From Ostreococcus lucimarinus (Eukaryota): a stretch of DNA of 64,000 bases. The stretch lies in the NCBI GenBank assembly GCA_000092065.1, contig CP000588.1. One strand, written 5' to 3'. Both the position numbers and the translations under genes were made by a program. The notes beneath the pieces are model-generated. The model worked only from the letters and a program-made list of their open reading frames with translations. It made no database searches and was not told the DNA's origin. Positions 1-64,000 of the stretch are shown piece by piece (the stretch's first letter is position 1; the number at the start of each line of letters is the position of its first letter).

Positions 1-483
1 GTGACGATGACGATCGGCGCGCACGGCGACGTGCGGCTGCGACTGCGCCCGGATTGGCACGCGGAGAGCGCGGCGTACGTCGCGGCGCTCGCGGCGGACG
101 CGCGCGCGTGCGAGGACGCGTGCGAGGTGTACCGCGTGGAGCCGGGATTCTTGGTGCAGGGAACTTTAAAGAGCGCGTCGGCGGCGAGCAACACGAAGAC
201 GAAGGAGGGGCCGAGGTTGATGCGACGAGGCGACGTCGGGTGGGCGGGCGAGGGACCGGGACCGGATTTTTTCGTGTACGTGGGCGCGAAGCCGGCGGCG
301 CACTTCGGGAGGCGACACACGGTGTTCGCGGAGGTGGCGGACGAGACGTCGATGGCGACGCTGGAGCGCGTGGCGAACGCGCCGAGCTCGACGCCGGGCG
401 GGACGGGGACGATGCGGTTCATCGATGAGCGCCCGCGGATTACGCTTCGCGACGCGCGGTCGAAAGGCGCGGCGCGCGCGTAG
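1..483 (+). CDS. Cyclophilin-like (PPIase-fold) domain protein; may be 5'-truncated by the window edge (first in-frame ATG at 4)
   Basis: ORF ends at TAG 481-483. YRVEPGFLVQG, GDVGWAGEGPGPDFFVYVG and RRHTVFAEVADETSMATLERV resemble the cyclophilin core blocks (FHRVIxxFMxQGG; SQFFI; HTVFGxV). The track's first codon is GTG. Confidence 0.55.
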   Translation: MTMTIGAHGDVRLRLRPDWHAESAAYVAALAADARACEDACEVYRVEPGFLVQGTLKSASAASNTKTKEGPRLMRRGDVGWAGEGPGPDFFVYVGAKPAAHFGRRHTVFAEVADETSMATLERVANAPSSTPGGTGTMRFIDERPRITLRDARSKGAARA

Positions 484-558
484 CGACGGCGAGTCGAAAA
501 CGGTGGACGGCGTCGAACGCGTCGTCTCGCGCGTCGCGACGGCGAGTCGAAAACGGTG
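483..558. repeat. Two perfect copies of a 23-nt direct repeat (483-505 and 536-558)
   Basis: gcgacggcgagtcgaaaacggtg occurs twice, 53 nt apart. The first copy overlaps the last base of the cyclophilin-like stop codon (TAG 481-483). Confidence 0.9.
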
Positions 559-689
559 TAAATTATTGAATGCGCGTCGCTCGCGCGCGACGACGCGCGT
601 TTTCGCTAGGTTTTTCTTCTATGGAAGTACGCGTCCCGCGCTCGCGCGCTCCCGTCCTGCGCTATGCTATGCTACCGCGACGTCGCGAC

Positions 690-1019
690 TCAACTTTTGA
701 AGCGCGCGCGCGCGTCGCCGAGCGGCGAGTCGCCCTCGCGCAAACGCGCAATCTCCTTATCCTTGCGTTCGATCTCCCCCCTCGCCGTGTTAAACAAGCA
801 CGAAATGTTCCTCTCCAAGTTCTCGCATCGCTCGCGCAGGCTCGCGTTCTCGTCCATCAACGCTCGACGTCGCGCCTCGCTCTCGCTCAGTTTCAGGTTC
901 AATCGACCGATCGCTCCCGCGCTCGCCGCTTCCGCCCCGCGCGCGCCCTCGCGCGCGTCCAGATCGCCGTACAGCACGTCTTCGTCCTCGCCGTCGTCTC
1001 GCGCGCGCTCGTGCGCCAT
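690..1019 (-). CDS. Small coiled-coil protein resembling the FLASH/CASP8AP2 N-terminal region (histone pre-mRNA 3'-end processing)
   Basis: 109 codons from ATG at 1019 (cat at 1017-1019 on +) to the stop at 690-692. It is the C-terminal part of track ORF 690..1808, whose upstream part is antisense to eIF2B-epsilon. LYGDL...ENLERNISCLFNTARGEIERKDKEIARL closely parallels the human FLASH segment I recall as ...[25 protein letters not shown]. Confidence 0.5.
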   Translation of the reverse strand: MAHERARDDGEDEDVLYGDLDAREGARGAEAASAGAIGRLNLKLSESEARRRALMDENASLRERCENLERNISCLFNTARGEIERKDKEIARLREGDSPLGDARARFKS

Positions 1020-1097
1020 CGTCGACGCCACCGCGCGGCGGGACGCGCGGGCGCGCGCGTCACTTTTTGCCGCGTCGGCGTCGCTTCGCGCGTCGCC
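1020..1097. promoter_or_regulatory. 78-bp ATG-to-ATG spacer of a head-to-head pair (FLASH-like / eIF2B-epsilon); presumed bidirectional promoter plus both 5'UTRs
   Basis: The start codons at 1019 (-) and 1098 (+) diverge. No other room for regulatory sequence exists unless it lies inside the coding regions. Confidence 0.45.
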
Positions 1098-3410
1098 ATG
1101 GCGCCCAAGCCCGCGGCCGCGGACGTGCACGTCAAGCCGACGCTCCAGGCGGTCGTCCTCGCGGACTCGTTCGCGACCGCGTTCAAACCGCTGACGGAGA
1201 AGACGCCCAAGGCGCTCGTCCCGCTCGGCCACGTCCCGATGTTGGAGTACACCCTCGAGTGGTTGTCGTCGCAGGGCGTCGAGGAGACGTACGTCTTGGC
1301 GTGCGCGCACGCGGAGATGATCGATCAGTACCTGAAGAGCGCGGGATGGGGGGAAGGAGACGCCGGGGATAAAGAGACGAAACCGGGACAGCGAAGAAGG
1401 ATGACGACGAAGTGCGTGCCGAGTGCGAGCTGCGTCAGCGCGGGCGAAGCGCTGCGGTTGATCGATCATAAACACGTCATACGGAGCGATTTCGTGCTGG
1501 TGAGTGGGGATGTCGTGACGAACATCGATCTGAAGGATGCGCTGGAGCGACACCGGGCGAGGAGGAAGAAGGAAAAGTTGGCGGTGATGACGGTGTGCTT
1601 GCGAAACGTCGGGGCGAGCGTGAGAGAATCGAGGTATGGGGATTCGAATTTGACCATCGCCATGGATGCGGAGACGAATAAGATCGTACATTACGAGGAG
1701 CACGGGAGTGGACACAGCGCGACGAAGTTGCCGCCGACGTCGCTGGACGCGTCGTTGTTCGGGGAGGTCAAGAATATTCGAGTGAGGACGGATTTGATGG
1801 ATTGTCACGTCGATATTTGCGCACCCGAGTTCTTGATGCTATTCACGGACAACTTCGATTATCAGCACATTCGTCGGGACTTCATCGTCGGGACGCTTAA
1901 CGAGCGGGAGCTGGGGAACACGATTTACGGGTATGAGATTTCGCGATACGATTACGCCGCGCGCGTGCACAATTTGCGCTCTTACGACGCGGTTTCACGC
2001 GATATTTTGAACAGATGGACGTTTCCGTACGTACCGGACACGCGCGTCGTACCAGTTCAAGATCCACAGACGTTCACGCACACGTGGGGGAACAATTATT
2101 TGAGCCCCGACTGCGAAGTGCACGAATCGGCCAAGCTCACTAAGGGATGCTCAATCGGTGCAGGAACGATGATTGGCGCCGGCACGTCGGTATCGCACAG
2201 TGTGATCGGAAAGAACGTTATCATAGGACAGAACTGCGTCATCTCAGGCGCGTATATCTTCGATGGTGCGCGCATCGAAAACGAATCTTCGGTAACGAGC
2301 GCCATCTTGCAAGAAGCCGTCGTCGTGCACGCCTACGCACATGTCACCGCCGGATGCGTGTTAGCCGCGGATGTCGTCATAGGAAGTGGATTCAGCGTGA
2401 AACCAAACACGCGAATTTCGCTCAAGGCGCAGCCCGCTATCGAAGACGACGATTACGATTCGGACGACTCGGAGCAGTCCACGTCGCTCGGACTCGGCGA
2501 GCTTGAACTCGTTCGCGACGAAGTTCTCGGTGAACACACGATGGAACAGATCGCTGAAGCGCTCGCTGCGGCGAAAGCACGAGCGGGCGCGGACACAAGC
2601 GCGATTTGGGCGCCCACGTCTGTTGGTGCAGGCGGAGCCGGGTACGTGTGGGCCCCGCGCGAGGAAAGCTGGTTTCGCAACATCGCCCAGCCGAAAGCGC
2701 GAGAGCCGTATGATTGCTCACACGAATACGCTACCGACGAAGCGAAACGCGAGAGCGCCCCCGATTCAAGGGCGGCAGCGGTGGCGGAGTCTGATAGCGA
2801 CGAACAAGAAGACGTCAAGCGCGAGGGCGTGTTTCAGCGCGAAGTCGCGGAGACGTTTTTGCGCTGCGTCAAGCAAGGGTACGCTCAGGAAAATGCAGTG
2901 GTCGAGCTGCAAGGTTTGAAGATGGCGGAAAATAGAACGTTCGCCGATATTGCGCGATATGTTTTGATGACGATAGTCGGATTGACGTTACCGGCGCACG
3001 GTAAGACGTCTCGCGAAAACGTAAAGCTGTACCCGGCGACGGCGCCGTCGGGCACGCCGGAATTGTTGAAACGATTGCGAGAGCGATTGAAGGAGTGGGC
3101 GCCACTCTTATCGAGGTTCCTTCGGAGTGAAGATGACCAAGTCGAGGCTTTGTTAACGCTCGAAGAGTTTTGCTCCGAGGATGAGGTCTTCAAAGGCATG
3201 GGTGGCGCCGTCTGCGTGCCATCCTTCGCCAAAATTCTGCACATGCTCTACGACATGGACGTCATCGGCGAAGAGAGCGTGTTAGCTTGGGCGGAAGAAA
3301 AGGCCGAGGCCGACGAAGCGGATAAAAAGTTTCTCAGGCTCGCGCAACCGTTCATCGATTGGCTCGAAGAGGCCTCGAGCGAGGAGGAATCGTCTAGCGA
3401 AGATGACTAA
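1098..3410 (+). CDS. EIF2B5: Translation initiation factor eIF2B epsilon subunit
   Basis: First in-frame ATG is at 1098; the track ORF begins at 570 and runs across the opposite-strand gene. It has a nucleotidyl-transferase-like N-terminus (LQAVVLADSFATAFKPLTEKTPKALVPL). Hexapeptide/left-handed beta-helix repeats follow (GCSIGAGTMIGAGTSVSHSVIGKNVIIGQNCVISGAYIFDGARIEN). The C-terminus is W2/eIF5C-like with acidic-aromatic boxes (VLAWAEEKAEADEADKKFLRLAQPFIDWLEEASSEEESSSEDD). Confidence 0.9.
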   Translation: MAPKPAAADVHVKPTLQAVVLADSFATAFKPLTEKTPKALVPLGHVPMLEYTLEWLSSQGVEETYVLACAHAEMIDQYLKSAGWGEGDAGDKETKPGQRRRMTTKCVPSASCVSAGEALRLIDHKHVIRSDFVLVSGDVVTNIDLKDALERHRARRKKEKLAVMTVCLRNVGASVRESRYGDSNLTIAMDAETNKIVHYEEHGSGHSATKLPPTSLDASLFGEVKNIRVRTDLMDCHVDICAPEFLMLFTDNFDYQHIRRDFIVGTLNERELGNTIYGYEISRYDYAARVHNLRSYDAVSRDILNRWTFPYVPDTRVVPVQDPQTFTHTWGNNYLSPDCEVHESAKLTKGCSIGAGTMIGAGTSVSHSVIGKNVIIGQNCVISGAYIFDGARIENESSVTSAILQEAVVVHAYAHVTAGCVLAADVVIGSGFSVKPNTRISLKAQPAIEDDDYDSDDSEQSTSLGLGELELVRDEVLGEHTMEQIAEALAAAKARAGADTSAIWAPTSVGAGGAGYVWAPREESWFRNIAQPKAREPYDCSHEYATDEAKRESAPDSRAAAVAESDSDEQEDVKREGVFQREVAETFLRCVKQGYAQENAVVELQGLKMAENRTFADIARYVLMTIVGLTLPAHGKTSRENVKLYPATAPSGTPELLKRLRERLKEWAPLLSRFLRSEDDQVEALLTLEEFCSEDEVFKGMGGAVCVPSFAKILHMLYDMDVIGEESVLAWAEEKAEADEADKKFLRLAQPFIDWLEEASSEEESSSEDD

Positions 3411-3462
3411 GTCGAAGCGCTACAGAGTTCTATTCTAATACAAATACACATGTTCCGCACAC

Positions 3463-4080
3463 CTACACGTCGCTACGAAAACTCTCAAGGTCCTCCCCTA
3501 CTCTATGTTTCCAAAATGATTTTCCATAGCTGATCAAAATCTCCTCACCCTTCGCAATCGTCGCTTGAGGAAGCACAAAAATCGCGAGCTTCGCGTGTCC
3601 CGCCTCGTCGACGTAGGACTCAAATTTCGCATTTTGCGATCGACCCGTGTTTCTAAAGTCGTTGCAAAATCGCGCGTCGTTCCCTTCCTTTTCTGCGTCG
3701 ATAGCCAATTCGTTCGCGTCGCCGAACGCGAGCGAATAATCCGTCGTCTTGGAACAATCCACCGCGGTCGTGACCACGCCGTGGTAGTCGATGATTCGTT
3801 CCCTACCTCTCAACCGCGTGTTCGCGAACAAGCCGAACTCTCCGCGCGCCGGATGCGTCGCATCATCGATGATGCGCCCTCGCGCGCGTTTCCTATCATT
3901 CGCGCGCGTGTGCTTGATCGCGCTGCGCGCGCTCGGGGCATACTTTTCGATTACGTCTGGGGACACACTCGCCGCGTCGTAGCGCAACGAATCGAGGAAG
4001 ACGACGTCGGACGGCCACGACGCGGCAGCGGACGTCGACGCAGGCGTTTGTTTCGCGGTTTTGCGGACGTCGCGCCCCAT
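3463..4080 (-). CDS. SET-domain protein (putative lysine methyltransferase)
   Basis: ATG at 4080 (cat 4078-4080). SET blocks present: GLFANTRLRGRERIIDYHGVV, NDARFCNDFRN (in the NHS position) and GEEILISYGKSFW. Confidence 0.75.
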   Translation of the reverse strand: MGRDVRKTAKQTPASTSAAASWPSDVVFLDSLRYDAASVSPDVIEKYAPSARSAIKHTRANDRKRARGRIIDDATHPARGEFGLFANTRLRGRERIIDYHGVVTTAVDCSKTTDYSLAFGDANELAIDAEKEGNDARFCNDFRNTGRSQNAKFESYVDEAGHAKLAIFVLPQATIAKGEEILISYGKSFWKHRVGEDLESFRSDV

Positions 4081-4155
4081 GGGGCGCGACGCGGGTGTGT
4101 GCGGTGAAGTCTACTTAGTACAGATATTAGATTTTTGTTACATTTCCTGCAAGGA

Positions 4156-7100
4156 TTAATACCAAGGCGCCCAAATCGCTGCGGAACGACTGACGTTGCG
4201 AATGTTAAGAGCGGCATCGACCAGGTGTAAGACAGCCTTTTGAACGCTCGGTACCGTGTCCGACGTGTCGGGGAGTACCGGGGTCGGGGCGATGATCGGT
4301 AACCTCCGAAGCACCTCCTGTACATTGGCGCGCGCCATGTTTTTAATCTCCGACGGCGACGGGCTCACGGGAGGGGTGTCGCCGCCCATGCGACGCCACG
4401 GCCAAACCATGAGTTGATCGCGAAAGAATAATTCAAGATGGGCCTCTAAGTCAGCTTCGGGCGCTGTGCACGCTTGCGCGGCGGACGCCATGGAGGCGAC
4501 AAAGTCACCCTTGACGCCAAACGGTGTGAAGAACGTGTGCAAGTTTCGCGTTAGGCGGAACGGCACGGGTTCGATGTACTCGACAATACCTTTTTGATCA
4601 AACGCCGGGTGGAAGTCAAGCATGAATATCTTGCCAGTATTCTTGGCGAACATGATCTTGTTCGGTGTTCGGCCGCCAATGCGTAGGAGCGCGGACAAGA
4701 AGCTTGACATTGCGAGCTGCTGCGAAAGTTGACGCTTAAACGTCCACAAGTGCGAGCTGCTCGGAAGTGTCTTGTACATGTACTGCGAGAAGATATTTTC
4801 TGTCACGTGCTTTTGCGTAATCTCCATCAGGGCTTTCAGGCGAAGCTCCAGTACCTCTTCGGTGCCCGTAACTTCTCCCAGAATCGCAGGGTCGAGCGCG
4901 GCCTTGAAGAGCGTAATCGGTAAGTCTGCTTCGCGGCCGTAACGCGCGCAGTTGGCGTCGTACACCTCGGCATACGTGCCGTTTGCATCGTCGTCTTCGA
5001 GCAAGCGCACTTGTGGCCATACTGGAACGATGGCTGGGGTGTAATAGCACATGTTTCGACGTCTCGTCTCTGTGTGCTTGGCCAAAACTCCATTCAATGT
5101 GGACAAAAGTTGCACCATGCGCTCCTCACCGCGCGCCGCCGGTGTTAGCGACGTCTGGACCAAGAATTGCTTGGACGAACCATCCGTGCCAAGGAACTCT
5201 AAGCGTCGTAAGCAGTTTCCGTTCCGTCGCACGACGTGCACATCGGCACCGATACGCTCGAGCTTGACAAAGCGATCGGTGACGCCAAACGTCAAGTCGC
5301 CCGAATACTGCCCAGGAATTTCAATCTCGTGAAACGTGACATTTCTGAGCTGGTCGGATTCAGCCTCGAGACGCAACGTCGCCGGCAATCGATCCTCAAC
5401 ATCGTTCAGTAAGCGTTGTTTCCAAGCCTTAAGCTTCACCATGAGTTCCGCAACCGTCGTCGGAAATGTACTTTCCTCCGGATTCAATTCGCGTTCGTAA
5501 CTCGCTTTGTATTCTTCGACGAAATCTGCGTGCTTCGCCGAAGTATCCGCGCTGAAGCAGGCCTTACACACGCCTATGAGTTCCTTCTTGAAGCTCTCCG
5601 GAACTTCGCCGGTCGTCGCCGCTGGATACTTGTAGCATCGGTGCAACAACGTGTAGACGACAACTAATAACCGTTCTTCAGGCGTACACGCAAATTTCGT
5701 ACCGAGTTCGCTAAGTAAGACTTCGAGCTCGCCGACCAAGTTGCCGTGTCTGGTTCGAATGTGTTCCATGATTTCTTTCGCCGCTTCGAAAGCCCAGTTG
5801 GCATCCTTCGCGCGCGATGCAGCCGCGGCAACATCGGGTGGTAAAGGTGTGCCTGGGGCGCTGGATGACTTCTGAGTAGCGCCACTCTTCTCGGCAATTG
5901 TGCGCGCAGTTTGAGTCGCTCGCGCCGCCGAGTCTCTTCGCTCGAGTAAGCACGTGCGCAATTGGTAGTAAACCGCTTGCGGGTGCGCGGCGGCGACGTC
6001 TTTGAGAATTGCCAAAGCATACGCTTGTTCCTGATGTGCGAGAGACAGAAGTAGCTGTGGAATCCAAGGAATCCAAACCCAAGTGGGCAAAGCGTCGAGA
6101 TGACGCACGATGGCGAGGCTGATAGGCTCGGGATTTACGTCAAACGCGAGCATTTGAATCACATGAATCAACTGGTGTCGATTCTCGTGAACGTTGTGCT
6201 TGACGGCTTGCAAGTAGCAGGTCGCTGTTTGTTGCGCAATGTTTGAAATAGAGCCGTCATCACCGCGCATTCGACAAAACTTGCCCCACGACAGCCACGA
6301 CTCGGCGCGTTGCTTGCACAACGACACAGAAGTCGAATACGACGCGTGCGCAGCGTCGTAATCTTCAAGCTGCTCTTGGAACTTTGCTCTCAGGCGGAAT
6401 AACTCAGCCTTTTGCGGTGGTGAGAAGAACTCCAGACTCGCAGATTCAAGGAGATTGATTCCAGTGATGGCTTCATTCTCAAACGCGAGGTACGCTTCGC
6501 ATTGTTCTCGAAGCTTTGAGAAAGCCTCTGAAACTTCAACTTGACCTTGATGACGCGACAAGATGTTCAGCGCAACCTCAGGCAAGCGCTGTTTACGCGC
6601 CGCTCGTGCAAACTTATTCAAACTCCACGCGCGCTCACGTTGACCGAGCTGATCGAGCTGTTGCGTTACTTGCAACATCGCGGGATTTTGCTCGCCGATT
6701 TGCTTTGCTGCGTGCGTCATGATGTTGTGCATGTTTCCGCGCCACATGAGGATCTCGCTCCACCACGGCACCGGATCCCATTCGTTGGGTGTGCGCAGAC
6801 GCCAAGTTTCCATGATGTCCTGAACCAACGTGCGATTGTTCGTGATCCCTTGCACGCCTCGGCGTTGGGTATTGGAAAGTTCGAGCAAGATGCGCGTAGA
6901 TTCTTGTACTTCCGCGATGGCGTTGAACATGTGAAGCGACGGAATGTGGCACGTTGAACCGGTCTCTGGAAGACGCCACCATCGATCAAGCGATGACTTA
7001 ACGGCGTTCGCCCAGTGCTGTTCAGCTTCGCGTACGCGTCCACTGACAAGTGAGGCGAACGCGCGAACTGTGGTGATTTCGGGGGTTTCCTCGATTTCAT

Positions 7101-10100
7101 TCAGCGTGCCGCTCGGCATCAGATCTTTCACACCCGCCCAATCTGAAAGTCGCCACATGCTCTGCACCATCAACTCGCTGTGCTCAACAGTTCGACTGAA
7201 GTCAGAAATCAAGTCCCATTGATTCAGTTGTTTCGCTGAATTCAGCCATTGCGTTTCCCACAGACACATCTCCGTCTTCGACACTCCCGGAGCCTGCCCA
7301 GCGGTGGCGAGCTGGATACCTTTGAAGAAGACATCTTGCGCATCTTGCCAGTGTCCGTGCTGCACGAGAGAGAGACCTGCTCGTGTGACATCGGACTGGC
7401 AACGCTGCATCCATAAGCCAACCAAAACGTCTTGCTCGTTCAACAATCGGTAAAGCTCGCTGAGAGCGTCGAAGCATCTAGCCTCTTGCGGATAGCGCAC
7501 GACGTGATTCTCGAGCAAAGCGATGGCGGTGTGCCATGCGTTGAACGTCTTACCAAGGAACTTGCTCAACTCGCTTGGAATCTTCAGCTGCGGCTGAGAA
7601 AGAGATATTCCTTCCAGTAGAGCTTGAATGACGTTTGGACGCACTGCGGCCTGACGAAGGTGCGATTCTTTACTGAGCAAACCAATCATCGGTTTGGCAA
7701 GTTGCAACTGCTCTTCGCGTTGCAATGTCGCCCAAACGATGGGGAAGATCAAGACCCAGAGATAATACGCAATGTGTGCGTTCCTCGTCGCCACTTGTCG
7801 AAGCGGCGACATTAAGTCATTTACGCGAATCTGCGCCTTTTCGTGGAGGAACTTCGCGTGGCGCTTGATCAAATCGTCGAGTTCGGCGGGATTTGCCTTC
7901 GCGTTTTTTGATTTAGCCGGAACGGGTAGAGGTTTCTTTGTCTCTGAATCAATCGGCAGAAGCGGGGTGATCAACGCACTGTTCGGAGCAAGCATGATTC
8001 TTTCATCCTCGGCGAGCGTGCTGAGAATCAAATCCAGGCCTTGCATCAACCAGAAAGTGTCCGCCATAGCATCCCAATCTTGAATGGTCAAGATATACTG
8101 CAAGCGCTGAAAGAGCGACTTGCCGATGGCGTCGTGATAAAGTGCAAAGAACTTCTTACGGAGCTCCGGCCTTCGAGTGCGGAGACCAAGCAGGTGAGTA
8201 CGTTCGACTTTGAGGAACACTTCAGTGCGCACGGCTGGGTCGTGTTTGCCCTCGGGTGCACAGAGTTTGTAAATCGCCCCCAAAAGCTTTTCTTCCCATG
8301 CTTGCGTTTGCGTGATGGCGAGGCCCATGCGCGTCAACTGTGCAAGCTTGGACAAGAACAAGACGGTTTCCTTTGCGTTCAAGCTACCGACACGTGTATC
8401 GTTGTCTTCGGGAGCGCCGCCTTCGCCCAAGGCTAAGTCGTCCGTCCAAGTAACCATAGCGTCGAGAATAGCCATGAGAACGTTACCGTGCGTTGACTTG
8501 TCATTAATGAGTTGTAGCAGTAAACGCAAGAAAATCTGCTTCTGATCTGAGCCAGCCGCAATGACTCGCTGAGATAAGATCTTGATGCACTTAGCCATGC
8601 AGTAGGCAACGCTACCGTACTCTGGTTCGAGCACTTCAGGGGGCGCTTGACCACGCTTCGGATGCGCAGCCTGAAGCTCACCCGCGGCGGACGCAGTATT
8701 CAACTCGTGCGTCATGCGCGCGAGCACCTTCATCAAGTTTGGCAGATACGTGTCAATCTTAGAAGCGGCAAAGACGGCTTCGGATTCAACCACCGTGAGA
8801 ATGCCAGCCAATGACGTGTTTGCTTGGTCGTTATTCGGCGAACTCTTTGAAATGATGGCATCTTCCGTGCATTTTACGTAAAACACCCCGATATGCTGCC
8901 TCAATTCTTCGATATCAGCGTCGTGCTTGCCGTTCGAATCGCCGTTACACTTGAGTATCTCACCGATGACTTCACCCAAAAGCCCATGCGCTTCACGGCT
9001 CGCAGACGAGTAGGAAGGTTCGATGAGGCGAAGAGTTTGTTGAATGCTTTCTGTGACGAACTCGTAATCGGGCGTCTTCAATGCGCACTTGAGAACGGAA
9101 AGACCCATGATGAGGGTAGACGTGGGATCGCGTTGGGCTTGATTTGCCAATGTCAAGAGCTTGTCGATGAAAGTGAACTTGATGCGCACAGACGGCCACA
9201 TCGCCAACGCCTTTGAGAGGAGATCTAAAGTTCGCACATTGAGAACTTGTGCGTCTTGGTCCTTACCTTCTCCAGTGATGAAAGTCATTCGAACGAGGAA
9301 GTTGACGATGATTTCAGCCATCGCCGGCGACGTTTCAAACTCCTTTTCTTCATCTTGATCGTCGGCCGATTTGGGCATCGATTTGAGCTTTTCTGTATCC
9401 GGTAAGTCACTAACCATTTCTTCGGTAGCTTCCTCTTCTTCCTTGGTCTGCTTCGCCGAGCGCGAAGCGCGCTTTGAACGTCCCGGTGATTTGCTTTCGG
9501 CTTCTTCCTTCTTCGACTTTTTGGTACCCTTCTTTCCGCGACGAGTCGGCGTCGTGACTTCCTCGTCTCTTTCTGGACTCTCCGCCGCCTTGCGCTTTCC
9601 AGTCGTCGACGGCTCAGCTTCGTTCGATCCTACTCCAGTGATTCTATCATTCTCCCAGCTAATGATGAGTTCGACCAAATCGACCGAAAGCACTCGGTTA
9701 GAATGCGAAGAGCTCGTGGGCAAGCCCAAACGCGAAAGCAAGTTTACCATCTGCCCAACAAACTGCGCTCGTGATGAGTAAAACAACTTGGAATGCCGCA
9801 CAATCAAGTTCCAAATGTGAACGAGCTGCGGAAGCGAATGACCGTCTTCGATTAAGCTCTTCTTGGTGTATCGAATCCAAATCGGGTGCTTGTGCTCACC
9901 TGGTTGAAGACGCAAAGGCAACGCTGGAGTGAGAGCGTCAAGCGCCTCGGTAACTAATGATTTTTGCTCTGGTTGATATGCCCGAAGTAACGCAACGAAG
10001 ACTTGCAATATGATCTTTTCTGGCGCTTGATACGCCTGTAAAAAGTAACTGATGTTGACGAAGGCCCATTGCTTGCTCGAAGAATCTTCACGCTTCAAGT

Positions 10101-13100
10101 GATTCCATCCGAACTTGATGAGTTCCTTACGATGATTAACCAAAGTTTTGGGAACGTGACGAATAAGCAACGTGCTTAGTTGTAGCAACTGAATAAGAAG
10201 GGACTCGTTGTACAACGTGGTGTTGTCACCATCGGAGGGTTCGAGCACATCATCGACCAGTTCGTTCACGAATTCGTCAGTGACGACTTCAAGAGCCTCA
10301 CTTGACGCCTCTCCGTCTTCGTCGGCACAGCCGACGAGAACTTTCTCAAGCATTGGATTTATCAAAACCTTGAGCGCGGTGACGAGAACATCCGGATCGG
10401 CTTCGCCGCCGGCTTCGGCTTGCTCGCGAAACTCGGTTAAAAATTGTGTCAAGACTGCGTTGCGCTCTGCCGGTGTGTACACGTCGACGACTTCAGACTT
10501 TATGAATTCTCGGACGAAGGTGTAATCCACCACGCTACATTTGCAGAGCACTGGCATGATCTTAAACAGTATTTGAACCTGAGAACGATCGCCTTTGACG
10601 ACAGAAAGGAAGCACTTCACGAGATATTTGCTTTCCATCATTGCCGGAAGCGAGTTTGTATATCCGTTGAGCAAACGATCGGCCCGTTCTTCGCTGTCCC
10701 AACATTCGTCTAGTTGCGTCAATATGGCGCTCTCCTCGGAGAGCCACTTTGGCATGATTTTAACAATCGTAGATAAGAGCTTCAAGCCATTGTAGTAGGC
10801 AAGCTGTGGGTCTTTGTTCTTCTGCAAGTCTTTCATCGCGATCTTGTCGTGTTCATCTAGTTCGCCATTGGCACCAAAGATCACACGCAACAGCTTGGAA
10901 GAAGTCGCGGTGAGCGCGTTCAGAAGTTCGGCGCCTTCAGATAACTTGAGAATCTTTACGAAGAGGGAGAAGTGTTCCGGCTGGTCCAGACGCGCCAAGA
11001 AGTACGCGATCGATTCTTTCGGATACTTGCACAGAAATTTCGTAAGCGGCACGGTGTAAAGGGAGTTGGCCTCGCTGTACACACTTTCAGGGGGCATCGT
11101 CGCCTCAATCGCCATCACGTCGCGCACCAAAGGCTTGATGAAATCAAACGGCGTAAGCTTCGGCTCGTTCGCTTTTGCATCACTTTTACCGTCGCGAAGC
11201 TTCGGAAGTAAGTGAAACAAGTTGACGATCGACGCGATCAACTTCGCATCTTTCGGAGACTTTCGAATCTGTCCTGGTACACTCGGCGCGCTTGCGTCGA
11301 GCTCCAGCCAATACTTGATGTGCTCCAGCAACTTCTCACCCAGTGTCGGGCTGAACCACTCAGCTAAAAGTTCGAGTAAGTACTCCAATGCTTCTAACAG
11401 CGGAATTGTCAGCTTTGAGAGATGTTGCAAGTTCATCAAAATCGGGCTCACGGATTGCTTGAGCGTGTTCTTGTTCATGTGAGGCTTGACTTCAACCAAA
11501 CCACGCTTTGCGATAGCCACGATGTCTCCATTACGAGACGTCAAGCTCGTGAAGAGCACCGTCGAAATCCGCTCGCGCACAGCAACAATGTCGGCCGAGC
11601 TATCTGATTTTGAAAATTCAGGTGTGCTCAGGGCGGTACTCAAGACTTTCACGCACGACTGCCGAAGAGTGGACAGCGACTCGTTCTCTTGCGTCTCGAC
11701 GTTCAAAACTGTATTGTCATCACTCTCAGCGACAAGGAGCACAGCGTTAAAGAACGCGCCCGGGCTAGTTTGTACCGACATATCCTTCAATGGGATCAGC
11801 GATGGCGAACGAATCAAGCAAAAGTCGACAAACTTCACCAGTTGAATCTGGGCCAACACGTGTCGAGTCTGCAACGGCTTTTCAAGCAACACGGTCAAAT
11901 GTGACTTGGATTGCGACAAAATGCTTTCCATGGTAGTCGAGGTTCGCTCAGCGATCCCCAAAAGCGCTTTCTCGACCGCAGTACGACATGCACACGTGCT
12001 CGCTACGCTACGCAGTTCTTCAAGGAGAATTGACACACTAGCTGCAACGCCATCGCCGCTATCGCCTTCAATCACCGTCGGCGGCTCGCTTCCGCTCGGA
12101 ATGCTTCTCTCAATGATTCGCAAAAACACTTCTTCAGCTTCCTTTTTCTGCGTCATCGCGTACACTGGAAGTAGCTGAATCGCGCGCATTATCGCGGGAA
12201 GTATGTCGGGGAGACGAGACTTGAGGATAGACGTCGGCAAACTCTTGCACAATCTGTCCAAACCAGCAACACCGCCGATGATGCAGTGCGCTTCCTGTTT
12301 GTAGCAACAGTGGACCAATCGAGGCAGCAGCGCCTCAATAAAGGCTGCTAATTTAGGATAGGAACTCTCATCCACGTCCATCGTTTTCTTCTTCGACTTT
12401 TTCGGCGTCGGCTTTTTCTCCATCGTGTCTTCAGCGGCTTGAATCTCGTCAACTTCGTCTCGAGTTAAAATGAGCACCGCGTCGATAAAAGTACCTATCG
12501 TCTTCAAAGTTGCATTTAAGTGCACTTGCTTTGGAGATTCGAGCGACTTCATTAGCGCGTCTAAGAAGAGCGTCGTTTCCAAGATCTTGAGGTTCATCGA
12601 ACGCGGGCGATCGATTGAATCGTGATCCATTCTATCGGCCACAGGTTGCTCGGGCCGCACAGCGTTGCTAACGAACAACATGGCCATGTGCTCGCAAACG
12701 CTATCCATGAACGTCTCATCGGTTTCCTTCAAAGTTGGGTCGCATTCAGCAGCGATCACAGTGATGACCAACTGTTTGAAAACATTCTGCTCTGCCACAA
12801 GCTGACTCTTTGTTTTGTTACCTAATTGCGTCGAGCCCTCTGCGACGGTTGCAGAGTCAAACTTTTTCCCCCACCCGTTGGAAATTGCAGCTTCGATGGC
12901 ACTTTCTATTTGTTCTACAGACCCAGATAAAGCGTGGCCAGCGCTCAAGTTCAACGCGGAAATCAAGCACGTCCTAATAAAAGTCAACGCTTGGCGTCTG
13001 TGACGAATGAGTGCCTCGGACGCCTTGACGTTCGGGATCAGTGGCGTTGAAAGAATGTTCTGCATCAACACGATGCAACGATCCAAGGGGACCAGAAACG

Positions 13101-15687
13101 AAGTCTCTGGCTTGAACATCAAAATCATTCTCAAACCGTGCTCGGGATTACTTTTCGCATCCAACTCCAACGGACTTCTAAGAAACGCACGGTTGCGTCC
13201 ACCAAGTTTACCGATCAGTTGCATCGCCTTGGCGCCGAACGGCGACCCGCTCTGTTGAGGCTTGAGCATCGCCCACAACGCGAGCATCAACTCGGATTCC
13301 ACTTCGGCTATGCACGGGTCGAGAAACTCCGGATTCAATGAATCGACCCAGAACTCTAAAGTGCGTAGGCCTAGTAAGTTCAGTTCGTTTACTGGAGCAC
13401 GAAGCGCCTTACACAGCGGCGTCGCGAGCTTCGGTAAATGTGGAAGAATTGAAGACAGCCGCGCCGGCAGAATCAGGCACAACTCTACTACGGTGTCGTG
13501 TAACTCGTGCGGATCGGGTCCGTTCAACATCTCGAGCAAGCAGTCGAGACTGGCAGGCAAAATTGGTACGACTTCTCGGTAAAGAACGTCAAACTTGGCT
13601 TGCGCCATCGCTCGAAACAAATACCGAAGTAACCTGATGTACGCCGTAGGATTCTCGTGCTCCCGTATCGCCTGCAAGCATGATTCCATCATCGTGATGA
13701 CGTGCGAGCTCAGTACAGTTTCGCAGTTGCTATGCTTACTCACCGCATGAAGTAACAATGAGAAAAGCTTTAACACTAGCTGCGCTTCTTGTGACGATTG
13801 ATCGCTTAAGCACGACAACTTTTTCTCCAATAAGTAAGTCACAAACGCATCGGCGGCATACCGGCACAATTTCGCGTTCTGCAACAACAAATGGGGAACT
13901 TGTACCATCGTTGGCAGTTCTAACATTCCCGTGAAAAAGTGATCAAAGTGTAAGCAGATAATATCAACGAAATTTCGCGGTTCTAATACCGCCAAAGCTT
14001 CGGAAAAGTGCGTGCACATTTCTGTGCACTCCGTGCCCTTGAACAACTGCATGCACTTCACTCCGTTGCGAATAAATCCAGCCGAGCGCCTGAGCTCCAT
14101 GCTATCCAGTCCCAAGTCGGTGGGTTCAGAACCATTAAAGTTCGTAATACTCCACAGAAGTGTCTTCATACCGATTGTCAATGTTTTGATGATGGCTTTG
14201 CTATCTGAAAGCGATCTGAGCTTCTCGTGACTAGGGAGCTCTGGATCCTTCTCATCGTTAGCAGCGGCGTTCTTTGCGCCGCTCGCCGTTTCATCAACTT
14301 TTTTGCTCGCCGTTCCTTCAGCGCTGTCTACTTTAGGTGGCCCTGCAGCTTTGTCAGTTTTCGCCACCTTTGCCTTGATAGCTTTCTCTAAATCGTTCGC
14401 AGTCTCTAAGAGCTCGGGGACATTCGAACGCAGCGTTCTAAACTTTGCTACAGTGGCGTACATGATGTGCACTAAAAGATGCCGAGCCTGCTCCGCTTGG
14501 GTCTTCTCACTGCGCATGCGGAATATGGATTCTACAAGATGGTGCATCAGCCTCGCGCATGTCATGTGCGTCGACATTGGCAAAGTAGTATCTTGCATGT
14601 TCCGACTAAAGATGTGCACAGCTCGGCGAATCTGCGGTAGCGTAAGCTCCGCCTTCATATGATGCACTAGTTCAGCGAGGAACGAGTAAGCCAGCGGTCG
14701 CAAACTTTCAATGCACATTCGCCCCGTACCGACGAGGATATCATCATCCATCATCAAATCCAAATGCGCAAAGAACCGTTTGCAAAATGCAGGAACGCTC
14801 AGCACGTGGCGCGTGGCGACCAAGAGCTCCTTGCGCGTCGCTACGACATCTGGACAAGTCTTCAGCAACGAGACTATGGCGTCAGAGACCGCTTCTTGGT
14901 ACGGCTCCACTAGAGACGCGCTACCTCGAAGAAGATACGCGATGAAGCTGATCGTTTTCACTTGAGCCGCTTTCAGGTCGCAAAATATCGTTCGCATCGT
15001 CGGCGACATTGAGTCAGAATCGTGGCCTTCCAAGCTTGTAAACTTCACCATGAGCGGTATCATCGCCGATACTTCAGTCTGTATATTGCGATTGTAGAGC
15101 TGATAAAGCAACATGACGATGAGTGGACACTCTGTCATCACTTTAAACGACTCCAACGCCGGTATCTCACATGGATTCGACGGCTTCTCTTTCCGCCCGC
15201 GCTGCTTCACCGTCCCGCCCAGAATGTTCTCAACGCACTCCTCTGCCGAGGTGTATACGTCGGAAACGAACGCTAAAAACGGCGAGCGACGCTCATCCAT
15301 TGAAGGTCTAAAGTTTCGGTGCAAGTCAAAGATGATTCGCAAACATAGCAGCGCGTTCTTCTCGTTCTCCGACGCCAACGGGTCCAAAGCCAAATTCAAC
15401 AGTTCCTGCTCATACGGCCGTAGGACCTCGTTAAACGGCAATCTATTCAAAATCTCGTAAATGACATGACGCAGTGCATTCTCTTCGTCATCTACCAGCG
15501 TCGGTTCCGTCTTCTTCGTTAGGATCTCTTTGAAAATCGGGAAATAGCTCTTGAGAAAGTGCACGTATTCGCTCGTGTGCACGACTTCAATACCATCTCG
15601 CACGTTCGTCGCGATCTCTATCTGCTCGGAAGTCGACGCTGCGTTTAGCAATCGCTGTGCCTGCGCTCCATACGCCGTCTGCGCCAT
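4156..15687 (-). CDS. TRRAP: TRRAP/Tra1 PIKK-family pseudokinase scaffold of SAGA/NuA4-type acetyltransferase complexes (3,843 codons, no intron)
   Basis: The track start at 15741 is TTG; the first ATG is at 15687 (MAQTAYGAQ...). The protein is a giant HEAT/FAT repeat protein. Its C-terminal PI3K-like domain has degenerate catalytic motifs: GGRTPNKIMF where PIKKs have DRHxxN, and FMLDFHPAF where they have DFG. It ends in a FATC-like aromatic tail (...AAIWAPWY). This is the expected TRRAP/Tra1 pattern. Confidence 0.9.
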   Translation of the reverse strand: MAQTAYGAQAQRLLNAASTSEQIEIATNVRDGIEVVHTSEYVHFLKSYFPIFKEILTKKTEPTLVDDEENALRHVIYEILNRLPFNEVLRPYEQELLNLALDPLASENEKNALLCLRIIFDLHRNFRPSMDERRSPFLAFVSDVYTSAEECVENILGGTVKQRGRKEKPSNPCEIPALESFKVMTECPLIVMLLYQLYNRNIQTEVSAMIPLMVKFTSLEGHDSDSMSPTMRTIFCDLKAAQVKTISFIAYLLRGSASLVEPYQEAVSDAIVSLLKTCPDVVATRKELLVATRHVLSVPAFCKRFFAHLDLMMDDDILVGTGRMCIESLRPLAYSFLAELVHHMKAELTLPQIRRAVHIFSRNMQDTTLPMSTHMTCARLMHHLVESIFRMRSEKTQAEQARHLLVHIMYATVAKFRTLRSNVPELLETANDLEKAIKAKVAKTDKAAGPPKVDSAEGTASKKVDETASGAKNAAANDEKDPELPSHEKLRSLSDSKAIIKTLTIGMKTLLWSITNFNGSEPTDLGLDSMELRRSAGFIRNGVKCMQLFKGTECTEMCTHFSEALAVLEPRNFVDIICLHFDHFFTGMLELPTMVQVPHLLLQNAKLCRYAADAFVTYLLEKKLSCLSDQSSQEAQLVLKLFSLLLHAVSKHSNCETVLSSHVITMMESCLQAIREHENPTAYIRLLRYLFRAMAQAKFDVLYREVVPILPASLDCLLEMLNGPDPHELHDTVVELCLILPARLSSILPHLPKLATPLCKALRAPVNELNLLGLRTLEFWVDSLNPEFLDPCIAEVESELMLALWAMLKPQQSGSPFGAKAMQLIGKLGGRNRAFLRSPLELDAKSNPEHGLRMILMFKPETSFLVPLDRCIVLMQNILSTPLIPNVKASEALIRHRRQALTFIRTCLISALNLSAGHALSGSVEQIESAIEAAISNGWGKKFDSATVAEGSTQLGNKTKSQLVAEQNVFKQLVITVIAAECDPTLKETDETFMDSVCEHMAMLFVSNAVRPEQPVADRMDHDSIDRPRSMNLKILETTLFLDALMKSLESPKQVHLNATLKTIGTFIDAVLILTRDEVDEIQAAEDTMEKKPTPKKSKKKTMDVDESSYPKLAAFIEALLPRLVHCCYKQEAHCIIGGVAGLDRLCKSLPTSILKSRLPDILPAIMRAIQLLPVYAMTQKKEAEEVFLRIIERSIPSGSEPPTVIEGDSGDGVAASVSILLEELRSVASTCACRTAVEKALLGIAERTSTTMESILSQSKSHLTVLLEKPLQTRHVLAQIQLVKFVDFCLIRSPSLIPLKDMSVQTSPGAFFNAVLLVAESDDNTVLNVETQENESLSTLRQSCVKVLSTALSTPEFSKSDSSADIVAVRERISTVLFTSLTSRNGDIVAIAKRGLVEVKPHMNKNTLKQSVSPILMNLQHLSKLTIPLLEALEYLLELLAEWFSPTLGEKLLEHIKYWLELDASAPSVPGQIRKSPKDAKLIASIVNLFHLLPKLRDGKSDAKANEPKLTPFDFIKPLVRDVMAIEATMPPESVYSEANSLYTVPLTKFLCKYPKESIAYFLARLDQPEHFSLFVKILKLSEGAELLNALTATSSKLLRVIFGANGELDEHDKIAMKDLQKNKDPQLAYYNGLKLLSTIVKIMPKWLSEESAILTQLDECWDSEERADRLLNGYTNSLPAMMESKYLVKCFLSVVKGDRSQVQILFKIMPVLCKCSVVDYTFVREFIKSEVVDVYTPAERNAVLTQFLTEFREQAEAGGEADPDVLVTALKVLINPMLEKVLVGCADEDGEASSEALEVVTDEFVNELVDDVLEPSDGDNTTLYNESLLIQLLQLSTLLIRHVPKTLVNHRKELIKFGWNHLKREDSSSKQWAFVNISYFLQAYQAPEKIILQVFVALLRAYQPEQKSLVTEALDALTPALPLRLQPGEHKHPIWIRYTKKSLIEDGHSLPQLVHIWNLIVRHSKLFYSSRAQFVGQMVNLLSRLGLPTSSSHSNRVLSVDLVELIISWENDRITGVGSNEAEPSTTGKRKAAESPERDEEVTTPTRRGKKGTKKSKKEEAESKSPGRSKRASRSAKQTKEEEEATEEMVSDLPDTEKLKSMPKSADDQDEEKEFETSPAMAEIIVNFLVRMTFITGEGKDQDAQVLNVRTLDLLSKALAMWPSVRIKFTFIDKLLTLANQAQRDPTSTLIMGLSVLKCALKTPDYEFVTESIQQTLRLIEPSYSSASREAHGLLGEVIGEILKCNGDSNGKHDADIEELRQHIGVFYVKCTEDAIISKSSPNNDQANTSLAGILTVVESEAVFAASKIDTYLPNLMKVLARMTHELNTASAAGELQAAHPKRGQAPPEVLEPEYGSVAYCMAKCIKILSQRVIAAGSDQKQIFLRLLLQLINDKSTHGNVLMAILDAMVTWTDDLALGEGGAPEDNDTRVGSLNAKETVLFLSKLAQLTRMGLAITQTQAWEEKLLGAIYKLCAPEGKHDPAVRTEVFLKVERTHLLGLRTRRPELRKKFFALYHDAIGKSLFQRLQYILTIQDWDAMADTFWLMQGLDLILSTLAEDERIMLAPNSALITPLLPIDSETKKPLPVPAKSKNAKANPAELDDLIKRHAKFLHEKAQIRVNDLMSPLRQVATRNAHIAYYLWVLIFPIVWATLQREEQLQLAKPMIGLLSKESHLRQAAVRPNVIQALLEGISLSQPQLKIPSELSKFLGKTFNAWHTAIALLENHVVRYPQEARCFDALSELYRLLNEQDVLVGLWMQRCQSDVTRAGLSLVQHGHWQDAQDVFFKGIQLATAGQAPGVSKTEMCLWETQWLNSAKQLNQWDLISDFSRTVEHSELMVQSMWRLSDWAGVKDLMPSGTLNEIEETPEITTVRAFASLVSGRVREAEQHWANAVKSSLDRWWRLPETGSTCHIPSLHMFNAIAEVQESTRILLELSNTQRRGVQGITNNRTLVQDIMETWRLRTPNEWDPVPWWSEILMWRGNMHNIMTHAAKQIGEQNPAMLQVTQQLDQLGQRERAWSLNKFARAARKQRLPEVALNILSRHQGQVEVSEAFSKLREQCEAYLAFENEAITGINLLESASLEFFSPPQKAELFRLRAKFQEQLEDYDAAHASYSTSVSLCKQRAESWLSWGKFCRMRGDDGSISNIAQQTATCYLQAVKHNVHENRHQLIHVIQMLAFDVNPEPISLAIVRHLDALPTWVWIPWIPQLLLSLAHQEQAYALAILKDVAAAHPQAVYYQLRTCLLERRDSAARATQTARTIAEKSGATQKSSSAPGTPLPPDVAAAASRAKDANWAFEAAKEIMEHIRTRHGNLVGELEVLLSELGTKFACTPEERLLVVVYTLLHRCYKYPAATTGEVPESFKKELIGVCKACFSADTSAKHADFVEEYKASYERELNPEESTFPTTVAELMVKLKAWKQRLLNDVEDRLPATLRLEAESDQLRNVTFHEIEIPGQYSGDLTFGVTDRFVKLERIGADVHVVRRNGNCLRRLEFLGTDGSSKQFLVQTSLTPAARGEERMVQLLSTLNGVLAKHTETRRRNMCYYTPAIVPVWPQVRLLEDDDANGTYAEVYDANCARYGREADLPITLFKAALDPAILGEVTGTEEVLELRLKALMEITQKHVTENIFSQYMYKTLPSSSHLWTFKRQLSQQLAMSSFLSALLRIGGRTPNKIMFAKNTGKIFMLDFHPAFDQKGIVEYIEPVPFRLTRNLHTFFTPFGVKGDFVASMASAAQACTAPEADLEAHLELFFRDQLMVWPWRRMGGDTPPVSPSPSEIKNMARANVQEVLRRLPIIAPTPVLPDTSDTVPSVQKAVLHLVDAALNIRNVSRSAAIWAPWY

Positions 15688-16156
15688 GATCACCGCCCTC
15701 GATCGCCCTCGAACTCGACTTGAGCACGGATTTGATGCCAATTGTTAGGGCAGAGGTCCGATCGGTCGAATTGCGACGAATGCTCCGCGACGAGGCGCGC
15801 GTTTTCGATCTACAATCGCGCCAATACGATCGAAGAGGGTTCTTCTTTCGTTTACCGCGGCCAATCGAAGGAGTGGGCGCGCACGCGTCGATCTAGCGCA
15901 CGATTCAGCCGGCGAATTCGCGATCGGAATTGCCGCGAGGGTTCTAGAGGGAAAATAAGCGCACAGGAATTTTAGCGGTGTCGTTCGTTGGTACAGACGA
16001 GTGTCACACAGCTCGGTACCATCGTGCTGATTGAGACGACGAACATCGTTAAGATGGGGGCTTGTTAAGTTTACAACGCGAATGTTCTACACATAGAAAA
16101 GTAAGAAGTGTGAGACGCTGAGACGTCGGCGACGTCCACAGCCACATATTAGTCTG

Positions 16157-18097
16157 TTACGCATCTTCGGAGATGTTGGTCGTCTCTTTTGACTCGTTCG
16201 TTCGAGCTGGCAGAGCATCGTTGGACGAGCTTTTCTCATCGAGCCACTCAAACTTGCACAAAACGCCAGCGCAGGACTTGCTGTCGTGTACGTATTCGTC
16301 GTCGCGCGCGAGCAACGGTACAATGCGGACGCCTTCGCGCAAAGCGCTAACGGCGACGTCGTAGTGTGCGAGGAACTCATCGCGCGCGCCATCTTTGTCC
16401 ATGGCTTGGATTTGTAGCACCGTGAGTTCGGGCTCGCGAATTTCCAAGTCAAAGTGCTCGTTCCAAATGGGTTGAGCGCACGGACCGACTCGTGCCTTGG
16501 AGTACACCGACGTTCTCATTGAATTCCCTCTGGAAGTCGCGGACAAGCGATCGGCGACGCAACCGAAGAGGGAAATCTTCATGAACGTATCCGGTGCCGA
16601 CATGAAATCGGCATCCTTGAAATTTTCCCAACCTAGTCCGCAGAAGACGTGTATGCGCAGAATTCTAGGCTTGGTCGGTCTTTGAACCGACGGGTTGATT
16701 AAATAGTCGGGCTTTTTCACGTAACCGCACCCACCGTTGACCGCAAACTTGGCTTGGTTCACCCACATATATCTGTCTTGCGCCTGAAAGTTGAGCGCGA
16801 CGAGCGATGCGCCTATGGACCACGCGTCGGAGGGATCGTAATTGTTACTCATGATGCGTTGACCGCCCGGGTACGTGCGAAGCAAATGCGCCTTGGTGAA
16901 TTCGAGCAAATCCTTTTGGCTCGACTTTTCGACTAATTTCTTGGCCTTGTTCTCGCTCCAACTGCAAGAAAACTTTGTACCGAGATCTTTCGCTTCCTTG
17001 AAACCATGAAACTTCAAATTTCGCAATGAGACGAGTGCCTTGATGTCCTCGTCGTCCTCGCCGCCGTCGTCCTCGCTCGTCCCATCGGAGTCTTCAGGAA
17101 CGCCTGCAGGCGCACTTTTGGAGAGGTTGACCACGGAGTTCGCCACCGAGAGCTTGTTTTTCCCAGTTGAAAGTGTAGCTTTGGTGCTCTCCTGTAGAAG
17201 CTTCCGAGTAGACTTAGACTTGCCCCTCGAGGATATCGCCTCGAACACTTTTCCGACGCCGAACGATGCGTTCTTGACTTCGTCTTGCTTGTGCTTCACC
17301 TTGTCCCGAATTATCACTTTACCCTTCAACTCGGCCGGCGATGGCCAGCGGTCCAACACGTATGATTCTTCTTCGCCTTCGCCTTCGCCTTTCGACGGCG
17401 GCGTCCAGAGTTTATCGCCGAACGTGTGTCGCATGATTTTCGCCATCACCGCGCGCGTCTCCCGACTCGCGTGATTCTCCAAAGTCACAATCACCGGATA
17501 CTCGCTAGCTACGTGTGCCCTGTCGTTGATAACCGCGATCGCGTCCTTAAACAACATCGGGCGCACCGCCGTCCCTCCGTGCGTGATGATCGGCCCCTTC
17601 GACCCTCCGTCGTAACAGTCCAGCTCGACGACTCTGCACCCGCGTTCGAGCGCCCACGCGATGGCCGAACTCGTCGACCTCGAGAACAACTGTCCGCCGT
17701 CCAAGTACGTATTATGCGAAGAATTCACAAAATAGTGCGACAATTCATCCGTCATCGACGCCTCGTCCACCTCCGAGCGCGCGAACGGAAAATTCTTCTC
17801 GCTCGTCAGCGCCCGCTTCGCGAACTTTCGCATCTTCACCGCGCCCTCCTCCGCCTCCCCGCAACGCTCGATCACCGCCTCCGCCTCCTCCCGCGTCATC
17901 CCCTGCGTCGTCATCATAAACTCCATCGCCTTCTCTATCGACACGCGCGCGTCCCTCCCTTCGCCCGTCGTTCCCTCGCGCAAGCGCGCATCCAGGACGC
18001 GCCAATCGAATTCGGCGTTGAACGCGATTCGCCGCGCGTCCCACCCTTGCCCGGACGTCCTGCGCGCCGTGACGCACGCCGACGCGCAGACGCCCAT
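16157..18097 (-). CDS. PLC: Phosphoinositide-specific phospholipase C (X-box, Y-box, C2)
   Basis: X-box: SSHNTYLDGGQLFSRSTSSAIAWALERGCRVVELDCYDG. Y-box: HLLRTYPGGQRIMSNNYDPSDAWSIGASLVALNFQ. A C2-like C-terminus follows (ILRIHVFCGLGWENF...). Start placed at ATG 18097 (MGVCASAC...); an alternative in-frame ATG is at 18259. The track's extension to 18667 is poly-Arg and overlaps the neighbouring divergent gene. Confidence 0.85.
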   Translation of the reverse strand: MGVCASACVTARRTSGQGWDARRIAFNAEFDWRVLDARLREGTTGEGRDARVSIEKAMEFMMTTQGMTREEAEAVIERCGEAEEGAVKMRKFAKRALTSEKNFPFARSEVDEASMTDELSHYFVNSSHNTYLDGGQLFSRSTSSAIAWALERGCRVVELDCYDGGSKGPIITHGGTAVRPMLFKDAIAVINDRAHVASEYPVIVTLENHASRETRAVMAKIMRHTFGDKLWTPPSKGEGEGEEESYVLDRWPSPAELKGKVIIRDKVKHKQDEVKNASFGVGKVFEAISSRGKSKSTRKLLQESTKATLSTGKNKLSVANSVVNLSKSAPAGVPEDSDGTSEDDGGEDDEDIKALVSLRNLKFHGFKEAKDLGTKFSCSWSENKAKKLVEKSSQKDLLEFTKAHLLRTYPGGQRIMSNNYDPSDAWSIGASLVALNFQAQDRYMWVNQAKFAVNGGCGYVKKPDYLINPSVQRPTKPRILRIHVFCGLGWENFKDADFMSAPDTFMKISLFGCVADRLSATSRGNSMRTSVYSKARVGPCAQPIWNEHFDLEIREPELTVLQIQAMDKDGARDEFLAHYDVAVSALREGVRIVPLLARDDEYVHDSKSCAGVLCKFEWLDEKSSSNDALPARTNESKETTNISEDA

Positions 18098-18379
18098 CGC
18101 GGACCCCGTGCGCGCGCGCGCGTCCGTCCCACCGCGCGCGCGGCGTTCTGCGCCGACGAACGCGTCCCGCGCGCGGGCGCCCGGAGACGCAACGGTCGAC
18201 GGTTCGATCGATCGATCGATCGCGCGATGTCTTCGCGAACCTCGCGTCGAGGGATACATGTGCGCGTCGAACCTCGACGCGAGGTTCGCGAGGACACCGC
18301 GGCGTCGATCGCGGTCGCGCGCGGCGTCGCGATCGACGATCGCGCGCGGCAGACGACGACGACGACGACGACGACGACG

Positions 18380-18874
18380 ATGGCGACGGCGACGGCGACG
18401 GCGACGGTGGTTCGACCGACGCGCGCGACGACGCGACGGGCGGCGACGCGCGCGACGACGCGCGCGCGCGCGGCGCGCGAGGGCGACGCGAACGCGCGCG
18501 CGCGGTTCGAGCTGCGAAACTGCGGGGACAAATCGATGGCGCACCTGGACGCGCCGGTGCGCGCGCCGGGAGATCTGACGATCGAGGCGACGAAGAGCGT
18601 GATCGGACGACAGCGGTCGGAGGCGGTGAACCTGCCGATCGAGGTGCCGACGGTGAGCGGGGCGCACGCGATGATCGATTTGGTGGACGGGAAGGTGATG
18701 GTGACGGATTTGACGTCGACGAACGGGACGTTTATCGATGGGGAGGAGCTGTTGCCGGGCGTGCCGACGCAGTTGGTGGTGGGGGGGGAGGTGATTTTTG
18801 GGGATGAGTTTCTCGCGCGGTTCGAGCTGGTGGAGACGGCGGACGAGGGGAGCGGCGACGACGCCGCGGATTGA
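18380..18874 (+). CDS. Small FHA-domain protein with an Ala/Thr/Arg-rich presequence (organelle-targeting-like)
   Basis: ATG at 18380. FHA core: VIGRQRSEAVNLPIEVPTVSGAHAMIDLVDGKVMVTDLTSTNGTFIDGEEL (the G-R...S-x-x-H...NGT pattern). Only the last 164 codons of track ORF 17426..18874 are credible; the rest is antisense to PLC. Confidence 0.75.
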   Translation: MATATATATVVRPTRATTRRAATRATTRARAAREGDANARARFELRNCGDKSMAHLDAPVRAPGDLTIEATKSVIGRQRSEAVNLPIEVPTVSGAHAMIDLVDGKVMVTDLTSTNGTFIDGEELLPGVPTQLVVGGEVIFGDEFLARFELVETADEGSGDDAAD

Positions 18875-18969
18875 CTGCTGCGCGGCGTGTTTCGATCGCG
18901 AAGAGACGCGCCGAAGGAGATGTAATGTTATGTTCTCATTAAAAGTACATAGATATGTGCATCGCGTTA

Positions 18970-21900
18970 CTAAATTGGTTGCGGGCGCGACTGCACGATT
19001 ATTACGGCTTCGTCGTCGCCGAGCACGCCGCCTTCAACGTCTTGCGCCGCGCCGAGCGCGGTTTCGAGTTCAATCGCCGCCTTCAAAAGCCGTCGTCCGA
19101 GACGCGCTCTCGCGTCTGCGTTCGTGCTGAGTTCTTGTCGTGAGTAGTCCACTGATTCCATCGTCACTTTGCCAAACGTCGGTGCGCCGTACCTGCATCG
19201 CAGCGAAGACGCGTGATTGGCGTACGCGAGCACATCCACGGCGCCGGTGGCGCGGTCGATCTCAAAACGCCAAGGCGTGCCGTCGATACCGCTCGCGAGT
19301 GTTTCACCTAAACCGACACACACCTCAGCTTGTACAGATTTTGCGCCTCGAATCGGGCTTTGTGTGTGAAGGACGAATGAGAGCGCGTTCGGCGACAGTT
19401 CCTGCGCCAGCACCGCCATGCGCGCTTCGGATTGTTTTACGCCTGCGGCGCGGCGCGCGAGCACGGCGCGACGCGAGTACAGCGACGCCCAGACGTCAGC
19501 AATAGCACGTTGTACTTCGGTGACGTTTTGTGCATCGATGCCCACGACACTTTCGTACAGTCCGGCCGCGGACATGCCGCTTAAATCTTCCACGTTTGCG
19601 CTCGATCGCACGACCAGGCGAGCGCTCGCGTCTAATGCCGAGCACGCCCTCTCGACGATCTCGCGCTCTGGTAGGTTTTCGACGATAAAACTTTGGATCG
19701 CCGAGCACGCGTCGTCGATGTCGTGCACGCTGACGCTTTCGAGAGCGAGCAAAAGTTGACCAAATCGCTCTTCGTCGCGAATCGACGCTTCCATGGATCC
19801 GAAAGGCACGACGAATCCCGAGGGCGCTTTAAACGCCGCACTATCGCGAGCGATGATCGCCAAGCGACTGCACGTCGACGATTTCGCGCCAGCGTTTGAG
19901 ATCGTGGCTTCCGCCAAGGGCAGACACGTCATCACGTTCACCATAGCGCACGCCGTTGGCGACACGGCCGCGTGCGACACCGCATGACCGGATTCCCGCG
20001 AATCGCGCGTTCCATCGAAATCGCGCAACTCGGTATGTAATGAAGACACGTTCAAAACGGTGTCTTTTCCCACGCGCGTGCTCACTTTAGATCGAGCTTC
20101 CCCACTTAGTGCGCTAACGAGGGGCGTGCGCTCTTGCCTCGCTCGAATTGCGAGGTGTGACAAATGTGCCAACTCGTCGCGCAAGATGACTCCCTTCACA
20201 TTGCTTCCCGCCGACGAAATCTCTTCATCTCCATCGACCTCGGAGACAAACGCTATGATGTCCTTGTCTCCGTGCACTTGAACGCTCTCTGGATTCAAAC
20301 GGTCCAAAAGTACGAGCACGCCTTGCGCGTCTCCGGGGACGATCGGATCGAACCCGTCCCCGTCAACATTGCGTTCAACCACCTCCGACATCATCTCGAT
20401 CGTTCTAGAGAGTTGGAAAGCCACGCTCGCACGAATGACAGACTCGACAAATGTCGCGCCGACGTGGTGTTCCAGACCAAATGCGTCGGCAAGTTGTGCG
20501 GGAGCGTCGCCGAAACCACTCATGACGGCTCTCGTTTGCGATTCGATGAGTCGCCTTGCGCGTTGTAGCGTTGCCTTCAAGCGAAGGGCCGCATTTCCGT
20601 CCTCGATCGCGGGTGTGCTCGTAGTCCAAGACATGAGCTCACGTGCGATGATTCCAGTCTCGAGGGACTTCCATCCCGAAAGACCGATGTGTTTCAAAGC
20701 GAGCGCAGAAACGTTCGCCGCGTGCTGCATGTTGTCTGACTTCTCTCGCTCCATGAGATTATTGCAGCGCGCTAATAACACAAACGCGTACTCCTCCAGC
20801 GACATTTCTACCTGTCGCCAGGCGTGCCGTTGTCGCACGGAATCATCCGGAGCGTCGTTTCGCATCCCCGTGCTGAGACCGGCGCAAAAGTACGATCGTA
20901 GCCGTGTGCAGACGTCTAGCGTGTGACGCAGCGTTGCACCTTCATGATTGAGCCAGCCGTCGTTGAGATTGTTGAGCGAGTGTTGCAGTTCGCTAAGTTC
21001 GCCGATGAGCGGTTCCGTTTCCTCGTCTAAAGTCCCCCTAAGGCTATCGAGACGCTCAAACACGCCGGTGGCGTTGAAGAAACGTTTGAGTTCTCTGTGG
21101 AACTCGCGAAACTCGCGAACGAAGTCTTCAGAGTACTCGCCCTCACGCGCGGTGATTCGTTCTAACACAACTTCGGTTGCGATTAAATCCTCTGGCCCAG
21201 CGTTCCGATGCAGCTTGTTCTGAATCGTGTGTTTGATGGTTTTCTTCAAATCCTCCGGAATGTCGTTTCTGTGCGCTATGTCCCGAATTCGCGTCAGCGG
21301 CACGGCGTTCGTGAACTCTTCGTTGAACGAAGGTAGCCAAGGGTGGACTTGACGCATAACAACGCGCTCAACTTCGCCCAAATCCGTTCCGTGACGATAC
21401 ATCGCGCCCTGCACCTGCTCCATACTTATAAATATCCCCCGACCCACCATCGCCGGTCCGTTTGGACGACGATGACCTCCACTCTCCACGCACTTGATCG
21501 TCCCGGTGCTTATCCAACGCAAATACGTCGCGCTCACAGCCAACTTATCGCGCGTGATCTCTTTTCCGATACCGATTTGATTCGCCACGGCCGCGAGCTT
21601 CTCGAACCACGACCCGCCGCTTTCGTCCGCGAGCACGACGGCTCGCGCCGCGCTCGCTTCTTCCAAATTGCCCACATCCCAACGCATCGTCGCCGGCCGA
21701 TCGCTCGTGTGCTCGTTCGACTGCATCATCCGTACCTCACCGCCGCTCCATCCCTTCGCGCTCGTCGAGACCGACGGCGGCTCGCCGCCGCCGCCGTCGT
21801 CGTCGCGAGCCTCCGCTCGAGCGTCCTCGCGCGTCTCGCCTCCTCCTCCACCTCCTCCACCATCGCGCGTCACCGCGCACGCTCCGTCTCCGTACACTCC

Positions 21901-22302
21901 ACGAACGACGCATTTTTTCGCGTCGCGCACGTCCTCCACGCGCACCGTCTTATTTTCTCCGCCCTCCCACTCGACGTCGCCGCTCGCGCGTCGGCGCACG
22001 CACTTAAACGCCACCCCATCGACACCGACGTCCACGTCCGCGCGCGCGCACCACGCGTCACCGTCCGTCCACTGTAACTCCAACGCTCGGTCGACGTTCC
22101 ACGCGCCGAGGGCGTCGGCGTCGCCGACGAGCGCGAGGGAATCGCCGTAGTCGAGCTGCGCGGTGATTGCAAAGTGAAACTCGATCGACGCGCGCGAAGC
22201 GATCGACGCGCGCGGTCGCGAACGCGCGCGCGGGGACGCGCGCGTTTGACTCGGTGCGCGCGCCGGGCGCGCGCGAGGCGCGAAGGCGCGTCGCGTCTGC
22301 AT
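18970..22302 (-). CDS. PWD: Phosphoglucan, water dikinase (GWD3/PWD-type) with an N-terminal CBM20 starch-binding domain
   Basis: ATG at 22302. CBM20-like block: FHFAITAQLDYGDSLALVGDADALGAWN...ELQWTDGDAW...FKCVRR. Phosphohistidine motif: ELAHLSHLAIRARQE. C-terminal PEP/pyruvate-binding-like nucleotide domain: VVRSSANVEDLSGMSAAGLYESVVG ... ETLASGIDGTPWRF. Confidence 0.8.
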   Translation of the reverse strand: MQTRRAFAPRARPARAPSQTRASPRARSRPRASIASRASIEFHFAITAQLDYGDSLALVGDADALGAWNVDRALELQWTDGDAWCARADVDVGVDGVAFKCVRRRASGDVEWEGGENKTVRVEDVRDAKKCVVRGVYGDGACAVTRDGGGGGGGGETREDARAEARDDDGGGGEPPSVSTSAKGWSGGEVRMMQSNEHTSDRPATMRWDVGNLEEASAARAVVLADESGGSWFEKLAAVANQIGIGKEITRDKLAVSATYLRWISTGTIKCVESGGHRRPNGPAMVGRGIFISMEQVQGAMYRHGTDLGEVERVVMRQVHPWLPSFNEEFTNAVPLTRIRDIAHRNDIPEDLKKTIKHTIQNKLHRNAGPEDLIATEVVLERITAREGEYSEDFVREFREFHRELKRFFNATGVFERLDSLRGTLDEETEPLIGELSELQHSLNNLNDGWLNHEGATLRHTLDVCTRLRSYFCAGLSTGMRNDAPDDSVRQRHAWRQVEMSLEEYAFVLLARCNNLMEREKSDNMQHAANVSALALKHIGLSGWKSLETGIIARELMSWTTSTPAIEDGNAALRLKATLQRARRLIESQTRAVMSGFGDAPAQLADAFGLEHHVGATFVESVIRASVAFQLSRTIEMMSEVVERNVDGDGFDPIVPGDAQGVLVLLDRLNPESVQVHGDKDIIAFVSEVDGDEEISSAGSNVKGVILRDELAHLSHLAIRARQERTPLVSALSGEARSKVSTRVGKDTVLNVSSLHTELRDFDGTRDSRESGHAVSHAAVSPTACAMVNVMTCLPLAEATISNAGAKSSTCSRLAIIARDSAAFKAPSGFVVPFGSMEASIRDEERFGQLLLALESVSVHDIDDACSAIQSFIVENLPEREIVERACSALDASARLVVRSSANVEDLSGMSAAGLYESVVGIDAQNVTEVQRAIADVWASLYSRRAVLARRAAGVKQSEARMAVLAQELSPNALSFVLHTQSPIRGAKSVQAEVCVGLGETLASGIDGTPWRFEIDRATGAVDVLAYANHASSLRCRYGAPTFGKVTMESVDYSRQELSTNADARARLGRRLLKAAIELETALGAAQDVEGGVLGDDEAVIIVQSRPQPI

Positions 22303-22443
22303 CTGCGGAAGCTCCGCGCCGAGACAGTTACCGCGAGGCGACGACGGCGCGAAGAAGAAGAAGAAACCAATGCAGGCGCTAAATTACAACGCCGCGGAGC
22401 GAACTCGCGCGATTCGAAACGATGATGAAAACAATCGGTGAAA

Positions 22444-23733
22444 TCACTCTGCGCTGGCCTCTTTAGCGCGCGTGTTGACGAAATAAATTCCGACGAGCGT
22501 CACCGCCGCGCCGCCGAGTTGGGTGGCGCTGAGCGTCTCGTCCAGGGTGAGATACCCGAGCGCGGCGGCGAACATCGGAGTGAGGAACGTGAGCGAGCTG
22601 AGTTTCGTGAGTGACCCCTTGGTGGCAAAGTAGAAGAAGGCGCCGTAGGCGACGGCGCCGCCGAAGACCGACGCGTACAACAGCGACGCGACGTCGGCGC
22701 CGCTCAGAGACAAATGCGAATAAAGTTCCGGTTCCGTGGCGAGAGAGTACGCGAGCAAAGGCACGCCGCCGAGCGCCATGTGCCACCCGGTCGCCATCAC
22801 CGGGTCGACGTACTTGCACACCCATCGCACCATGACTGTGCCGACGGCCATGGACTGCGCCGCGAGCAACATCCACCACTCGCCGCTGTCCCACAACGAT
22901 CCTTCGAGGCGCAACGCGCTGAGCGCGTCGGCGCCGTCGCTGTTCACAACGGATTTCAACGCATCTTCCGGAAGTTCGAGCAATAACAGACCGAGAACGC
23001 CGAGCGCCAATCCCGCGACGCCCTCGACGCCGAGCGTCTCGCCGAAGAAAATCGACGCCAAAATCGCCACCGTGAGCGGTTGCGAATCGATGATCACCGA
23101 ACCTAACCCCGCCGACGTGCGCTGCAATCCTTCCGCGAGAAACCCTTGAAACATGGCGGCGTCGACGACGGCGAACGCCGCGACGGCGCCCCACGCCGTC
23201 GCCGTCTTCGGCATCGGTCGACCCTTACTCAGCGCCCACGCCACTAAAATCAACCCCGACGGAATCAATCGCACCGACGCGACGAACATCGGCGACGTCA
23301 CCGGCAAAACCCCTTTCATCGCCACCATCGACGTCCCCCACAGAAAAAACGGCGACACGAGCGCCAAATTCGCCGCCGCGCCGCCGCTCGCGCTCGCCGC
23401 CGCGCTCGCCCCCGCGCTCGCCCCCGCCTCGTCCGCGAGCGCCTCCGCGTCGCACGACGCCTCCATCCCGACCCCCACGCACTCCACCCCGCGCGCCTCG
23501 CGCGTCGGTTCCGGGATCACGCACTCCGCGCCCATCGTCGACGCCACGCACTCGACGCCCGCGTCGTCGTCCTCCTCGCGTCGCGTCGTCGTCGCCGCCG
23601 TCGCCGCCGTCTTCGTCTCCGACGACGACGACGCGCGTCTCGTCGTTCGCTCGCGCGGTCGCGTCGCGCGCCGCGTCGCGCGCGCGCGCGTCGTCGGCGT
23701 CGTCGCGCGATGCGTCGCGATCGTCATCGTCAT
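22444..23733 (-). CDS. EamA/DMT-superfamily membrane transporter with a long presequence (plastid-type)
   Basis: ATG at 23733 (MTMTIATHR). Two EamA-like halves with about 10 hydrophobic helices, e.g. LVSPFFLWGTSMVAMKGVLP, VRLIPSGLILVAW, GSVIIDSQPLTVAILASIFFGE and LTFLTPMFAAALGYLTLDE. Confidence 0.7.
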   Translation of the reverse strand: MTMTIATHRATTPTTRARATRRATRPRERTTRRASSSSETKTAATAATTTRREEDDDAGVECVASTMGAECVIPEPTREARGVECVGVGMEASCDAEALADEAGASAGASAAASASGGAAANLALVSPFFLWGTSMVAMKGVLPVTSPMFVASVRLIPSGLILVAWALSKGRPMPKTATAWGAVAAFAVVDAAMFQGFLAEGLQRTSAGLGSVIIDSQPLTVAILASIFFGETLGVEGVAGLALGVLGLLLLELPEDALKSVVNSDGADALSALRLEGSLWDSGEWWMLLAAQSMAVGTVMVRWVCKYVDPVMATGWHMALGGVPLLAYSLATEPELYSHLSLSGADVASLLYASVFGGAVAYGAFFYFATKGSLTKLSSLTFLTPMFAAALGYLTLDETLSATQLGGAAVTLVGIYFVNTRAKEASAE

Positions 23734-24218
23734 CGTCGCGGCGTCGTCTCGGCGCGGCGCGCGTCGCCGCGCGTCGCCGCGACGGGTCGAGGGTTCGCTC
23801 GCGCGTCCGGCGCGCGTCCGGCGCGCGCGCGCGCGTGCGCGGTCGCGCGACGGGTCGGCGCGCGGTCGCGTCGCGCGCCATCGTCATCGTCGCACTGTTT
23901 GCGCATAGAACCCACAGCCACACGAGTCACGAACCCTAATTGTGCGCGCGCGACACACTCGACCGCGCGCGACGCCCGCGCGACGCCGCGAACGCTCGAC
24001 GAGGTGCGCGCGCGATCGATCGCGCGTCGATCGTTCGCGCGCGCGCGCCGGCCGCGCTCGGACGCGCGATCGAGCGCGACGCGCGAACGAACGATCGACG
24101 CGGACGCGAACGCACGCGCGCGACGCGAACGAACGCGCGCGACGCGAACGACGACGAGAGGACTGACGGCGACGCGGACGCGACGCGGACGCGACGCAGG
24201 CGCTCGGTCGCGCGCGAG

Positions 24219-25291
24219 ATGGTGGACTCGAAGGTGCGACGACGACGACGACGCGAACGGGTGATTTCGATTTCGGGCGCGCGCGCCAACGGCTTTTTAA
24301 ACCGCGCGGCGAATCGGACGAATTGGACGCGGGAGGGGGCGATCGCGGGCGCGAGACTGACGAAAACGCGGCGAACGCGCGATAGAATGCGTTGCGGTTG
24401 ACGGATGAGAGCTCGCCGGAGCCGCCGAAACGGGCCATGACGGCGTATTTGATCTTTTGCAGCAAGCATCGCGAGCGAGTGATGCGGGAGGTGCACGGAG
24501 ACGACGGCGCGCGGAAGTTTTCGCGAGACGAAATGCAGTTAGTGACGACGCGGTTGGCGGAGATGTGGAATAACATTTCGGAGAAGGAGAAGAAGGAGGT
24601 GCAGGCGAAGGCGGCCGCGGCGAAGGCGGAGTATGAGATGCAGAAGGCTGCGTTTTCGCCGGCGTTGCTGAAGAAGTTGCATCGGTTGAAGAGCAAACCG
24701 AAGGGAACGGTCGTCGTGGAGGCGCAGGGTGAAAAGCCCGTGCGCGCCAAAACGGCGTATTTGATCTTCTGTGGTAAGCATCGCGCGGCGGTGATGCGGA
24801 AGATTCATCCGGAACCAGAGGCCAAGTTTACGCGCGCTGAGATGCAGCAAGTCACCACGGAGTTGGCTGCGTTGTGGAATAACATCTCCCCGCAGGAGCT
24901 CGCCGAATGCAAGGCGGCGGCGGCGAAAGAGCTCGAGCGATACAAGCAGTTGAAAGCAGAATACCGCCCGCCGGTGTACGGGCCATCCAAGCGGAACAAA
25001 GGCAAGAGCGTGCCGGGCAAGCCCAAGCGCGCTCCCACCGCGTACCTCATCTTTGCCGAAGAGTTGCGCGCCAGAATCAGACAGGAGCGACCGCATTTGA
25101 AGCACGACGAAATCTCTCAAAAACTGTCTACGGCCTGGAAGGAGATCGACGAAGCCTCCAAGAGAATCTTCCAGCAAAAGGCGGACGCAATCAAGGCGGA
25201 TCTCATGCAAAACATGCCGAGTTCTGTGATGCTCACGGGCCTGGAACACTCCTTACCGGAGCCACACTACAATACGCACATGTACCCCTAA
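24219..25291 (+). CDS. 3xHMG-box chromatin protein; model join(24219..24233,24386..25291) with an inferred 152-nt intron
   Basis: Three HMG boxes: PPKRAMTAYLIFCSKHRERV...; KPVRAKTAYLIFCGKHRAAV...; KPKRAPTAYLIFAEELRARI.... The track start at 24392 is TTG. An in-frame TAG lies at 24383-24385, and the first in-frame ATG (24437) would cut into box 1, so an upstream exon is required. The candidate is ATG 24219 (MVDSK) with GTGCGA donor at 24234, ACTGAC at 24356-24361 and AG at 24384-24385. The HMG call is firm; exon 1 is inference. Confidence 0.7.
24234..24385 (+). other. Inferred spliceosomal intron of the 3xHMG-box gene (GT..AG, phase 0)
   Basis: Donor aag|gtgcga at 24234. Branch-like ACTGAC lies 23 nt before the first downstream AG (24384-24385). 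The RPS29 intron in this window has the same ACTGAC-to-AG geometry. Confidence 0.4.
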
Positions 25292-25375
25292 TTGTGGGCA
25301 CAAAGCTCATAGCAAGAGTAGACGCATGTAACAGATTACCACGACTTACTATGAATGATTTTTTATCATCACATT

Positions 25376-27754
25376 CTAACTTTCGAGTAGGCGCAACGCG
25401 CGCTCCTCGAGTGATTCTAACTTTTCGTCTGCGGTCATCATTCCTGCGACGGCGGGGTCGATAACATTCTTCTTGCGCGGAACGTCGCGATCGTCATCCG
25501 ATTCGCTAAAGTCACCTAAACTATCTTCTGAGTCCGAACCGCCTAACGTGACATCGGCGCCGCCCTCGTCTTCAGCGTTGCGAAGCTTTTGCTTTTTGCG
25601 CTGGCGGCCCTCGCGAAGGCGCGCCTTTTCACGCCCTTTGTCCACTCGGTCGGCATCCTTGCGCTCGGCCGCGACTTCTGCGTAACGCGCCTTCACGGCC
25701 ACTCGCAGACTTTCACCTGGTGCGCTCACTTCTTCTATGCCACTCTTTACCCCGAGCGCCTGGAGTGGCGCCATGGACGTCCCGTCCTCGTCGAAGACGA
25801 CGCGTTTGTTCGCGCCGTGACCACTCTCCTTGATTTTCAGCTTGCCCTTGAGCGCGCGCTTTCGCGCGATTTCTGCCGCCTTTTTGTCGGCGTTATACTT
25901 TTCTGCGTCGTCGGACTCGGAATCACTACCCACGAGCTTGTGATTTGTGCGTTTGACATTCATAAAATCGTCGTCGTCGTCCTCGCCTTTTTCGACGACT
26001 AGACCAAATCTACCACCACCCTTGCGTTGAATGACACCCTCCTTCGGGAGCGGAACGGTTTCTTCACTTGTACTTTCATCAGTGTCGTTGTCCTCGTCGT
26101 CATCATCGTCGCCAGCATCATCGCTCGCCTCATCCTCCTCTCGATCACTGGCGTCGTCTTCCGCTTCGTCGTCGTCGTCGGAATCGCTCTCGTCGCGCGC
26201 GCCGGCTGATTTTCCTTGTTGTAAGAATCTCAAGCGCGGTGCGTTCGGTAATCCCATGGAGAATGCGTAGGCATCCATATCGATAGACTTGATGTCGAAG
26301 ACCTTCTTGTTCTTTTGGAGATACACCGATCTCAGATAGCAAATCACTGCGCGTTGCGACAAGTATTTTAAATCACTGTCCTTAGAAAGTAATCCCTGCA
26401 TCGAGCTTTGAATGCGCGAGGACTGCTTTTTGGGGTTGAGTTTGATCGGCTTCAGAGGAACTTTTGCCACCTCGAGCTCTTTCATGAAGTGAGATTCGCC
26501 CGGGGTGAGCATCAATAGACCTTTACCAGCGGCCGTGTACCTTGCCGTTCGTCCGACGCGATGAATGTACGTCGCGACGTCCTCTGGACAATCCGCTTGA
26601 ACGACCCAATCGACGGATGGGAAATCTAAACCACGACTTGCGACGTCTGTCGCGAACAAAACTGTTTCCTTGGCGTTGCAGAAGTTGTAAAACACGCCCT
26701 GGCGTCGCGCCTGTTTCAATCGTCCGTGAATGCACTGCAGCGGCACCCCGGGTCGCATGCGCTTGAAAATTTCGTACACAAACTTCACCTGCTTACAGCT
26801 CGAGAAAAACACGAGCGTCTTCGCGTTCAAGTGAGTCTTTATGAATGACCACAGCACTTCAATTTTCTTCTCAAGCGCGCATGTGGTGACCATTTGTTGC
26901 AGCTTGGGCGGTGTCGAATGTACGCTCTCCGCATGCACTGATAAGTATTCGGGATCCTTCAACCCAAGTCGCGCCAAATCCTTTACGCTCTTCGTCTGCG
27001 TCGCACTGAACAGCAGTGTTTGACGATTCTTTGGCAAGTTGTCGATGATGGCGTTGAGCGTCTTCGTGAATCCTAAATCCAACATTCGATCCGCCTCATC
27101 GAGTACCAACATTTGCAGCGTCACGCAGTCGAACATCGGCGTCTCATCCATGTGCTGCAACAACCTTCCGGGCGTGCACACTAAAATATTCATCTTATTC
27201 ACCCTATTCGCTTCTTCCTGCACGTCCTTTCCCCCGATCAACAGCCCAGCCGACATCGTGTGCCTCGCGCCCACCTTCGTGAGGCATTGAAAAATCTGAA
27301 TGGCCAACTCTCGCGTCGGCGATATCACCAACGCCCCGACGCCATCCTGCCGTCCCCACTTCTTCCGCCACAGCGATTCGATCAAAGGCACGACGTACGC
27401 CAGCGTCTTCCCACTTCCCGTTTTCGCCGCACCGAGGACGTCTCGTCCGCACAGCGCGTGCGGCAGCGTCGCTCGCTGTATAGCCGTCATCTCCTTAAAT
27501 TTACACTCCCGCAGCGCCGCCTTCGTCGCCTGGCTGATCGGCAGGTGCGCAAACTTCCGCATTCCCATCAGCGACGTCCCCGCGTCGCCGTCGGAGCTCT
27601 TACGCGGCGCGACGGCGAGCGGGTTGTCACCGCTCGCGGGCTTGGTGTCGGCGATGACGGCTTCGATTTCCGCGATTTCCGCATCGACGCGCGCGCTCGC
27701 GGACAGACGCTTCGTCGTTTTCGCGCGCGCCTTTGTGTTTTTATCTTTCGCCAT
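25376..27754 (-). CDS. DDX10: DEAD-box RNA helicase DDX10/Dbp4 (pre-rRNA processing)
   Basis: ATG at 27754 (MAKDKNTKARAK). The block FAHLPISQATKAALRECKFKEMTAIQRATLPHALCGRDVLGAAKTGSGKTLAYVVPLIESLWRKKWGRQDGVGALVISPTRELAIQIF is colinear with human DDX10. DEAD (VLDEADRMLD), SAT and HRVGRTAR motifs are present, followed by an acidic/basic C-terminal tail. Confidence 0.85.
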   Translation of the reverse strand: MAKDKNTKARAKTTKRLSASARVDAEIAEIEAVIADTKPASGDNPLAVAPRKSSDGDAGTSLMGMRKFAHLPISQATKAALRECKFKEMTAIQRATLPHALCGRDVLGAAKTGSGKTLAYVVPLIESLWRKKWGRQDGVGALVISPTRELAIQIFQCLTKVGARHTMSAGLLIGGKDVQEEANRVNKMNILVCTPGRLLQHMDETPMFDCVTLQMLVLDEADRMLDLGFTKTLNAIIDNLPKNRQTLLFSATQTKSVKDLARLGLKDPEYLSVHAESVHSTPPKLQQMVTTCALEKKIEVLWSFIKTHLNAKTLVFFSSCKQVKFVYEIFKRMRPGVPLQCIHGRLKQARRQGVFYNFCNAKETVLFATDVASRGLDFPSVDWVVQADCPEDVATYIHRVGRTARYTAAGKGLLMLTPGESHFMKELEVAKVPLKPIKLNPKKQSSRIQSSMQGLLSKDSDLKYLSQRAVICYLRSVYLQKNKKVFDIKSIDMDAYAFSMGLPNAPRLRFLQQGKSAGARDESDSDDDDEAEDDASDREEDEASDDAGDDDDDEDNDTDESTSEETVPLPKEGVIQRKGGGRFGLVVEKGEDDDDDFMNVKRTNHKLVGSDSESDDAEKYNADKKAAEIARKRALKGKLKIKESGHGANKRVVFDEDGTSMAPLQALGVKSGIEEVSAPGESLRVAVKARYAEVAAERKDADRVDKGREKARLREGRQRKKQKLRNAEDEGGADVTLGGSDSEDSLGDFSESDDDRDVPRKKNVIDPAVAGMMTADEKLESLEERALRLLES

Positions 27755-27948
27755 CGCGCGCGGCGCGGGCGCGGACGCGGGCGGGACGAGGCGCCGAGTG
27801 AAGCGCCGCCGCCGCCGCCGGTCGAGCTCGGGAAACTGTTGGACGCGCGACGCGACGAGCGACGAGCCGCGATGGATGCGAGGGCGAGACGCGCGTCGAA
27901 AGGACGAGCGCGCGGCTGGCGCATCGTGACGATCTTTTTTGAATGAAA

Positions 27949-29580
27949 TCACACTCTCGGATCGATGGTTTGAAGCTTTTCGGGAAGGCGGTGATCGGCG
28001 CTCGGGAGCGACACCATCGCGTCCGCCTTGACGGTGACCTCGTGGAGGGCGCGACGATAGCGATAACGCACGCGCAAATGCTTGTCCTCGCCGGGACACG
28101 GATCGCAGAATCCGAGGAGATCGCACATGGCAACGTTTTCGTACAGATCGAGGGTGTCGTTGTCGACCATGAATTGAAGCGCGCGCGTGACGTCGACGTA
28201 CGGCGGCGGCGACGCCGCGGGCTTCGGGGCGTCTGGGCTGCCTTCTTCCGTTGAATTCGCGTTCGGCGACTGCGACGAGGGCGACCACGTCCGGAAGTTC
28301 GGAATGATTGGTGCGTCTTTAACGGTGTTTCGTCGCGGATCGAACGCGCCGAAGACGGCGCTTTCGATGACAAGACCGCCGCGCTCTCGCGCGGCGCGCG
28401 CCTTTTTATCAGCCGTCTCGGCGATCATTTTCGTCGCAGAGTGCGCTTCACGCATCGCCACGAGAATGGTCCGTTTGTTCTTCTCCCTAGCCGCGAGCTG
28501 ACGCTTGCGGATGTATCGATTCATGATCGGTCGCGCCACGAAGTGGCGCAACAGCGCGATGGCGATGGGCGGCAGCGTAAACGCCAACAGCGACTTGCGC
28601 CATGTCACCATCGGCGTTAATAATATTGGCACCACGAATCGCTGTCCTTGTCTGTTCACTCTAAATCGAAGCGAAAGCCCTCGCAAGCTGACGACGATAC
28701 TAGCGCCGAGCGCGGTGTCCTCGTCCACTTGCTTCGTCGCGCCGACGTCGAGCTCGGCGCCCGCGGTGCCTAATTTCCAACCCACCCTGTACACCCTTTT
28801 TTCGTCCATTTGTCGAATGAAATGCCCATTCAATCCACTCGCCGCTACCCCAACGCTAAAATCGCACTTGACGGCATTCTTACCGAACGCGTGCGTCGCC
28901 CCGGTGGACATCGACGACACCGGTCCGACGTTCCACGTCAAATGCCCCCTCGTTTGCGCAAACAGCTGGCGCTGAAGCATGAGCTGCAACCCGAACCCTT
29001 GCTGCGCGATATAATTATGTGACACCGCCCCCGTGGTGTGCGTCGTGAGCTGCCTCGTCACCGTCGCCGTCACCGCGCTCGTCTGCCCCGTCTGCGCGCT
29101 CACGTCGAGCGACGTCAACGGCGAAAACGCTCGTCGCCACCCTAATATAAAATTCCCCGCCCCACGTCCCCCTCGCGTCGTTCCCTGCGTCACCGTGTAC
29201 ACCGCATCCTCCTCGCTCAGCGGTATCTCCATCGAATTCTGCAGCGACACGCTCGTCAAATCCAACCCGGGATTATTCGTAAACGCCGCTCGCCGACGCG
29301 CTATGCTCTCCTCCATCAAATGCGCCGCACTGAACCCGAACACGTACGTCCCGCTGTGATTCAACCGCGCCTCCGCCGCTTCCTTCGTCTCTTTCGCGCG
29401 CCGTCGCTCGTATTCGATTCGCATCTCCTCCGTCGTTTTCCCTCTCGCGCCGAGCTCGCGTCCCGCCCGCACGCCATCCATCCCGTACGCGTCGTACGTC
29501 CGTCGCGCGTCCGCATCGCTCAGCACCTCGTACGCCTCGCTCAGCGCCGCGAACGCGCGTTGCGCCGCCTCCGTCGCGCC

Positions 29581-29618
<38 letters not shown>

Positions 29619-29772
29619 GGTCGCGGCGTCGTCGCGGCTGTTTATCTGGATGCAACGCCGCCGCGAGCTTTCGGTACGCGCGCTTGATCTCGTCGGCCTC
29701 GGCGTCGCGCGCGACGCCGAGCGCGGCGTACAGATCGCGCGCGCTCGTCGACGCGTCGTCCGCGCGCGACAT
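27949..29772 (-). CDS. DNAJC11: DNAJC11-like J-domain protein (J domain plus DUF3395-type C-terminus)
   Basis: ATG at 29772 (MSRADDAST). J domain: [32 protein letters not shown] ... [26 protein letters not shown]-terminus: [12 protein letters not shown] ... [18 protein letters not shown] ... [21 protein letters not shown], typical of DNAJC11. Confidence 0.75.
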
Positions 29773-29853
29773 GGCGCGGCGCGCGCGACGGAGTGACGAG
29801 ATTGGAATCCGAACGCGAATCCACAGACGGCGACGCGCGCGAACGACGGCGCG
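29773..29853. promoter_or_regulatory. 81-bp ATG-to-ATG spacer (DNAJC11-like / ARP6-like); presumed bidirectional promoter
   Basis: Divergent start codons at 29772 (-) and 29854 (+). Confidence 0.45.
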
Positions 29854-31455
29854 ATGGCGCCGAAGCGCGGCGCGCGCGACGGCGCGCGCGCGCCCTCGAC
29901 CGCGGCGGATCGACCGGCGGCGTCGAGCCTGCGCGGGGACGTCACGGTGGTCGTCGACCTCGGAGGGTCGAGCCTGAAACTGTGCGTCGCCGAGGACGGC
30001 GCGACGGCGACGCGAAGCGCGCCGAACGCGAGCGCGCGCGTCAAGGCGAGCGATGGCGCCGGGTTCGTGACGCTGCGGGGCGAGGAGATCGATGGGGTGG
30101 TGGACGTGAACGGATTGGCGCTGCGACGGCCGTGCGACCGCGGGTACGTCGTGCACTGGGAGCAACAGCGGGAGATATTAGACGACGCGCTGCGGCGAAC
30201 GCTCGGCGTGGATCCGACGCGGTGCGATTTGATCATCACCGAACCGCCGTTCGCGCTGCCGCGCACGCGAGAGGCGCTGGATGAGATGGTGTTTGAATAT
30301 TTTGGGTTTCGGCGGGCGTTGGTGACGACGCCGGCGAAACTGACGAAACGATTCGCCGATTTCGTGGACGCGAAGAAACGAGACGCGAAGGATTTGTGCG
30401 TCGTCGCGCGATCTGGGGTGGTTTTGGATTGTGGGTTTTCTTTCGCGCACGCGACGGCGTTTGTGGATGGGACCGAGGTGCCGCGCGGGATCAAGCGGTT
30501 GAACCTCGGGGGAAAGGCGTTGACGAATTATTTAAAAGAACTCGTTAGCTTTCGACAATGGAACATGATGGACGAAAGCGCGGTGATCGAGGACGTGAAG
30601 GAAAAGATGTGCTACGTCGCCGACGATGCTTTGGCGGAATTGGAGAAGTGCAAGGCGAAGCGAGGTGGAACGGTGAAGCGCGAGTACGTATTGCCAGACG
30701 GAATACACGTCTTGCGAGGGTTCGTGCGCGAGGACAGCGCAAACGTGGACAAGAAGGATGGTTCAGACGACGACGAAGAATTATCGGAATCTGACGAAGA
30801 TGATGACGATTTCGGTGCTTCAGGGAGGACAAAGAAACGACCGAAGAAGAAGGTGCCGAAGGAAAAGAAAGTTAAAATTCCCAAAAAGGATGAACCAGAG
30901 CACCAATTCTTGACGCTCGTCAACGAGCGCTTCATGGTGCCGGAGGTGCTATTTCATCCGAGCGATATCGGCGGACGGCAGTGTGGGGTAGCGGAGTTAG
31001 TGACACAGGCAGTGGAAAACGAGGATTTGTCTAACGAAGCCATGCGAGCGCTCGCCTACCTCGACGTCATTGTCACTGGGGGGTGCTCAAAGTTTCCAAA
31101 CTTTATGGAACGCTTTGAGCGCGAATTACGGCCGCTGGTCTCGGAGTCGTACATGTTGCGCATCCGGCAAATGGATGATCCAATTCAAGCGGCTTGCTTA
31201 GGCGGCGTCGATATCGCGAAGGATCGGGAATTTTTCGAGAAACATGCGCTCACGAAGGAGGAGTACCTGGCGAACAAGACGAGTATTCGCGCCGCGCACG
31301 AGAGTTTGGAATTCGAGCCAAACGTTCGCACCGGGCGTTTGCGTGAATACGCCGCGACGCCGAACCTAAAAAAACTGGACAAGAAGCGCATCATCGAGGA
31401 TTGTGAAAAGCTGACGCCTAGTTTCGAGCGGGACATCATTCACGCGTCCGCGTGA
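29854..31455 (+). CDS. ARP6: Actin-related protein, ARP6-like (SWR1/H2A.Z exchange complex), with a charged insertion
   Basis: ATG at 29854. Actin-fold blocks: [95 protein letters not shown] parallels human ACTR6 [44 protein letters not shown]. A D/E/K-rich insert spans roughly residues 300-345. Confidence 0.6.
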
Positions 31456-31493
31456 TAATTTGTGTTCTACGTTTTAGCGATTGTCAATACTGT

Positions 31494-33659
31494 CTATCCT
31501 CTTAGTCCTACAGTGTCCTTTCTGTGCCCGCCGATCAAACAACAGCTGAGCCCGCAGCACCCCGATCGAGCTGACCATTGCTGACTGTGCGTGCAATCAT
31601 CGCGCCAGAGTTCACTGTACACGCGCTCCTGCTCCTCCTTCTTGATGCCAACGATGTCCATCCACGCCTTGTTGTGTTTGAACTCGTTGGCGAATTGAAA
31701 GAGATAGGGAACGGCAATCGGCACGAACAATTGGCCTTTGAGTTCGTCCCGAACGGTGTCGTCCATCGGCACATACAAATCCGAGTAAAATCTTCCTCGC
31801 ACGGAACTCGCCTTCCAGCTCGGCTTGTTGTGTTTCTCCGACTTCTCCGCGCGTTCCTGAAGAAGCTTAGATTTGGAATTGATGACGTCTACATCGCTGG
31901 TAGAAGTGGAATTCCCACTTCCAATCGCCGCCGTCGAGTTTGAGGACGACGATTCCTTGCCGCTATCATCATCATACTCAGACATGAGGTTGGCGTCGCC
32001 GTCCTCGTACTGTCCAGAGGCAGTGCTTTTCGTCTCCGTCTGGCCCATGACTCCCAAAACCTCTTCGATGTCTACTCCGCCTTCGACGCCCGTCTCATCC
32101 GTGTGCTCTTGCTTAACATCATCAAGTCTGTCGTCCACTTGCGTCAAGCTCGAAATCAACCCATCGATGTCGTTCCCGTCGAAGGCGGCTGATTCATCGT
32201 CGGCGAGCAATTTACGCGACTTGACGCTGTGGCGCACCGGGATGTTGTAGCGACGCTTCCACTTGTACGGCAGGGGCGGGATCTTACCCTTCTGCGCCAT
32301 CACGTCCAAACGCTTCACATGCGGCTCGAAGAACGCCAACAACTCCTCGGTGGCTTCCTTGTCTTCGCTAGTCTTTGCCAACTGCGGTTGCAAATCAAAC
32401 GCGATGGACGCTAGGTCGGTATCTTCCAGTGCTCCCAGGCCCGCGATTTCGTACGGGGTCAGGCTCGGGGGTAATCCGAGATACGTTTCCACCTCTTTGG
32501 CGACTTCCGTGGGGTTTTCCTCGATGTCGTCAGTGTAAATTACGAGCAAATTCGGGAACTCCTTCAACCACACTTCCAAATACTCGGCGTACATGCTCCA
32601 GCCCAAAACCGAATGAAAGTCCAAGCACTCTCGAGTGAGAGTACCACTATCGGCGCCGTCTGCCTCTTTCACGCATTGCTCCAAGTACTCTTTCGTCTTC
32701 TTCGCCGTCGCTCCCCAAGTGTAGCCGTTTTCCTTCAACGCGCACGCGCTCAATCCCGACGCCTCCACGGGCGTCCCGTGAGGGTGATTCTCCTCCACGT
32801 ATCGCGCCATCGCCCGTCCCACCGGGTCTCGCAGCACTACGATTGGCCGCAAATTTGGCATCAATCGCTTCATTGTCGACGCACAGCACGCGCAATTGAA
32901 ATACGTATCACTCCAGTCCCCGGTGACGACGTCCCCGAGCTCGCGTTCAAACGCCTCGCCGTCTCGCTTCGCTTTCATCGTCTCGCTCGGATCATACGGG
33001 CTCCACGTCTCCCCGTGTCCGGCTTGCACCGCGCTAAAATACGCCTTCAGCAATAACTCCGGCGGTTCGCACATCTGCACCCCTTGCGTGGCGCCGTACA
33101 CTGGATTAAAAAAATGCATCGTCTTTTGCCCAGTCGTCAACATGTCGTGCTGCGACATCAATCGCTTCAGTCGCCGCATCCCTCCCACGTGGCTCCCGAT
33201 CACCGCGAACGACGGCAGACACGTCTGTTCGCCCGTCAGCGCCGGATCTTTGCTACACCGCATCGGTCCCGCCGCGCCGACGCTCGCCGCGCGTCGCGCC
33301 GCCCATCGGCTCACGTGCTCAAACTTCCAAATTGGGTGTTCAACGAAATACGACCCCGCGTACAGCACCATCGCGCACGCCACGAGCGCGAGCGCGCCTG
33401 GAATCAAATGCCTCACATTTCTACGTCGTTCATCGTCGTTTTCGCGCCGCGGCGCCGCGACGGCGTCGACTACGGCGCCGAAACGTCCGCCAACACCATC
33501 GTCTTCGGGCCGTCGATCGCGACGGTCGTGCGCCGACGCGACCGAGCGATCGTCGCCGTCCGAGGTGCTGGCGACGAGATTGCTGCGCTCGCTCGCCGCG
33601 CGTCGCGCGTTCGCGGACTCGCGGGCGAGCGAGGCGGCGCGCGCCGCGCGGGACCACAT
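31494..33659 (-). CDS. Type-II membrane protein with a divergent sulfotransferase-like domain and an S/D-rich C-terminal half
   Basis: ATG at 33659. One N-terminal TM helix (LIPGALALVACAMVLYAGSYFV). FAVIGSHVGGMRRLKRLMSQHDML....TMHFFN aligns with the heparan-sulfate 3-OST-type 5'-PSB block [20 protein letters not shown]....EVHFFD as I recall it. IVVLRDPVGRAMARYVE aligns with the 3'-PB block LRDPxxRxxSxY. Confidence 0.45.
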   Translation of the reverse strand: MWSRAARAASLARESANARRAASERSNLVASTSDGDDRSVASAHDRRDRRPEDDGVGGRFGAVVDAVAAPRRENDDERRRNVRHLIPGALALVACAMVLYAGSYFVEHPIWKFEHVSRWAARRAASVGAAGPMRCSKDPALTGEQTCLPSFAVIGSHVGGMRRLKRLMSQHDMLTTGQKTMHFFNPVYGATQGVQMCEPPELLLKAYFSAVQAGHGETWSPYDPSETMKAKRDGEAFERELGDVVTGDWSDTYFNCACCASTMKRLMPNLRPIVVLRDPVGRAMARYVEENHPHGTPVEASGLSACALKENGYTWGATAKKTKEYLEQCVKEADGADSGTLTRECLDFHSVLGWSMYAEYLEVWLKEFPNLLVIYTDDIEENPTEVAKEVETYLGLPPSLTPYEIAGLGALEDTDLASIAFDLQPQLAKTSEDKEATEELLAFFEPHVKRLDVMAQKGKIPPLPYKWKRRYNIPVRHSVKSRKLLADDESAAFDGNDIDGLISSLTQVDDRLDDVKQEHTDETGVEGGVDIEEVLGVMGQTETKSTASGQYEDGDANLMSEYDDDSGKESSSSNSTAAIGSGNSTSTSDVDVINSKSKLLQERAEKSEKHNKPSWKASSVRGRFYSDLYVPMDDTVRDELKGQLFVPIAVPYLFQFANEFKHNKAWMDIVGIKKEEQERVYSELWRDDCTHSQQWSARSGCCGLSCCLIGGHRKDTVGLRG

Positions 33660-33742
33660 CGCGTCGTCCTCTGGCGAGGGTCAGTTTTCGTGTTCGCCTT
33701 CGACGGCGCGCCGAAGCCGCGGAACGCGCGATGGATTACAAG

Positions 33743-34714
33743 CTAACGACGCTCGGCTAAGGTGTCTAGAACGCGAGGAAATAAGGGTAAACACACGCCC
33801 AAACACTGCTTGGCCGCGTGCGGGGCGCCCGGGAGGTTGACGACGAGCGCGCCGGCGACGGCGACGCCGGCGACGGCGCGAGAGAGCGCCGCGCGCGGCT
33901 CGGCGATCGAAGTCACCGCGCGAATGGCTTCTGGAATGCCCGGGATCTCGCGCGCGAGCACGCGCGCGGTTGCTTCGGGGGTGACGTCGCGCGGCGCGCA
34001 CCCGGTACCACCGGTGGTGAGCACGAGGTCGCATCGAGACGTCAAGTCTCGAAGCGCGGCTTCGATGTCGTCGACGTCGTCGGCGACGACGACGCGCGAT
34101 GTCTCCGCGATGACCAACGCCCCAGACGCGGCGGCGTACTCACACACCGCGCGTTCAACTAACGGCCCGCTCTCGTCCGCGTACGTCCCCGCGGCGGCGC
34201 GGTCCGAACACGTCAACACGCCCACGCGCACGCTTCGCGCCGCTGCGCCGTCCCGAAGCGCGCACGCCGCCGCGACGGCGTCTCCGCCGCCACTCGACAG
34301 CTCTTCCGCGGGCGTGCAGCAAACCTCGCTCAACGCACCGCTCACACTCACGAACGGCGCGCGCGTGGCGCCCACCGCGTCGCGCGGCGTCGCCTCGAGC
34401 GCCTCCAACGCGTCGTGCTTCGCGTGCAACCGCCGTCCCGACTCAAACGCCGCCAACTGTTCCGCGCTCGCCTTTACCTGATGCTTCTTTTTCCAATCCC
34501 CGTACGGTTCGCCGTACACGTATTCACACGCTTCGTCGTACGTCATGGGATACCCCACCGTTCGCGCGCCGAGGAGCGTCCACTTGGCGCAGCAGTTTCG
34601 GCAAAAACCAGCGAGATTCATGAGGTCGATATTTTGCACGTCGTTTCGCGCGCGCATGTGCGCCAACAGGGCGCGAAAGGCGTGCGCTTCGATTTGAGTC
34701 TGTAATGACGTCAT
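33743..34714 (-). CDS. Fusion protein: N-terminal DUF1244-like domain plus C-terminal Mog/MoaB (molybdopterin adenylyltransferase, Cnx1-G-like) domain
   Basis: ATG at 34714 (MTSLQTQ). The track's extension to 34996 overlaps the next gene. DUF1244 signature: NIDLMNLAGFCRNCCAKW...YGDWKKKH (about nt 34439-34714). Mog signature: VGVLTCSDRAAAGTYADESGP ... DLVLTTGGTGCAPRDVTPEAT ... PGIPEAIR ... ALVVNLPGAPHAAKQCL (about nt 33755-34231). Confidence 0.75.
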   Translation of the reverse strand: MTSLQTQIEAHAFRALLAHMRARNDVQNIDLMNLAGFCRNCCAKWTLLGARTVGYPMTYDEACEYVYGEPYGDWKKKHQVKASAEQLAAFESGRRLHAKHDALEALEATPRDAVGATRAPFVSVSGALSEVCCTPAEELSSGGGDAVAAACALRDGAAARSVRVGVLTCSDRAAAGTYADESGPLVERAVCEYAAASGALVIAETSRVVVADDVDDIEAALRDLTSRCDLVLTTGGTGCAPRDVTPEATARVLAREIPGIPEAIRAVTSIAEPRAALSRAVAGVAVAGALVVNLPGAPHAAKQCLGVCLPLFPRVLDTLAERR

Positions 34715-34851
34715 TCGAGCGGCGATGCGCGCGCGCGCGAGGGAACGTGCGCGCGCGAGTGTGACGCCGGCGCCGAAGCGTCTGGCGTCGGGACGGCGGC
34801 GGAGGCGACGGCGACAACGCGTGGCGGTTAAATTACATCGGGCGGCGACGC

Positions 34852-35604
34852 TCAGCCCTCTGCGCCGTGAATCTGAAACGCGGCGTACTCTTTCCAGAGC
34901 GCCTCCATGTGCTTGATGTACGGCGCCGCCACATCGGGTTGGTTGCGAGCTATCAACACGTTGTCGTGATTGTCCAGCACGCCCGCCCGCGTCCAATTAA
35001 ACGAACCCGTGATGACCACGGGATCGTTCGTCTCACCGTCGATGATGGCAAATTTATGATGCATCATCCCGCGCTTATTCGGATCGTTCGAGTGCGCGTC
35101 GCATCGTACGTCTATTTTCCGCGCCTCGCTGAGCTCTCGAATATCCGAACCGAGCGAGTCCACGTTGTTCGCGTCCGTGACGATTCGCACCCTAATCCCA
35201 CGTTTCGCCGCGCGTTGAATCGCTCGCTTAATATCATCGCACGTAATCGTAAAGCACACCACGTCCAGCGTCGACGTCGCCTTGTCCAGCGTTCGTATGA
35301 ATTTCACCAGAGACGTCGTGTGGTGCGCCTTGTCGCAGTGCGCCTTCGCGCACCGATAATTCGCATCCAGCATGCTTCGACACGGCATGACGGCGTCGGG
35401 GAATATTAAGATTTCCGTGGACTGCGACGTGAAATGCGCGTGCGCCTCGTGTTCGGCCGCGCTTTCCCACGAGTTGGTCTCGGCGTTGAAGAAGGATTTT
35501 TTCGCTCTGGCGCCAACCGTCAACCGTCGCGTTCCGGTGCTCGACGTCGCGCGACGCGCGCGGCGCGGGGCGACGGGGCGCCCGAGCGGCACGGCGCGCG
35601 ACAT
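34852..35604 (-). CDS. Single-HKD phospholipase-D-superfamily protein, MitoPLD/PLD6 (Zucchini)-like, with presequence
   Basis: ATG at 35604. HKD motif: MMHHKFAIIDGETNDPVVITGSFNWTRAGVLDNHDNVLI. Upstream block TLDVVCFTITCDDIKRAIQRAAKRGIRVRIVTD is colinear with mouse MitoPLD as I recall it. A Cys/His cluster (CRSMLDANYRCAKAHCDKAHH) precedes the catalytic domain. Confidence 0.7.
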   Translation of the reverse strand: MSRAVPLGRPVAPRRARRATSSTGTRRLTVGARAKKSFFNAETNSWESAAEHEAHAHFTSQSTEILIFPDAVMPCRSMLDANYRCAKAHCDKAHHTTSLVKFIRTLDKATSTLDVVCFTITCDDIKRAIQRAAKRGIRVRIVTDANNVDSLGSDIRELSEARKIDVRCDAHSNDPNKRGMMHHKFAIIDGETNDPVVITGSFNWTRAGVLDNHDNVLIARNQPDVAAPYIKHMEALWKEYAAFQIHGAEG

Positions 35605-35671
35605 GCCGCGCGACGTCGCGATGGCGCGACTGCGTCTCGGGACGGATCGTTCGTGACGACGCGTCGGTTCT

Positions 35672-35725
35672 GGTCGGTCGGTCGGTCGGTCGGTCGAGCG
35701 GTCGAGCGGTCGAGCGGTCGAGCGG
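35672..35725. repeat. Compound microsatellite (GGTC)x6 followed by (GGTCGAGC)x4
   Basis: Read directly: tggtcggtcggtcggtcggtcggtcgagcggtcgagcggtcgagcggtcgagcggg. It lies in the 269-bp spacer between the PLD6-like start and the Patched-like stop. Confidence 0.9.
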
Positions 35726-35873
35726 GACAGTTACTCCTCCGTCGGCGGGCGGCGTTTTCGCTCTAACGAGAGACGGCGACGGCGCTCGATCGCGAGCGAT
35801 GAGATGTTTTCGTATGAAAAGGTGGGATTTGCGTCGATCGATGTGGGTGTGCCGGCCTCGGTCGACGTCTTCG

Positions 35874-38800
35874 TCATCGCGGCGGCGGCTGGACGTACGC
35901 CGGGCCGAGCGCGGCCAACACGACGGGCAACACGACGACGGCGTGGATGAAGCTCGCGGTGAGCGTGACGACGATGAAGGTTGCGAACTTTGTGAAGAAG
36001 ACGATGGTACATCCGAGCAAGCATGCCGCGGCGGCGATGGATGAGAACCAGCCGGCGGTGATGGCGCCTCCGACGATGCGGAGCGCCGAGAGTGAACGCT
36101 CGTCCTTTGTCATGGGTTGGTTATGCGTTGATACGTACGCGACAGCGATGTGGCTGATATAATCGATGCTGAGACCGACAATAATCTGCACGCACACGGA
36201 TTCGATGATGCCCAGACGCCATCCGCGAAGCGCCATGAAGGCGACAAAGTATACTACGACGGAGGCGATGCAAAACGTCGCTGCGGCGGCGATTTTGACG
36301 CTCAAGGTGCAAAGAAATAGAACCATAAACGCCAAAACTAACGAATATACGACGGTCAACGAAGCGGCTGATTTAAGTTCGTCAACCGTATCTGCGAGAA
36401 CCCACGTATCGCTTGATTGAAACGCGCCGCGCGTCTCCGGAGGCCCAGTCGAGATCTTTGCCGCAAACCACGTTTCCCAGAAATCGTGCGCTTTTCTGAT
36501 TTCATCAGCCGTAGACACCCTGCGCGCCGACGTCGGTACCGTGATTGCTGAGTATGCGACACAGAGATCATCGCCCAGGCGATATTTGTCGCAGTCGTCT
36601 CTATTTCGTATGAAGCGCAGTAAGCCGTACGTATTCACGTGATTGGCGAACGTTCGAACGGCGTAACGAAAGTCTTGTCGAGCGATGGGTAAACCGTCGA
36701 TGTGTGCACCGAGTAATCCTCCGTCTTTGAGCCATACATCAAGATCATATATCCAACAATTGACCGTCGTTGGAGACACGATGCGATCGCGCATCGATCT
36801 AAGCTCGGCACAGAATTCTAGCAACCATATCTGAGAGTCTTCGTCGGAAAAATCATACGACGCATTCGGCTCAACGAGCCACACTGGAACGCCAGAGTAC
36901 GACAGAGACTTATCAGATATAGCGGACACGCTCGAGCGCGCGGCATCGAGGCCGAATGTGAACTGGACGAGGACGCTTTCTTCGTAGCGAGACGAGTTAA
37001 AACTCTGCGCGGCGAGCGTGTAATCGTGGATAACGTGGCCTTTTGGCCACAGAGACAGTGACTCGTCGCCGGTTTGCTTCACGATGTTGAGCCCAAGAAG
37101 CACGGCGCCGACAATCATGGCAACAAATACCACATTAAGCGTCCACTTCCAATACACGAGGCGAGTAAACGTCGCAGCAAGTAAATCCCGGCGACGACGC
37201 GACGTCCTCCGAGGTGAGAGCGCTGGAGACGTCGATGCGGACGATGCTTCATCTATCAAAGGGCGTCCTTCGACGGCAAATGATGGACGTAGTGTTAACG
37301 CAACCGGATCTAATGGTGCGGATGCCATGCGCCTATGGATGACACGACTGAGAGTTTCAGGAAAGTCACCAAAATCGATTGTCGCTCTCCGTTGCGCAGA
37401 TCCACGACGAGCCACCACAGTCGGATTTACGTCGACTACTTCCTCTTGAGAAGGCATCACGCGGTTTCTCGAGACCGCGATGCGCTTCCACTTTTCATTC
37501 AAAATCAACACCGAAGATGTCACGACGATACTGACGAGTAGGAGAAAAATAATCTGCGTCGCCATAAATGTGCCAAATAGCCGAACGGGAGGAATGGAGC
37601 TCGGAATGCTGCTTGCAAAAGCCGCCGCCGTAGTGAAAGATGTGATACTTATACTAAATGCCGAGTGACGTAGGGTCCATTGCATGCGTTCTTCTAAAGT
37701 TGCGTCCAGGCTCTCTTTTTCCTCGACGTTGTTCGCGCTCGCCTGCCAATGATCGTAAATCACGAAGACGTCGTCGGCGCCGATGCCGATAGATAGGAAA
37801 ATTCCCGCAATATGAATTATGCCGAACCATTCTCGTCTGTACACTTCATAGTAAGTCGCATGCGTGAGAAGAGTCGCACCGATTATACTAATCATGCTGC
37901 AAATGGCGAGTGAGAGCGAGCGGGTGTGCAAAGCGATGAACGCCACCGTCACACACAGCGAGCCCACGGCGAATACGCAATCCTTCGCGAGACGATCATC
38001 CAGCATCGAGTTGTACGCATTAATGTGCCGCCAGGAAGCGAAGGTTCCCGTGGAAACAGATGAGACGTCAGAGTTGAAATGTTCGATGACGTGCCGAGCC
38101 ACATTCTTAACCCAAATCGTCGACTGATCACTGTATGAAAGCCGAAACACGATGGCCATCCTGCGCGGCTCGCCTCGCTCTTGCGCCATGTTTGGCAAGA
38201 AAGCATCGTTTAATAATATTCCGAACGGTGCCCCGAAAGCCTCGATTGCGTCCCACGAGCTGGACCAGCGTAAAATCACTTCTATCCCGAGCATTGTATC
38301 CCACACAGCAACCGCATCGATTTCACGGCACGCCACCGCGTCGAGGTTTTTATTCATCTTCGCGACGGCGATTATCTCCCCGACCGTAGGATCCACGTGC
38401 TCTATAAAATCGCAAATACCAATCTTAAACTCTCCGATCATGCATCGCGCGCTACTCGTGACGTCGCAAGGATATTCGTGACACGCGGCGACGGCGTCGC
38501 ACATCGATCGATGCGCCGCCTCGACGATCTCGCGCGTAAACATTCGATATCCGCATTGATCGCGAATAAAATCCAAGCGCGCCGATACTTCTGCAAACGT
38601 CCCTTGCCCAAGCTTCTGTGCGCCTTCGAAGACGTCCCATAAACCCACCAATCGATACATATTCTCGATGTCAAAAATACTAAACGCCGCCGCGCATCCG
38701 TCCCCGTATCGATCCTCCTCGCACGTGTCCTCGTAGCCCCACGCGTGCTCGATGTTATGCTTTAAAACGCACACTTGGCGAAGTGCGTTCGCGATATCAC

Positions 38801-39338
38801 TCGGTGTGTCACCCTTGCGATCCACTCGACTGACGATGACGTGAAATTCATTCGCCCCCGTGCCGCCGTCGACGCCCGATTTCGCGTTCAATCCCAAAAT
38901 CCGCCGATCGAGACTCGACGCGAGCCTTCTCGTTGGCGGCAAACCAAGGAACGGCGGTGGTGGCGGCGGCGATGGTGGCAGCGGTGGCGGCAGCGGTGGC
39001 GGCAGCGGTGGTGGTGCGAGTCCATCGCTCGACGACGCATTCGTCACCAATAATCTCCGCCGCGCCAGTCGCCTCGATTGCAAATCCAACGGCGTCGCCG
39101 CGCTCCAGCGCTTCGCGAGCCCCACCGCCAGCGCCCTCGTCGTCCTCGGCGTCCCTCGCGCACGATACGATTCCAATGACGTGTCTATGCTCAGCGCGAC
39201 GTCTTTCGTCGCGATAGCGTACGCTGCGAGCGCGATGAGACCCAACGCGCACGCGAGCGCCGCCCAAGGCTGTTTGACCACGGTTCGAGTGAAAACTTTA
39301 ACGGGCCACGAGACGCGTGTGGGGCCGTCGCGAGGCAT
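35874..39338 (-). CDS. RND-superfamily membrane protein with a sterol-sensing-domain-like region (Patched/Dispatched/NPC1-related)
   Basis: ATG at 39338. Two six-helix bundles, each following a large loop. Hallmark motifs: FLSIGIGADDVFVIYDHW in the first bundle and VGLSIDYISHIAVAY in the second. A proline tract (PPPLPPPLPPPLPPSPPPPPPF) sits in loop 1. Confidence 0.7.
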   Translation of the reverse strand: MPRDGPTRVSWPVKVFTRTVVKQPWAALACALGLIALAAYAIATKDVALSIDTSLESYRARGTPRTTRALAVGLAKRWSAATPLDLQSRRLARRRLLVTNASSSDGLAPPPLPPPLPPPLPPSPPPPPPFLGLPPTRRLASSLDRRILGLNAKSGVDGGTGANEFHVIVSRVDRKGDTPSDIANALRQVCVLKHNIEHAWGYEDTCEEDRYGDGCAAAFSIFDIENMYRLVGLWDVFEGAQKLGQGTFAEVSARLDFIRDQCGYRMFTREIVEAAHRSMCDAVAACHEYPCDVTSSARCMIGEFKIGICDFIEHVDPTVGEIIAVAKMNKNLDAVACREIDAVAVWDTMLGIEVILRWSSSWDAIEAFGAPFGILLNDAFLPNMAQERGEPRRMAIVFRLSYSDQSTIWVKNVARHVIEHFNSDVSSVSTGTFASWRHINAYNSMLDDRLAKDCVFAVGSLCVTVAFIALHTRSLSLAICSMISIIGATLLTHATYYEVYRREWFGIIHIAGIFLSIGIGADDVFVIYDHWQASANNVEEKESLDATLEERMQWTLRHSAFSISITSFTTAAAFASSIPSSIPPVRLFGTFMATQIIFLLLVSIVVTSSVLILNEKWKRIAVSRNRVMPSQEEVVDVNPTVVARRGSAQRRATIDFGDFPETLSRVIHRRMASAPLDPVALTLRPSFAVEGRPLIDEASSASTSPALSPRRTSRRRRDLLAATFTRLVYWKWTLNVVFVAMIVGAVLLGLNIVKQTGDESLSLWPKGHVIHDYTLAAQSFNSSRYEESVLVQFTFGLDAARSSVSAISDKSLSYSGVPVWLVEPNASYDFSDEDSQIWLLEFCAELRSMRDRIVSPTTVNCWIYDLDVWLKDGGLLGAHIDGLPIARQDFRYAVRTFANHVNTYGLLRFIRNRDDCDKYRLGDDLCVAYSAITVPTSARRVSTADEIRKAHDFWETWFAAKISTGPPETRGAFQSSDTWVLADTVDELKSAASLTVVYSLVLAFMVLFLCTLSVKIAAAATFCIASVVVYFVAFMALRGWRLGIIESVCVQIIVGLSIDYISHIAVAYVSTHNQPMTKDERSLSALRIVGGAITAGWFSSIAAAACLLGCTIVFFTKFATFIVVTLTASFIHAVVVLPVVLAALGPAYVQPPPR

Positions 39339-39550
39339 GTCTGCGAGCGTTTACGCGAAGATCAAGATATAATACGCGCCTGGAGCGCGTTTGAGCGCGC
39401 GTGAACGCGGACGCGCGATGCGAACCGCTTTGGAGTGAGGACGCGCGCTCGCGGTTCTCCGGCGCCAACGAGGCGCGGAGTGAGCCGCGCTCGATCGGTG
39501 CGTCCGGTTACAGAGTGCTACTATGATATTGAAACAAAATATTGTATGGT

Positions 39551-40375
39551 TTAGTTAAGGCCATCGACGAATGCACAGACGGTGGATTTCAGCTCGGGAA
39601 TCACCGGATCTTTACCGACGTAACAGTCGAAGAGCGCGCGACAGAGCGAGGCGTCGGCGATGACGCTCACGCGTTTACCCTTGATGAACGTCGCGAGCTC
39701 ACCCTCGAACGTGGCGTGAAAATCCAACGAAGTCCCCTTTTTAAAACTCACACCATCGAAAATCGCCTCAAACGCCCTCAACGCCGGCGAATCGGCGTCC
39801 ATCGCCGGTCGTATGCGTTCCGCGAGTGCCTCGACGATTTTATCGCCGCCGACGTTTCGCGCGAAAACCAATCGCACCAAGCGTTCGTACGACGCCGCAT
39901 CACCATCGCGCGCACCATCGACGTCAACATAAAATCCGCACGCGTACACTTTTACGCTCAACCCTGCGATGCGTTTCACGCGGGCGCCGCGTCCCGCGAG
40001 CGCGAGCGCTTTATCGCCCGGCGTCATCGCCGCCGGCACCTTCAGCCCCGTCCTCGGCTCCGTCACCATCGCCGTCGCTTCGCTCGATGGCGTCGAACCC
40101 GCATCGCTCGGCGCGGACGTCGACGCCAGTCCCGGTCGCGCGCGCGTCGGTCGTCGTCGTCGTCGTCGTTCGGCCGACCTCGGGCGCTCGACACCGTCGA
40201 CACCATCGGCGGCATCGGCGCGCGTCCACGCGCGTCCGTCCCCGCTCGGCGCGCGCGTCGACGCGGGCGACATCTGTTCGCGCTCCGGTCGCGCGCGCGT
40301 CGTCGCGCGCGTCGCCGCGGCGCCGCGCTCTGGCGCGCGCGCGGTGCGGTCGGTCGCGCCCATGGTCTCACTCAT
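39551..40375 (-). CDS. Chalcone-isomerase-fold protein (CHI-like / fatty-acid-binding FAP-type) with presequence
   Basis: ATG at 40375. KVYACGFYVD ... FARNVGGDKIVEALAE ... FEAIFDGVSFKKGTSLDFHATFEGELATFIKGKRVSVIADASLCRALFDCYVGKDPVIPELK matches the CHI-like pattern. Confidence 0.65.
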   Translation of the reverse strand: MSETMGATDRTARAPERGAAATRATTRARPEREQMSPASTRAPSGDGRAWTRADAADGVDGVERPRSAERRRRRRPTRARPGLASTSAPSDAGSTPSSEATAMVTEPRTGLKVPAAMTPGDKALALAGRGARVKRIAGLSVKVYACGFYVDVDGARDGDAASYERLVRLVFARNVGGDKIVEALAERIRPAMDADSPALRAFEAIFDGVSFKKGTSLDFHATFEGELATFIKGKRVSVIADASLCRALFDCYVGKDPVIPELKSTVCAFVDGLN

Positions 40376-40432
40376 GAATCATACGATTCATATTGTGATC
40401 GCCGCTGATCTGTCATGAAGTCTTCGTTTGTC

Positions 40433-40469
40433 CGAACTAAAACTCGACGCCGCGTCGGTTTTTAGTTCG
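40433..40469. repeat. 37-bp imperfect palindrome (dyad) in the CHI-like / RPS29 divergent promoter
   Basis: cgaactaaaactcgacgc-c-gcgtcggtttttagttcg. Sixteen of 18 arm positions are Watson-Crick complementary, with one T:G and one C:T position. The centre is at 40451. Confidence 0.8.
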
Positions 40470-40542
40470 ATGCGCGAGCTCGCGCGCCTCGACCGCCGCG
40501 TCCGCCTCTTCGCGACGCGCCGACCGACGCACGCACGCAACC

Positions 40543-41002
40543 ATGGGACACAACGATATCTGGGCCTCTCACCCGGCCAACTACGGCAAGGGTTCTCGAC
40601 GATGGTACGCGCGACGACGACGCGAACGCGACGCGCGCGATGGGACGACGACGCGATCGCGGGGCGAGACGACGACGACGGTCGCCGCGCGCGCGCGCGA
40701 TGCGACGGCGCGAGACGACGGCGAAGGGTGACTGGGTATTCGTGGCTTCGCGCGCGAGGACGATGATGCGCGGGAGGGCGATGCGTGGGACGTGGGACGG
40801 CGCGCGAAGAGAACCCTTGCCGACCCTAGGGCTTTGAGCCCGAGCGAGCGCGAGCGAGCGACTGACCGAGGTATTGTTTTACGATGAACGCAGCCGCGTG
40901 TGCGAAAACCAGTGGGCGATCATTCGCAAGTACGACTTGAACATCTGCCGTCAGTGCTTCCGGGAATACGCGAAGGACATCGGTTTCGTTAAGAACAACT
41001 AA
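40543..41002 (+). CDS. RPS29: Cytosolic ribosomal protein S29 (uS14), join(40543..40604,40894..41002), 56 aa
   Basis: Exon 1 encodes [20 protein letters not shown] plus 'tg'. Exon 2 adds 'c' and encodes ...[36 protein letters not shown], then TAA at 41000-41002. The spliced product is colinear with human RPS29 ([56 protein letters not shown]). The ORF track shows only exon 1 read through into the intron. Confidence 0.9.
40605..40893 (+). other. Spliceosomal intron of RPS29 (289 nt, GTACGC...CAG, phase 2)
   Basis: Donor tg|gtacgc at 40605 and acceptor gaacgcag| ending at 40893. Branch-like ACTGAC at 40861-40866. Only this splice restores the conserved GSRxCRVC zinc-knuckle frame. Confidence 0.85.
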
Positions 41003-41127
41003 TGTTCAAAGTGAAGACGACGCGCGCGGGTTGACGCGCCGATTAGCTAGCGGAGAGTAGACGAGGATCGTATGTGTTGTGAATGTCGATACGACCAGTT
41101 ACTTAATACAGTGTGCGAACCTACCTA

Positions 41128-44100
41128 TCAGCCGCTCAATTTTTTGCCGCTACGCGTATGACGGGGAGACGGGTCGCGCAAGAGTTTGCGTTGATCCTCT
41201 ACGTCGGACGCGAGTCTTTTTATCGCGTTTAATCGCTTGAGCTTTTTCGGCGGACCCATGACGACATCGTCTTCTCGCACTTTTTCGGCGGCTTCCCCTT
41301 CGCCGGCGGGCTCGTCGTCCTCGCTCGGCTCCGCCATTTCTTCGTCTGCGACGTCGGCGGGCTCGTCTTCTTCGCTCGCCGTCGGAGCAGGCAAACGTCG
41401 CGGCGGCGCGTCATCATCCGCGCGCATGAAACCGAAGTTATCCAGTGTTTCGTGGGTGCGCCTGACTTCTTCCATCGACTCTTCGTCGTCTACCAAGGCG
41501 CCCGTGCGCGAGAGGAGCGTGTCGACTAAAAAAGTTCCGCGATACAGACGCTCGAGACGCGAGCGATGACGCTCGGTGTACGCCCGACACGCTCTAGTGA
41601 TTTGAGAAATCTCCGGAACCTTGCTCAGTTCCTCCATGGTGTGTGTGCGGAAGATGGCGGCGAGAACGTGTTGCGCGACGTGGCACGTGCGTCCGTTTGT
41701 GTTCCACTCGCGCACGCACTTGAGCACTCGCGCGAGCTTGTCTTCGTGCAACGGCTCGACGCATTTCCGGAGTCTGGCGTCGCCATTTTCGTAGTCACTC
41801 TCCAGAAGTTTCGTCAAAACACGAAGAAGTGCACCAGGGCGCTCGAGTCTGAGCGCTAAATCGATCGCCTTCGTGACTTCGCCCGAGCGCTCGGCGTTGA
41901 AGAATGCTTGCTCGCGTTCGACGGCGAGGGCGTGCTTCTTCGCCGCATCGGCGGTGGTGCTCGACGTGGAGTCCTTCCACAGCGCCATGGACGCGTCGGT
42001 GCCCCCAGTGGCGATCCAATCGCCATCGCTTGCCACGGCCAGCGCCCAAGCTTTGTCTTCGTGCGCATCGATGGATGCGGCGCAAGACCCAGAGGTGACG
42101 TTCCATAAATTCAACAGCCCGTCGCCACCCGTGGTGACAAGCTGGGTACCTCGAGACATAAATTTAATGCTCAACACCGCTGCGGTATGACCTTCGAGCG
42201 TGCGCAAGCAAGCACCGTTGGTGTCGCTCCCAGCACGGTCATCGGCGCTCCAAATCTTCACCATCTTGTCGCCGCCCGCGGTGGCGAGTACGCGATCCGA
42301 AGGAGAAAACGCGCACGCCCAAACTCCACGACGATGGCCGCGTAGCGTGGCCAACGGAACTAAATCGGGCATTTTCCAAATCTTCGCCGTCTTATCGCTC
42401 GAACACGTGGCAACCATGCGGAGGTGCGGCGCAACGGCAACGCCGTTGAGGGACTTGTCGTGCGCCACTGTGGCCGCCGTAGCGTTCAATTCGCCGTCGC
42501 CATTTCGCCGAACTCCATCTATGTCCCATACGCGAAGCACGCGGTCGACGCCACCCGAAATGGCAAACGGTGCGCCATTTTTCGAGTTCGGGGGAAACGC
42601 TACCGCGGCAACTGCGCCGACATGGCCTTCGCCGACGGCGATGCACTCTCGCGTGGCGGCGTCCCACAGTCGTACCGTGTGATCCTTTGCGCCCGTCAAA
42701 ATGAGCGCTGTCCCGTCCGTCGTCATCGTGGCATCAACCGAGAGCACAACGGCGCTGTGACCGTTCAAAGATCCGACACATGACATCGTCGTCGGATCAA
42801 ACATACGTACCGTGGGCGAGTTGGTGACCACGGCTACTTCTCTCGGCGGTCTCGCGAGCGTTCGCTCGTCTTCATTCTCGTTCTCGTCGCTATCGCCATC
42901 GATGTTTCGCTTCTTTTGAAGTGCTTGCTCTTTCGCACCGGGTACGAACGCCAAACCGATCACTTCATCCGTATTCGCAACAATTTCGCGTTCAATCTCC
43001 AACGACGTCGTCTCTGCGTTGGCCTGGTACGTCAACAAACGCGCGTCGCCGCTCACGCCAATCAAACGGTTCCCATCGTGTGTGAGCGCACACTTCGTGA
43101 ACGTTCCCGCGGCGGCTTCAAAATCTTCGTCATTATCATCGCCTCCTTTGGTGAGCGTATTTACCGCTACGAGAGGTGCGGACTCGATCGAATGCTTCGC
43201 CGCGTTCTCGCGCCAAACTCGAACGCGTCCGCCGTCGCCGACGACGGCGAAAATGACTCCGCGCCCGCCCGGCGGCGGCTTCACCTTGCAGTCGCGAACG
43301 ATGGCTGAATCCGGACGTAAAATCACGCAATCCTCGATCGTTTCGTGAACCGCCGTCGTCGTTCGCGGATTGAGCGTGTCTAAATCAAACGTTCGAACTA
43401 TTTTGTCCCGCCCCGCGGTGAGCAACGTGTTCGATTCGACGTCGATTCGAATCGACGTCACCGCACTCACGTGCGCGTTCGCCACGAACGCGACGCAGCC
43501 ATCGGATGAGGCCTTCTTACCCTTCTTCCCGACGCCCGCCTCGCCCGTGAGCGACCACATCGCGAGCGACCCATCCTCCGCCGCGGTGAACGCTCTCGCC
43601 TCTCTAACGCTCGGATGAAACGCCGTCGCCGTCACCGCCCCTCCGTGCTTCCCGCGAAACGCGTGCGTGCAGTACCCTCGTTCGATGTCCCACACTCGCG
43701 CCGTTCGATCGGCGCTCCCCGTGCACAACAGCGTCCCCGTGACGTCCACGCACATGTCCAACACCGGCGACGTCTTGTGCGGCGACCACGCCTTCGTCCT
43801 CCGCATCGTCGTCCCCCCCCTCCCATCCTCCATCGCGTCCAACCGCACGACGCGTCCGCTCCGACTCGCGCAAAACACCTTCGTCCCGCTTCGATCCATC
43901 GCGATCGACGTCATCGCCTCCCCATCGCCCTCGTCCCGCGCGAGCGCCGTCGTCGTCGACGTCGTCGCCGCGTCGCCTCGCCGCGTCGTCGACCGCGTCA
44001 GCGACACCCCTCCCTCGCGCGTCGCGCACGCGTACACCACCTCATCCGCGCGCGTCTCCCGTCGCGCCGCGCGCGCCTTCGGCGCGCGCGTCTCGCGTCC

Positions 44101-44265
44101 GTCGCCGTCGCCGTCGTTCGTCCCGTCGCCGTCGCCGCCGCCGTCCCGCGCCGGCGTCGCGATCGCCATCGGCGCGCCGCGTCCGACGTAGAACGCGCCC
44201 AACCGCGAGGACGCCGCGACGGACGTCCGCGCGCGCGCTCGGCGCTCGCGAGACGTCGTCGCCAT
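41128..44265 (-). CDS. UTP13: WD40-repeat U3 snoRNP / SSU-processome protein UTP13 (TBL3)
   Basis: The track start at 44382 is GTG; the first ATG is at 44265 (MATTSRERR). About 12 WD repeats are present (e.g. GHRRGVWACAFSPSDRVLATAGGDKMVKIWS, LEGHTAAVLSIKFMSRGTQLVTTGGDGLLNLWN). A Utp13-type helical C-terminus follows (AIDLALRLERPGALLRVLTKLL ... ARVLKCVREWNTN). Confidence 0.8.
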   Translation of the reverse strand: MATTSRERRARARTSVAASSRLGAFYVGRGAPMAIATPARDGGGDGDGTNDGDGDGRETRAPKARAARRETRADEVVYACATREGGVSLTRSTTRRGDAATTSTTTALARDEGDGEAMTSIAMDRSGTKVFCASRSGRVVRLDAMEDGRGGTTMRRTKAWSPHKTSPVLDMCVDVTGTLLCTGSADRTARVWDIERGYCTHAFRGKHGGAVTATAFHPSVREARAFTAAEDGSLAMWSLTGEAGVGKKGKKASSDGCVAFVANAHVSAVTSIRIDVESNTLLTAGRDKIVRTFDLDTLNPRTTTAVHETIEDCVILRPDSAIVRDCKVKPPPGGRGVIFAVVGDGGRVRVWRENAAKHSIESAPLVAVNTLTKGGDDNDEDFEAAAGTFTKCALTHDGNRLIGVSGDARLLTYQANAETTSLEIEREIVANTDEVIGLAFVPGAKEQALQKKRNIDGDSDENENEDERTLARPPREVAVVTNSPTVRMFDPTTMSCVGSLNGHSAVVLSVDATMTTDGTALILTGAKDHTVRLWDAATRECIAVGEGHVGAVAAVAFPPNSKNGAPFAISGGVDRVLRVWDIDGVRRNGDGELNATAATVAHDKSLNGVAVAPHLRMVATCSSDKTAKIWKMPDLVPLATLRGHRRGVWACAFSPSDRVLATAGGDKMVKIWSADDRAGSDTNGACLRTLEGHTAAVLSIKFMSRGTQLVTTGGDGLLNLWNVTSGSCAASIDAHEDKAWALAVASDGDWIATGGTDASMALWKDSTSSTTADAAKKHALAVEREQAFFNAERSGEVTKAIDLALRLERPGALLRVLTKLLESDYENGDARLRKCVEPLHEDKLARVLKCVREWNTNGRTCHVAQHVLAAIFRTHTMEELSKVPEISQITRACRAYTERHRSRLERLYRGTFLVDTLLSRTGALVDDEESMEEVRRTHETLDNFGFMRADDDAPPRRLPAPTASEEDEPADVADEEMAEPSEDDEPAGEGEAAEKVREDDVVMGPPKKLKRLNAIKRLASDVEDQRKLLRDPSPRHTRSGKKLSG

Positions 44266-44341
44266 CGTCGCCGTCGCCGTCGTCGTCGTCGCGCTCTGCG
44301 TCGGACGCGCGGTCGTTCTCGCGTTTTCACGCGCGTTTTCG

Positions 44342-44650
44342 CGTTTTACTGGTGGCGTGTCACTCGTTTTATCGTACACCACGTCTCGTGATCACCATGA
44401 TTGAAACGGGACCCCGCGATCGATCGCTTACTGTTTGCGCACGCGGTCGGTACGCGGTCGGTACGCGGTCGGTCGCGCGTGTTCGCGCGCGCGTGCGTTT
44501 TACTGGTGGCGTGTCACTCGTTTGAATCGTACACCACGTCTCGTGATCACCATGATTGGAACGGGTCCCCGCGATCGATCGCTGACTGTTTGCGCACACG
44601 GTCGCGCACGCGGTCGGTCGGTCGGTCGTCGCGAGCCGATCCGCGAGAGA
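44342..44650. repeat. Tandem direct duplication, period ~154 bp, two copies (44342..44495 and 44496..~44650)
   Basis: A core of about 105 bp (cgttttactggtggcgtgtcactcgttt..atcgtacaccacgtctcgtgatcaccatgattg.aacggg.ccccgcgatcgatcgct.actgtttgcgcac) repeats with about 6 differences. Each copy ends in GGTCGG-type micro-repeats: (ACGCGGTCGGT)x3 at 44441-44473 and (CGGT)x4 at 44611-44626. Confidence 0.9.
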
Positions 44651-44799
44651 ATTCTTTGAATTAATTCGAATGGGAACGATTCGGCGTTCGATCGTCGACG
44701 CGCGCCGCACGGCGCGACGCGCGAGCGCACGGTGCGCTCTACCACGCGGTGCGAACGCCCGCGCGCGCGAACGACGGTTTACGCGACGGGACGCGCGCG

Positions 44800-46725
44800 A
44801 TGGCGGCGGTGATGCGGTGCGCGATGCCGACGCGCGATCGCGCGGGCGCGCGAACACGCGCGGGGATTCGCGCGCGACGCGACGGCGGCGCGGCGATGCG
44901 GGCGGCGCGCGTCGCGGGAGGGGCGCGAGGGGAGACAGCGCGCGCGATCGGGGCGCACGGCGCGATCGGGGCGATCGGGGGGGTGGGCGGGACGGCGGCG
45001 CGCGGGACGGCGCGAGGGGCGCGAGGGCGAGCGGCGAGCGACGCGGCGAGCGCGGGATCGTCGTATTGGAGCGAGGAGACGTCGAGGGAGACGGAAACGG
45101 TCGTGGAGACGACGACGGGGGGGGTGAAGGCGACGATGACGTTCGCGGCGACGGAGGAGGAGGAGGAGGACGAGGGCGCGGGCGCGGGGAAGCGAGCGCT
45201 CGGTTTGGCGGCGTTCGCCGCGGTCGTCGCGGCGTTTGCGTACAGCGATGTCAGCGCGAGCTTTCCGTTTTTAGCGCCGGCGCAGACGCTGGCGAGAGCG
45301 TTGGTCGATATGGTGGCGGCGGGGGTTGATTATTTCGTCGACGTTACGCTCGACGCGTACGACGCCGCCATTTTGGGATGCATCAACGTGTTCTCTTGGT
45401 TTCAATCGTTCCTGCTGACGCCGGGTGGAGTGATCGAGAACGGTGCGAAGGCGTCGTCGGCCGTCATGGCCGATCCGAGCACGTTCGTGTCCAAGGCGGT
45501 TGGCTTGTTGTGCGCCAAGCCGTTCATGTCAATCGCGGCGGTGTTGTTGACGCTGTCTCGAGTCGTCGCGTCGTGGACGTTTGCCGCGGCTGAGTACGCG
45601 TGCGCGCTTTTGTACGCTATGCCGGTTTACGTCTTCACGCCGACGGCGGTTTTGGCGTACTTGTACTTCAAGAAGCGGTCCATCGAAAAGGTTGAGATCG
45701 AGAAGGTGAAGTCGACCAGGAAGATGGCCAAGGCGAAAGCCAAAGCGGCGACCATCGTGTCCACTGGCTCCGCCACGGGAGCGAGTGCGAAGTGGGCCGA
45801 GCGCCTCGCCGCGGGAACGACGAGCCTTGAATCGTTCACGGCATCGGCGACGCGCTCGTCTGACGTGACTGTCATCGATTCGTCGAGCGACTTTTCGTAT
45901 TCGAGCTCGAGCTCGTACGCGAACGACGCCTCGTCCACGCCCATCGTGGCCACACCGGTCAACTACGATTCTTACTCTAGCAGCTCGTCGAGCGCGAGCG
46001 CGAGCGCGAGCTTGTCAGGTTTCACCGGTGTGTACGATTTCGAGGAATCGTATGCCAATCGCGAGGCGTTGATGGGTGGCTACAACATCGATCAGGCGGA
46101 AGTCGAGCGTCTCTACGCCGAGTTGATGCCGAAGGATGCCGGTATTCCGCTTCCGACCTTGACGGTGACTGAAAAGGTCGATGACACGGCTGAAACGAAG
46201 TTCATGGAACAGGCGAGCAGCGTGGCCACGGCGACGAAGGAGGAAGTGAAATCGACCTCGAGCGCGGCGGCGGCCAAGGCGGTGGACACGAAGACCGAAG
46301 CGGTAGTGAAGGCTGAGGTGAAGCCGACGCCGGTCACGCCGGTGAAGACATCTTCCTCGTCTTCGACGTCGACGACGACGACTTCGACGACTTCGACGTC
46401 GACGGCGAGCGCGAGCGGCACGAAGGAAGTGAAAAAGGGTGGTAGCAAGGAGGCGTTCCTGGGTTTCGTCGACAAGGTGAGCTCGATTAAACCAGAGGAC
46501 GTCACGAAGGTTGTGACGGAGACCGCGAAGGTCGTGACGTCTAAAGAGAGCTTGGATCTGGCGGCGAAACTGGCGAGTGAAGCCGCTAACAAGGTGCAGT
46601 CGTCGATCAAGAGCGTCGACGAAGACGCGGAATCCAAGTCGACGACGCTTCCAGGTGGTACGCGCAAAGTCTCGTCGCAAGACGACGACTTGAGCGAAGG
46701 TACGATGATCAAGAAGAAAAAGTAA
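44800..46725 (+). CDS. Hypothetical membrane protein: presequence-like N-terminus, hydrophobic core, long Ser/Thr/Ala-rich tail
   Basis: The track start at 44749 is GTG; the first ATG is at 44800. Hydrophobic helices include LGLAAFAAVVAAFAY, FMSIAAVLLTLSRVVASWTFAAAEYACALLY and MPVYVFTPTAVLAYLYF. The C-terminal half is low-complexity ([22 protein letters not shown]). I recognise no family. Confidence 0.5.
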   Translation: MAAVMRCAMPTRDRAGARTRAGIRARRDGGAAMRAARVAGGARGETARAIGAHGAIGAIGGVGGTAARGTARGARGRAASDAASAGSSYWSEETSRETETVVETTTGGVKATMTFAATEEEEEDEGAGAGKRALGLAAFAAVVAAFAYSDVSASFPFLAPAQTLARALVDMVAAGVDYFVDVTLDAYDAAILGCINVFSWFQSFLLTPGGVIENGAKASSAVMADPSTFVSKAVGLLCAKPFMSIAAVLLTLSRVVASWTFAAAEYACALLYAMPVYVFTPTAVLAYLYFKKRSIEKVEIEKVKSTRKMAKAKAKAATIVSTGSATGASAKWAERLAAGTTSLESFTASATRSSDVTVIDSSSDFSYSSSSSYANDASSTPIVATPVNYDSYSSSSSSASASASLSGFTGVYDFEESYANREALMGGYNIDQAEVERLYAELMPKDAGIPLPTLTVTEKVDDTAETKFMEQASSVATATKEEVKSTSSAAAAKAVDTKTEAVVKAEVKPTPVTPVKTSSSSSTSTTTTSTTSTSTASASGTKEVKKGGSKEAFLGFVDKVSSIKPEDVTKVVTETAKVVTSKESLDLAAKLASEAANKVQSSIKSVDEDAESKSTTLPGGTRKVSSQDDDLSEGTMIKKKK

Positions 46726-46781
46726 ACGCGATTGCCTAGCTAACTCTCACTAAGTGCTATAACATATACCGCTATGAATGA

Positions 46782-48839
46782 CTATTTCCTAAGCTTCGCA
46801 ACGACACGCAAAGACGCGGCGAGCTTCGCCACATCTTCAGACTTGGCCGAAAATTGAAGCGTCAAACCGTCGCACACGCCAGGCATCGCGAACACGACTT
46901 CACCTGACTTCTTTCGCAAGCACAAGATGACGCGTCCTGGTGCGATGCGCATCGCTCGTTTGCGCGTTTGCTCCGATAGTTCGTCCAAACTAATCGCCGA
47001 ACCGGACATCGTGAGAAGCGCATCCAGCTCCGTCGGCAGGCACGTCAGCCAATGCGAGGGAAGCTTTTCGTCGAGCAAGCTCCGAAGCGCGTCGACGCCA
47101 TCAATGGTGAGATTCAAGTCTTCTGTCTGGTCTTCCCACGTCGTGACAGCGTTATCGTCCCAAAAATCACCGTCGGAGGGTTCGAAGAGCACGACGCCGC
47201 CTCGCGCGAGTCGGACGCTTTCGGAGCACGTTCGATCCAAAATCGCGCTCGCCGTGACGCTCCCTACGTAAATTCGCCGACGAGAGGGATCGATGGAACA
47301 GAACGCTTTTGCACCGCAATAGCGTTCGCGAAGTGTCTTCGCGAGAGATTTGGACACACGATGCGCCGGAACGAGTCGATCGAGCGCGGCGTCTTTGTCC
47401 TCCGTCAAAGGTTTCGGCGGCGGTTTGCCAGCGGCCGCGGATGCGTCGCATCTCGCCACGAGTTCGCTTTCCACGAGCGCTGCGAACGCGCGACGAGTGC
47501 GCTCATCGTTCTTCCTTTTCAACTTTGCGACGAAAAATCCACCAGTGTTGTCATCGTGTGGCAAAAATCGCGCGCATAGCTCGAGCCTGAGCGCCTCTGC
47601 GTGAGCCGGCGCATCGAGCGGCCACATCGTCTTGACAAACTCGCTCGAGCTTTTACGAACGGCGTCGTCGAAACTGGCGAACCATTGAATCGAGACGTCC
47701 TCATCTTCGCTCGAAGCGTTGATGTGCTCGCCCACTTTCCACGAATACATCCCAGGCCGACCTTTCAGCGGTAAATCGAGCTCTTCGAGCTCGAGCGACA
47801 AATCTTGATCCATCAAAAGAGTCTGTACGACAGCCTCGTCCTCGATCGGGTTGAACGTGCACGTGGAGTACACCATGCTACCGCCGGGCTTGAGTAGTTG
47901 CGCGCACCGTCGCGCGACGGCGAGCTGCGTGGAATGAAGCGCGTTGCCTATTCCCGGATGCCAACGCACCAAGGCATCCGCATCCTTACGAATCGTTCCG
48001 TCGCCGCTGCACGGCACGTCCGCCAAGACGTGCGTGTATCCACCAATCGCGAGCAAAGCCGCGCGTCGCTTCGCATCGTCGTCCATGCCACAGATATTTT
48101 TCAGCGCGCGCTTTAGATCGCCTCCAGACACGAACAACGGAAAGTGTAAGTCCTGTCCAAACGATCGCGTCACGAAGAGCCCGGCGCGTTCGCAACCCGC
48201 CCGCGCGTGCCGATCGATCGCGTCGAGCAGCGTCCCTACTCTTCCGGGATGCGCATCGTTCGCGTGAACCACGCCCTCGCCTCCACTCGCGCCGTATCGC
48301 GCGCACTCGAGCAACTGCATCGTCTTTTGCCCCGGCGCGGCGCACACGTCCAAACATCTCGCCCCCGACGTCGCGCCGAGCGCGCGCACCGGCAGCGTGC
48401 TCACCACCTCCTGCCTCGACCCGAGCCCTCTGCTCGTGCCGAACGCAAACACATCTCCCACGTGTTCCGGCACCACCGGTCGGCCTCGCCTGTGCGTTCC
48501 CGTCGGATTCGCCGCTTCGTACACGCCGTGCGTCTCCTCCGCGTCGCCCCAGTCCCGCAGCGCCTCCAGCGCCTTCACGAGCGCCCTCTTCGCCGCGTCG
48601 CCCTCCCGCGCGCCGTGCACGCGGTACGTCGCCGGCAGCGGCGTCGCCAGCGCCTCCCACAGCGCCGCCGCGTCCACCGCGTCGCGCGTCACGCCCTGCG
48701 CGTCGTAATACCTTCGAAACAGCGTCTCCCCGCACGAAAACTTCCTGTGCGCGATCGCCGTCGCGCGATCGCGCGCGCCCGATCCGACCGCGCGCCGCAG
48801 CGCGTTGCGCCCGTCGTCGTCGCCGCGCGCGCGCTTCAT
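46782..48839 (-). CDS. NSUN2: NOL1/NOP2/Sun-family RNA (cytosine-5) methyltransferase, NSUN2/Trm4-type
   Basis: The track start at 48896 is GTG; the first ATG is at 48839 (MKRARGDDD). Motifs: [49 protein letters not shown] and [20 protein letters not shown] (the two catalytic Cys motifs). Confidence 0.8.
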
Positions 48840-48919
48840 CGCTCGCGTCGTCGCGCGTCGCGTCCCATCGCCGCGCTCTGCGGAGGTTTTCGCCACTCGA
48901 CGGCGCGACGGCGCGCGGG
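48840..48919. promoter_or_regulatory. 80-bp ATG-to-ATG spacer (NSUN2-like / bL34); presumed bidirectional promoter
   Basis: Divergent start codons at 48839 (-) and 48920 (+). Confidence 0.45.
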
Positions 48920-49525
48920 ATGCGGGCGATCGCGCGCGCGTCGACGCGCGCGTCGACGCGCGCGTCGACGCGCGGCGCGCTGTCGCGCGGCGCGCGCGCG
49001 ACGGGCGCGCGCGAGGACGGGGCGACGGCGAAGGACGACGACGACGGCGCGACGGCGACGCGCTGGAGCGCGACGACGCGCGACGCGCGCGAACGCGCGC
49101 TCGAAAGCGCGACCGCGGCGGCGATGCGCGCGCGCGCGTTCGTCGTGGACGGCTCGCTGGCGTCGCGAGGGATGTTTCTGGAGCTCGAGGCGGCGGCGGC
49201 GAGGGCGCGCGCGAACGCGAAGGCGAAGGCGAAGGCGACGGCGACGGAGACGGCGGGAACGGCGATGACGTTCGATGCGTATCGCTTGGCCGAACGCGTG
49301 CTGGAATTAGACGTCGCGATCGAAGCGCCGGGAGCGGTCGGTGTCGAGGTGGAGGAAGAGGAGGAGACGACGGAGGCGTGGCGGTGCGCGACGAAGCGCA
49401 CGTATCAGCCGAGCAACTTGGTGCGAAAGCGAAGGCACGGGTTTAGGGCGCGATTACGCACGGTGGGGGGGAGAAAGGTGCTGGCGCGGCGGCGAAGGAA
49501 AGGTAGAAAACGATTGTCGGCGTGA
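48920..49525 (+). CDS. Organellar ribosomal protein bL34 with an unusually long N-terminal extension
   Basis: ATG at 48920. The last ~45 residues, [44 protein letters not shown], match the bL34 consensus (KRTFQPSxxKRxRxHGFRxRMxTxxGRxVLxRRRxKGRKxL). About 155 preceding residues are Ala/Arg/Thr-rich and then acidic. Confidence 0.8.
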
Positions 49526-49588
49526 TTGCGTGATTTAATCATTAAAGTCGATCGAAAATAACAATCAAATCAAAGTCGCGCGCGGCGT

Positions 49589-52500
49589 CTAACCTCGCGA
49601 CGGCGCGGCCGCTGGGAATACGCGCGTCAGGCGGTAGACTTTCATCGAGACCTCGTTGATCTCGTGCGAACTAGCGCTCCATTTAAATGGGTTCATCATC
49701 TCAGTCGAAACGCGCACGATGCCGCACACGACAAACGTGAGCAAGCCCACGGGCACCGCCACCGCCACGCCGTACGAATGAATAAACGCGAGCGGCGACG
49801 TGAGCACAAAGACATAACAGAGCAAGTACACGGAGTACATGTAGAAGGGCGGGATCGGAGTGCTGACGATCGTTTCGCAGTTTGTCCACGCATCGAGGAT
49901 GCAGTCGATATCGTGGTAGATGCGGTAAAGTCTCTGTTCGTTGTTGACTTGACTCTTTGGGAGCGAACGCATCGCGCGCTTCAATTCGCCGCTGCACTTA
50001 CTGACACGAAACGCAGGCGCGATACCAGCGTAGGCGTTTCGCTGCTCTGCATTCATAAGATCTTTTGTCGATGGAGCGCCAAAGAAATCGTCATCGAGTA
50101 CGGTGTTGGGTGTCAACTCTTCCTTTGGTCGGAAAGTCGAGGGATATCCTACTCGAGACTCTCGAATCGATTGACGAGCGAAAGCCATGAGCGAGTTTAA
50201 CATGCTCAGCATCTTCGCGTGTGCCGCGCAATCTTCGTCAGTTTCAGACGATTGAAATGCAGTGTTCAGTTCAATGACCAAGTCTCTCCCGTAATCGATC
50301 AAGTTGTCCAAATATTCACGAGCGGTGTAGTAGCGCGTGTACGTCAAATTCAGCAAATGGGCGATGCAAAAGCCCAACACTGGGACGGCGATAGTATGAC
50401 CTTCGGGCGTGATCAATGTCTTGCATTGTCCGGTGGTGTAAAGCTCATCTTTGTCACAGACGGCTTCGGATAGGAAGTACAAGCCCATGGCGGCGGCGCA
50501 AGCGGCAAATATGAAAGGAAGCGTCGGCAAGATGAGCGTCCCACGTAGAGACACGAACTCGGTGAAAATACCAAATTTGCCACTCCTGAAGCTTCGTTGC
50601 TTCGGGAACGTCCACCCGGCCGGCATTTCGCGATCATAAGTCCAAGCAGGAGCGACCGCAGTCTGATCGACTTTTTGTCTCACTTCTTCGTAGCACTCCT
50701 TCCCAACGTCTAGGCGTTTTTCCTCGACTCGCTTCACCAAGAGAGAGATTTCCGCTTTGAGCTCATCGCTTTCTGCCAAGCTTTCGTGCGTGTGCGCACA
50801 AGATTTCCACAGAGATTGGCCCATTACGATTAAATCGTTTGAGCACATGACATCGCGCGTGAAAGGCTCTTCAAGGAGACCGGCTATGTCGATCATTCCA
50901 TACAGTGTCAAGGCAAGAATGCCGAGCGGTAGCCACGTCATGTACGTGAAGGCCACGACGATGACGCTTGCGGTCGCAAACATCCACAAAAAGAGTACAA
51001 TGTTGATCAAATGTTTCAACGAGTATGGTGCTCTCGTGTTCCTTGCGCGGGTACAACGAGAAAACGCGTGCAGAGCGGTTTGCATGCTATTCGCCATCAT
51101 CGCTGCCCCACGATTAGTTATGCATCCAGAGCTTCGGGCGGTCTCTACTTCCGCAAGAAGACGAGCGGCGATCGTAGCGACGCGTTCTTCTGAAGACGCG
51201 TCGAACAGTTTGAGGAAACTATTTTTGCCTTCTTCATCGAGAAGCGCACCCAGTAGTGATTCAGCGTCTTCATCGTAAAAGAGAGTGTGGGCGTCGCTCA
51301 GTTTCGTTTTCGTCTCGCCGTGGGCGAGATCCTTATTCAAGCTCTGACGCATGCTTGCAAAAAGTGCACAGCTCAAACGAAGAACTGCATATCGAGCTTT
51401 GCGAACAGCTTTAGCGGAGTTATCTTTGATTGGCTTCCCCGCCCTAGAAAGCTCGCGCAAGTGCGCGCAGGCTTGGATGTTGAGCGTGTACAACGAGTAC
51501 AGGAGATCGTAAATCCCCGTCTTTGCCTCGTAAAATACTCGAAACGCAAAGAAGAATCGATAGACAACCGCAAACATTGTCATACGTCCAATTATAGAAA
51601 CAGCTGCGGGCGCAAACACGACGTCGCACATCCTGTGGTCCGTAACGTCGTCGCCACAAAACTCAAGTTTGTAAAACTGCGCGCCAACGCCTATGAACAT
51701 CATGACGAACATCATCGGCCAAATATGTGGGAATACGGTGTTTCTCAATCGAAACAAGTACGAAAAGTACGACGAAGTCGAATCCACGCCACGTTGACGT
51801 CGTACTGCCTCCCAAACTGTGAGATCTCTCAGGGCTTTGGGGGCGGCCGCGCCGCTCAGAACGAGAGCATCCACGCCCGAGTGTGTTGTTTCTTCAGCAT
51901 CGCCGACGGCGCGCGCACATTTTTCATGAATGGCGATAGTCTCAGTGTACAGTGCCCAGCCAACTTTCGTTAAGTCGTGTTTAGGATCTTCCCAGCCGAA
52001 AGGATCAGCCAACAAACTCCCCAGCTCTGCGATTCCAAATAGCGATAGAGTCACCAACATTGACGGCACGACGGCGAGCCATTTGTACGAGGTGATGAAC
52101 ACAAACGGAGAAGAAAGTGCGAAGAAGAAGACGACAAAGTTCATCAAATGGATGAAAGCAAAAGGCATCGAGCTTGAGACGATTCGTTCAATATCAGCGA
52201 CCGCATTCACGCACGCCTCTATTCGACCGAGCATCTCGAATGCGCTGCGTTCGGAGATGTGTCCGAGGCGACGGCGTTCGTCAATGATGGCGATCATCTT
52301 CGACGCGCAGCACCCAACTCGCGCTCTATAATCACATTTTAAATAGCGAGCTTTTTCAGCATCTGTGAGCATAACCGATAGTGACGGCCAGCCTCGAGGA
52401 TCATCAATCATCTCTTCATCGGTAGGCGACAACTTCTTCAACGTGAAAGGCTCGACGCCGTGGCGACGCTCACGAACGGCTTGCCGCATGAACGCCATAA

Positions 52501-55375
52501 GCACGCATGATAACCGACGAATCTCCGTGACATCATCGTTAATTTCTTGCTCCAGCTCAGGAGATGATCTCCGATTCAGAGATCGCATCATCGTGCACGC
52601 ACCAAGGTTGAGACAACGCAAGCTGTTCACCATCACGCCAACCAAGCCTTTGCCGTCGTAATATCGCGAGTAAGAGAACATAAGCCTGAAAACGAGGGTG
52701 AAGCCGATTATAGAACCGCTCATAACGTGTGCTTTGTCATCAAACGTGAAACTGCATTGCGTCACATTCGAAACCGAACTCCCACACCAATGAATTTTCA
52801 AGAAGTTTGCGAGTACGGATACTGCGCCAGTCAATGCAATTTGAAGCGCAATCTGCGGCACGACTGTGTTTCGCACGTGAAACACGCATGAGACGAAAGA
52901 CCAACCCGTGCGTAGCGCCTGCATGTTCTTTATGGCACCTGTTTTAAATTCTTTCTCGTAGTTTGAGATATTCTTGACGCGGATGGAAGGTGCCGCCAGG
53001 AGTGACTTTTTACTCCGGTTTGCGCCGAGGCTCTCCCTGTAGAGGCCGCCAGCTGTGCTCAAATGATCGCCCAGAATCTTGGCTTCATCCATGAGTTTCA
53101 CCCATGTATCGTCACTGCCTCGCATCTTCATCGCGAACGCACCAAGTCGTTCATGACGAGTAAACATGCGCGAACCCATTCCGCTCAGATCGTGGCGCGG
53201 ACCGGTCCAACTGAACGGCTCCATCATACTTGTGGAAGTCTCGGCGATACCATAAAACGCGAGTGCGACGAGTATCACTGGCACGCTCGTGATCCACTGG
53301 TAGCTCACACTCAAAACAAACGGCATAGTGAAGACATAGAAGAATAGTAAAACTTGCAGCAAGTGTCGAAAACGGTTCGGCACCGGCGTCGACACGACTC
53401 GCATCAAGCCTTGCATCGCCTGCAGCGAGTTGCATACTTTTCGGTAGGCCTCAGCGCTAAAGCGCTCAGTCATAGCGCCTGATCGACCGTATTCTTCAAA
53501 AATTGCGTTTAGTCTCATCCCTACCCACGTCGGGAACGCATGCACGGGTAGAGATTTCAATTCAGGGTGCTCCGATTCTCGAACCAAATCGCAGAGTTTA
53601 CACGCGCCGCCAAACTTGTCCATCGTTAAAATATCATCGAGCTTGACTGTATTTCCCGATGGATCACGACTTATAAGCTCTCGCACGGCGATTCTCGCGA
53701 AGCCATACATGACGTTCGACAAACGCTGCACTTCTCTTGCGTCCGCTTCGACCGCACTCAGGTCGTCATTTTTTGCCGTCGTGAAAATCGCCGAGCACGC
53801 CGTCAACGAACGCAGACTGTTCTGCATACTGACAACCAACTTTTTGGAAGAAATGAAACGCTCGTACCCCCAATCAGTGTTAATGACGAGTAAGAGCGAA
53901 ATAGGCATCGCCAGTATACGATGGGCAGAGAGATCAAACGTCACAAGGCACTGCGACGAGTCAGTGACGTTCCAACCGCACACGAGTATCTTCAGCAACT
54001 GCGCGCCGATACCGACGACGGCCGCGAGGCCAATTTGACGGCCGATGTGAGGAAGCGTAGTCTTTTCCCAAGCAAAGCAATCGATCACGAACCAAAACGG
54101 ATTGCGCCATCTCCGGTAATTCATTGAATCTACCGATAGCGGTTCGTCGTCCACGTCGATGCCGACTACGTCTTTGCTCATCTTGAACGCATCCATCTCC
54201 CGTTCGATTCTTCGAGCTATGACATTCAGGGGGTGAGCCGGAAGCACCCATTTGAATGGATCTTCCAGTGTGCTCGCAATCTCATTGACGCCGTAAAATA
54301 ACCACGCAAGTGTCGCGCTCACGAGCGGCGTTCGCCAATCCATGAGCGAACTGAGCGCAAACGGCGCGGAGAAGATGAACGCGAATAGCAACACCGTCAC
54401 GGTATGAGAGTACTGTTTCGGTGTCGGTGTTTCGATTATCAGCATAGCCTGTCGATAAGCGTCGAGCGCGCGTTGAGACTCGCGAAATGCCTCCATCGCG
54501 GCGCGTTCGCTCAAAACGCCCGCGCGGTGCATGGTTTCGATGCGAGTCAGCGCGTCAATCATAACCGCATCCGGACGATTCTCGACCGCCAACTTCGCGT
54601 ACTCTGTACGTTCGTCACGTTTAGTGAGATTGGAAACGTTCGGAGTGCCGTCGTCATCGCGGTGGAGCAAAGACTCGGTCGAAACGTCGCGCTTGCCGCC
54701 GCGAACGCCGGCGTCGACGACGCCGAATCGCGATTCGCGCAAAGCTTGTCGCATGAACGCGAACGTCAAGTTGCACAATCGACGAATTTCACTCTGAAGC
54801 TCTTCTATCGTCGTCGGCGTATGGTGATCTTTGCTCGAAAACATGGACGCGATCGACCCCGACGCCGGTTCCCGCGCCTCGACGTCCGTCACCGAGGCGA
54901 GATTTCGCAGCGCGTCCTTCACGTCAATCATCGCGAATTTCCCATCCTCGAACCGCCTAAACGCCTGCACCGCGCGAAACACCAGCAAGAACGACAGCAC
55001 CGCCGACACCGCGTAGTGCGCTTCGATCGTAAAAGCGTACCGACACGTCGTCGAGTACCGCTGCGTCTCGTCGCACGCCGACAGTTTCAACCACTGCGCG
55101 CCCGCGCCGACCACTCCCGCCAGCGCGATCTGCGGCGTCACCCTCGACACGCACGCCATCCAGAGCGACACCAAAAACCCGAGCCTCCGCTCGAGATCTC
55201 GCGCGTCGCGCGCGCGTCGCGTCGCCGTCGCGCCCTTCCCGCGTTCGCCCCCTTCCTCGCGCGTCTCGCCGCGTCCAATCCATCGCGTCGTCGCCTCCCC
55301 GTCCCGCGTCGTCGTCGTCGCCGGCGCCGCGTCCCGCACCGCGTCGCGCGCCTCGCCCTCGCGTCCCGTCACCAT
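49589..55375 (-). CDS. Giant membrane protein with five tandem bestrophin/UPF0187-like (anion channel) units in one ORF
   Basis: The track start at 55444 is TTG; the first ATG is at 55375. There is no stop for 5.8 kb. Approximate unit coordinates are 54191-55183, 53150-54112, 51920-52912, 50795-51781 and 49625-50602. Each unit carries three blocks: the FR-x-x-x-(F/Y)-x-R-(F/Y) helix, the (S/T)-P-x-P helix, and the (E/D/N)PF...(D/H)L block. These are the blocks I know from E. coli YneE (FLGFRNSASYSRFVEAR; TTPVPFAYT; LEDPFG..NDLPL). Confidence 0.8.
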   Translation of the reverse strand: MVTGREGEARDAVRDAAPATTTTRDGEATTRWIGRGETREEGGERGKGATATRRARDARDLERRLGFLVSLWMACVSRVTPQIALAGVVGAGAQWLKLSACDETQRYSTTCRYAFTIEAHYAVSAVLSFLLVFRAVQAFRRFEDGKFAMIDVKDALRNLASVTDVEAREPASGSIASMFSSKDHHTPTTIEELQSEIRRLCNLTFAFMRQALRESRFGVVDAGVRGGKRDVSTESLLHRDDDGTPNVSNLTKRDERTEYAKLAVENRPDAVMIDALTRIETMHRAGVLSERAAMEAFRESQRALDAYRQAMLIIETPTPKQYSHTVTVLLFAFIFSAPFALSSLMDWRTPLVSATLAWLFYGVNEIASTLEDPFKWVLPAHPLNVIARRIEREMDAFKMSKDVVGIDVDDEPLSVDSMNYRRWRNPFWFVIDCFAWEKTTLPHIGRQIGLAAVVGIGAQLLKILVCGWNVTDSSQCLVTFDLSAHRILAMPISLLLVINTDWGYERFISSKKLVVSMQNSLRSLTACSAIFTTAKNDDLSAVEADAREVQRLSNVMYGFARIAVRELISRDPSGNTVKLDDILTMDKFGGACKLCDLVRESEHPELKSLPVHAFPTWVGMRLNAIFEEYGRSGAMTERFSAEAYRKVCNSLQAMQGLMRVVSTPVPNRFRHLLQVLLFFYVFTMPFVLSVSYQWITSVPVILVALAFYGIAETSTSMMEPFSWTGPRHDLSGMGSRMFTRHERLGAFAMKMRGSDDTWVKLMDEAKILGDHLSTAGGLYRESLGANRSKKSLLAAPSIRVKNISNYEKEFKTGAIKNMQALRTGWSFVSCVFHVRNTVVPQIALQIALTGAVSVLANFLKIHWCGSSVSNVTQCSFTFDDKAHVMSGSIIGFTLVFRLMFSYSRYYDGKGLVGVMVNSLRCLNLGACTMMRSLNRRSSPELEQEINDDVTEIRRLSCVLMAFMRQAVRERRHGVEPFTLKKLSPTDEEMIDDPRGWPSLSVMLTDAEKARYLKCDYRARVGCCASKMIAIIDERRRLGHISERSAFEMLGRIEACVNAVADIERIVSSSMPFAFIHLMNFVVFFFALSSPFVFITSYKWLAVVPSMLVTLSLFGIAELGSLLADPFGWEDPKHDLTKVGWALYTETIAIHEKCARAVGDAEETTHSGVDALVLSGAAAPKALRDLTVWEAVRRQRGVDSTSSYFSYLFRLRNTVFPHIWPMMFVMMFIGVGAQFYKLEFCGDDVTDHRMCDVVFAPAAVSIIGRMTMFAVVYRFFFAFRVFYEAKTGIYDLLYSLYTLNIQACAHLRELSRAGKPIKDNSAKAVRKARYAVLRLSCALFASMRQSLNKDLAHGETKTKLSDAHTLFYDEDAESLLGALLDEEGKNSFLKLFDASSEERVATIAARLLAEVETARSSGCITNRGAAMMANSMQTALHAFSRCTRARNTRAPYSLKHLINIVLFLWMFATASVIVVAFTYMTWLPLGILALTLYGMIDIAGLLEEPFTRDVMCSNDLIVMGQSLWKSCAHTHESLAESDELKAEISLLVKRVEEKRLDVGKECYEEVRQKVDQTAVAPAWTYDREMPAGWTFPKQRSFRSGKFGIFTEFVSLRGTLILPTLPFIFAACAAAMGLYFLSEAVCDKDELYTTGQCKTLITPEGHTIAVPVLGFCIAHLLNLTYTRYYTAREYLDNLIDYGRDLVIELNTAFQSSETDEDCAAHAKMLSMLNSLMAFARQSIRESRVGYPSTFRPKEELTPNTVLDDDFFGAPSTKDLMNAEQRNAYAGIAPAFRVSKCSGELKRAMRSLPKSQVNNEQRLYRIYHDIDCILDAWTNCETIVSTPIPPFYMYSVYLLCYVFVLTSPLAFIHSYGVAVAVPVGLLTFVVCGIVRVSTEMMNPFKWSASSHEINEVSMKVYRLTRVFPAAAPSRG

Positions 55376-55670
55376 CGCGATTCGCGTCGTCTCGACGCCG
55401 CGCGTCGTCGCGCGACGTCGACGTTCGTTACCGCGAACGAACAATCACGCGCGACGCGCGCGATCGTCCGCGCGCGCGTCCGCGCGCGTCGTCCGCGCGC
55501 CCTCGCGCGCGCGTTCGACGCGTCGAATTTTGCTTCGCCCGCGTCGCCGTCGCGACGCGCGTCGTCGCCGTCGCCGCGATGTGCCGCGGCGTCGTTCGCG
55601 CGTCGCGACGGCGCGGGCGTTACGGCGCGCGCGTCGGGAGACGAGCGGACGCGACAGCGCGCCGCGCGCG

Positions 55671-55857
55671 ATGCCCGCGCGCGCGCCGACGCGCGACGGG
55701 AAATTCGCGCGATCGCGCGGCGCGTACACCGCGCGCCGGCGCGCGGCGACGCTCGAGCGACAGCGCGCGGCGAAGCGCGACGCGCTCGCCGTCGCGCGCG
55801 CCGTCGCGCGCGTCGCGACGCGACGCGACGGCGCGACGCGCGACGCGCGCGGTGCGC

Positions 55858-55897
<40 letters not shown>

Positions 55898-57083
55898 CGA
55901 TGGCCGCGGCGCGACGGACGCGGCGCGCGACGACGACGCGAGAGACGCGAGAGACGACGAAGACGCGAGAGACGACGCGAGAGACGACGCGGACGTCGTC
56001 GCGCAGCCGGAGTGGATGTGGGACGACGCGCCGGATGATTTTCGCGAGCGGTGGTACGCGCGCGCGCGACCGCGCGGGACGCGGTGCGTGGTGGTGGCGA
56101 CGCGGGGACGAACGACGGCGCGGAGCGCGCGGGACGGGACGACGCTGCGGACGTTTCAATCGGGATTGCCGGGAGGGAGCGCGCGGACGAGTCGAGGGCG
56201 GAGCGGGGAGTGCTTTTGCATACTCGATTGCGTGTTCGCGGAGGATGAGCGGGCGAGGAATGAGACGGGCGGGCGAGGGAAGGAGGCGGCGACGGCGAAC
56301 GCGCGAGGCGCGTATCACGTGTTGGACGTCATGGCTTGGAACGGGGCGGCGATGTACGATTGCGACGCGGAGTTTCGGTTTTTCTGGGCGCACACGCGAT
56401 TGACGGAGGAGTGCGACGCGTGTGAGGCGCCGAACGCGGCGCTGGGGAGAGACTTCGCGTTCGTCCCGACGCCGTGGTACGAGTGCGACGTCGACGGCGT
56501 CTCGAGAGCGTACGCGGGAGATATCGGTACCGAGATCGATGGGTTGCTGTTTTACCACAAAGAGGCGGCGTACGAAAATGGCGCGACGCCGCTCGTGTTG
56601 GCGTGGCGCGATGCGAAGACGTCGGCGTTTTTCACGCGCGACGAAGGCGCGGCGACGGTGCTCTCGCGCGCGGGCGTCGTCCTCCCGGGAGACCCCACCG
56701 CGGCGCAAATCATCACCTTGACGAAGTCGAGCGACGGAAGATTCTTCGTCACCGGTGACGATGAGCCAATGGTCATCGCCGCCGTGGATGCGGTACCGCG
56801 GGCGTCGGAGAAAGTCGCCGCGCCCGCGACGCTCGAGCCGGGCCGCTCGGGCCGTTTTCTCGTCGGTCCGTCGGGATTCGACGTCGACGTCGAAACCGCG
56901 CACGTGCGAAGCGCTGACTTGCACTATCTCGGTCCGAAACCACCGAAGCGACGCGGTGTCGATCGCGCGGACGCGCTTTCGAAGATCCTCTTCAACGCTC
57001 GAGCGCGAACGGCGCCGCTCGGCATCGACGCTCTGTTGTCCGCCGCCGCCGCGGACGCCCCCATGACCGATCACGCGCGTTGA
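55671..57083 (+). CDS. SNUPN: Snurportin-1-like m3G-cap snRNP import adaptor
   Basis: The track start at 55530 is TTG; the first ATG is at 55671. IBB-like N-terminus: YTARRRAATLERQRAAKRDAL. Cap-binding domain colinear with human SPN1: WMWDDAPDDFRERWYARARPRGTRCVVVATRGRT, FQSGLPGG, CILDCVF, YHVLDVMAWNGAAMYDCDAEFRFFWAHTRL, EIDGLLFYHKEAAYENGATPLVLAWRD. Confidence 0.75.
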
Positions 57084-57253
57084 ACACGTCGACGATCCGA
57101 CACAGTCGTACTAGTTTTAGCTTGTCATCGCTAGCGTTCATCTTAGGGAAACGTCGCGCTCGCGTCGCCTTCTGCAAAACTCGTCGCGCTCGCGTCCCGC
57201 TCGCGCTCCCGCGAACGCCTCTCCCGCGCGCGTCGCCGCACTTCGCCGCGCCC

Positions 57254-59317
57254 ATGGGTTCGTCCACGCCGAAGAAGGAGAAGAAAGAAAAGAAGGAGAA
57301 GAAAGAGAAGCGCTCGAGCGAGGACAAATCGCCGGGCGGCGGCGATGAGCGGTCGAAAAAGCAAAAAGTGCAGGACGATGGCGGCGGCGGCGAACCCACG
57401 CGCGTGCGCGTCGTTGGACTCACGAAGACCGCGAACGCGGACGGCGTGGGCGCGTTTCTGGGTTTGGACGCCGCGAGCGTCGTGGTCGGGATGTGGGGAA
57501 CGCACGGGAAAGGCCCGAAGCCACCGGGAGGGCAAGCGTTCGCGACGACGGCGTCCCGAAGCGCGGCGGAGAAGCTCGTCGAGGCGTTCGATGGAAAAAC
57601 GCTGGATGGAGTCGAGTTGAAGGTGATAGTGGATGATGGAGACGTCGCGGTGCACTCGAATGGGGGAGTGACGCCCGGGAAGGACGCGAAGCCGACGATA
57701 AAGACCATGGAGGTGCCGCGACCGCCGTTGTTCGGCGGCGGCGGCGGCGCGGCGGCGAATGTATCCGTGTCAAACGCCGATACCGCGCCTTCGATGTCGC
57801 CGCATGATGTACGAGCGGACGATTGGTCGTGTGGGGCGTGTGGGTGTAGTAACTTTGCACGGCGAACGTCGTGCTTTAGGTGTGCGGCGCCGAAGAGCGC
57901 GACGACGAGCGGGGCGCCGGCGACTGCGGTGAACACCGCGGCGGCGCGCGCGTCAGCGCAAGGAAACGCACAAGATGGGTATGAGGTGTTTTTGAAGTAT
58001 TTGCCGCACAGCGCGAACGAAGAGGAGGTGACCAAGTATTTCGCCGACTGCGGCGCCATGGTCAGTCAGGCGCGTCTGTTGCGCGACCCGCAGTCGGGTC
58101 AACCCAAAGGAGCGGGATTCATCACGTTCGTAGACGAAGCGGGCAGAAACGAGGCGTTGAAGCGCGACGGTGCGCGATTCGGCGGTCGCAACGTGTCCGT
58201 GACGGTGGCGAAAAAGAGCACGTTCGGCGTGCGCGCCACGGATCAGGCGTACGGAACGCACACGCCGGCGATGTTAGCGGAAACCATCGCGGCTCTCGTC
58301 GCCCCTGATCGCTCGGGCGTGTACGTGGACGGAACTTTCGGACGTGGAGGTCACACGCGCGGAATTCTCGCCGCGCTTTCCGCCGAGGGTCGCTTGCACG
58401 CGTTCGACATGGATCCAGAGGCGATCAAGGTGGGCAAGGAGCTCGAAAGAGAAGACTCCAGGTTTAAGATTCACCACGCCCCGTTCGGATGCATGGCGGA
58501 CGTTTTGAGACCGCTCGGCGTGAAACCGTCTGGAGTATTCTTAGATTTAGGGATTTCTTCGCCCCAATTCGACGACTCGTCGCGAGGGTTCCGACCCGAG
58601 CAAGACGGTCCGCTCGACTTGCGCTTTGACGTCGAGCGCGGCGTCCCCGCGAGCGAGTATCTCAGACTCGTTTCGCGCGAAGAACTTCGACGGGTGATTC
58701 ACGAATACGGTGAGACCACTGATCCAATCGCCGCCCGTCGAATCACGGACGCCATCGTGCTCGCGCGTGAAAACGGTTCGCTCCCGAGCACGACGAAGGA
58801 ATTCGCCGCCCTCGTCGCCAAGGCCAAAGGCAAAGAATACCAGATGATGCATCCCGCCAAGCTCACGTTCCAAGCTTTACGCATCGCGCTGAACCAAGAG
58901 TTTGACGAGATGCGACGCGGTATGCACGCCGCATTCGATATCATGCCCGAACACGGACGTTTGGGCATCCTCACCTGGAAGCACAGCGAGTGCGCCATCG
59001 TCGTCGACTTTTTCCGCGACTACGAAGTCATCCGCGACGACTTCCCCCTCTACGAGTGGGCGCTCAAGAACCACGCCGATAAGTGCTCGAAGAAGCTTGA
59101 ACGCAAGTGGGGCATGCACATGGACGACGCTCAGCGCCCGAGCGAGCAAGAGATGCGTCAAAACAGCCGTTCGCGTTCCGCGACGCTTCACGTCCTCCGC
59201 AAGCGCGAAGCCGTGCGCATCGCCGACTTGGAGCGCCTCTCGTACAAGCTCAAGGGTTGGGGCAAGATCCCAGACGCGAAACCGGCGCCACCGGTGACGT
59301 TCAACTACAAGATATAG
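57254..59317 (+). CDS. Fusion protein: K/E-rich N-terminus, RRM-like domain, RanBP2-type zinc finger, RRM, then a full RsmH/MraW-type rRNA N4-cytosine methyltransferase
   Basis: The track start at 57080 is TTG; the first ATG is at 57254 (MGSSTPKKEKKEKKEKKEK). RRM-like ~57398-57640. Zinc finger DDWSCGACGCSNFARRTSCFRCAAPK ~57815-57898. RRM YEVFLKYLP...KGAGFITFVDEAGRNEAL...VSVTVA ~57980-58213. RsmH ~58256-59206, with HTPAMLAE, YVDGTFGRGGHTRGIL, LDLGISSPQFDDSSRGF, DGPLDLRFD, HPAKLTFQALRIALNQEFDE, GRLGILTWKHSECAIVVDFF and SRSATLHVLRKRE. Confidence 0.8.
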   Translation: MGSSTPKKEKKEKKEKKEKRSSEDKSPGGGDERSKKQKVQDDGGGGEPTRVRVVGLTKTANADGVGAFLGLDAASVVVGMWGTHGKGPKPPGGQAFATTASRSAAEKLVEAFDGKTLDGVELKVIVDDGDVAVHSNGGVTPGKDAKPTIKTMEVPRPPLFGGGGGAAANVSVSNADTAPSMSPHDVRADDWSCGACGCSNFARRTSCFRCAAPKSATTSGAPATAVNTAAARASAQGNAQDGYEVFLKYLPHSANEEEVTKYFADCGAMVSQARLLRDPQSGQPKGAGFITFVDEAGRNEALKRDGARFGGRNVSVTVAKKSTFGVRATDQAYGTHTPAMLAETIAALVAPDRSGVYVDGTFGRGGHTRGILAALSAEGRLHAFDMDPEAIKVGKELEREDSRFKIHHAPFGCMADVLRPLGVKPSGVFLDLGISSPQFDDSSRGFRPEQDGPLDLRFDVERGVPASEYLRLVSREELRRVIHEYGETTDPIAARRITDAIVLARENGSLPSTTKEFAALVAKAKGKEYQMMHPAKLTFQALRIALNQEFDEMRRGMHAAFDIMPEHGRLGILTWKHSECAIVVDFFRDYEVIRDDFPLYEWALKNHADKCSKKLERKWGMHMDDAQRPSEQEMRQNSRSRSATLHVLRKREAVRIADLERLSYKLKGWGKIPDAKPAPPVTFNYKI

Positions 59318-59414
59318 CGCGTCGTCGTTCGTCGCATTCTAGCTTTGTCCCGTTGTCAATCGTCGCCTCGACGAAGTCTTTCCCAGCTCGCGCCGCACTC
59401 CCGCGCGCCGCACC

Positions 59415-59786
59415 ATGCGCGTCGGCGTCCCGTCGACGCGCGCGCCGTCGACGCGCCCATCGCCATCGTTCGCGCCGTCCGCGTCGTCGTCGTCCGCGCG
59501 CGCGTCGCGCCCCGCGCGCGCGAACACCGTCTCGACACTCTTCGCAACCGGCGACGACGCGCGCGGCGACGCGTCGCGTCGCGCCGATCCCGCGCCCGAG
59601 ACGCGGTGTCCGGTGTGCCGCGGCACGGGCTGGAAGCCGTGCGGGCAGTGCGAGGGCACGGGGATCAACCCGAGCGACGCGTTCGGGGGCAAGTTTAAAG
59701 CCGGCGACGCGTGTTGGCTGTGCGAGGGCAAAAACGGCGCGCGGACGATGTGCGGGAACTGCGTCGACCTCACGGACACGTTTTGA
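59415..59786 (+). CDS. Small DnaJ-type zinc-finger (CxxCxGxG) protein with presequence (BSD2/LQY1-class plastid assembly factor-like)
   Basis: ATG at 59415. The Ser/Ala/Arg-rich N-terminus is followed by CPVCRGTGWKPCGQCEGTG ... CWLCEGKNGARTMCGNC. Confidence 0.65.
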   Translation: MRVGVPSTRAPSTRPSPSFAPSASSSSARASRPARANTVSTLFATGDDARGDASRRADPAPETRCPVCRGTGWKPCGQCEGTGINPSDAFGGKFKAGDACWLCEGKNGARTMCGNCVDLTDTF

Positions 59787-59858
59787 GCGCGCGCGTCGTC
59801 TCATCCACCGACGTTTTGTCTTCTATTCGTCCTGATCTAATCTACCGACGTTTGTTTT

Positions 59859-60587
59859 CTACTCGTCTCTCTCTCTCGCGCGCGCGCGGCGTCGACCCGC
59901 CTCGCGACCGTTGACGTACTCGGCGGTTTCGACGAGCTCGCGCAGAAACGCGTCGACGCCCGACGCCCCGTCGTCGTTCTCCAACACCTCCAGCATGAAC
60001 TCCCGCTGACGCCGCGTGACGAACGCGATGCACTTCTCGGGACATCGCTCGCTCGCGCACCACTCGGCGTACGCCAGCGCCGACGTCTCGTCCGCGCTCG
60101 CGTCCCCGAAGTCATCCCGCTCGATCCATCGCGCCTTCCCGGTCGTCGCGTCCGCGACGAACGACCTCGGCGCCGCCTCGACGCAGCTCGACGCGCACGC
60201 CGCCGCGCCACGACACCGCGTCGCCGCGACGAATCCGTGTCGCGCGCCGTCGAACGTCCTTGCGAGCGTCTTCGCCGCGAACGCGTCGCCGTCGCCGTCG
60301 CTCGCGCTCGCGAGCGTCCCGTCGCGCGCTGACGCCATCGCGCGCTCGTACGCCGCGCGCACCGCGAGCGCGCGCGCGGTCGACCCTCGCGCGGCGTCCG
60401 GGTGCGCGTCGCGCATCGTCGCGCGGTACGCGTCGCGCACGTCTCGCTCGGTGAGCGTCGCGGCGTCGCGCGCGTCGAGCCCGAGGCGTCGCAGCGCCGA
60501 CGCCGCGTCGTCCGAGGACGACGCCGCGACGCGCGACGCGCGGCGCGGCGGCGGAAAACGCGTCGGCGCGAATCCGAGCGCGCGCAT
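59859..60587 (-). CDS. J-domain protein with a C-terminal Cys-rich ferredoxin-like module (plant DJC76/NdhT-class architecture)
   Basis: ATG at 60587. J-like domain with intact HPD: LGLDARDAATLTERDVRDAYRATMRDAHPDAA...AVRAAYERA. Cys clusters: CRGAAACASSCVEAAPRSF and CASERCPEKCIAF. The overlapping 532-aa track ORF 59837..61435 is a different frame and low-complexity. Confidence 0.55.
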   Translation of the reverse strand: MRALGFAPTRFPPPRRASRVAASSSDDAASALRRLGLDARDAATLTERDVRDAYRATMRDAHPDAARGSTARALAVRAAYERAMASARDGTLASASDGDGDAFAAKTLARTFDGARHGFVAATRCRGAAACASSCVEAAPRSFVADATTGKARWIERDDFGDASADETSALAYAEWCASERCPEKCIAFVTRRQREFMLEVLENDDGASGVDAFLRELVETAEYVNGREAGRRRARARERDE

Positions 60588-60659
60588 CGAAGTGCGGCGC
60601 GGATTCGACGCAAAACGCGACGCGACGCGGCGCTAAAGCGCGTCGCGAGTCCCGCGAAC
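60588..60659. promoter_or_regulatory. 72-bp ATG-to-ATG spacer (J-domain/ferredoxin-like / SpoU methyltransferase); presumed bidirectional promoter
   Basis: Divergent start codons at 60587 (-) and 60660 (+). Confidence 0.45.
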
Positions 60660-61670
60660 ATGCGCGGCGCGTCGCGTCGCGCCGCCGCGGTCGTCGCGCG
60701 CGCGCCGGGGCGCGCGGCGTCCCAGTCGCGCGCGCGTCGAATCCGCGAATTGCACTTTTCGGGCGACGAAAACGCCGCGCACCGCGCGCCGCGCGCGCGA
60801 ACGGCGCGCGCGAGCGCGCGAGACGGTCGACGCGCGCACGCCGCCGATGCGGACGGCGTCGAGCGCGTGTCGAGCGCGGAGAACGCGACGGTGAAGCACT
60901 TTGTAAAGTTGTGCAAGAGCAAGGCGTACCGGGACGAGCGCGGGACGGTGGTGCTGTCGTCGAGCGTGCTCATGCGCGAGTGCTTCGGGCGCGCGGGAGA
61001 GGGGCGCGAAGCGAAAACGCTGTTCGTCGCGGATTGGGCGGAGGCGCCGGCGGGAATTCGGGCGAAGAGGGTGATTCGGGCGCCGGCGAGCGTGCTGAAA
61101 AAGTGCGCGGGGGTGAACAACGCGGACGGGTTGGACGCCGTGGGGGAGTTCGCGTCGCCGGTGATCATGAACGCGCGCGAGTTCGTCGATGGTGCGAAAC
61201 AGAGGGACGTCGTGCGCGTGCTCGCGGTGGAGGGGGTGCAAGATCCCGGGAATTTGGGAACGCTCACGCGCACGGCGGTGGCGTTCGGTTGGGACACCGT
61301 GGCTTTACTTCCGGGAACGTGCGATCCGTTCAACGACAAGGCGATGCGCGCGGCGCGTGGGGCGACGTTTCGAGTCGATTTCGTCGCCTTCGATTCGTTC
61401 GACGATCTCGCGAGCGCTGGAAGAGAATTGAACATGGAGTTGTACGCCGCCGAGCCGAGCGCGAAAGAAGACGTCGACCCCGAACGGGCAAAGGCTGTGG
61501 CGAAGGCGTGTCTGGTGCTCGGTACCGAAGGTCAAGGATTGAGCGACGATGCCTTGCGCGCGTGCAAGCCGGTGGCGATTCCGATGTCGGGGGAGATGGA
61601 AAGCTTAAACGTCGGCATCGCGGGTGGCGTTCTGATGTATTTGATGCAGGCTACTACGAAGACCCGATGA
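60660..61670 (+). CDS. SpoU/TrmH-family RNA 2'-O-ribose methyltransferase with presequence
   Basis: First ATG is at 60660. SPOUT motifs: AVEGVQDPGNLGTLTRTAVAFG, LVLGTEGQGLSDDAL and IPMSGEMESLNVGIAGGVLMY. An N-terminal substrate-binding-like segment is present (ENATVKHFVKLCKSKAYRDERGTVVL). Confidence 0.75.
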   Translation: MRGASRRAAAVVARAPGRAASQSRARRIRELHFSGDENAAHRAPRARTARASARDGRRAHAADADGVERVSSAENATVKHFVKLCKSKAYRDERGTVVLSSSVLMRECFGRAGEGREAKTLFVADWAEAPAGIRAKRVIRAPASVLKKCAGVNNADGLDAVGEFASPVIMNAREFVDGAKQRDVVRVLAVEGVQDPGNLGTLTRTAVAFGWDTVALLPGTCDPFNDKAMRAARGATFRVDFVAFDSFDDLASAGRELNMELYAAEPSAKEDVDPERAKAVAKACLVLGTEGQGLSDDALRACKPVAIPMSGEMESLNVGIAGGVLMYLMQATTKTR

Positions 61671-61756
61671 ATTAGAAGAAACTAGCTACGTGCGTGTGTG
61701 ATAAAATATAGCGCAGAAATAGTACAGTGGCGGTTGCTTCGTTCGTTCGACGTGCC

Positions 61757-62668
61757 TCAAATCGTCATCCCAGTCGCGTGCGGGACGACCCGCGAAAGGA
61801 ACGCGTACGTGCCTCCGGCGACGAGCAAAAAGCCGCTCGTCGGATTCACCCACGCGCTCTTCTCCCGCAGCGCCATCACGGATTTCAACCCATCCGTCGC
61901 CGTCGCGGCGAATAATAACGGTGCGACATACCCCGACGTGTACGTCAACAGCAACGTCCCCCCCGACAACGGATCACCGCTCGACGCCGCGTACGCCAAC
62001 AACGTCGCCAAAATCGGCGTCGCGCACGGCGACGCCGCCAGCGCGAACACCGCCCCCGCGATGTACGCCTGCAGCACCGGCGACACTCGCACAGACTTTG
62101 GATCGAAATTCGCCCCGAACGACGGAAAGCTCACCTCGACGACGTCTAACAGGTTCAATCCCATGGCGACGGCGAGCGCCGCCGCCGCCGTCGGCAATCC
62201 GTCGCCCAAGCCTTGCCCGTACGCCGCTCCGAAGCTCGCCGCTACCACTCCTAACGCCGCCAGTGTGCTCGCTAATCCTCCGGCGAACGCGACGCTCGCC
62301 ACGCGCACCGTTTTCGCGCGCTCTTCCGCGCTCGGCGCTTCGCCCGCGCCGCCGCCGCCGCCGTACCCGCCGATGTATCCAATCGTCAGCGGCAACACGC
62401 TCAGCGTGCACGGCGATAGCGACGTGAACACCCCCGCGGCGAGGACGGTGACGTACGTCGTCGCGCCGACGGTGCCGCCGCCGAGGACGTCGGCGCCGAT
62501 CGCCGCGTCGAGGGACTGCGTGGCGTCGTAGAGCGCGACGTCGAGCGACGCGAATGCGCGTCGATCGCGCCGCGCGCGGCGATCGGAAGCGCGTCGAGGG
62601 CGCGGCGCGCGCGCGAGTCGCGAGTGACGCGCGAACGCGCGGCGCGCGGGCGCGGACGTCGAGCGCAT
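61757..62668 (-). CDS. CCDA: CcdA/DsbD-family thiol-disulfide transporter (cytochrome c-type biogenesis protein CcdA), plastid-type
   Basis: ATG at 62668. Two conserved membrane-embedded Cys motifs (FTSLSPCTLSVLPL and ALAASPCATPILATLL). Six hydrophobic helices, plus an Arg-rich presequence. Confidence 0.8.
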   Translation of the reverse strand: MRSTSAPARRAFARHSRLARAPRPRRASDRRARRDRRAFASLDVALYDATQSLDAAIGADVLGGGTVGATTYVTVLAAGVFTSLSPCTLSVLPLTIGYIGGYGGGGGAGEAPSAEERAKTVRVASVAFAGGLASTLAALGVVAASFGAAYGQGLGDGLPTAAAALAVAMGLNLLDVVEVSFPSFGANFDPKSVRVSPVLQAYIAGAVFALAASPCATPILATLLAYAASSGDPLSGGTLLLTYTSGYVAPLLFAATATDGLKSVMALREKSAWVNPTSGFLLVAGGTYAFLSRVVPHATGMTI

Positions 62669-62755
62669 GGCGTCGACGAGTGCGGGGCGCCGGGACGGCG
62701 GACGAAGCGAGTCGCTGAATAATGTTACACGTGTTGCTGTTCAACCGATTGACGA

Positions 62756-64000
62756 TCACGCGCGGACGATGACGGAACCCGAACGCGTGTGGTAACGCAC
62801 GCCTTGCGTCGGCTTGTACTTTTCGTTGCGGACTTGTAAGGTTTCGACCTTGATGCCGCTGACGCCGGCGCCGGGAACGCGGAAGGAGGCGGTGATGTCG
62901 ACGACTTCTTGCAGTTGCACGCGACGCTGTGCGACGGCGACGGCGGGCTTGGCGGCGATTGCGTTGGAGGCGTTCGTCGCCGTCGTCGTCGGTTCGTCGT
63001 CGTCGTCGGCGCGCATGGTGACCTGGACGGATAAGCACGGCGTCTTGTCCGCGGGGAACTTTTCGATGACCCAGTGCACGGTGTTGCTCGTGACGTCGAA
63101 CGTCGCGTCGCCGTGCGTGGACGTAGGATCGGCACCGATGACGCGCGATGGTAAGCGCACGTCCAAGGTGACCGACTCGACGGGTTTCTCGAACGCGGGC
63201 TTGGAGCCGACGACGACGCTCACGCGTCCTTGCTGCGCGCCGAACGCGCACTGCGGACGAATGTACAGCGGTAACGGCACCGAACTCAGGTTATCGCTAT
63301 TCGCCGTCTTCAACCACGGATTGGCTTTGATGTATCGCGGTTGCCACTGATCGACGTCTTGCTTGCTCGTCGGCGGTCGAACCTTGTACGACATCAACAC
63401 GCTCGAGCCGTCGGCGGGAACGAAGGACACCACGCGATCGCTCGCGAAGCGCGACAGACGCACGCTCGGGTGAAAGCTGTACTCCTCGATCAAGTGCGAG
63501 TTGCTCAGGGTCAGGTTGATGTCCGGCATCCCGCTCAATCGAGAGTTGACTTCAATCCTCCCGTACACCGCCGACGACAGCACCTTGCCCTCCGCGTCAA
63601 TCGTCGCGTCGATGGTTTCGATGAGATCCAAATAAATCTCATTGCTCGTGTACTTGATATTATTCGGGCGCCACGGCAACGGGAGCAACTTGAGCGGATC
63701 TTGATCGCTCACGATGACGCCTTGATTCCCCATCACCGTCGCCGTGACGCGATTGTACAAGTTCGGCGGCGGCACCAGCACCTTCAACCCCCCCGCGTGC
63801 GTGTTCACCGGTATCCCACTATCCAGCATCTCATCCAACAACTGATACAGCGTCACGTGGTGCTCTTGCAGCGTCGTCTCCGTGACGCTCTCTCCGAAGT
63901 ACGCGCGCAGCACGTCGTACAATTGCGACAAGAATTCGATCACCAACAACGGCGCCGTCTCCCTCGAGCACGTCGCCACGTACGTCACCTCGCCTCGCGT
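62756..64000 (-). CDS. AP3M: Adaptor-protein complex mu subunit, AP-3 mu-like; 5' end lies beyond the window
   Basis: The frame stays open to position 64000 (...TRGEVTYVATCSRETAPLLVIEFL); the track start at 63988 is GTG. LPWRPNNIKYTSNEIYLDLIETIDATIDAEGKV ... LSGMPDINLTLSN ... SFHPSVRLSRFASDRVVSFVPADGSSVLMSYKV parallels the AP-3 mu blocks (GMPDLSLSF...SFHPCIRFKRWESERVLSFIPPDGNFRLISY). Confidence 0.7.
   Translation of the reverse strand, partial: TRGEVTYVATCSRETAPLLVIEFLSQLYDVLRAYFGESVTETTLQEHHVTLYQLLDEMLDSGIPVNTHAGGLKVLVPPPNLYNRVTATVMGNQGVIVSDQDPLKLLPLPWRPNNIKYTSNEIYLDLIETIDATIDAEGKVLSSAVYGRIEVNSRLSGMPDINLTLSNSHLIEEYSFHPSVRLSRFASDRVVSFVPADGSSVLMSYKVRPPTSKQDVDQWQPRYIKANPWLKTANSDNLSSVPLPLYIRPQCAFGAQQGRVSVVVGSKPAFEKPVESVTLDVRLPSRVIGADPTSTHGDATFDVTSNTVHWVIEKFPADKTPCLSVQVTMRADDDDEPTTTATNASNAIAAKPAVAVAQRRVQLQEVVDITASFRVPGAGVSGIKVETLQVRNEKYKPTQGVRYHTRSGSVIVRA

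Follow-up and report, generated by a model that had tools for sequence, protein, structure and literature searches.

The stretch of DNA that was analysed, referred to here as the window, covers 64,000 nucleotides of Ostreococcus lucimarinus, has a G+C content of 59.3% and carries long intronless open reading frames (ORFs). On its minus strand, positions 41128-44265 hold the intronless coding sequence (CDS) of UTP13, a U3 snoRNP-associated WD40 protein of 1045 aa. The identity of this protein is given by the JGI names for the members of its cluster, which read "U3 small nucleolar RNA-associated protein 13", and an orthologue cluster that is 70% identical includes proteins of Ostreococcus tauri. 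On the plus strand, an ORF at 44800-46725 encodes a divergently transcribed membrane protein of 641 aa, which shows homology to sister species along most of its length and in which the first ~70 codons form a GC-rich, hypervariable stretch. No Pfam family was found for this protein, and an exact look-up of the version present in the window returned no record. The two genes are separated by a spacer of 534 bp in the window, and the tandem repeat described below lies within it, just where an earlier reading made from the letters of the window (the sequence-only reading) had placed it. The repeated unit is plausibly promoter DNA. The spacer region (44266-44799) also holds an upstream ATG, CAATCATGG.

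A search of the 64-kb window with TRF returned a tandem array at 44308-44633 with a period of 155, 2.1 copies, 88% matches and a score of 508, by far the strongest of the window, the runner-up having a score of 112. Pairwise alignment of one copy with the other gave 90% identity over ~185 columns, and self-BLAST of the array gave an E value of 2e-56. Unit 1, the UTP13-proximal one (copy 1 of the earlier reading), spans 155 nt at 44308-44462, with its core at 44341-44441, and was delimited by TRF and pairwise alignment; unit 2, the UTP13-distal one near the membrane-protein gene (copy 2), spans 154 nt at 44463-44616, with its core at 44495-44596, as delimited by alignment. The head-to-tail layout had been correctly recognised, although the copy starts then given, 44342 and 44496, are 1 nt off, the cores beginning at 44341 and 44495. 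These near-identical cores of ~101 nt are separated by 5 substitutions and one 1-nt indel, in agreement with the about six differences counted before. Exact runs common to both window copies reach up to ~30 nt, and the divergence is ~6% in the core and higher in the flanks (6-12% across the copies). The core forms a discrete block of ~100 nt, less GC-rich than its GC-rich flanks, and contains the inverted repeat GTGGTGT...ACGCCAC. Each core also contains, as previously noticed, two palindromes: GTGATCAC, located at 44388-44395 in unit 1 and 44543-44550 in unit 2, for which the wild variant GTGATCGC was seen, and GCGATCGATCGC, located at 44416-44427 and 44571-44582, respectively, which is invariant across all units seen. 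The distance between the start of copy 1 and the UTP13 ATG (44265) is indeed 77 nt.

The UTP13-side edge of the duplicated segment is marked by the microhomology CGCGGTCG at 44308-44315, which reads CGACCGCG on the UTP13 strand. The duplication junction at 44441-44477 consists, according to TRF, of (ACGCGGTCGGT)x3.5 and includes three further CGCGGTCG microhomologies at 44442, 44453 and 44464. At the distal boundary (44609-44628), the last of these microhomologies, at 44609, is followed by a (CGGT)x4.5 microsatellite (44611-44628, TRF), and the differing micro-repeat ends attributed to the two copies are therefore real. Two core probes of 26-31 nt had exactly 2 occurrences in the window at <=3 mismatches, against 0 expected. 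The claim that this is the only sizeable repeat of the window is essentially right, the exceptions being a smaller tandem duplication at 459-558, with a period of 53 nt, and a 65-nt in-gene repeat at 24431/24743.

Several ORFs run through the repeat. The peptide string TSDTPPVKR is found, as had been pointed out, in both the GTG-initiated ORF 41128-44382 and ORF 44369-44857, and this is because these two spurious ORFs read through the two copies. The ORFs 44369-44857 (minus strand), 44401-44664 (plus strand) and 44500-44745 (minus strand), together with the GTG-initiated extension of UTP13, were considered as coding sequences and rejected, as 1-nt indels segregate inside them. Because such indels of 1 nt are also segregating within the core, and because the length of the unit is not a multiple of 3, the unit is non-coding.

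The state of the locus in wild populations was read from contigs encoding exactly the UTP13 protein of the window, which were taken from seven marine metagenome assemblies, and from ten further contigs that carry a common variant of the same protein. Contigs with the identical protein hold one unit wherever the unit is covered (L004, L007 and, over the full spacer, L001-L003), with a spacer of 379-381 bp in L001-L003 in comparison with 534 bp in the window. Among the ten contigs with the variant protein, five have a single unit (L017, L018, L019, L021 and L025; spacer of 378-379 bp), three have the duplication (L020, L022 and L026; spacer of 531-534 bp), and the remaining two are scaffolds with N-gaps precisely over the unit. 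A scan of the metagenome collection for exact matches to a 21-mer that is invariant in all units retrieved four contigs, all of them from this locus, and two of the four (L012 and L013) contain the duplication junction. In total, 15 environmental alleles could be resolved, 10 of them single and 5 duplicated (L012, L013, L020, L022 and L026), a ratio of ~2:1. In alleles with a single copy, the unit is found 43-200 nt upstream of the start codon of UTP13, and the ATG of the neighbour is about 200-300 nt away from it. Of the two units of the window, unit 2 is the one that resembles the single copy of the wild alleles, and the private variants of unit 1 (TAAAACG, AGTAAGC and GGGGTCCC) are also found in the environmental contig L015.

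The occurrence of both states among wild alleles means that the duplication is real, that it is not specific to the reference sequence and that it is not fixed. An artefact in the assembly of the reference, which had been named as a possible source of the repeat, could draw some support from the many metagenome contigs that break or are N-gapped right in the unit (L005, L006, L012-L015, L023 and L024). However, a mixed population of one-copy and two-copy alleles would itself yield contigs ending inside the unit, the two copies differ enough to be distinguished, and the five duplicated alleles listed above come from independent environmental assemblies with resolved junctions. Moreover, as exact runs between the copies measure only ~30 nt, assemblies built at k = 119-141 would not collapse them. 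The probability left to an assembly artefact is negligible.

In four sister lineages, the synteny of the region is kept, with genes for an RsmB-F-type methyltransferase, the membrane protein, UTP13, a chalcone-isomerase-like protein and a Patched-like protein. Upstream of UTP13, no blastn similarity to the unit was found in L009, L010 or L011, and L008 holds only 70 nt of upstream sequence; L010 carries P0004, a member of a cluster that also contains O. tauri proteins. The words GTGGCGT/ACGCCAC and GAGTGAC were noticed by eye as shared in this comparison and were judged too short to count. The duplication is young in the sense that it is species-specific and, in wild populations, still segregates between a one-copy and a two-copy state, which agrees with the recency proposed for it by the sequence-only reading. 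L011 has its own, unrelated tandem duplication upstream of UTP13, with a period of ~45 nt, and events of this sort would thus seem common in these promoters.

A core that is confined to one species and differs in composition from the GC-rich sequence around it could also be the relic of a mobile element, such as a MITE or a solo LTR fragment, inserted twice or duplicated after a single insertion. However, the flanking direct repeat belongs to a microsatellite and is found a single time at the junction, as in a microhomology-mediated tandem duplication (MTD) and unlike a target-site duplication. In addition, the core is restricted to this locus, with no further copy in the 64-kb window as judged by the probes and no exact 21-mer match outside it in the metagenome scan, to which diverged dispersed copies elsewhere in the genome would be invisible, and no terminal inverted repeats bracket the unit. 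A dispersed mobile element, once raised for this repeat, is accordingly a very improbable source. An 18-mer scan of viral contigs gave one match (L016), whose identity stops at 19 nt, as a chance match would.

The unit had also been proposed to be a small unannotated RNA locus. Under this explanation, each unit would be a small ncRNA gene, for example a snoRNA or another Pol II/III transcript, tandemly duplicated beside the gene of a U3 snoRNP protein, and the discrete core of lower GC content, its inverted repeat and the adjoining snoRNP gene all speak for it. Clusters of C/D-box or H/ACA snoRNAs do resemble the present arrangement, in that tandem units of ~100-150 nt lie in an intergenic region beside a snoRNP-related gene; unlike them, the units described here lack boxes, have neither a stable nor a conserved structure, match nothing in Rfam and are not conserved across species. 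At gathering thresholds, a search of the whole window against Rfam gave no match in the repeat, and at E <= 10 over 44250-44810 there were only sub-threshold chance matches to miRNA and sRNA models, none of them credible. ARAGORN found no tRNA or tmRNA. A regex search for snoRNA boxes found no RUGAUGA on either strand and a lone CUGA in one copy only, and there was no H/ACA arrangement, no ACA being located at 3 nt from a plausible 3' end. The two cores, each folded on either strand, had energies slightly worse than those of shuffled sequences (z values of +0.41 to +1.18), and RNAalifold, applied to 8 distinct units on both strands, found 0 compensatory changes among 22 and 35 predicted pairs, the covariation term being a penalty and the variants in the units breaking predicted base pairs. 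Added to this are the absence of the unit from sister species and its high polymorphism, indels included, and the RNA-gene explanation is consequently regarded as highly doubtful, to the point of being scarcely credible.

The origin of the duplication is best approached through the single-copy alleles. In these (L001-L004, L007 and others), the segment of ~150 nt has the 8-nt direct repeat CGACCGCG at either end, embedded in GACC-type (GACC/CGGT) microsatellites. The junctions of L012, L013, L020, L022 and L026 all fall within the CGACCGCG motif. At least two types of junction exist: one is common to L013, L020, L022 and L026, and that of the window is related to it, sharing the signature ACGCGCGCG...AACACGCGCG, whereas L012 has a different one and retains the ancestral flank. 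In the window, the 11-mer of the junction has been expanded to 3.5 copies. The existence of at least two junction types implies that the event recurred or that it was reshaped by exchange between the copies. Taken together, these observations make it very probable that the repeat is a segregating and probably near-neutral MTD of the bidirectional promoter DNA of UTP13 and the membrane-protein gene. This confidence refers to the origin and nature of the repeat; the direction of change, duplication as opposed to collapse, and any functional consequence are matters that we infer.

The repeat coincides with a marked concentration of polymorphism. The hypervariable zone spans 44170-45015 and takes in the repeat together with the remainder of the spacer, as well as the 5' ends of the two genes, which are GC-rich. 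By BLAST-based mapping of all contigs, 63 variable positions were counted at 44200-45000, some of the excess at 44400-44600 being due to the comparison of single copies with both paralogues, in contrast to 0-5 in every other 200-nt bin of 35000-50400. When the eight single-copy alleles only were compared, 30 SNP columns were found between positions -600 and +99 relative to the UTP13 ATG, and the remaining 2,300 nt contributed only 2. The UTP13 CDS, by comparison, has 4 segregating sites in 3138 nt across eight sequences, with a pi at 4-fold sites of 0.0018, and the SNP contrast between the zone and the adjacent coding DNA is roughly 50-fold. Another divergent spacer of the same contigs, at 40376-41127, has about 4 variable positions. 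The SNP peaks fall on the unit and the microsatellites flanking it, and on a minisatellite, (GCGATCGGG)n, at ~44930-44960. Within the core, ~10 of 102 positions vary, and the longest invariant run, 21 nt, is as long as chance predicts (P = 0.78), and there is therefore no sign of constraint on particular sub-motifs.

The divergence between the copies, ~6% in the core, is much greater than the neutral diversity of the CDS, and it follows that the duplication is old or that it took place between alleles that had already diverged. A simple recent slip leaves this divergence unexplained unless local hypermutation or exchange is invoked. With the copies of the duplicated alleles included, 64 of 561 site pairs violate the four-gamete rule, as opposed to 0 of 55 among the single-copy alleles, a pattern compatible with exchange between copies.

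Whether the unit carries a regulatory function bears directly on the most serious alternative, namely that the repeat is an adaptive cis-regulatory copy-number variant, in which one versus two copies tune the expression of UTP13 and/or its neighbour under balancing or spatially varying selection, the unit providing putative sites for a dimeric factor at the palindromes GCGATCGATCGC and GTGATCAC. Its position within 77-300 nt of both start codons would suit such a role, and the 12-nt palindrome stays invariant in every unit amid hypervariable surroundings. The hexamer CGATCG is mildly enriched in the spacers of the window, with 18 occurrences where dinucleotide shuffles give 10.9 +/- 3.1 (18 is reached by 4 of 300; this figure refers to the 64 kb only), and the CGATCG palindrome could be a genuine promoter element. 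On the other hand, the 8-mer GCGATCGC occurs in the window at chance frequency (11 observed versus 11.8 expected from dinucleotide shuffles), GTGATCAC is itself polymorphic, and the invariant runs, as stated above, are no longer than chance. Other 8-mers of the core are rare or absent in the spacers of the window, and a literature search on Ostreococcus promoter motifs and CGATCG found nothing relevant.

The duplicated allele is at intermediate frequency (5/15), at diverse sites and in several haplotypes, and a frequency near 1/3 across many sites could reflect balancing or local selection; the very high local diversity is also what would be seen around a balanced polymorphism. Nevertheless, the clusters of SNPs fall at micro- and minisatellites, an argument for mutation rather than selection, and conservation in the sister species is lacking. 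The suggestion that the duplication had been retained by selection is thus not borne out, for the unit is absent from sister species and is among the most polymorphic stretches, and two thirds of the wild alleles are single-copy. An adaptive variant is therefore considered unlikely. A bolder version, to which slightly less credence is given and which should be taken as speculation, is that the copy-number polymorphism acts as a selectively maintained expression dial, in which expansion and collapse by reversible MTD at the two CGACCGCG copies would change how many promoter sites serve UTP13 and its neighbour in wild Ostreococcus, the 50-fold excess of SNPs, in a region otherwise almost monomorphic, then being due to long-term balancing selection or to a promoter-centred hotspot of recombination or mutation.

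Under the preferred reading, a near-neutral MTD, the ancestral state would have been a single copy of the segment lying between two CGACCGCG 8-mers within unstable microsatellites of the GACC/CGGT type. Replication slippage or unequal exchange between these 8-mers would give a head-to-tail duplicate with one copy of the microhomology at the junction, and the duplicate could collapse back by the same route. Upon duplication, one copy would stay at its native distance from each start codon, with ~154 bp added between them, and the number of factor-binding sites that the unit may contain, such as the putative ones at GCGATCGATCGC and GTGATCAC, would be doubled. The effect of this change is assumed to be nearly neutral. 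The high local density of SNPs may in turn be produced by repeat- or indel-associated mutagenesis, by exchange between the copies, or by both, in a microsatellite-rich promoter that would be free of constraint.

This proposed route has a close parallel in fission yeast. MTDs of S. pombe are formed at microhomologies of 5-8 bp and revert frequently, the segments duplicated in ssp1 measuring 55-92 nt (PMC8639346), and MTDs have been proposed as the main way in which tandem duplications arise across life (preprint, bioRxiv 10.64898/2026.02.28.708716). As in S. pombe, the Ostreococcus segment lies between identical short sequences (8 nt in this case), is repeated head-to-tail and has one copy of the microhomology at the junction. 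Single and duplicated states coexist here too, and the expanded junction microsatellite corresponds to the route proposed to lead from an MTD to a tandem repeat. The differences are that the present segment is longer than those of ssp1 (~150 nt versus 55-92 nt), that it is intergenic and that its copies are 6-12% diverged; formation and reversion, moreover, are deduced here from population alleles.

A second parallel is offered by the TR34 and TR46 alleles of the cyp51A promoter of Aspergillus fumigatus, tandem-repeat alleles that alter expression. In both cases a promoter segment is duplicated head-to-tail, doubling factor sites (putative ones in Ostreococcus) and segregating within the species. 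The Ostreococcus unit is far longer, however. As for the polymorphism, Tian and others in 2008 and McDonald and others in 2011 are said to have described a raised density of SNPs near indels and repeats. The SNP clusters at this locus fit such a pattern, as they lie at a segregating indel and at micro- and minisatellites, although the contrast with the adjacent coding DNA is a large one.

Taken alone, the repeat matters little, being one more MTD. As a naturally segregating difference in promoter length (about 379 versus 531-534 bp), it provides a marker for Ostreococcus populations in metagenomes, and the copy-number polymorphism explains why metagenome assemblies of this species are prone to break or to be N-gapped at this point. 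It is also a possible natural experiment on promoter copy number in a compact algal genome, and the hotspot in which it lies may aid the study of repeat-associated mutagenesis or of promoter-centred recombination in the Mamiellales.

A sharp polymorphism hotspot spans window positions 44170-45015, around the start of UTP13 (41128-44265, minus strand). Among eight environmental alleles carrying one unit of the tandem promoter duplication instead of two, the stretch from -600 to +99 relative to the UTP13 ATG holds 30 SNP columns, versus 2 in the remaining 2,300 nt. In the UTP13 coding sequence (3,138 nt), 4 sites segregate. Repeat-associated mutagenesis, a recombination hotspot or selection may each be the cause of this concentration.

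The hotspot extends into the divergently oriented 641-aa ORF (44800-46725, plus strand). By hand count, most of the SNPs in its first ~70 codons (44800-45015) occupy codon positions 1 and 2, and the N-terminal stretch is 77%-86% G+C. This GC-rich stretch is either unconstrained or non-coding; the following in-frame ATG lies at ~45137. Despite this SNP pattern, tblastn alignments of the ORF to sister species start at residue 7 (contig L011) or residue 67 (contig L010).

In the metagenome assemblies, breakpoints were located exactly within the duplicated unit, as contig ends in L005, L006 and L012-L015 and as scaffold N-gaps in L023 and L024. The last 236 nt of L015 are 100% identical to window 44206-44441. 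Because this identity is confined to the contig end and the preceding sequence is unrelated to the window, L015 is probably a chimeric low-coverage contig.

Each core of the duplication carries, in the orientation of UTP13, an ATG with a favourable start context (44396-44402 in unit 1, 44551-44557 in unit 2; minus strand CAATCATGG), which, as predicted from the sequence, would open an upstream ORF of 17 codons (9 codons in unit 1). This ATG is not conserved, since it reads ATC in the environmental contigs L004 and L012 and in several distal copies. Just beyond the core, at -50 to -80 relative to the UTP13 ATG, three T4 tracts are found within CGCGTTTT-type repeats (44316-44347), where TTTTCGCG is similar to E2F/MCB-like sites. 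In the copy at the unit junction (44473-44497) these tracts are degraded, and they vary from allele to allele. The architecture upstream of UTP13 also differs between sister lineages: L011 has its own tandem duplicate of GACTGACTGACACCCGGGTGTTTT with a period of about 45 nt (2860-2925), and L009 (100-300) contains the AP-1/GCN4-like site TGACTCA three times and TGAGTC once.

On the other side of UTP13, window 40871-41002 (plus strand) translates into a sequence that, by eye, resembles the ribosomal protein S29 (S14 family) C-terminal exon. A weak PF00253 match occurs in the gene calls of L005 and L011 at the corresponding position, and a splice-acceptor-like ...acgcag precedes the segment. Therefore, a small intron-containing gene, its first exon not located, seems to lie in the spacer that separates UTP13 from the chalcone-isomerase-like gene.

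Other repeats were identified in the window. A second, smaller tandem duplication lies in a spacer at 459-558 (copies 459-505 and 512-558, 47 nt each, 85% identity, period 53); as both copies start with GTCGAA and end with GTCGAAAACGGTG, it may be another microhomology-type duplication. The 65-nt direct repeat at 24431-24495 and 24743-24807 (78% identity, spacing 312 nt), inside ORF 24437-25291, is probably an internal protein-domain repeat. Finally, the (GGTC)n/(CGGTCGAG)n microsatellite at 35672-35725 varies in length among environmental contigs, its 200-nt bin holding 12 indel positions and 5 SNPs; thus, GGTC-type arrays appear to be generally unstable in the O. lucimarinus genome, including those that border the duplicated unit.

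Follow-up and report, generated by a model that had tools for sequence, protein, structure and literature searches.

RsmH-type enzymes deposit m4C on the nucleotide that is in contact with the P-site codon. Described examples are bacterial RsmH (MraW), which forms m4C1402 in the 16S rRNA of E. coli, and METTL15, the m4C methyltransferase of animal mitochondrial 12S rRNA. In Arabidopsis, CMAL (At5g10910) is nuclear-encoded, localises to the chloroplast and is responsible for m4C1352 in 16S rRNA (PMC7102989). At this site m4C is reported to be confined to bacterial-type ribosomes, and cytosolic 18S rRNA to have Cm and m6A1832 instead, with the proposal that this m6A takes the place of m4C in the cytosol (PMC7641309); a further study reports m4Cm in mammalian 18S rRNA by LC-MS (PMC8208307). 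Here we describe a gene in a window of 64,000 nucleotides of Ostreococcus lucimarinus DNA (contig CP000588.1) that joins an RsmH domain to RNA-binding modules. Literature searches that combined RsmH or MraW with RRMs, with algae, dinoflagellates and protists, or with m4C in 18S rRNA returned no description of such an RRM-RsmH family.

Domain organisation of the protein

The gene is a complete, single-exon CDS of 687 aa plus stop at 57254..59317 (+), read without interruption; the listed ORF spans 57080..59317 (+) and its first ATG is at 57254. Upstream lies a snurportin-like gene that ends with a TGA at 57081-57083. Rfam and tRNA scans of the whole window revealed no non-coding RNA genes. Long accidental ORFs, a known trait of GC-rich genomes, are numerous in the ORF list of the window. 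The features of the locus are:

57084..57253 (+): intergenic region or presumed 5´ UTR, open in frame and without ATG (sequence reading and census of ATGs and stops)
57254..57388 (+): N-terminal tail, aa 1-45, rich in Lys/Glu and disordered, pLDDT <50 (AlphaFold2)
57389..57637 (+): divergent RRM-fold domain, aa 46-128, by AlphaFold2 fold and Foldseek, without Pfam match
57812..57898 (+): RanBP2-type C4 zinc finger, aa 187-215, Pfam PF00641 (Zn_ribbon_RanBP), E 7.7e-7
57980..58207 (+): canonical RRM, aa 243-318, Pfam RRM_1 (PF00076) at aa 245-314, E 2.9e-13
58208..58255 (+): linker from RRM to RsmH, aa 319-334, AKKSTFGVRATDQAYG, stop-free and conserved
58256..59203 (+): RsmH/MraW catalytic domain, aa 335-650, by Pfam, NCBIfam and structure superposition
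59204..59314 (+): family-specific C-terminal extension, aa 651-687, by conservation; absent from E. coli RsmH

An initial annotation of this DNA had proposed the same order, that is, a Lys/Glu-rich tail, an RRM-like domain, a RanBP2-type zinc finger, a canonical RRM and a complete RsmH domain, and every peptide string that it quoted is found in the 687-aa translation. Pfam places RRM_1, the RanBP finger and Methyltransf_5 on a single chain, as it had predicted, and the first RRM is recognised from its predicted fold only. The E-values rule out chance matches for the domain calls by Pfam, NCBIfam and structural relatives.

The N-terminal tail consists of a KKEKKEKKEKKEK repeat followed by KR...KKQK, and the lysines of its KKE repeat are invariant in an alignment of 13 Mamiellophyceae orthologues. 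With 15 basic (K/R) and 10 acidic (D/E) residues among its 45 aa, it has the Lys/Glu-rich composition, dissimilar to a transit peptide, that had been noted initially, and it looks like a nuclear or nucleolar localisation signal. The domain that follows (aa 46-128) is predicted to fold as beta-alpha-beta-beta-alpha-beta with a pLDDT of 82-93 (AlphaFold2). When isolated and compared with the PDB by Foldseek, its top 50 rows are all RRM or quasi-RRM structures, 34 of them at E<=1e-3, at identities of 13-21% (Fox1 RRM: E 7e-5, TM 0.77). A Pfam search of aa 1-199 gave zero matches even at E<=1, and alignments reveal a clade-specific loop insertion, WGTHGKGPKPPGG. The initial "RRM-like" assignment is thus upheld by AlphaFold2 and Foldseek and not by sequence profile, and the domain is confirmed as an RRM only as a predicted fold.

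The zinc finger, also proposed initially, scores above the PF00641 cut-off (28.7 vs 27 bits). Its motif, W-x-C-x2-C-x3-N-F-A-R-R-x3-C-x2-C, fits the pattern W-x-C-x2-4-C-x3-N-x6-C-x2-C and carries the N-[FW]-x-R-R RNA-contact residues of the RNA-binding subclass; W191, C193, C196, N200-R204, C207 and C210 are invariant in the aligned orthologues. From its sequence, the finger appears to belong to this RNA-binding RanBP2 subclass. Among PDB sequences, the finger is closest to those of RBM10, RBM5, ZNF265/ZRANB2, FUS and TAF15, with Nup153/RanBP2 ranking behind, which argues for modules of nuclear type. The canonical RRM, anticipated from its KGAGFITF RNP1 and now matched by RRM_1, also has an RNP2 (VFLKYL), and both motifs are invariant in the Mamiellophyceae alignment. 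It is modelled with a pLDDT of 78-93 (AlphaFold2) and is kept throughout the RRM-RsmH family described below. In the linker, the majority of residues are invariant in the Mamiellophyceae alignment, and A319, Q331 and G334 are at least 90% conserved in 50 family members, including transcript-derived sequences.

The assignment of the remainder to the RsmH family, likewise part of the initial annotation, is secured at several levels. Methyltransf_5 (PF01795) matches aa 335-650 over profile positions 3-308 of 309 (E 2e-65), and the NCBIfam equivalog TIGR00006 scores 208.6 bits vs a curated cut-off of 154.3 over positions 6-309 of 310. E. coli RsmH (3tka) is the best solved relative (E 4.9e-54, 187.5 bits) and is 39% identical over 325 columns in a pairwise alignment that stops at about aa 654. 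AlphaFold2 predicts aa 336-667 mostly at pLDDT >90 as the two-lobed RsmH fold, with a Rossmann methyltransferase core and an inserted helical domain, and the top Foldseek matches of the model are 3tka (TM 0.90), 1wg8 and 1n2x. The SAM-binding residues of E. coli RsmH, which we take to be G35-G36-H37, D55, F79, D101 and Q108 as in UniProt/HAMAP annotation, align to G365-G366-H367, D385, F411, D431 and Q438, five SAM-contact positions that are invariant in 50 family members. Beyond the catalytic domain, the C-terminal extension contains a helix predicted at 656-667 and the motif R-x-A-D-L-E-x-x-x-Y-x-L-x-G-W, in which E660 and W669 are at least 90% conserved family-wide.

We infer that the RsmH domain is a catalytically competent, SAM-dependent RNA cytosine-N4 methyltransferase whose product would be m4C. 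It is improbable that the protein is instead mainly a non-catalytic assembly factor, i.e. a pre-ribosome chaperone or checkpoint for which methylation is dispensable. A study on METTL15 does report that its catalytic activity is dispensable in mitoribosome biogenesis (PMC11197891), but the invariance of the SAM-binding and motif residues in 50 diverse members points to selection on catalysis. An assembly role is compatible with, and not exclusive of, the explanation that we favour below.

A single polypeptide and its family

The RNA-binding modules and the RsmH domain are truly parts of one polypeptide, as had been claimed at the outset. This follows from the continuous ORF, from the recurrence of the identical 687-aa sequence on no fewer than 24 metagenome contigs (208 collection blocks index it), from syntenic orthologues in four species that retain all parts, from single ORFs with RRM and RsmH in assembled transcripts (MMETSP, EukProt) and from the conserved linker; full-length orthologues exist at 70-98% identity. 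That two adjacent genes for an RNA-binding protein and an RsmH were merged by assembly or chance read-through is an a-priori possibility, chance long ORFs being frequent in GC-rich genomes, but one that we regard as exceedingly remote: the same protein recurs across many independent assemblies, the junction has neither a stop nor a sizeable spacer, protein-level conservation of the linker extends from green algae to dinoflagellates, and RRM and RsmH occur together in transcript-derived ORFs.

The sequence comparisons place the window protein in a larger eukaryotic RRM-RsmH family that is monophyletic and of which it represents the Mamiellophyceae version. In a neighbour-joining (NJ) tree of 129 RsmH domains, 45 RRM-RsmH representatives form one clade in 100 of 100 bootstraps. 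Members were found in prasinophytes, chlorophytes, haptophytes, dinoflagellates, one dictyochophyte and one diplonemid transcriptome. The RRM+RsmH core is widespread in algae and protists, and only the extra RRM and the zinc finger are lineage-specific, two points that the initial annotation had not made. All named members are from plastid-bearing lineages except for the diplonemid one, which could be prey contamination. For plastid entry, haptophyte and dinoflagellate proteins would need an ER signal peptide. Family alignments show TWKHSEC in place of SFHSLED and DGPLDLRFD in place of DGPLDMRMD. With midpoint rooting, the NJ tree puts the family beside a bacterial-like set, a placement that is no evidence of origin because the set was picked by similarity to the query. 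A scan of genome contigs for bacterial relatives, made with over-specific patterns, retrieved one actinobacterial (Rhodococcus) locus at 32% identity.

Elsewhere in the family, the domain is fused to enzymes that modify stable RNAs, namely a SPOUT methyltransferase resembling TrmY and a pseudouridine synthase of the RluA type. The dinoflagellate partner, PF04013, is a family of putative SAM-dependent RNA methyltransferases that includes TrmY, the archaeal tRNA m1-pseudouridine methyltransferase. The RsmH domain behaves as a modular unit in protists, fused in some proteins to RRM, RanBP2, WW and KH modules, in others to PPR repeats, and also to other RNA-modifying enzymes, and such fusions are useful for the prediction of compartment and substrate.

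Targeting and possible function

The initial annotation left two alternatives, a retargeted enzyme and an organellar one, and cautioned that an unrecognised upstream exon might supply a transit peptide. The caution is not borne out. Upstream of the start codon, the snurportin-like gene stops at 57083, and a census of the 170-bp spacer (57084-57253) counted zero ATGs in any frame. The DNA of the spacer aligns poorly with the orthologous loci L008-L010, whereas the adjacent downstream CDS aligns well, and the in-frame stretch is unconserved among four syntenic orthologous loci, being closed in L010 by a stop codon in frame at -111 and lacking any ATG in frame in L009. One sister species has an ATG upstream in frame, from which 48 Arg/Ser-rich residues would be added, and one NCBI model uses it. 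The Arg/Ala/Ser-rich translation of the stretch is as expected from GC-rich non-coding DNA. A cryptic transit peptide was thus rejected for the window gene. In the annotated N-terminus, MGSSTPKKEKKEKKEKKEKR, acidic residues make up 5 of 20; acidic in this way and preceded by no ATG, the protein's start lacks the character of a METTL15-type mitochondrial presequence, and its mixture of acidic and basic residues behind an ATG-less, unconserved stretch is equally unlike a CMAL-type chloroplast transit peptide.

The same holds across the family. In 50 of the 103 complete members, haptophyte and dinoflagellate proteins among them, no more than 30 aa precede the RRM, so that about half of the complete members are too short at this end to hold a signal or transit peptide. 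At least two acidic residues are present within the first 25 aa in 88 of the 103, and clusters of K/R, counted as a crude proxy for a nuclear localisation signal, occur in the tails of 62/103 vs 0/39 bacterial-like RsmH proteins. Given a family without import signals and with Lys/Arg-rich tails, a nuclear, nucleolar or cytosolic site is suggested. The N-termini and tails favour the retargeted alternative of the initial annotation, and location and substrate stay at the level of inference.

An organellar enzyme is nevertheless to be weighed, as a plastid (CMAL-like) or mitochondrial (METTL15-like) m4C methyltransferase of SSU rRNA, imported by a non-canonical or non-AUG signal and using its RRMs and finger as a recruitment device. 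We consider this rather unlikely. In its favour, named family members are nearly all from photosynthetic lineages, a distribution that fits a plastid-related role as well; the in-frame stretch upstream is open, with 12 basic and 0 acidic residues in 57 codons, and has its ATG in the one sister species; and RRM proteins are known in chloroplast ribosomes, cS22 being among the PDB matches. It has to contend with the missing ATG in the window, with the lack of alignable upstream sequence between species, with the many members that begin at the RRM, those of complex-plastid algae included, and with the strongly acidic and basic mature N-terminus. Moreover, PPR repeats, which bind RNA and are typical of organelles, are found on other RsmH paralogues of protists, and these organelle-type fusions occur separately. 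The 'long' second-tier RsmH proteins among the matches listed (best 120-150, taken up by the RRM-RsmH family, dinoflagellate paralogues and bacteria) included none that was Mamiellophyceae-like. If the alga has no separate CMAL- or METTL15-type RsmH, the window protein would be the sole candidate for organellar m4C. Should it prove to be organellar, it would still be the first RsmH to come with an RNA-recruitment module of its own.

The explanation that we favour, tentatively and at slightly below an even chance, is a non-organellar RsmH-type RNA m4C methyltransferase that is recruited by its own RNA-binding modules and acts most plausibly on 18S rRNA. The divergent RRM, the RNA-binding-type RanBP2 finger and the canonical RRM would reach the substrate RNA, and the conserved linker would keep the canonical RRM beside the catalytic domain. 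The enzyme would work in the nucleus, the nucleolus or the cytosol, and its likeliest substrate would be the 18S counterpart of E. coli C1402, a decoding-centre cytidine, within a pre-40S particle.

A non-organellar enzyme may also act on a substrate other than 18S rRNA, for example a tRNA, snRNA or mRNA picked by the RRMs and a GGU-type finger. RRMs and RanBP2 fingers read single-stranded RNA and are typical of proteins that bind pre-mRNA, RRM-bearing tRNA modifiers exist (TRMT2A, ALKBH8), PF04013 links the dinoflagellate proteins to RNA modification as a putative methyltransferase family, and the altered motifs TWKHSEC and DGPLDLRFD could mirror a changed substrate. We nonetheless hold this to be unlikely: the characterised RsmH homologues (E. 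coli RsmH, METTL15 and CMAL) all methylate the same SSU rRNA cytidine, the decoding centres of 16S and 18S rRNA are nearly identical, and nucleolar ribosome assembly is also rich in RRM proteins, with matches of the Nop4 and Nop15/Rbm type seen here.

With somewhat less assurance than for the window protein itself, we suggest that the RRM-RsmH proteins are an undescribed, ancient and non-organellar eukaryotic family that places m4C on the 18S decoding-centre cytidine or on another nuclear-encoded stable RNA. If so, bacterial-type m4C or m4Cm would be present on cytosolic 18S rRNA, against the current view that only the ribosomes of bacteria, mitochondria and plastids carry this mark, and abundant marine phytoplankton would have a distinct chemistry of the ribosomal decoding site. 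An RsmH paralogue with nuclear-style modules and without import signal in the ecologically dominant Mamiellophyceae, haptophytes and dinoflagellates raises the testable question whether some eukaryotes modify their cytosolic rRNA, or other nuclear RNAs, with m4C, and names a candidate enzyme.

Comparison with known systems

With bacterial RsmH, the window protein shares the catalytic domain, the SAM residues and the predicted fold. It differs in being encoded by a eukaryotic nuclear gene, in the 334 aa added at the N-terminus, which hold two RRM folds, a zinc finger and a K/E-rich tail, in the conserved C-terminal extension of 37 aa and in the two altered motifs. The nearest non-eukaryotic relatives among the matches listed are bacterial proteins of about 310 aa at about 40% identity, one of them gammaproteobacterial. 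METTL15 is likewise a nuclear-encoded RsmH homologue of the same fold (TM 0.78-0.83) but far less similar in sequence (E 1e-28 to 1e-31, 102-111 bits, vs 5e-54 and 187.5 bits for E. coli RsmH); it is mitochondrial and has no RRM or zinc-finger modules, whereas the window protein has no presequence. CMAL, too, is a nuclear-encoded RsmH orthologue from the green lineage, and its description makes no mention of an RRM (PMC7102989). No plant-like protein was recognised among the 120 best homologues or the inspected members of the 150 best cluster representatives, which come from a nameless library.

The N-terminal half is reminiscent of RBM5 and RBM10, which have the same order of RRM1, RanBP2 finger and RRM2. 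The RBM10 finger is the closest (E 1.1e-8), followed by RBM5 and ZRANB2, with the N-F-x-R-R signature in common, and RBM5 (9ze0) aligns over finger and RRM2. As judged from sequence, the resemblance is limited to the RRM-finger-RRM module: the OCRE and C-terminal G-patch of RBM5/RBM10 were not found among the three Pfam families on the chain, the first RRM of the window protein is beyond any sequence model, and its module is joined to an enzyme. Other protist proteins, i.e. WW-RsmH (dinoflagellate), PPR-RsmH, tandem RsmH and RsmH-RRM, contain the same catalytic domain in a multidomain eukaryotic context. They fall into groups apart from the RRM-RsmH clade in the NJ tree, at 32-45% identity and with other partner domains in another order.

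One reading frame for the RNA-binding modules and RsmH

The sequence resembles a Mamiellophyceae picoalga genome, with tightly packed genes and a GC content of ~50-68% (2-kb windows). Patches of ~50-52% GC at 8001-16000 and 50001-54000 lie inside sequence of 60-68% GC, and introns, low-GC genes or an outlier-chromosome-like region are possible explanations. The gene under study has the following features:

57080-59317, + strand, open frame; first ATG at 57254, giving 687 aa
aa 187-215, RanBP2-type zinc finger (Zn_ribbon_RanBP, Pfam E 7.7e-7)
aa 245-314, canonical RRM (RRM_1, Pfam E 2.9e-13)
aa 335-650, RsmH catalytic domain (Methyltransf_5, Pfam E 2e-65, full profile)

All peptide strings quoted in the initial annotation are found in the 687-aa translation, and the three Pfam families place finger, canonical RRM and RsmH on one chain, as it had proposed. 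The additional RRM-like domain described at the N-terminus holds as a predicted fold but not by sequence: sequence models give no match for it within aa 1-199, even at E<=1. In the full-length AlphaFold2 model, aa 46-128 adopt a beta-alpha-beta-beta-alpha-beta arrangement (pLDDT 82-93), and the same outcome is obtained when aa 42-134 are modelled separately. In a Foldseek search of the PDB with the isolated domain, the best 50 matches are all RRM or quasi-RRM folds, 34 of them at E<=1e-3; those listed include Fox1, SART3, Glorund, ESRP1 and TIA-1 (E from 7e-5, TM up to 0.77). The segment is thus predicted to be a divergent RRM fold. A loop insertion in it, WGTHGKGPKPPGG, is specific to the clade and missing from Bathycoccus-type orthologues.

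The zinc finger reads D-W-S-C-GA-C-GCS-N-F-A-R-R-TS-C-FR-C, and its four cysteines, W191 and N200-F-A-R-R204 are invariant among orthologues. When the finger alone is compared with PDB sequences, the best matches are the RNA-binding fingers of RBM10 (1.1e-8), RBM5, ZNF265/ZRANB2, FUS and TAF15, and the Ran-binding fingers of Nup153/RanBP2 rank behind these. In the NCBI Bathycoccus prasinos model (P0018), half of the finger is gone (DWT-ARRGKYGEQ instead of DWTCEKCGGENFARRETCYKCAAGKYGE), and part of the first RRM-like domain is missing too. For this species, the metagenome ORFs (P0009/P0025) are continuous, and the NCBI model probably contains spurious introns.

The suggestion that a single polypeptide is encoded is borne out at several levels. 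The RRM/RsmH junction (nt 58213-58256, aa 320-335) has neither stop codon nor spacer. The linker, AKKSTFGVRATDQAYG-THTPAML, is near-invariant in 13 Mamiellophyceae sequences and partly conserved across 50 family members, with A319, Q331, G334, H336 and P338 at >=90%. Full-length orthologues have all parts in the same order at 70-98% identity (Micromonas-like) or ~50% (Bathycoccus-like), and three orthologous loci are syntenic with the window. RRM and RsmH also occur in single ORFs of assembled MMETSP and EukProt transcripts, so the core fusion has transcript-level support in other lineages.

At least 24 contigs from marine metagenomes (the longest 263 kb) encode a 100% identical protein, whose gene is flanked every time by a snurportin-like and a BSD2-like gene, identities that are supported by Pfam. 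The window and two related species have the snurportin-like gene and the RsmH gene on one strand; in the species of orthologue P0006 the snurportin-like gene is divergent, on the opposite strand, pointing to a local inversion. A gene for a SpoU/TrmH-family RNA 2'-O-methyltransferase (60402-61670, +; PF00588, E 5.4e-33) is situated two genes downstream of the RsmH gene, and this closeness is kept in five loci of the same species (L001-L005). All related contigs have a gene call for the 242-aa ORF at 59859-60587 (-). It gives no match in Pfam; an HPD-like J-domain motif (YRATMRDAHPD) can be discerned by eye.

The RRM-RsmH family

The gene is not the curiosity it had first seemed: an RRM directly upstream of RsmH defines a whole family. 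Members with a named source are from Bathycoccus, Chlamydomonas sp. UWO241, Prymnesium, Tisochrysis, Symbiodinium, Yihiella, Abedinium and Pseudopedinella; one more stems from a transcriptome of Artemidia motanka, a heterotrophic diplonemid, and could be prey contamination. In a neighbour-joining tree of 129 RsmH domains (298 columns, 100 bootstraps), 45 family representatives form one clade (100/100), apart from the bacterial-like proteins of ~310 aa, E. coli included, and from many long dinoflagellate paralogues.

The divergent RRM and the zinc finger occur only in the Mamiellophyceae versions; other members add three RRMs or a KH domain. Dinoflagellate members from Symbiodinium and related organisms (P0046, P0024, P0035, P0040) continue with a CCHC knuckle and a TrmY-like SPOUT methyltransferase (PF04013), and in P0061 the C-terminal part is an RluA-type pseudouridine synthase. 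Such proteins combine several RNA-modifying enzymes in one chain. Second-tier paralogues in Polarella, Polykrikos and Gymnodinium combine RsmH with WW domains, C-terminal RRMs, tandem RsmH domains or PPR repeats. They belong to a large expansion with eukaryotic partner domains (P0161-P0286), dinoflagellate wherever named, with e.g. WW in P0171, P0183 and P0206, PPR in P0202/P0207/P0226, tandem RsmH in P0161/P0176/P0181 and RanBP2-type fingers in P0221/P0224.

Translation start and compartment

A hidden upstream exon, which the initial annotation had allowed for, finds no place here: the snurportin-like gene stops at 57083, and no ATG occurs in any frame of the 170-bp spacer. The gene's frame is open throughout 57080-57253, and the Arg/Ser/Ala-rich translation (0 acidic and 12 basic residues in 57 codons) looks superficially transit-like. 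Across four syntenic species, DNA 5' of the conserved ATG is barely alignable and the coding DNA just 3' aligns. Upstream, one species has an in-frame stop at -111 and another no in-frame ATG. Only one of those compared (L008) has such an ATG, at -144, adding 48 aa (MHARRSSSRTPARARRS...); its use accounts for a 740-aa NCBI model, and a second NCBI model has 692 aa and starts MGSSTP. The upstream 'M' residues of the metagenome gene calls P0002, P0004 and P0006 are TTG/GTG/CTG starts set by prokaryotic gene callers, as checked in the DNA. The spacer behaves as non-coding GC-rich DNA. Four Bathycoccus-type metagenome calls (P0010, P0012, P0015, P0025) have a hydrophobic 29-aa extension, MMIIAPPPVVSFFALLFPSFAHALIRHKK, before MGDTTKRK, which is the start in the NCBI model and other calls. 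This extension lacks conservation in neighbouring species and probably reflects an over-extended gene call.

The Lys/Glu-rich character noted for the N-terminus is confirmed. The disordered tail has 10 acidic and 15 basic residues in 45 aa, with KKE repeats that every Mamiellophyceae orthologue retains. We take the tail to resemble the KKE/D tails of nucleolar snoRNP proteins. Among 103 complete family members, the RRM begins within 30 aa of the start in 50, including haptophyte and dinoflagellate proteins, which could enter their plastids only by way of an ER signal peptide. The first 25 aa hold two or more acidic residues in 88/103, and the N-extension is >=8% acidic in 48 of the 53 longer ones. 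Clusters of >=5 K/R in 6 residues are found in the N- or C-terminal tail of 62/103 members vs 0/39 bacterial-like RsmH. PPR, an organelle-type RNA-binding module, is found on different paralogues of the superfamily. Taken together, tail composition, the missing upstream ATG, the poorly alignable spacer, family N-termini and the placement of PPR favour a nuclear, nucleolar or cytosolic enzyme. On the other side, organellar action would fit the nearly all photosynthetic distribution of named members, the chloroplast location of the plant RsmH orthologue CMAL (PMC7102989), and the published view that cytosolic ribosomes carry Cm1703 and m6A1832, with m4C absent at the site (PMC7641309). For mammalian 18S rRNA, m4Cm has been described in a single LC-MS report (PMC8208307).

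Possible mode of action and relation to known enzymes

With a nuclear, nucleolar or cytosolic enzyme, the tail may direct nuclear or nucleolar import. Judged from the anatomy, the zinc finger and RRMs would bind single-stranded RNA near the target, the conserved linker holding the second RRM next to the catalytic domain; residue conservation suggests that the intact RsmH domain would transfer a methyl group from SAM to cytidine N4. The target would most likely be the C1402-equivalent at the top of 18S helix 44, because all characterised homologues modify that nucleotide in the assembled small subunit and because fusion partners elsewhere in the family modify rRNA/tRNA. A tRNA, snRNA or mRNA is the alternative.

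Assignment to RsmH is well founded: besides the Methyltransf_5 match, the protein scores 208.6 bits with TIGR00006, the NCBIfam RsmH equivalog (curated cut-off 154.3), and its top solved relative is E. coli RsmH (3tka, E 4.9e-54), METTL15 being a far weaker match (E 1e-28 to 1e-31). Identity to the E. coli K-12 enzyme is 39% over 325 columns. The SAM contacts of that enzyme, GGH 35-37, D55, F79, D101 and Q108 (UniProt numbering), pair with G365-G366-H367, D385, F411, D431 and Q438, all invariant in the 50-sequence family alignment. This alignment was the input for the full-length AlphaFold2 model, in which pLDDT is >90 across most of aa 336-667 and which superimposes on 3tka with TM 0.90.

In the full-text literature, we found neither an RRM-RsmH fusion nor a non-organellar RsmH, and database names for the family are automatic only ('16S rRNA (cytosine1402-N4)-methyltransferase', 'RRM domain-containing protein'). 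Compared with E. coli RsmH, the family has TWKHSEC in place of SFHSLED, DGPLDLRFD in place of DGPLDMRMD, and a common C-terminal extension that includes a predicted helix (R-x-A-D-L-E...Y-x-L-x-G-W) and has no counterpart in the bacterial enzyme. The catalytic domain is of a well-known kind; what is new is the architecture of the protein and, as its sequence suggests, probably its compartment.
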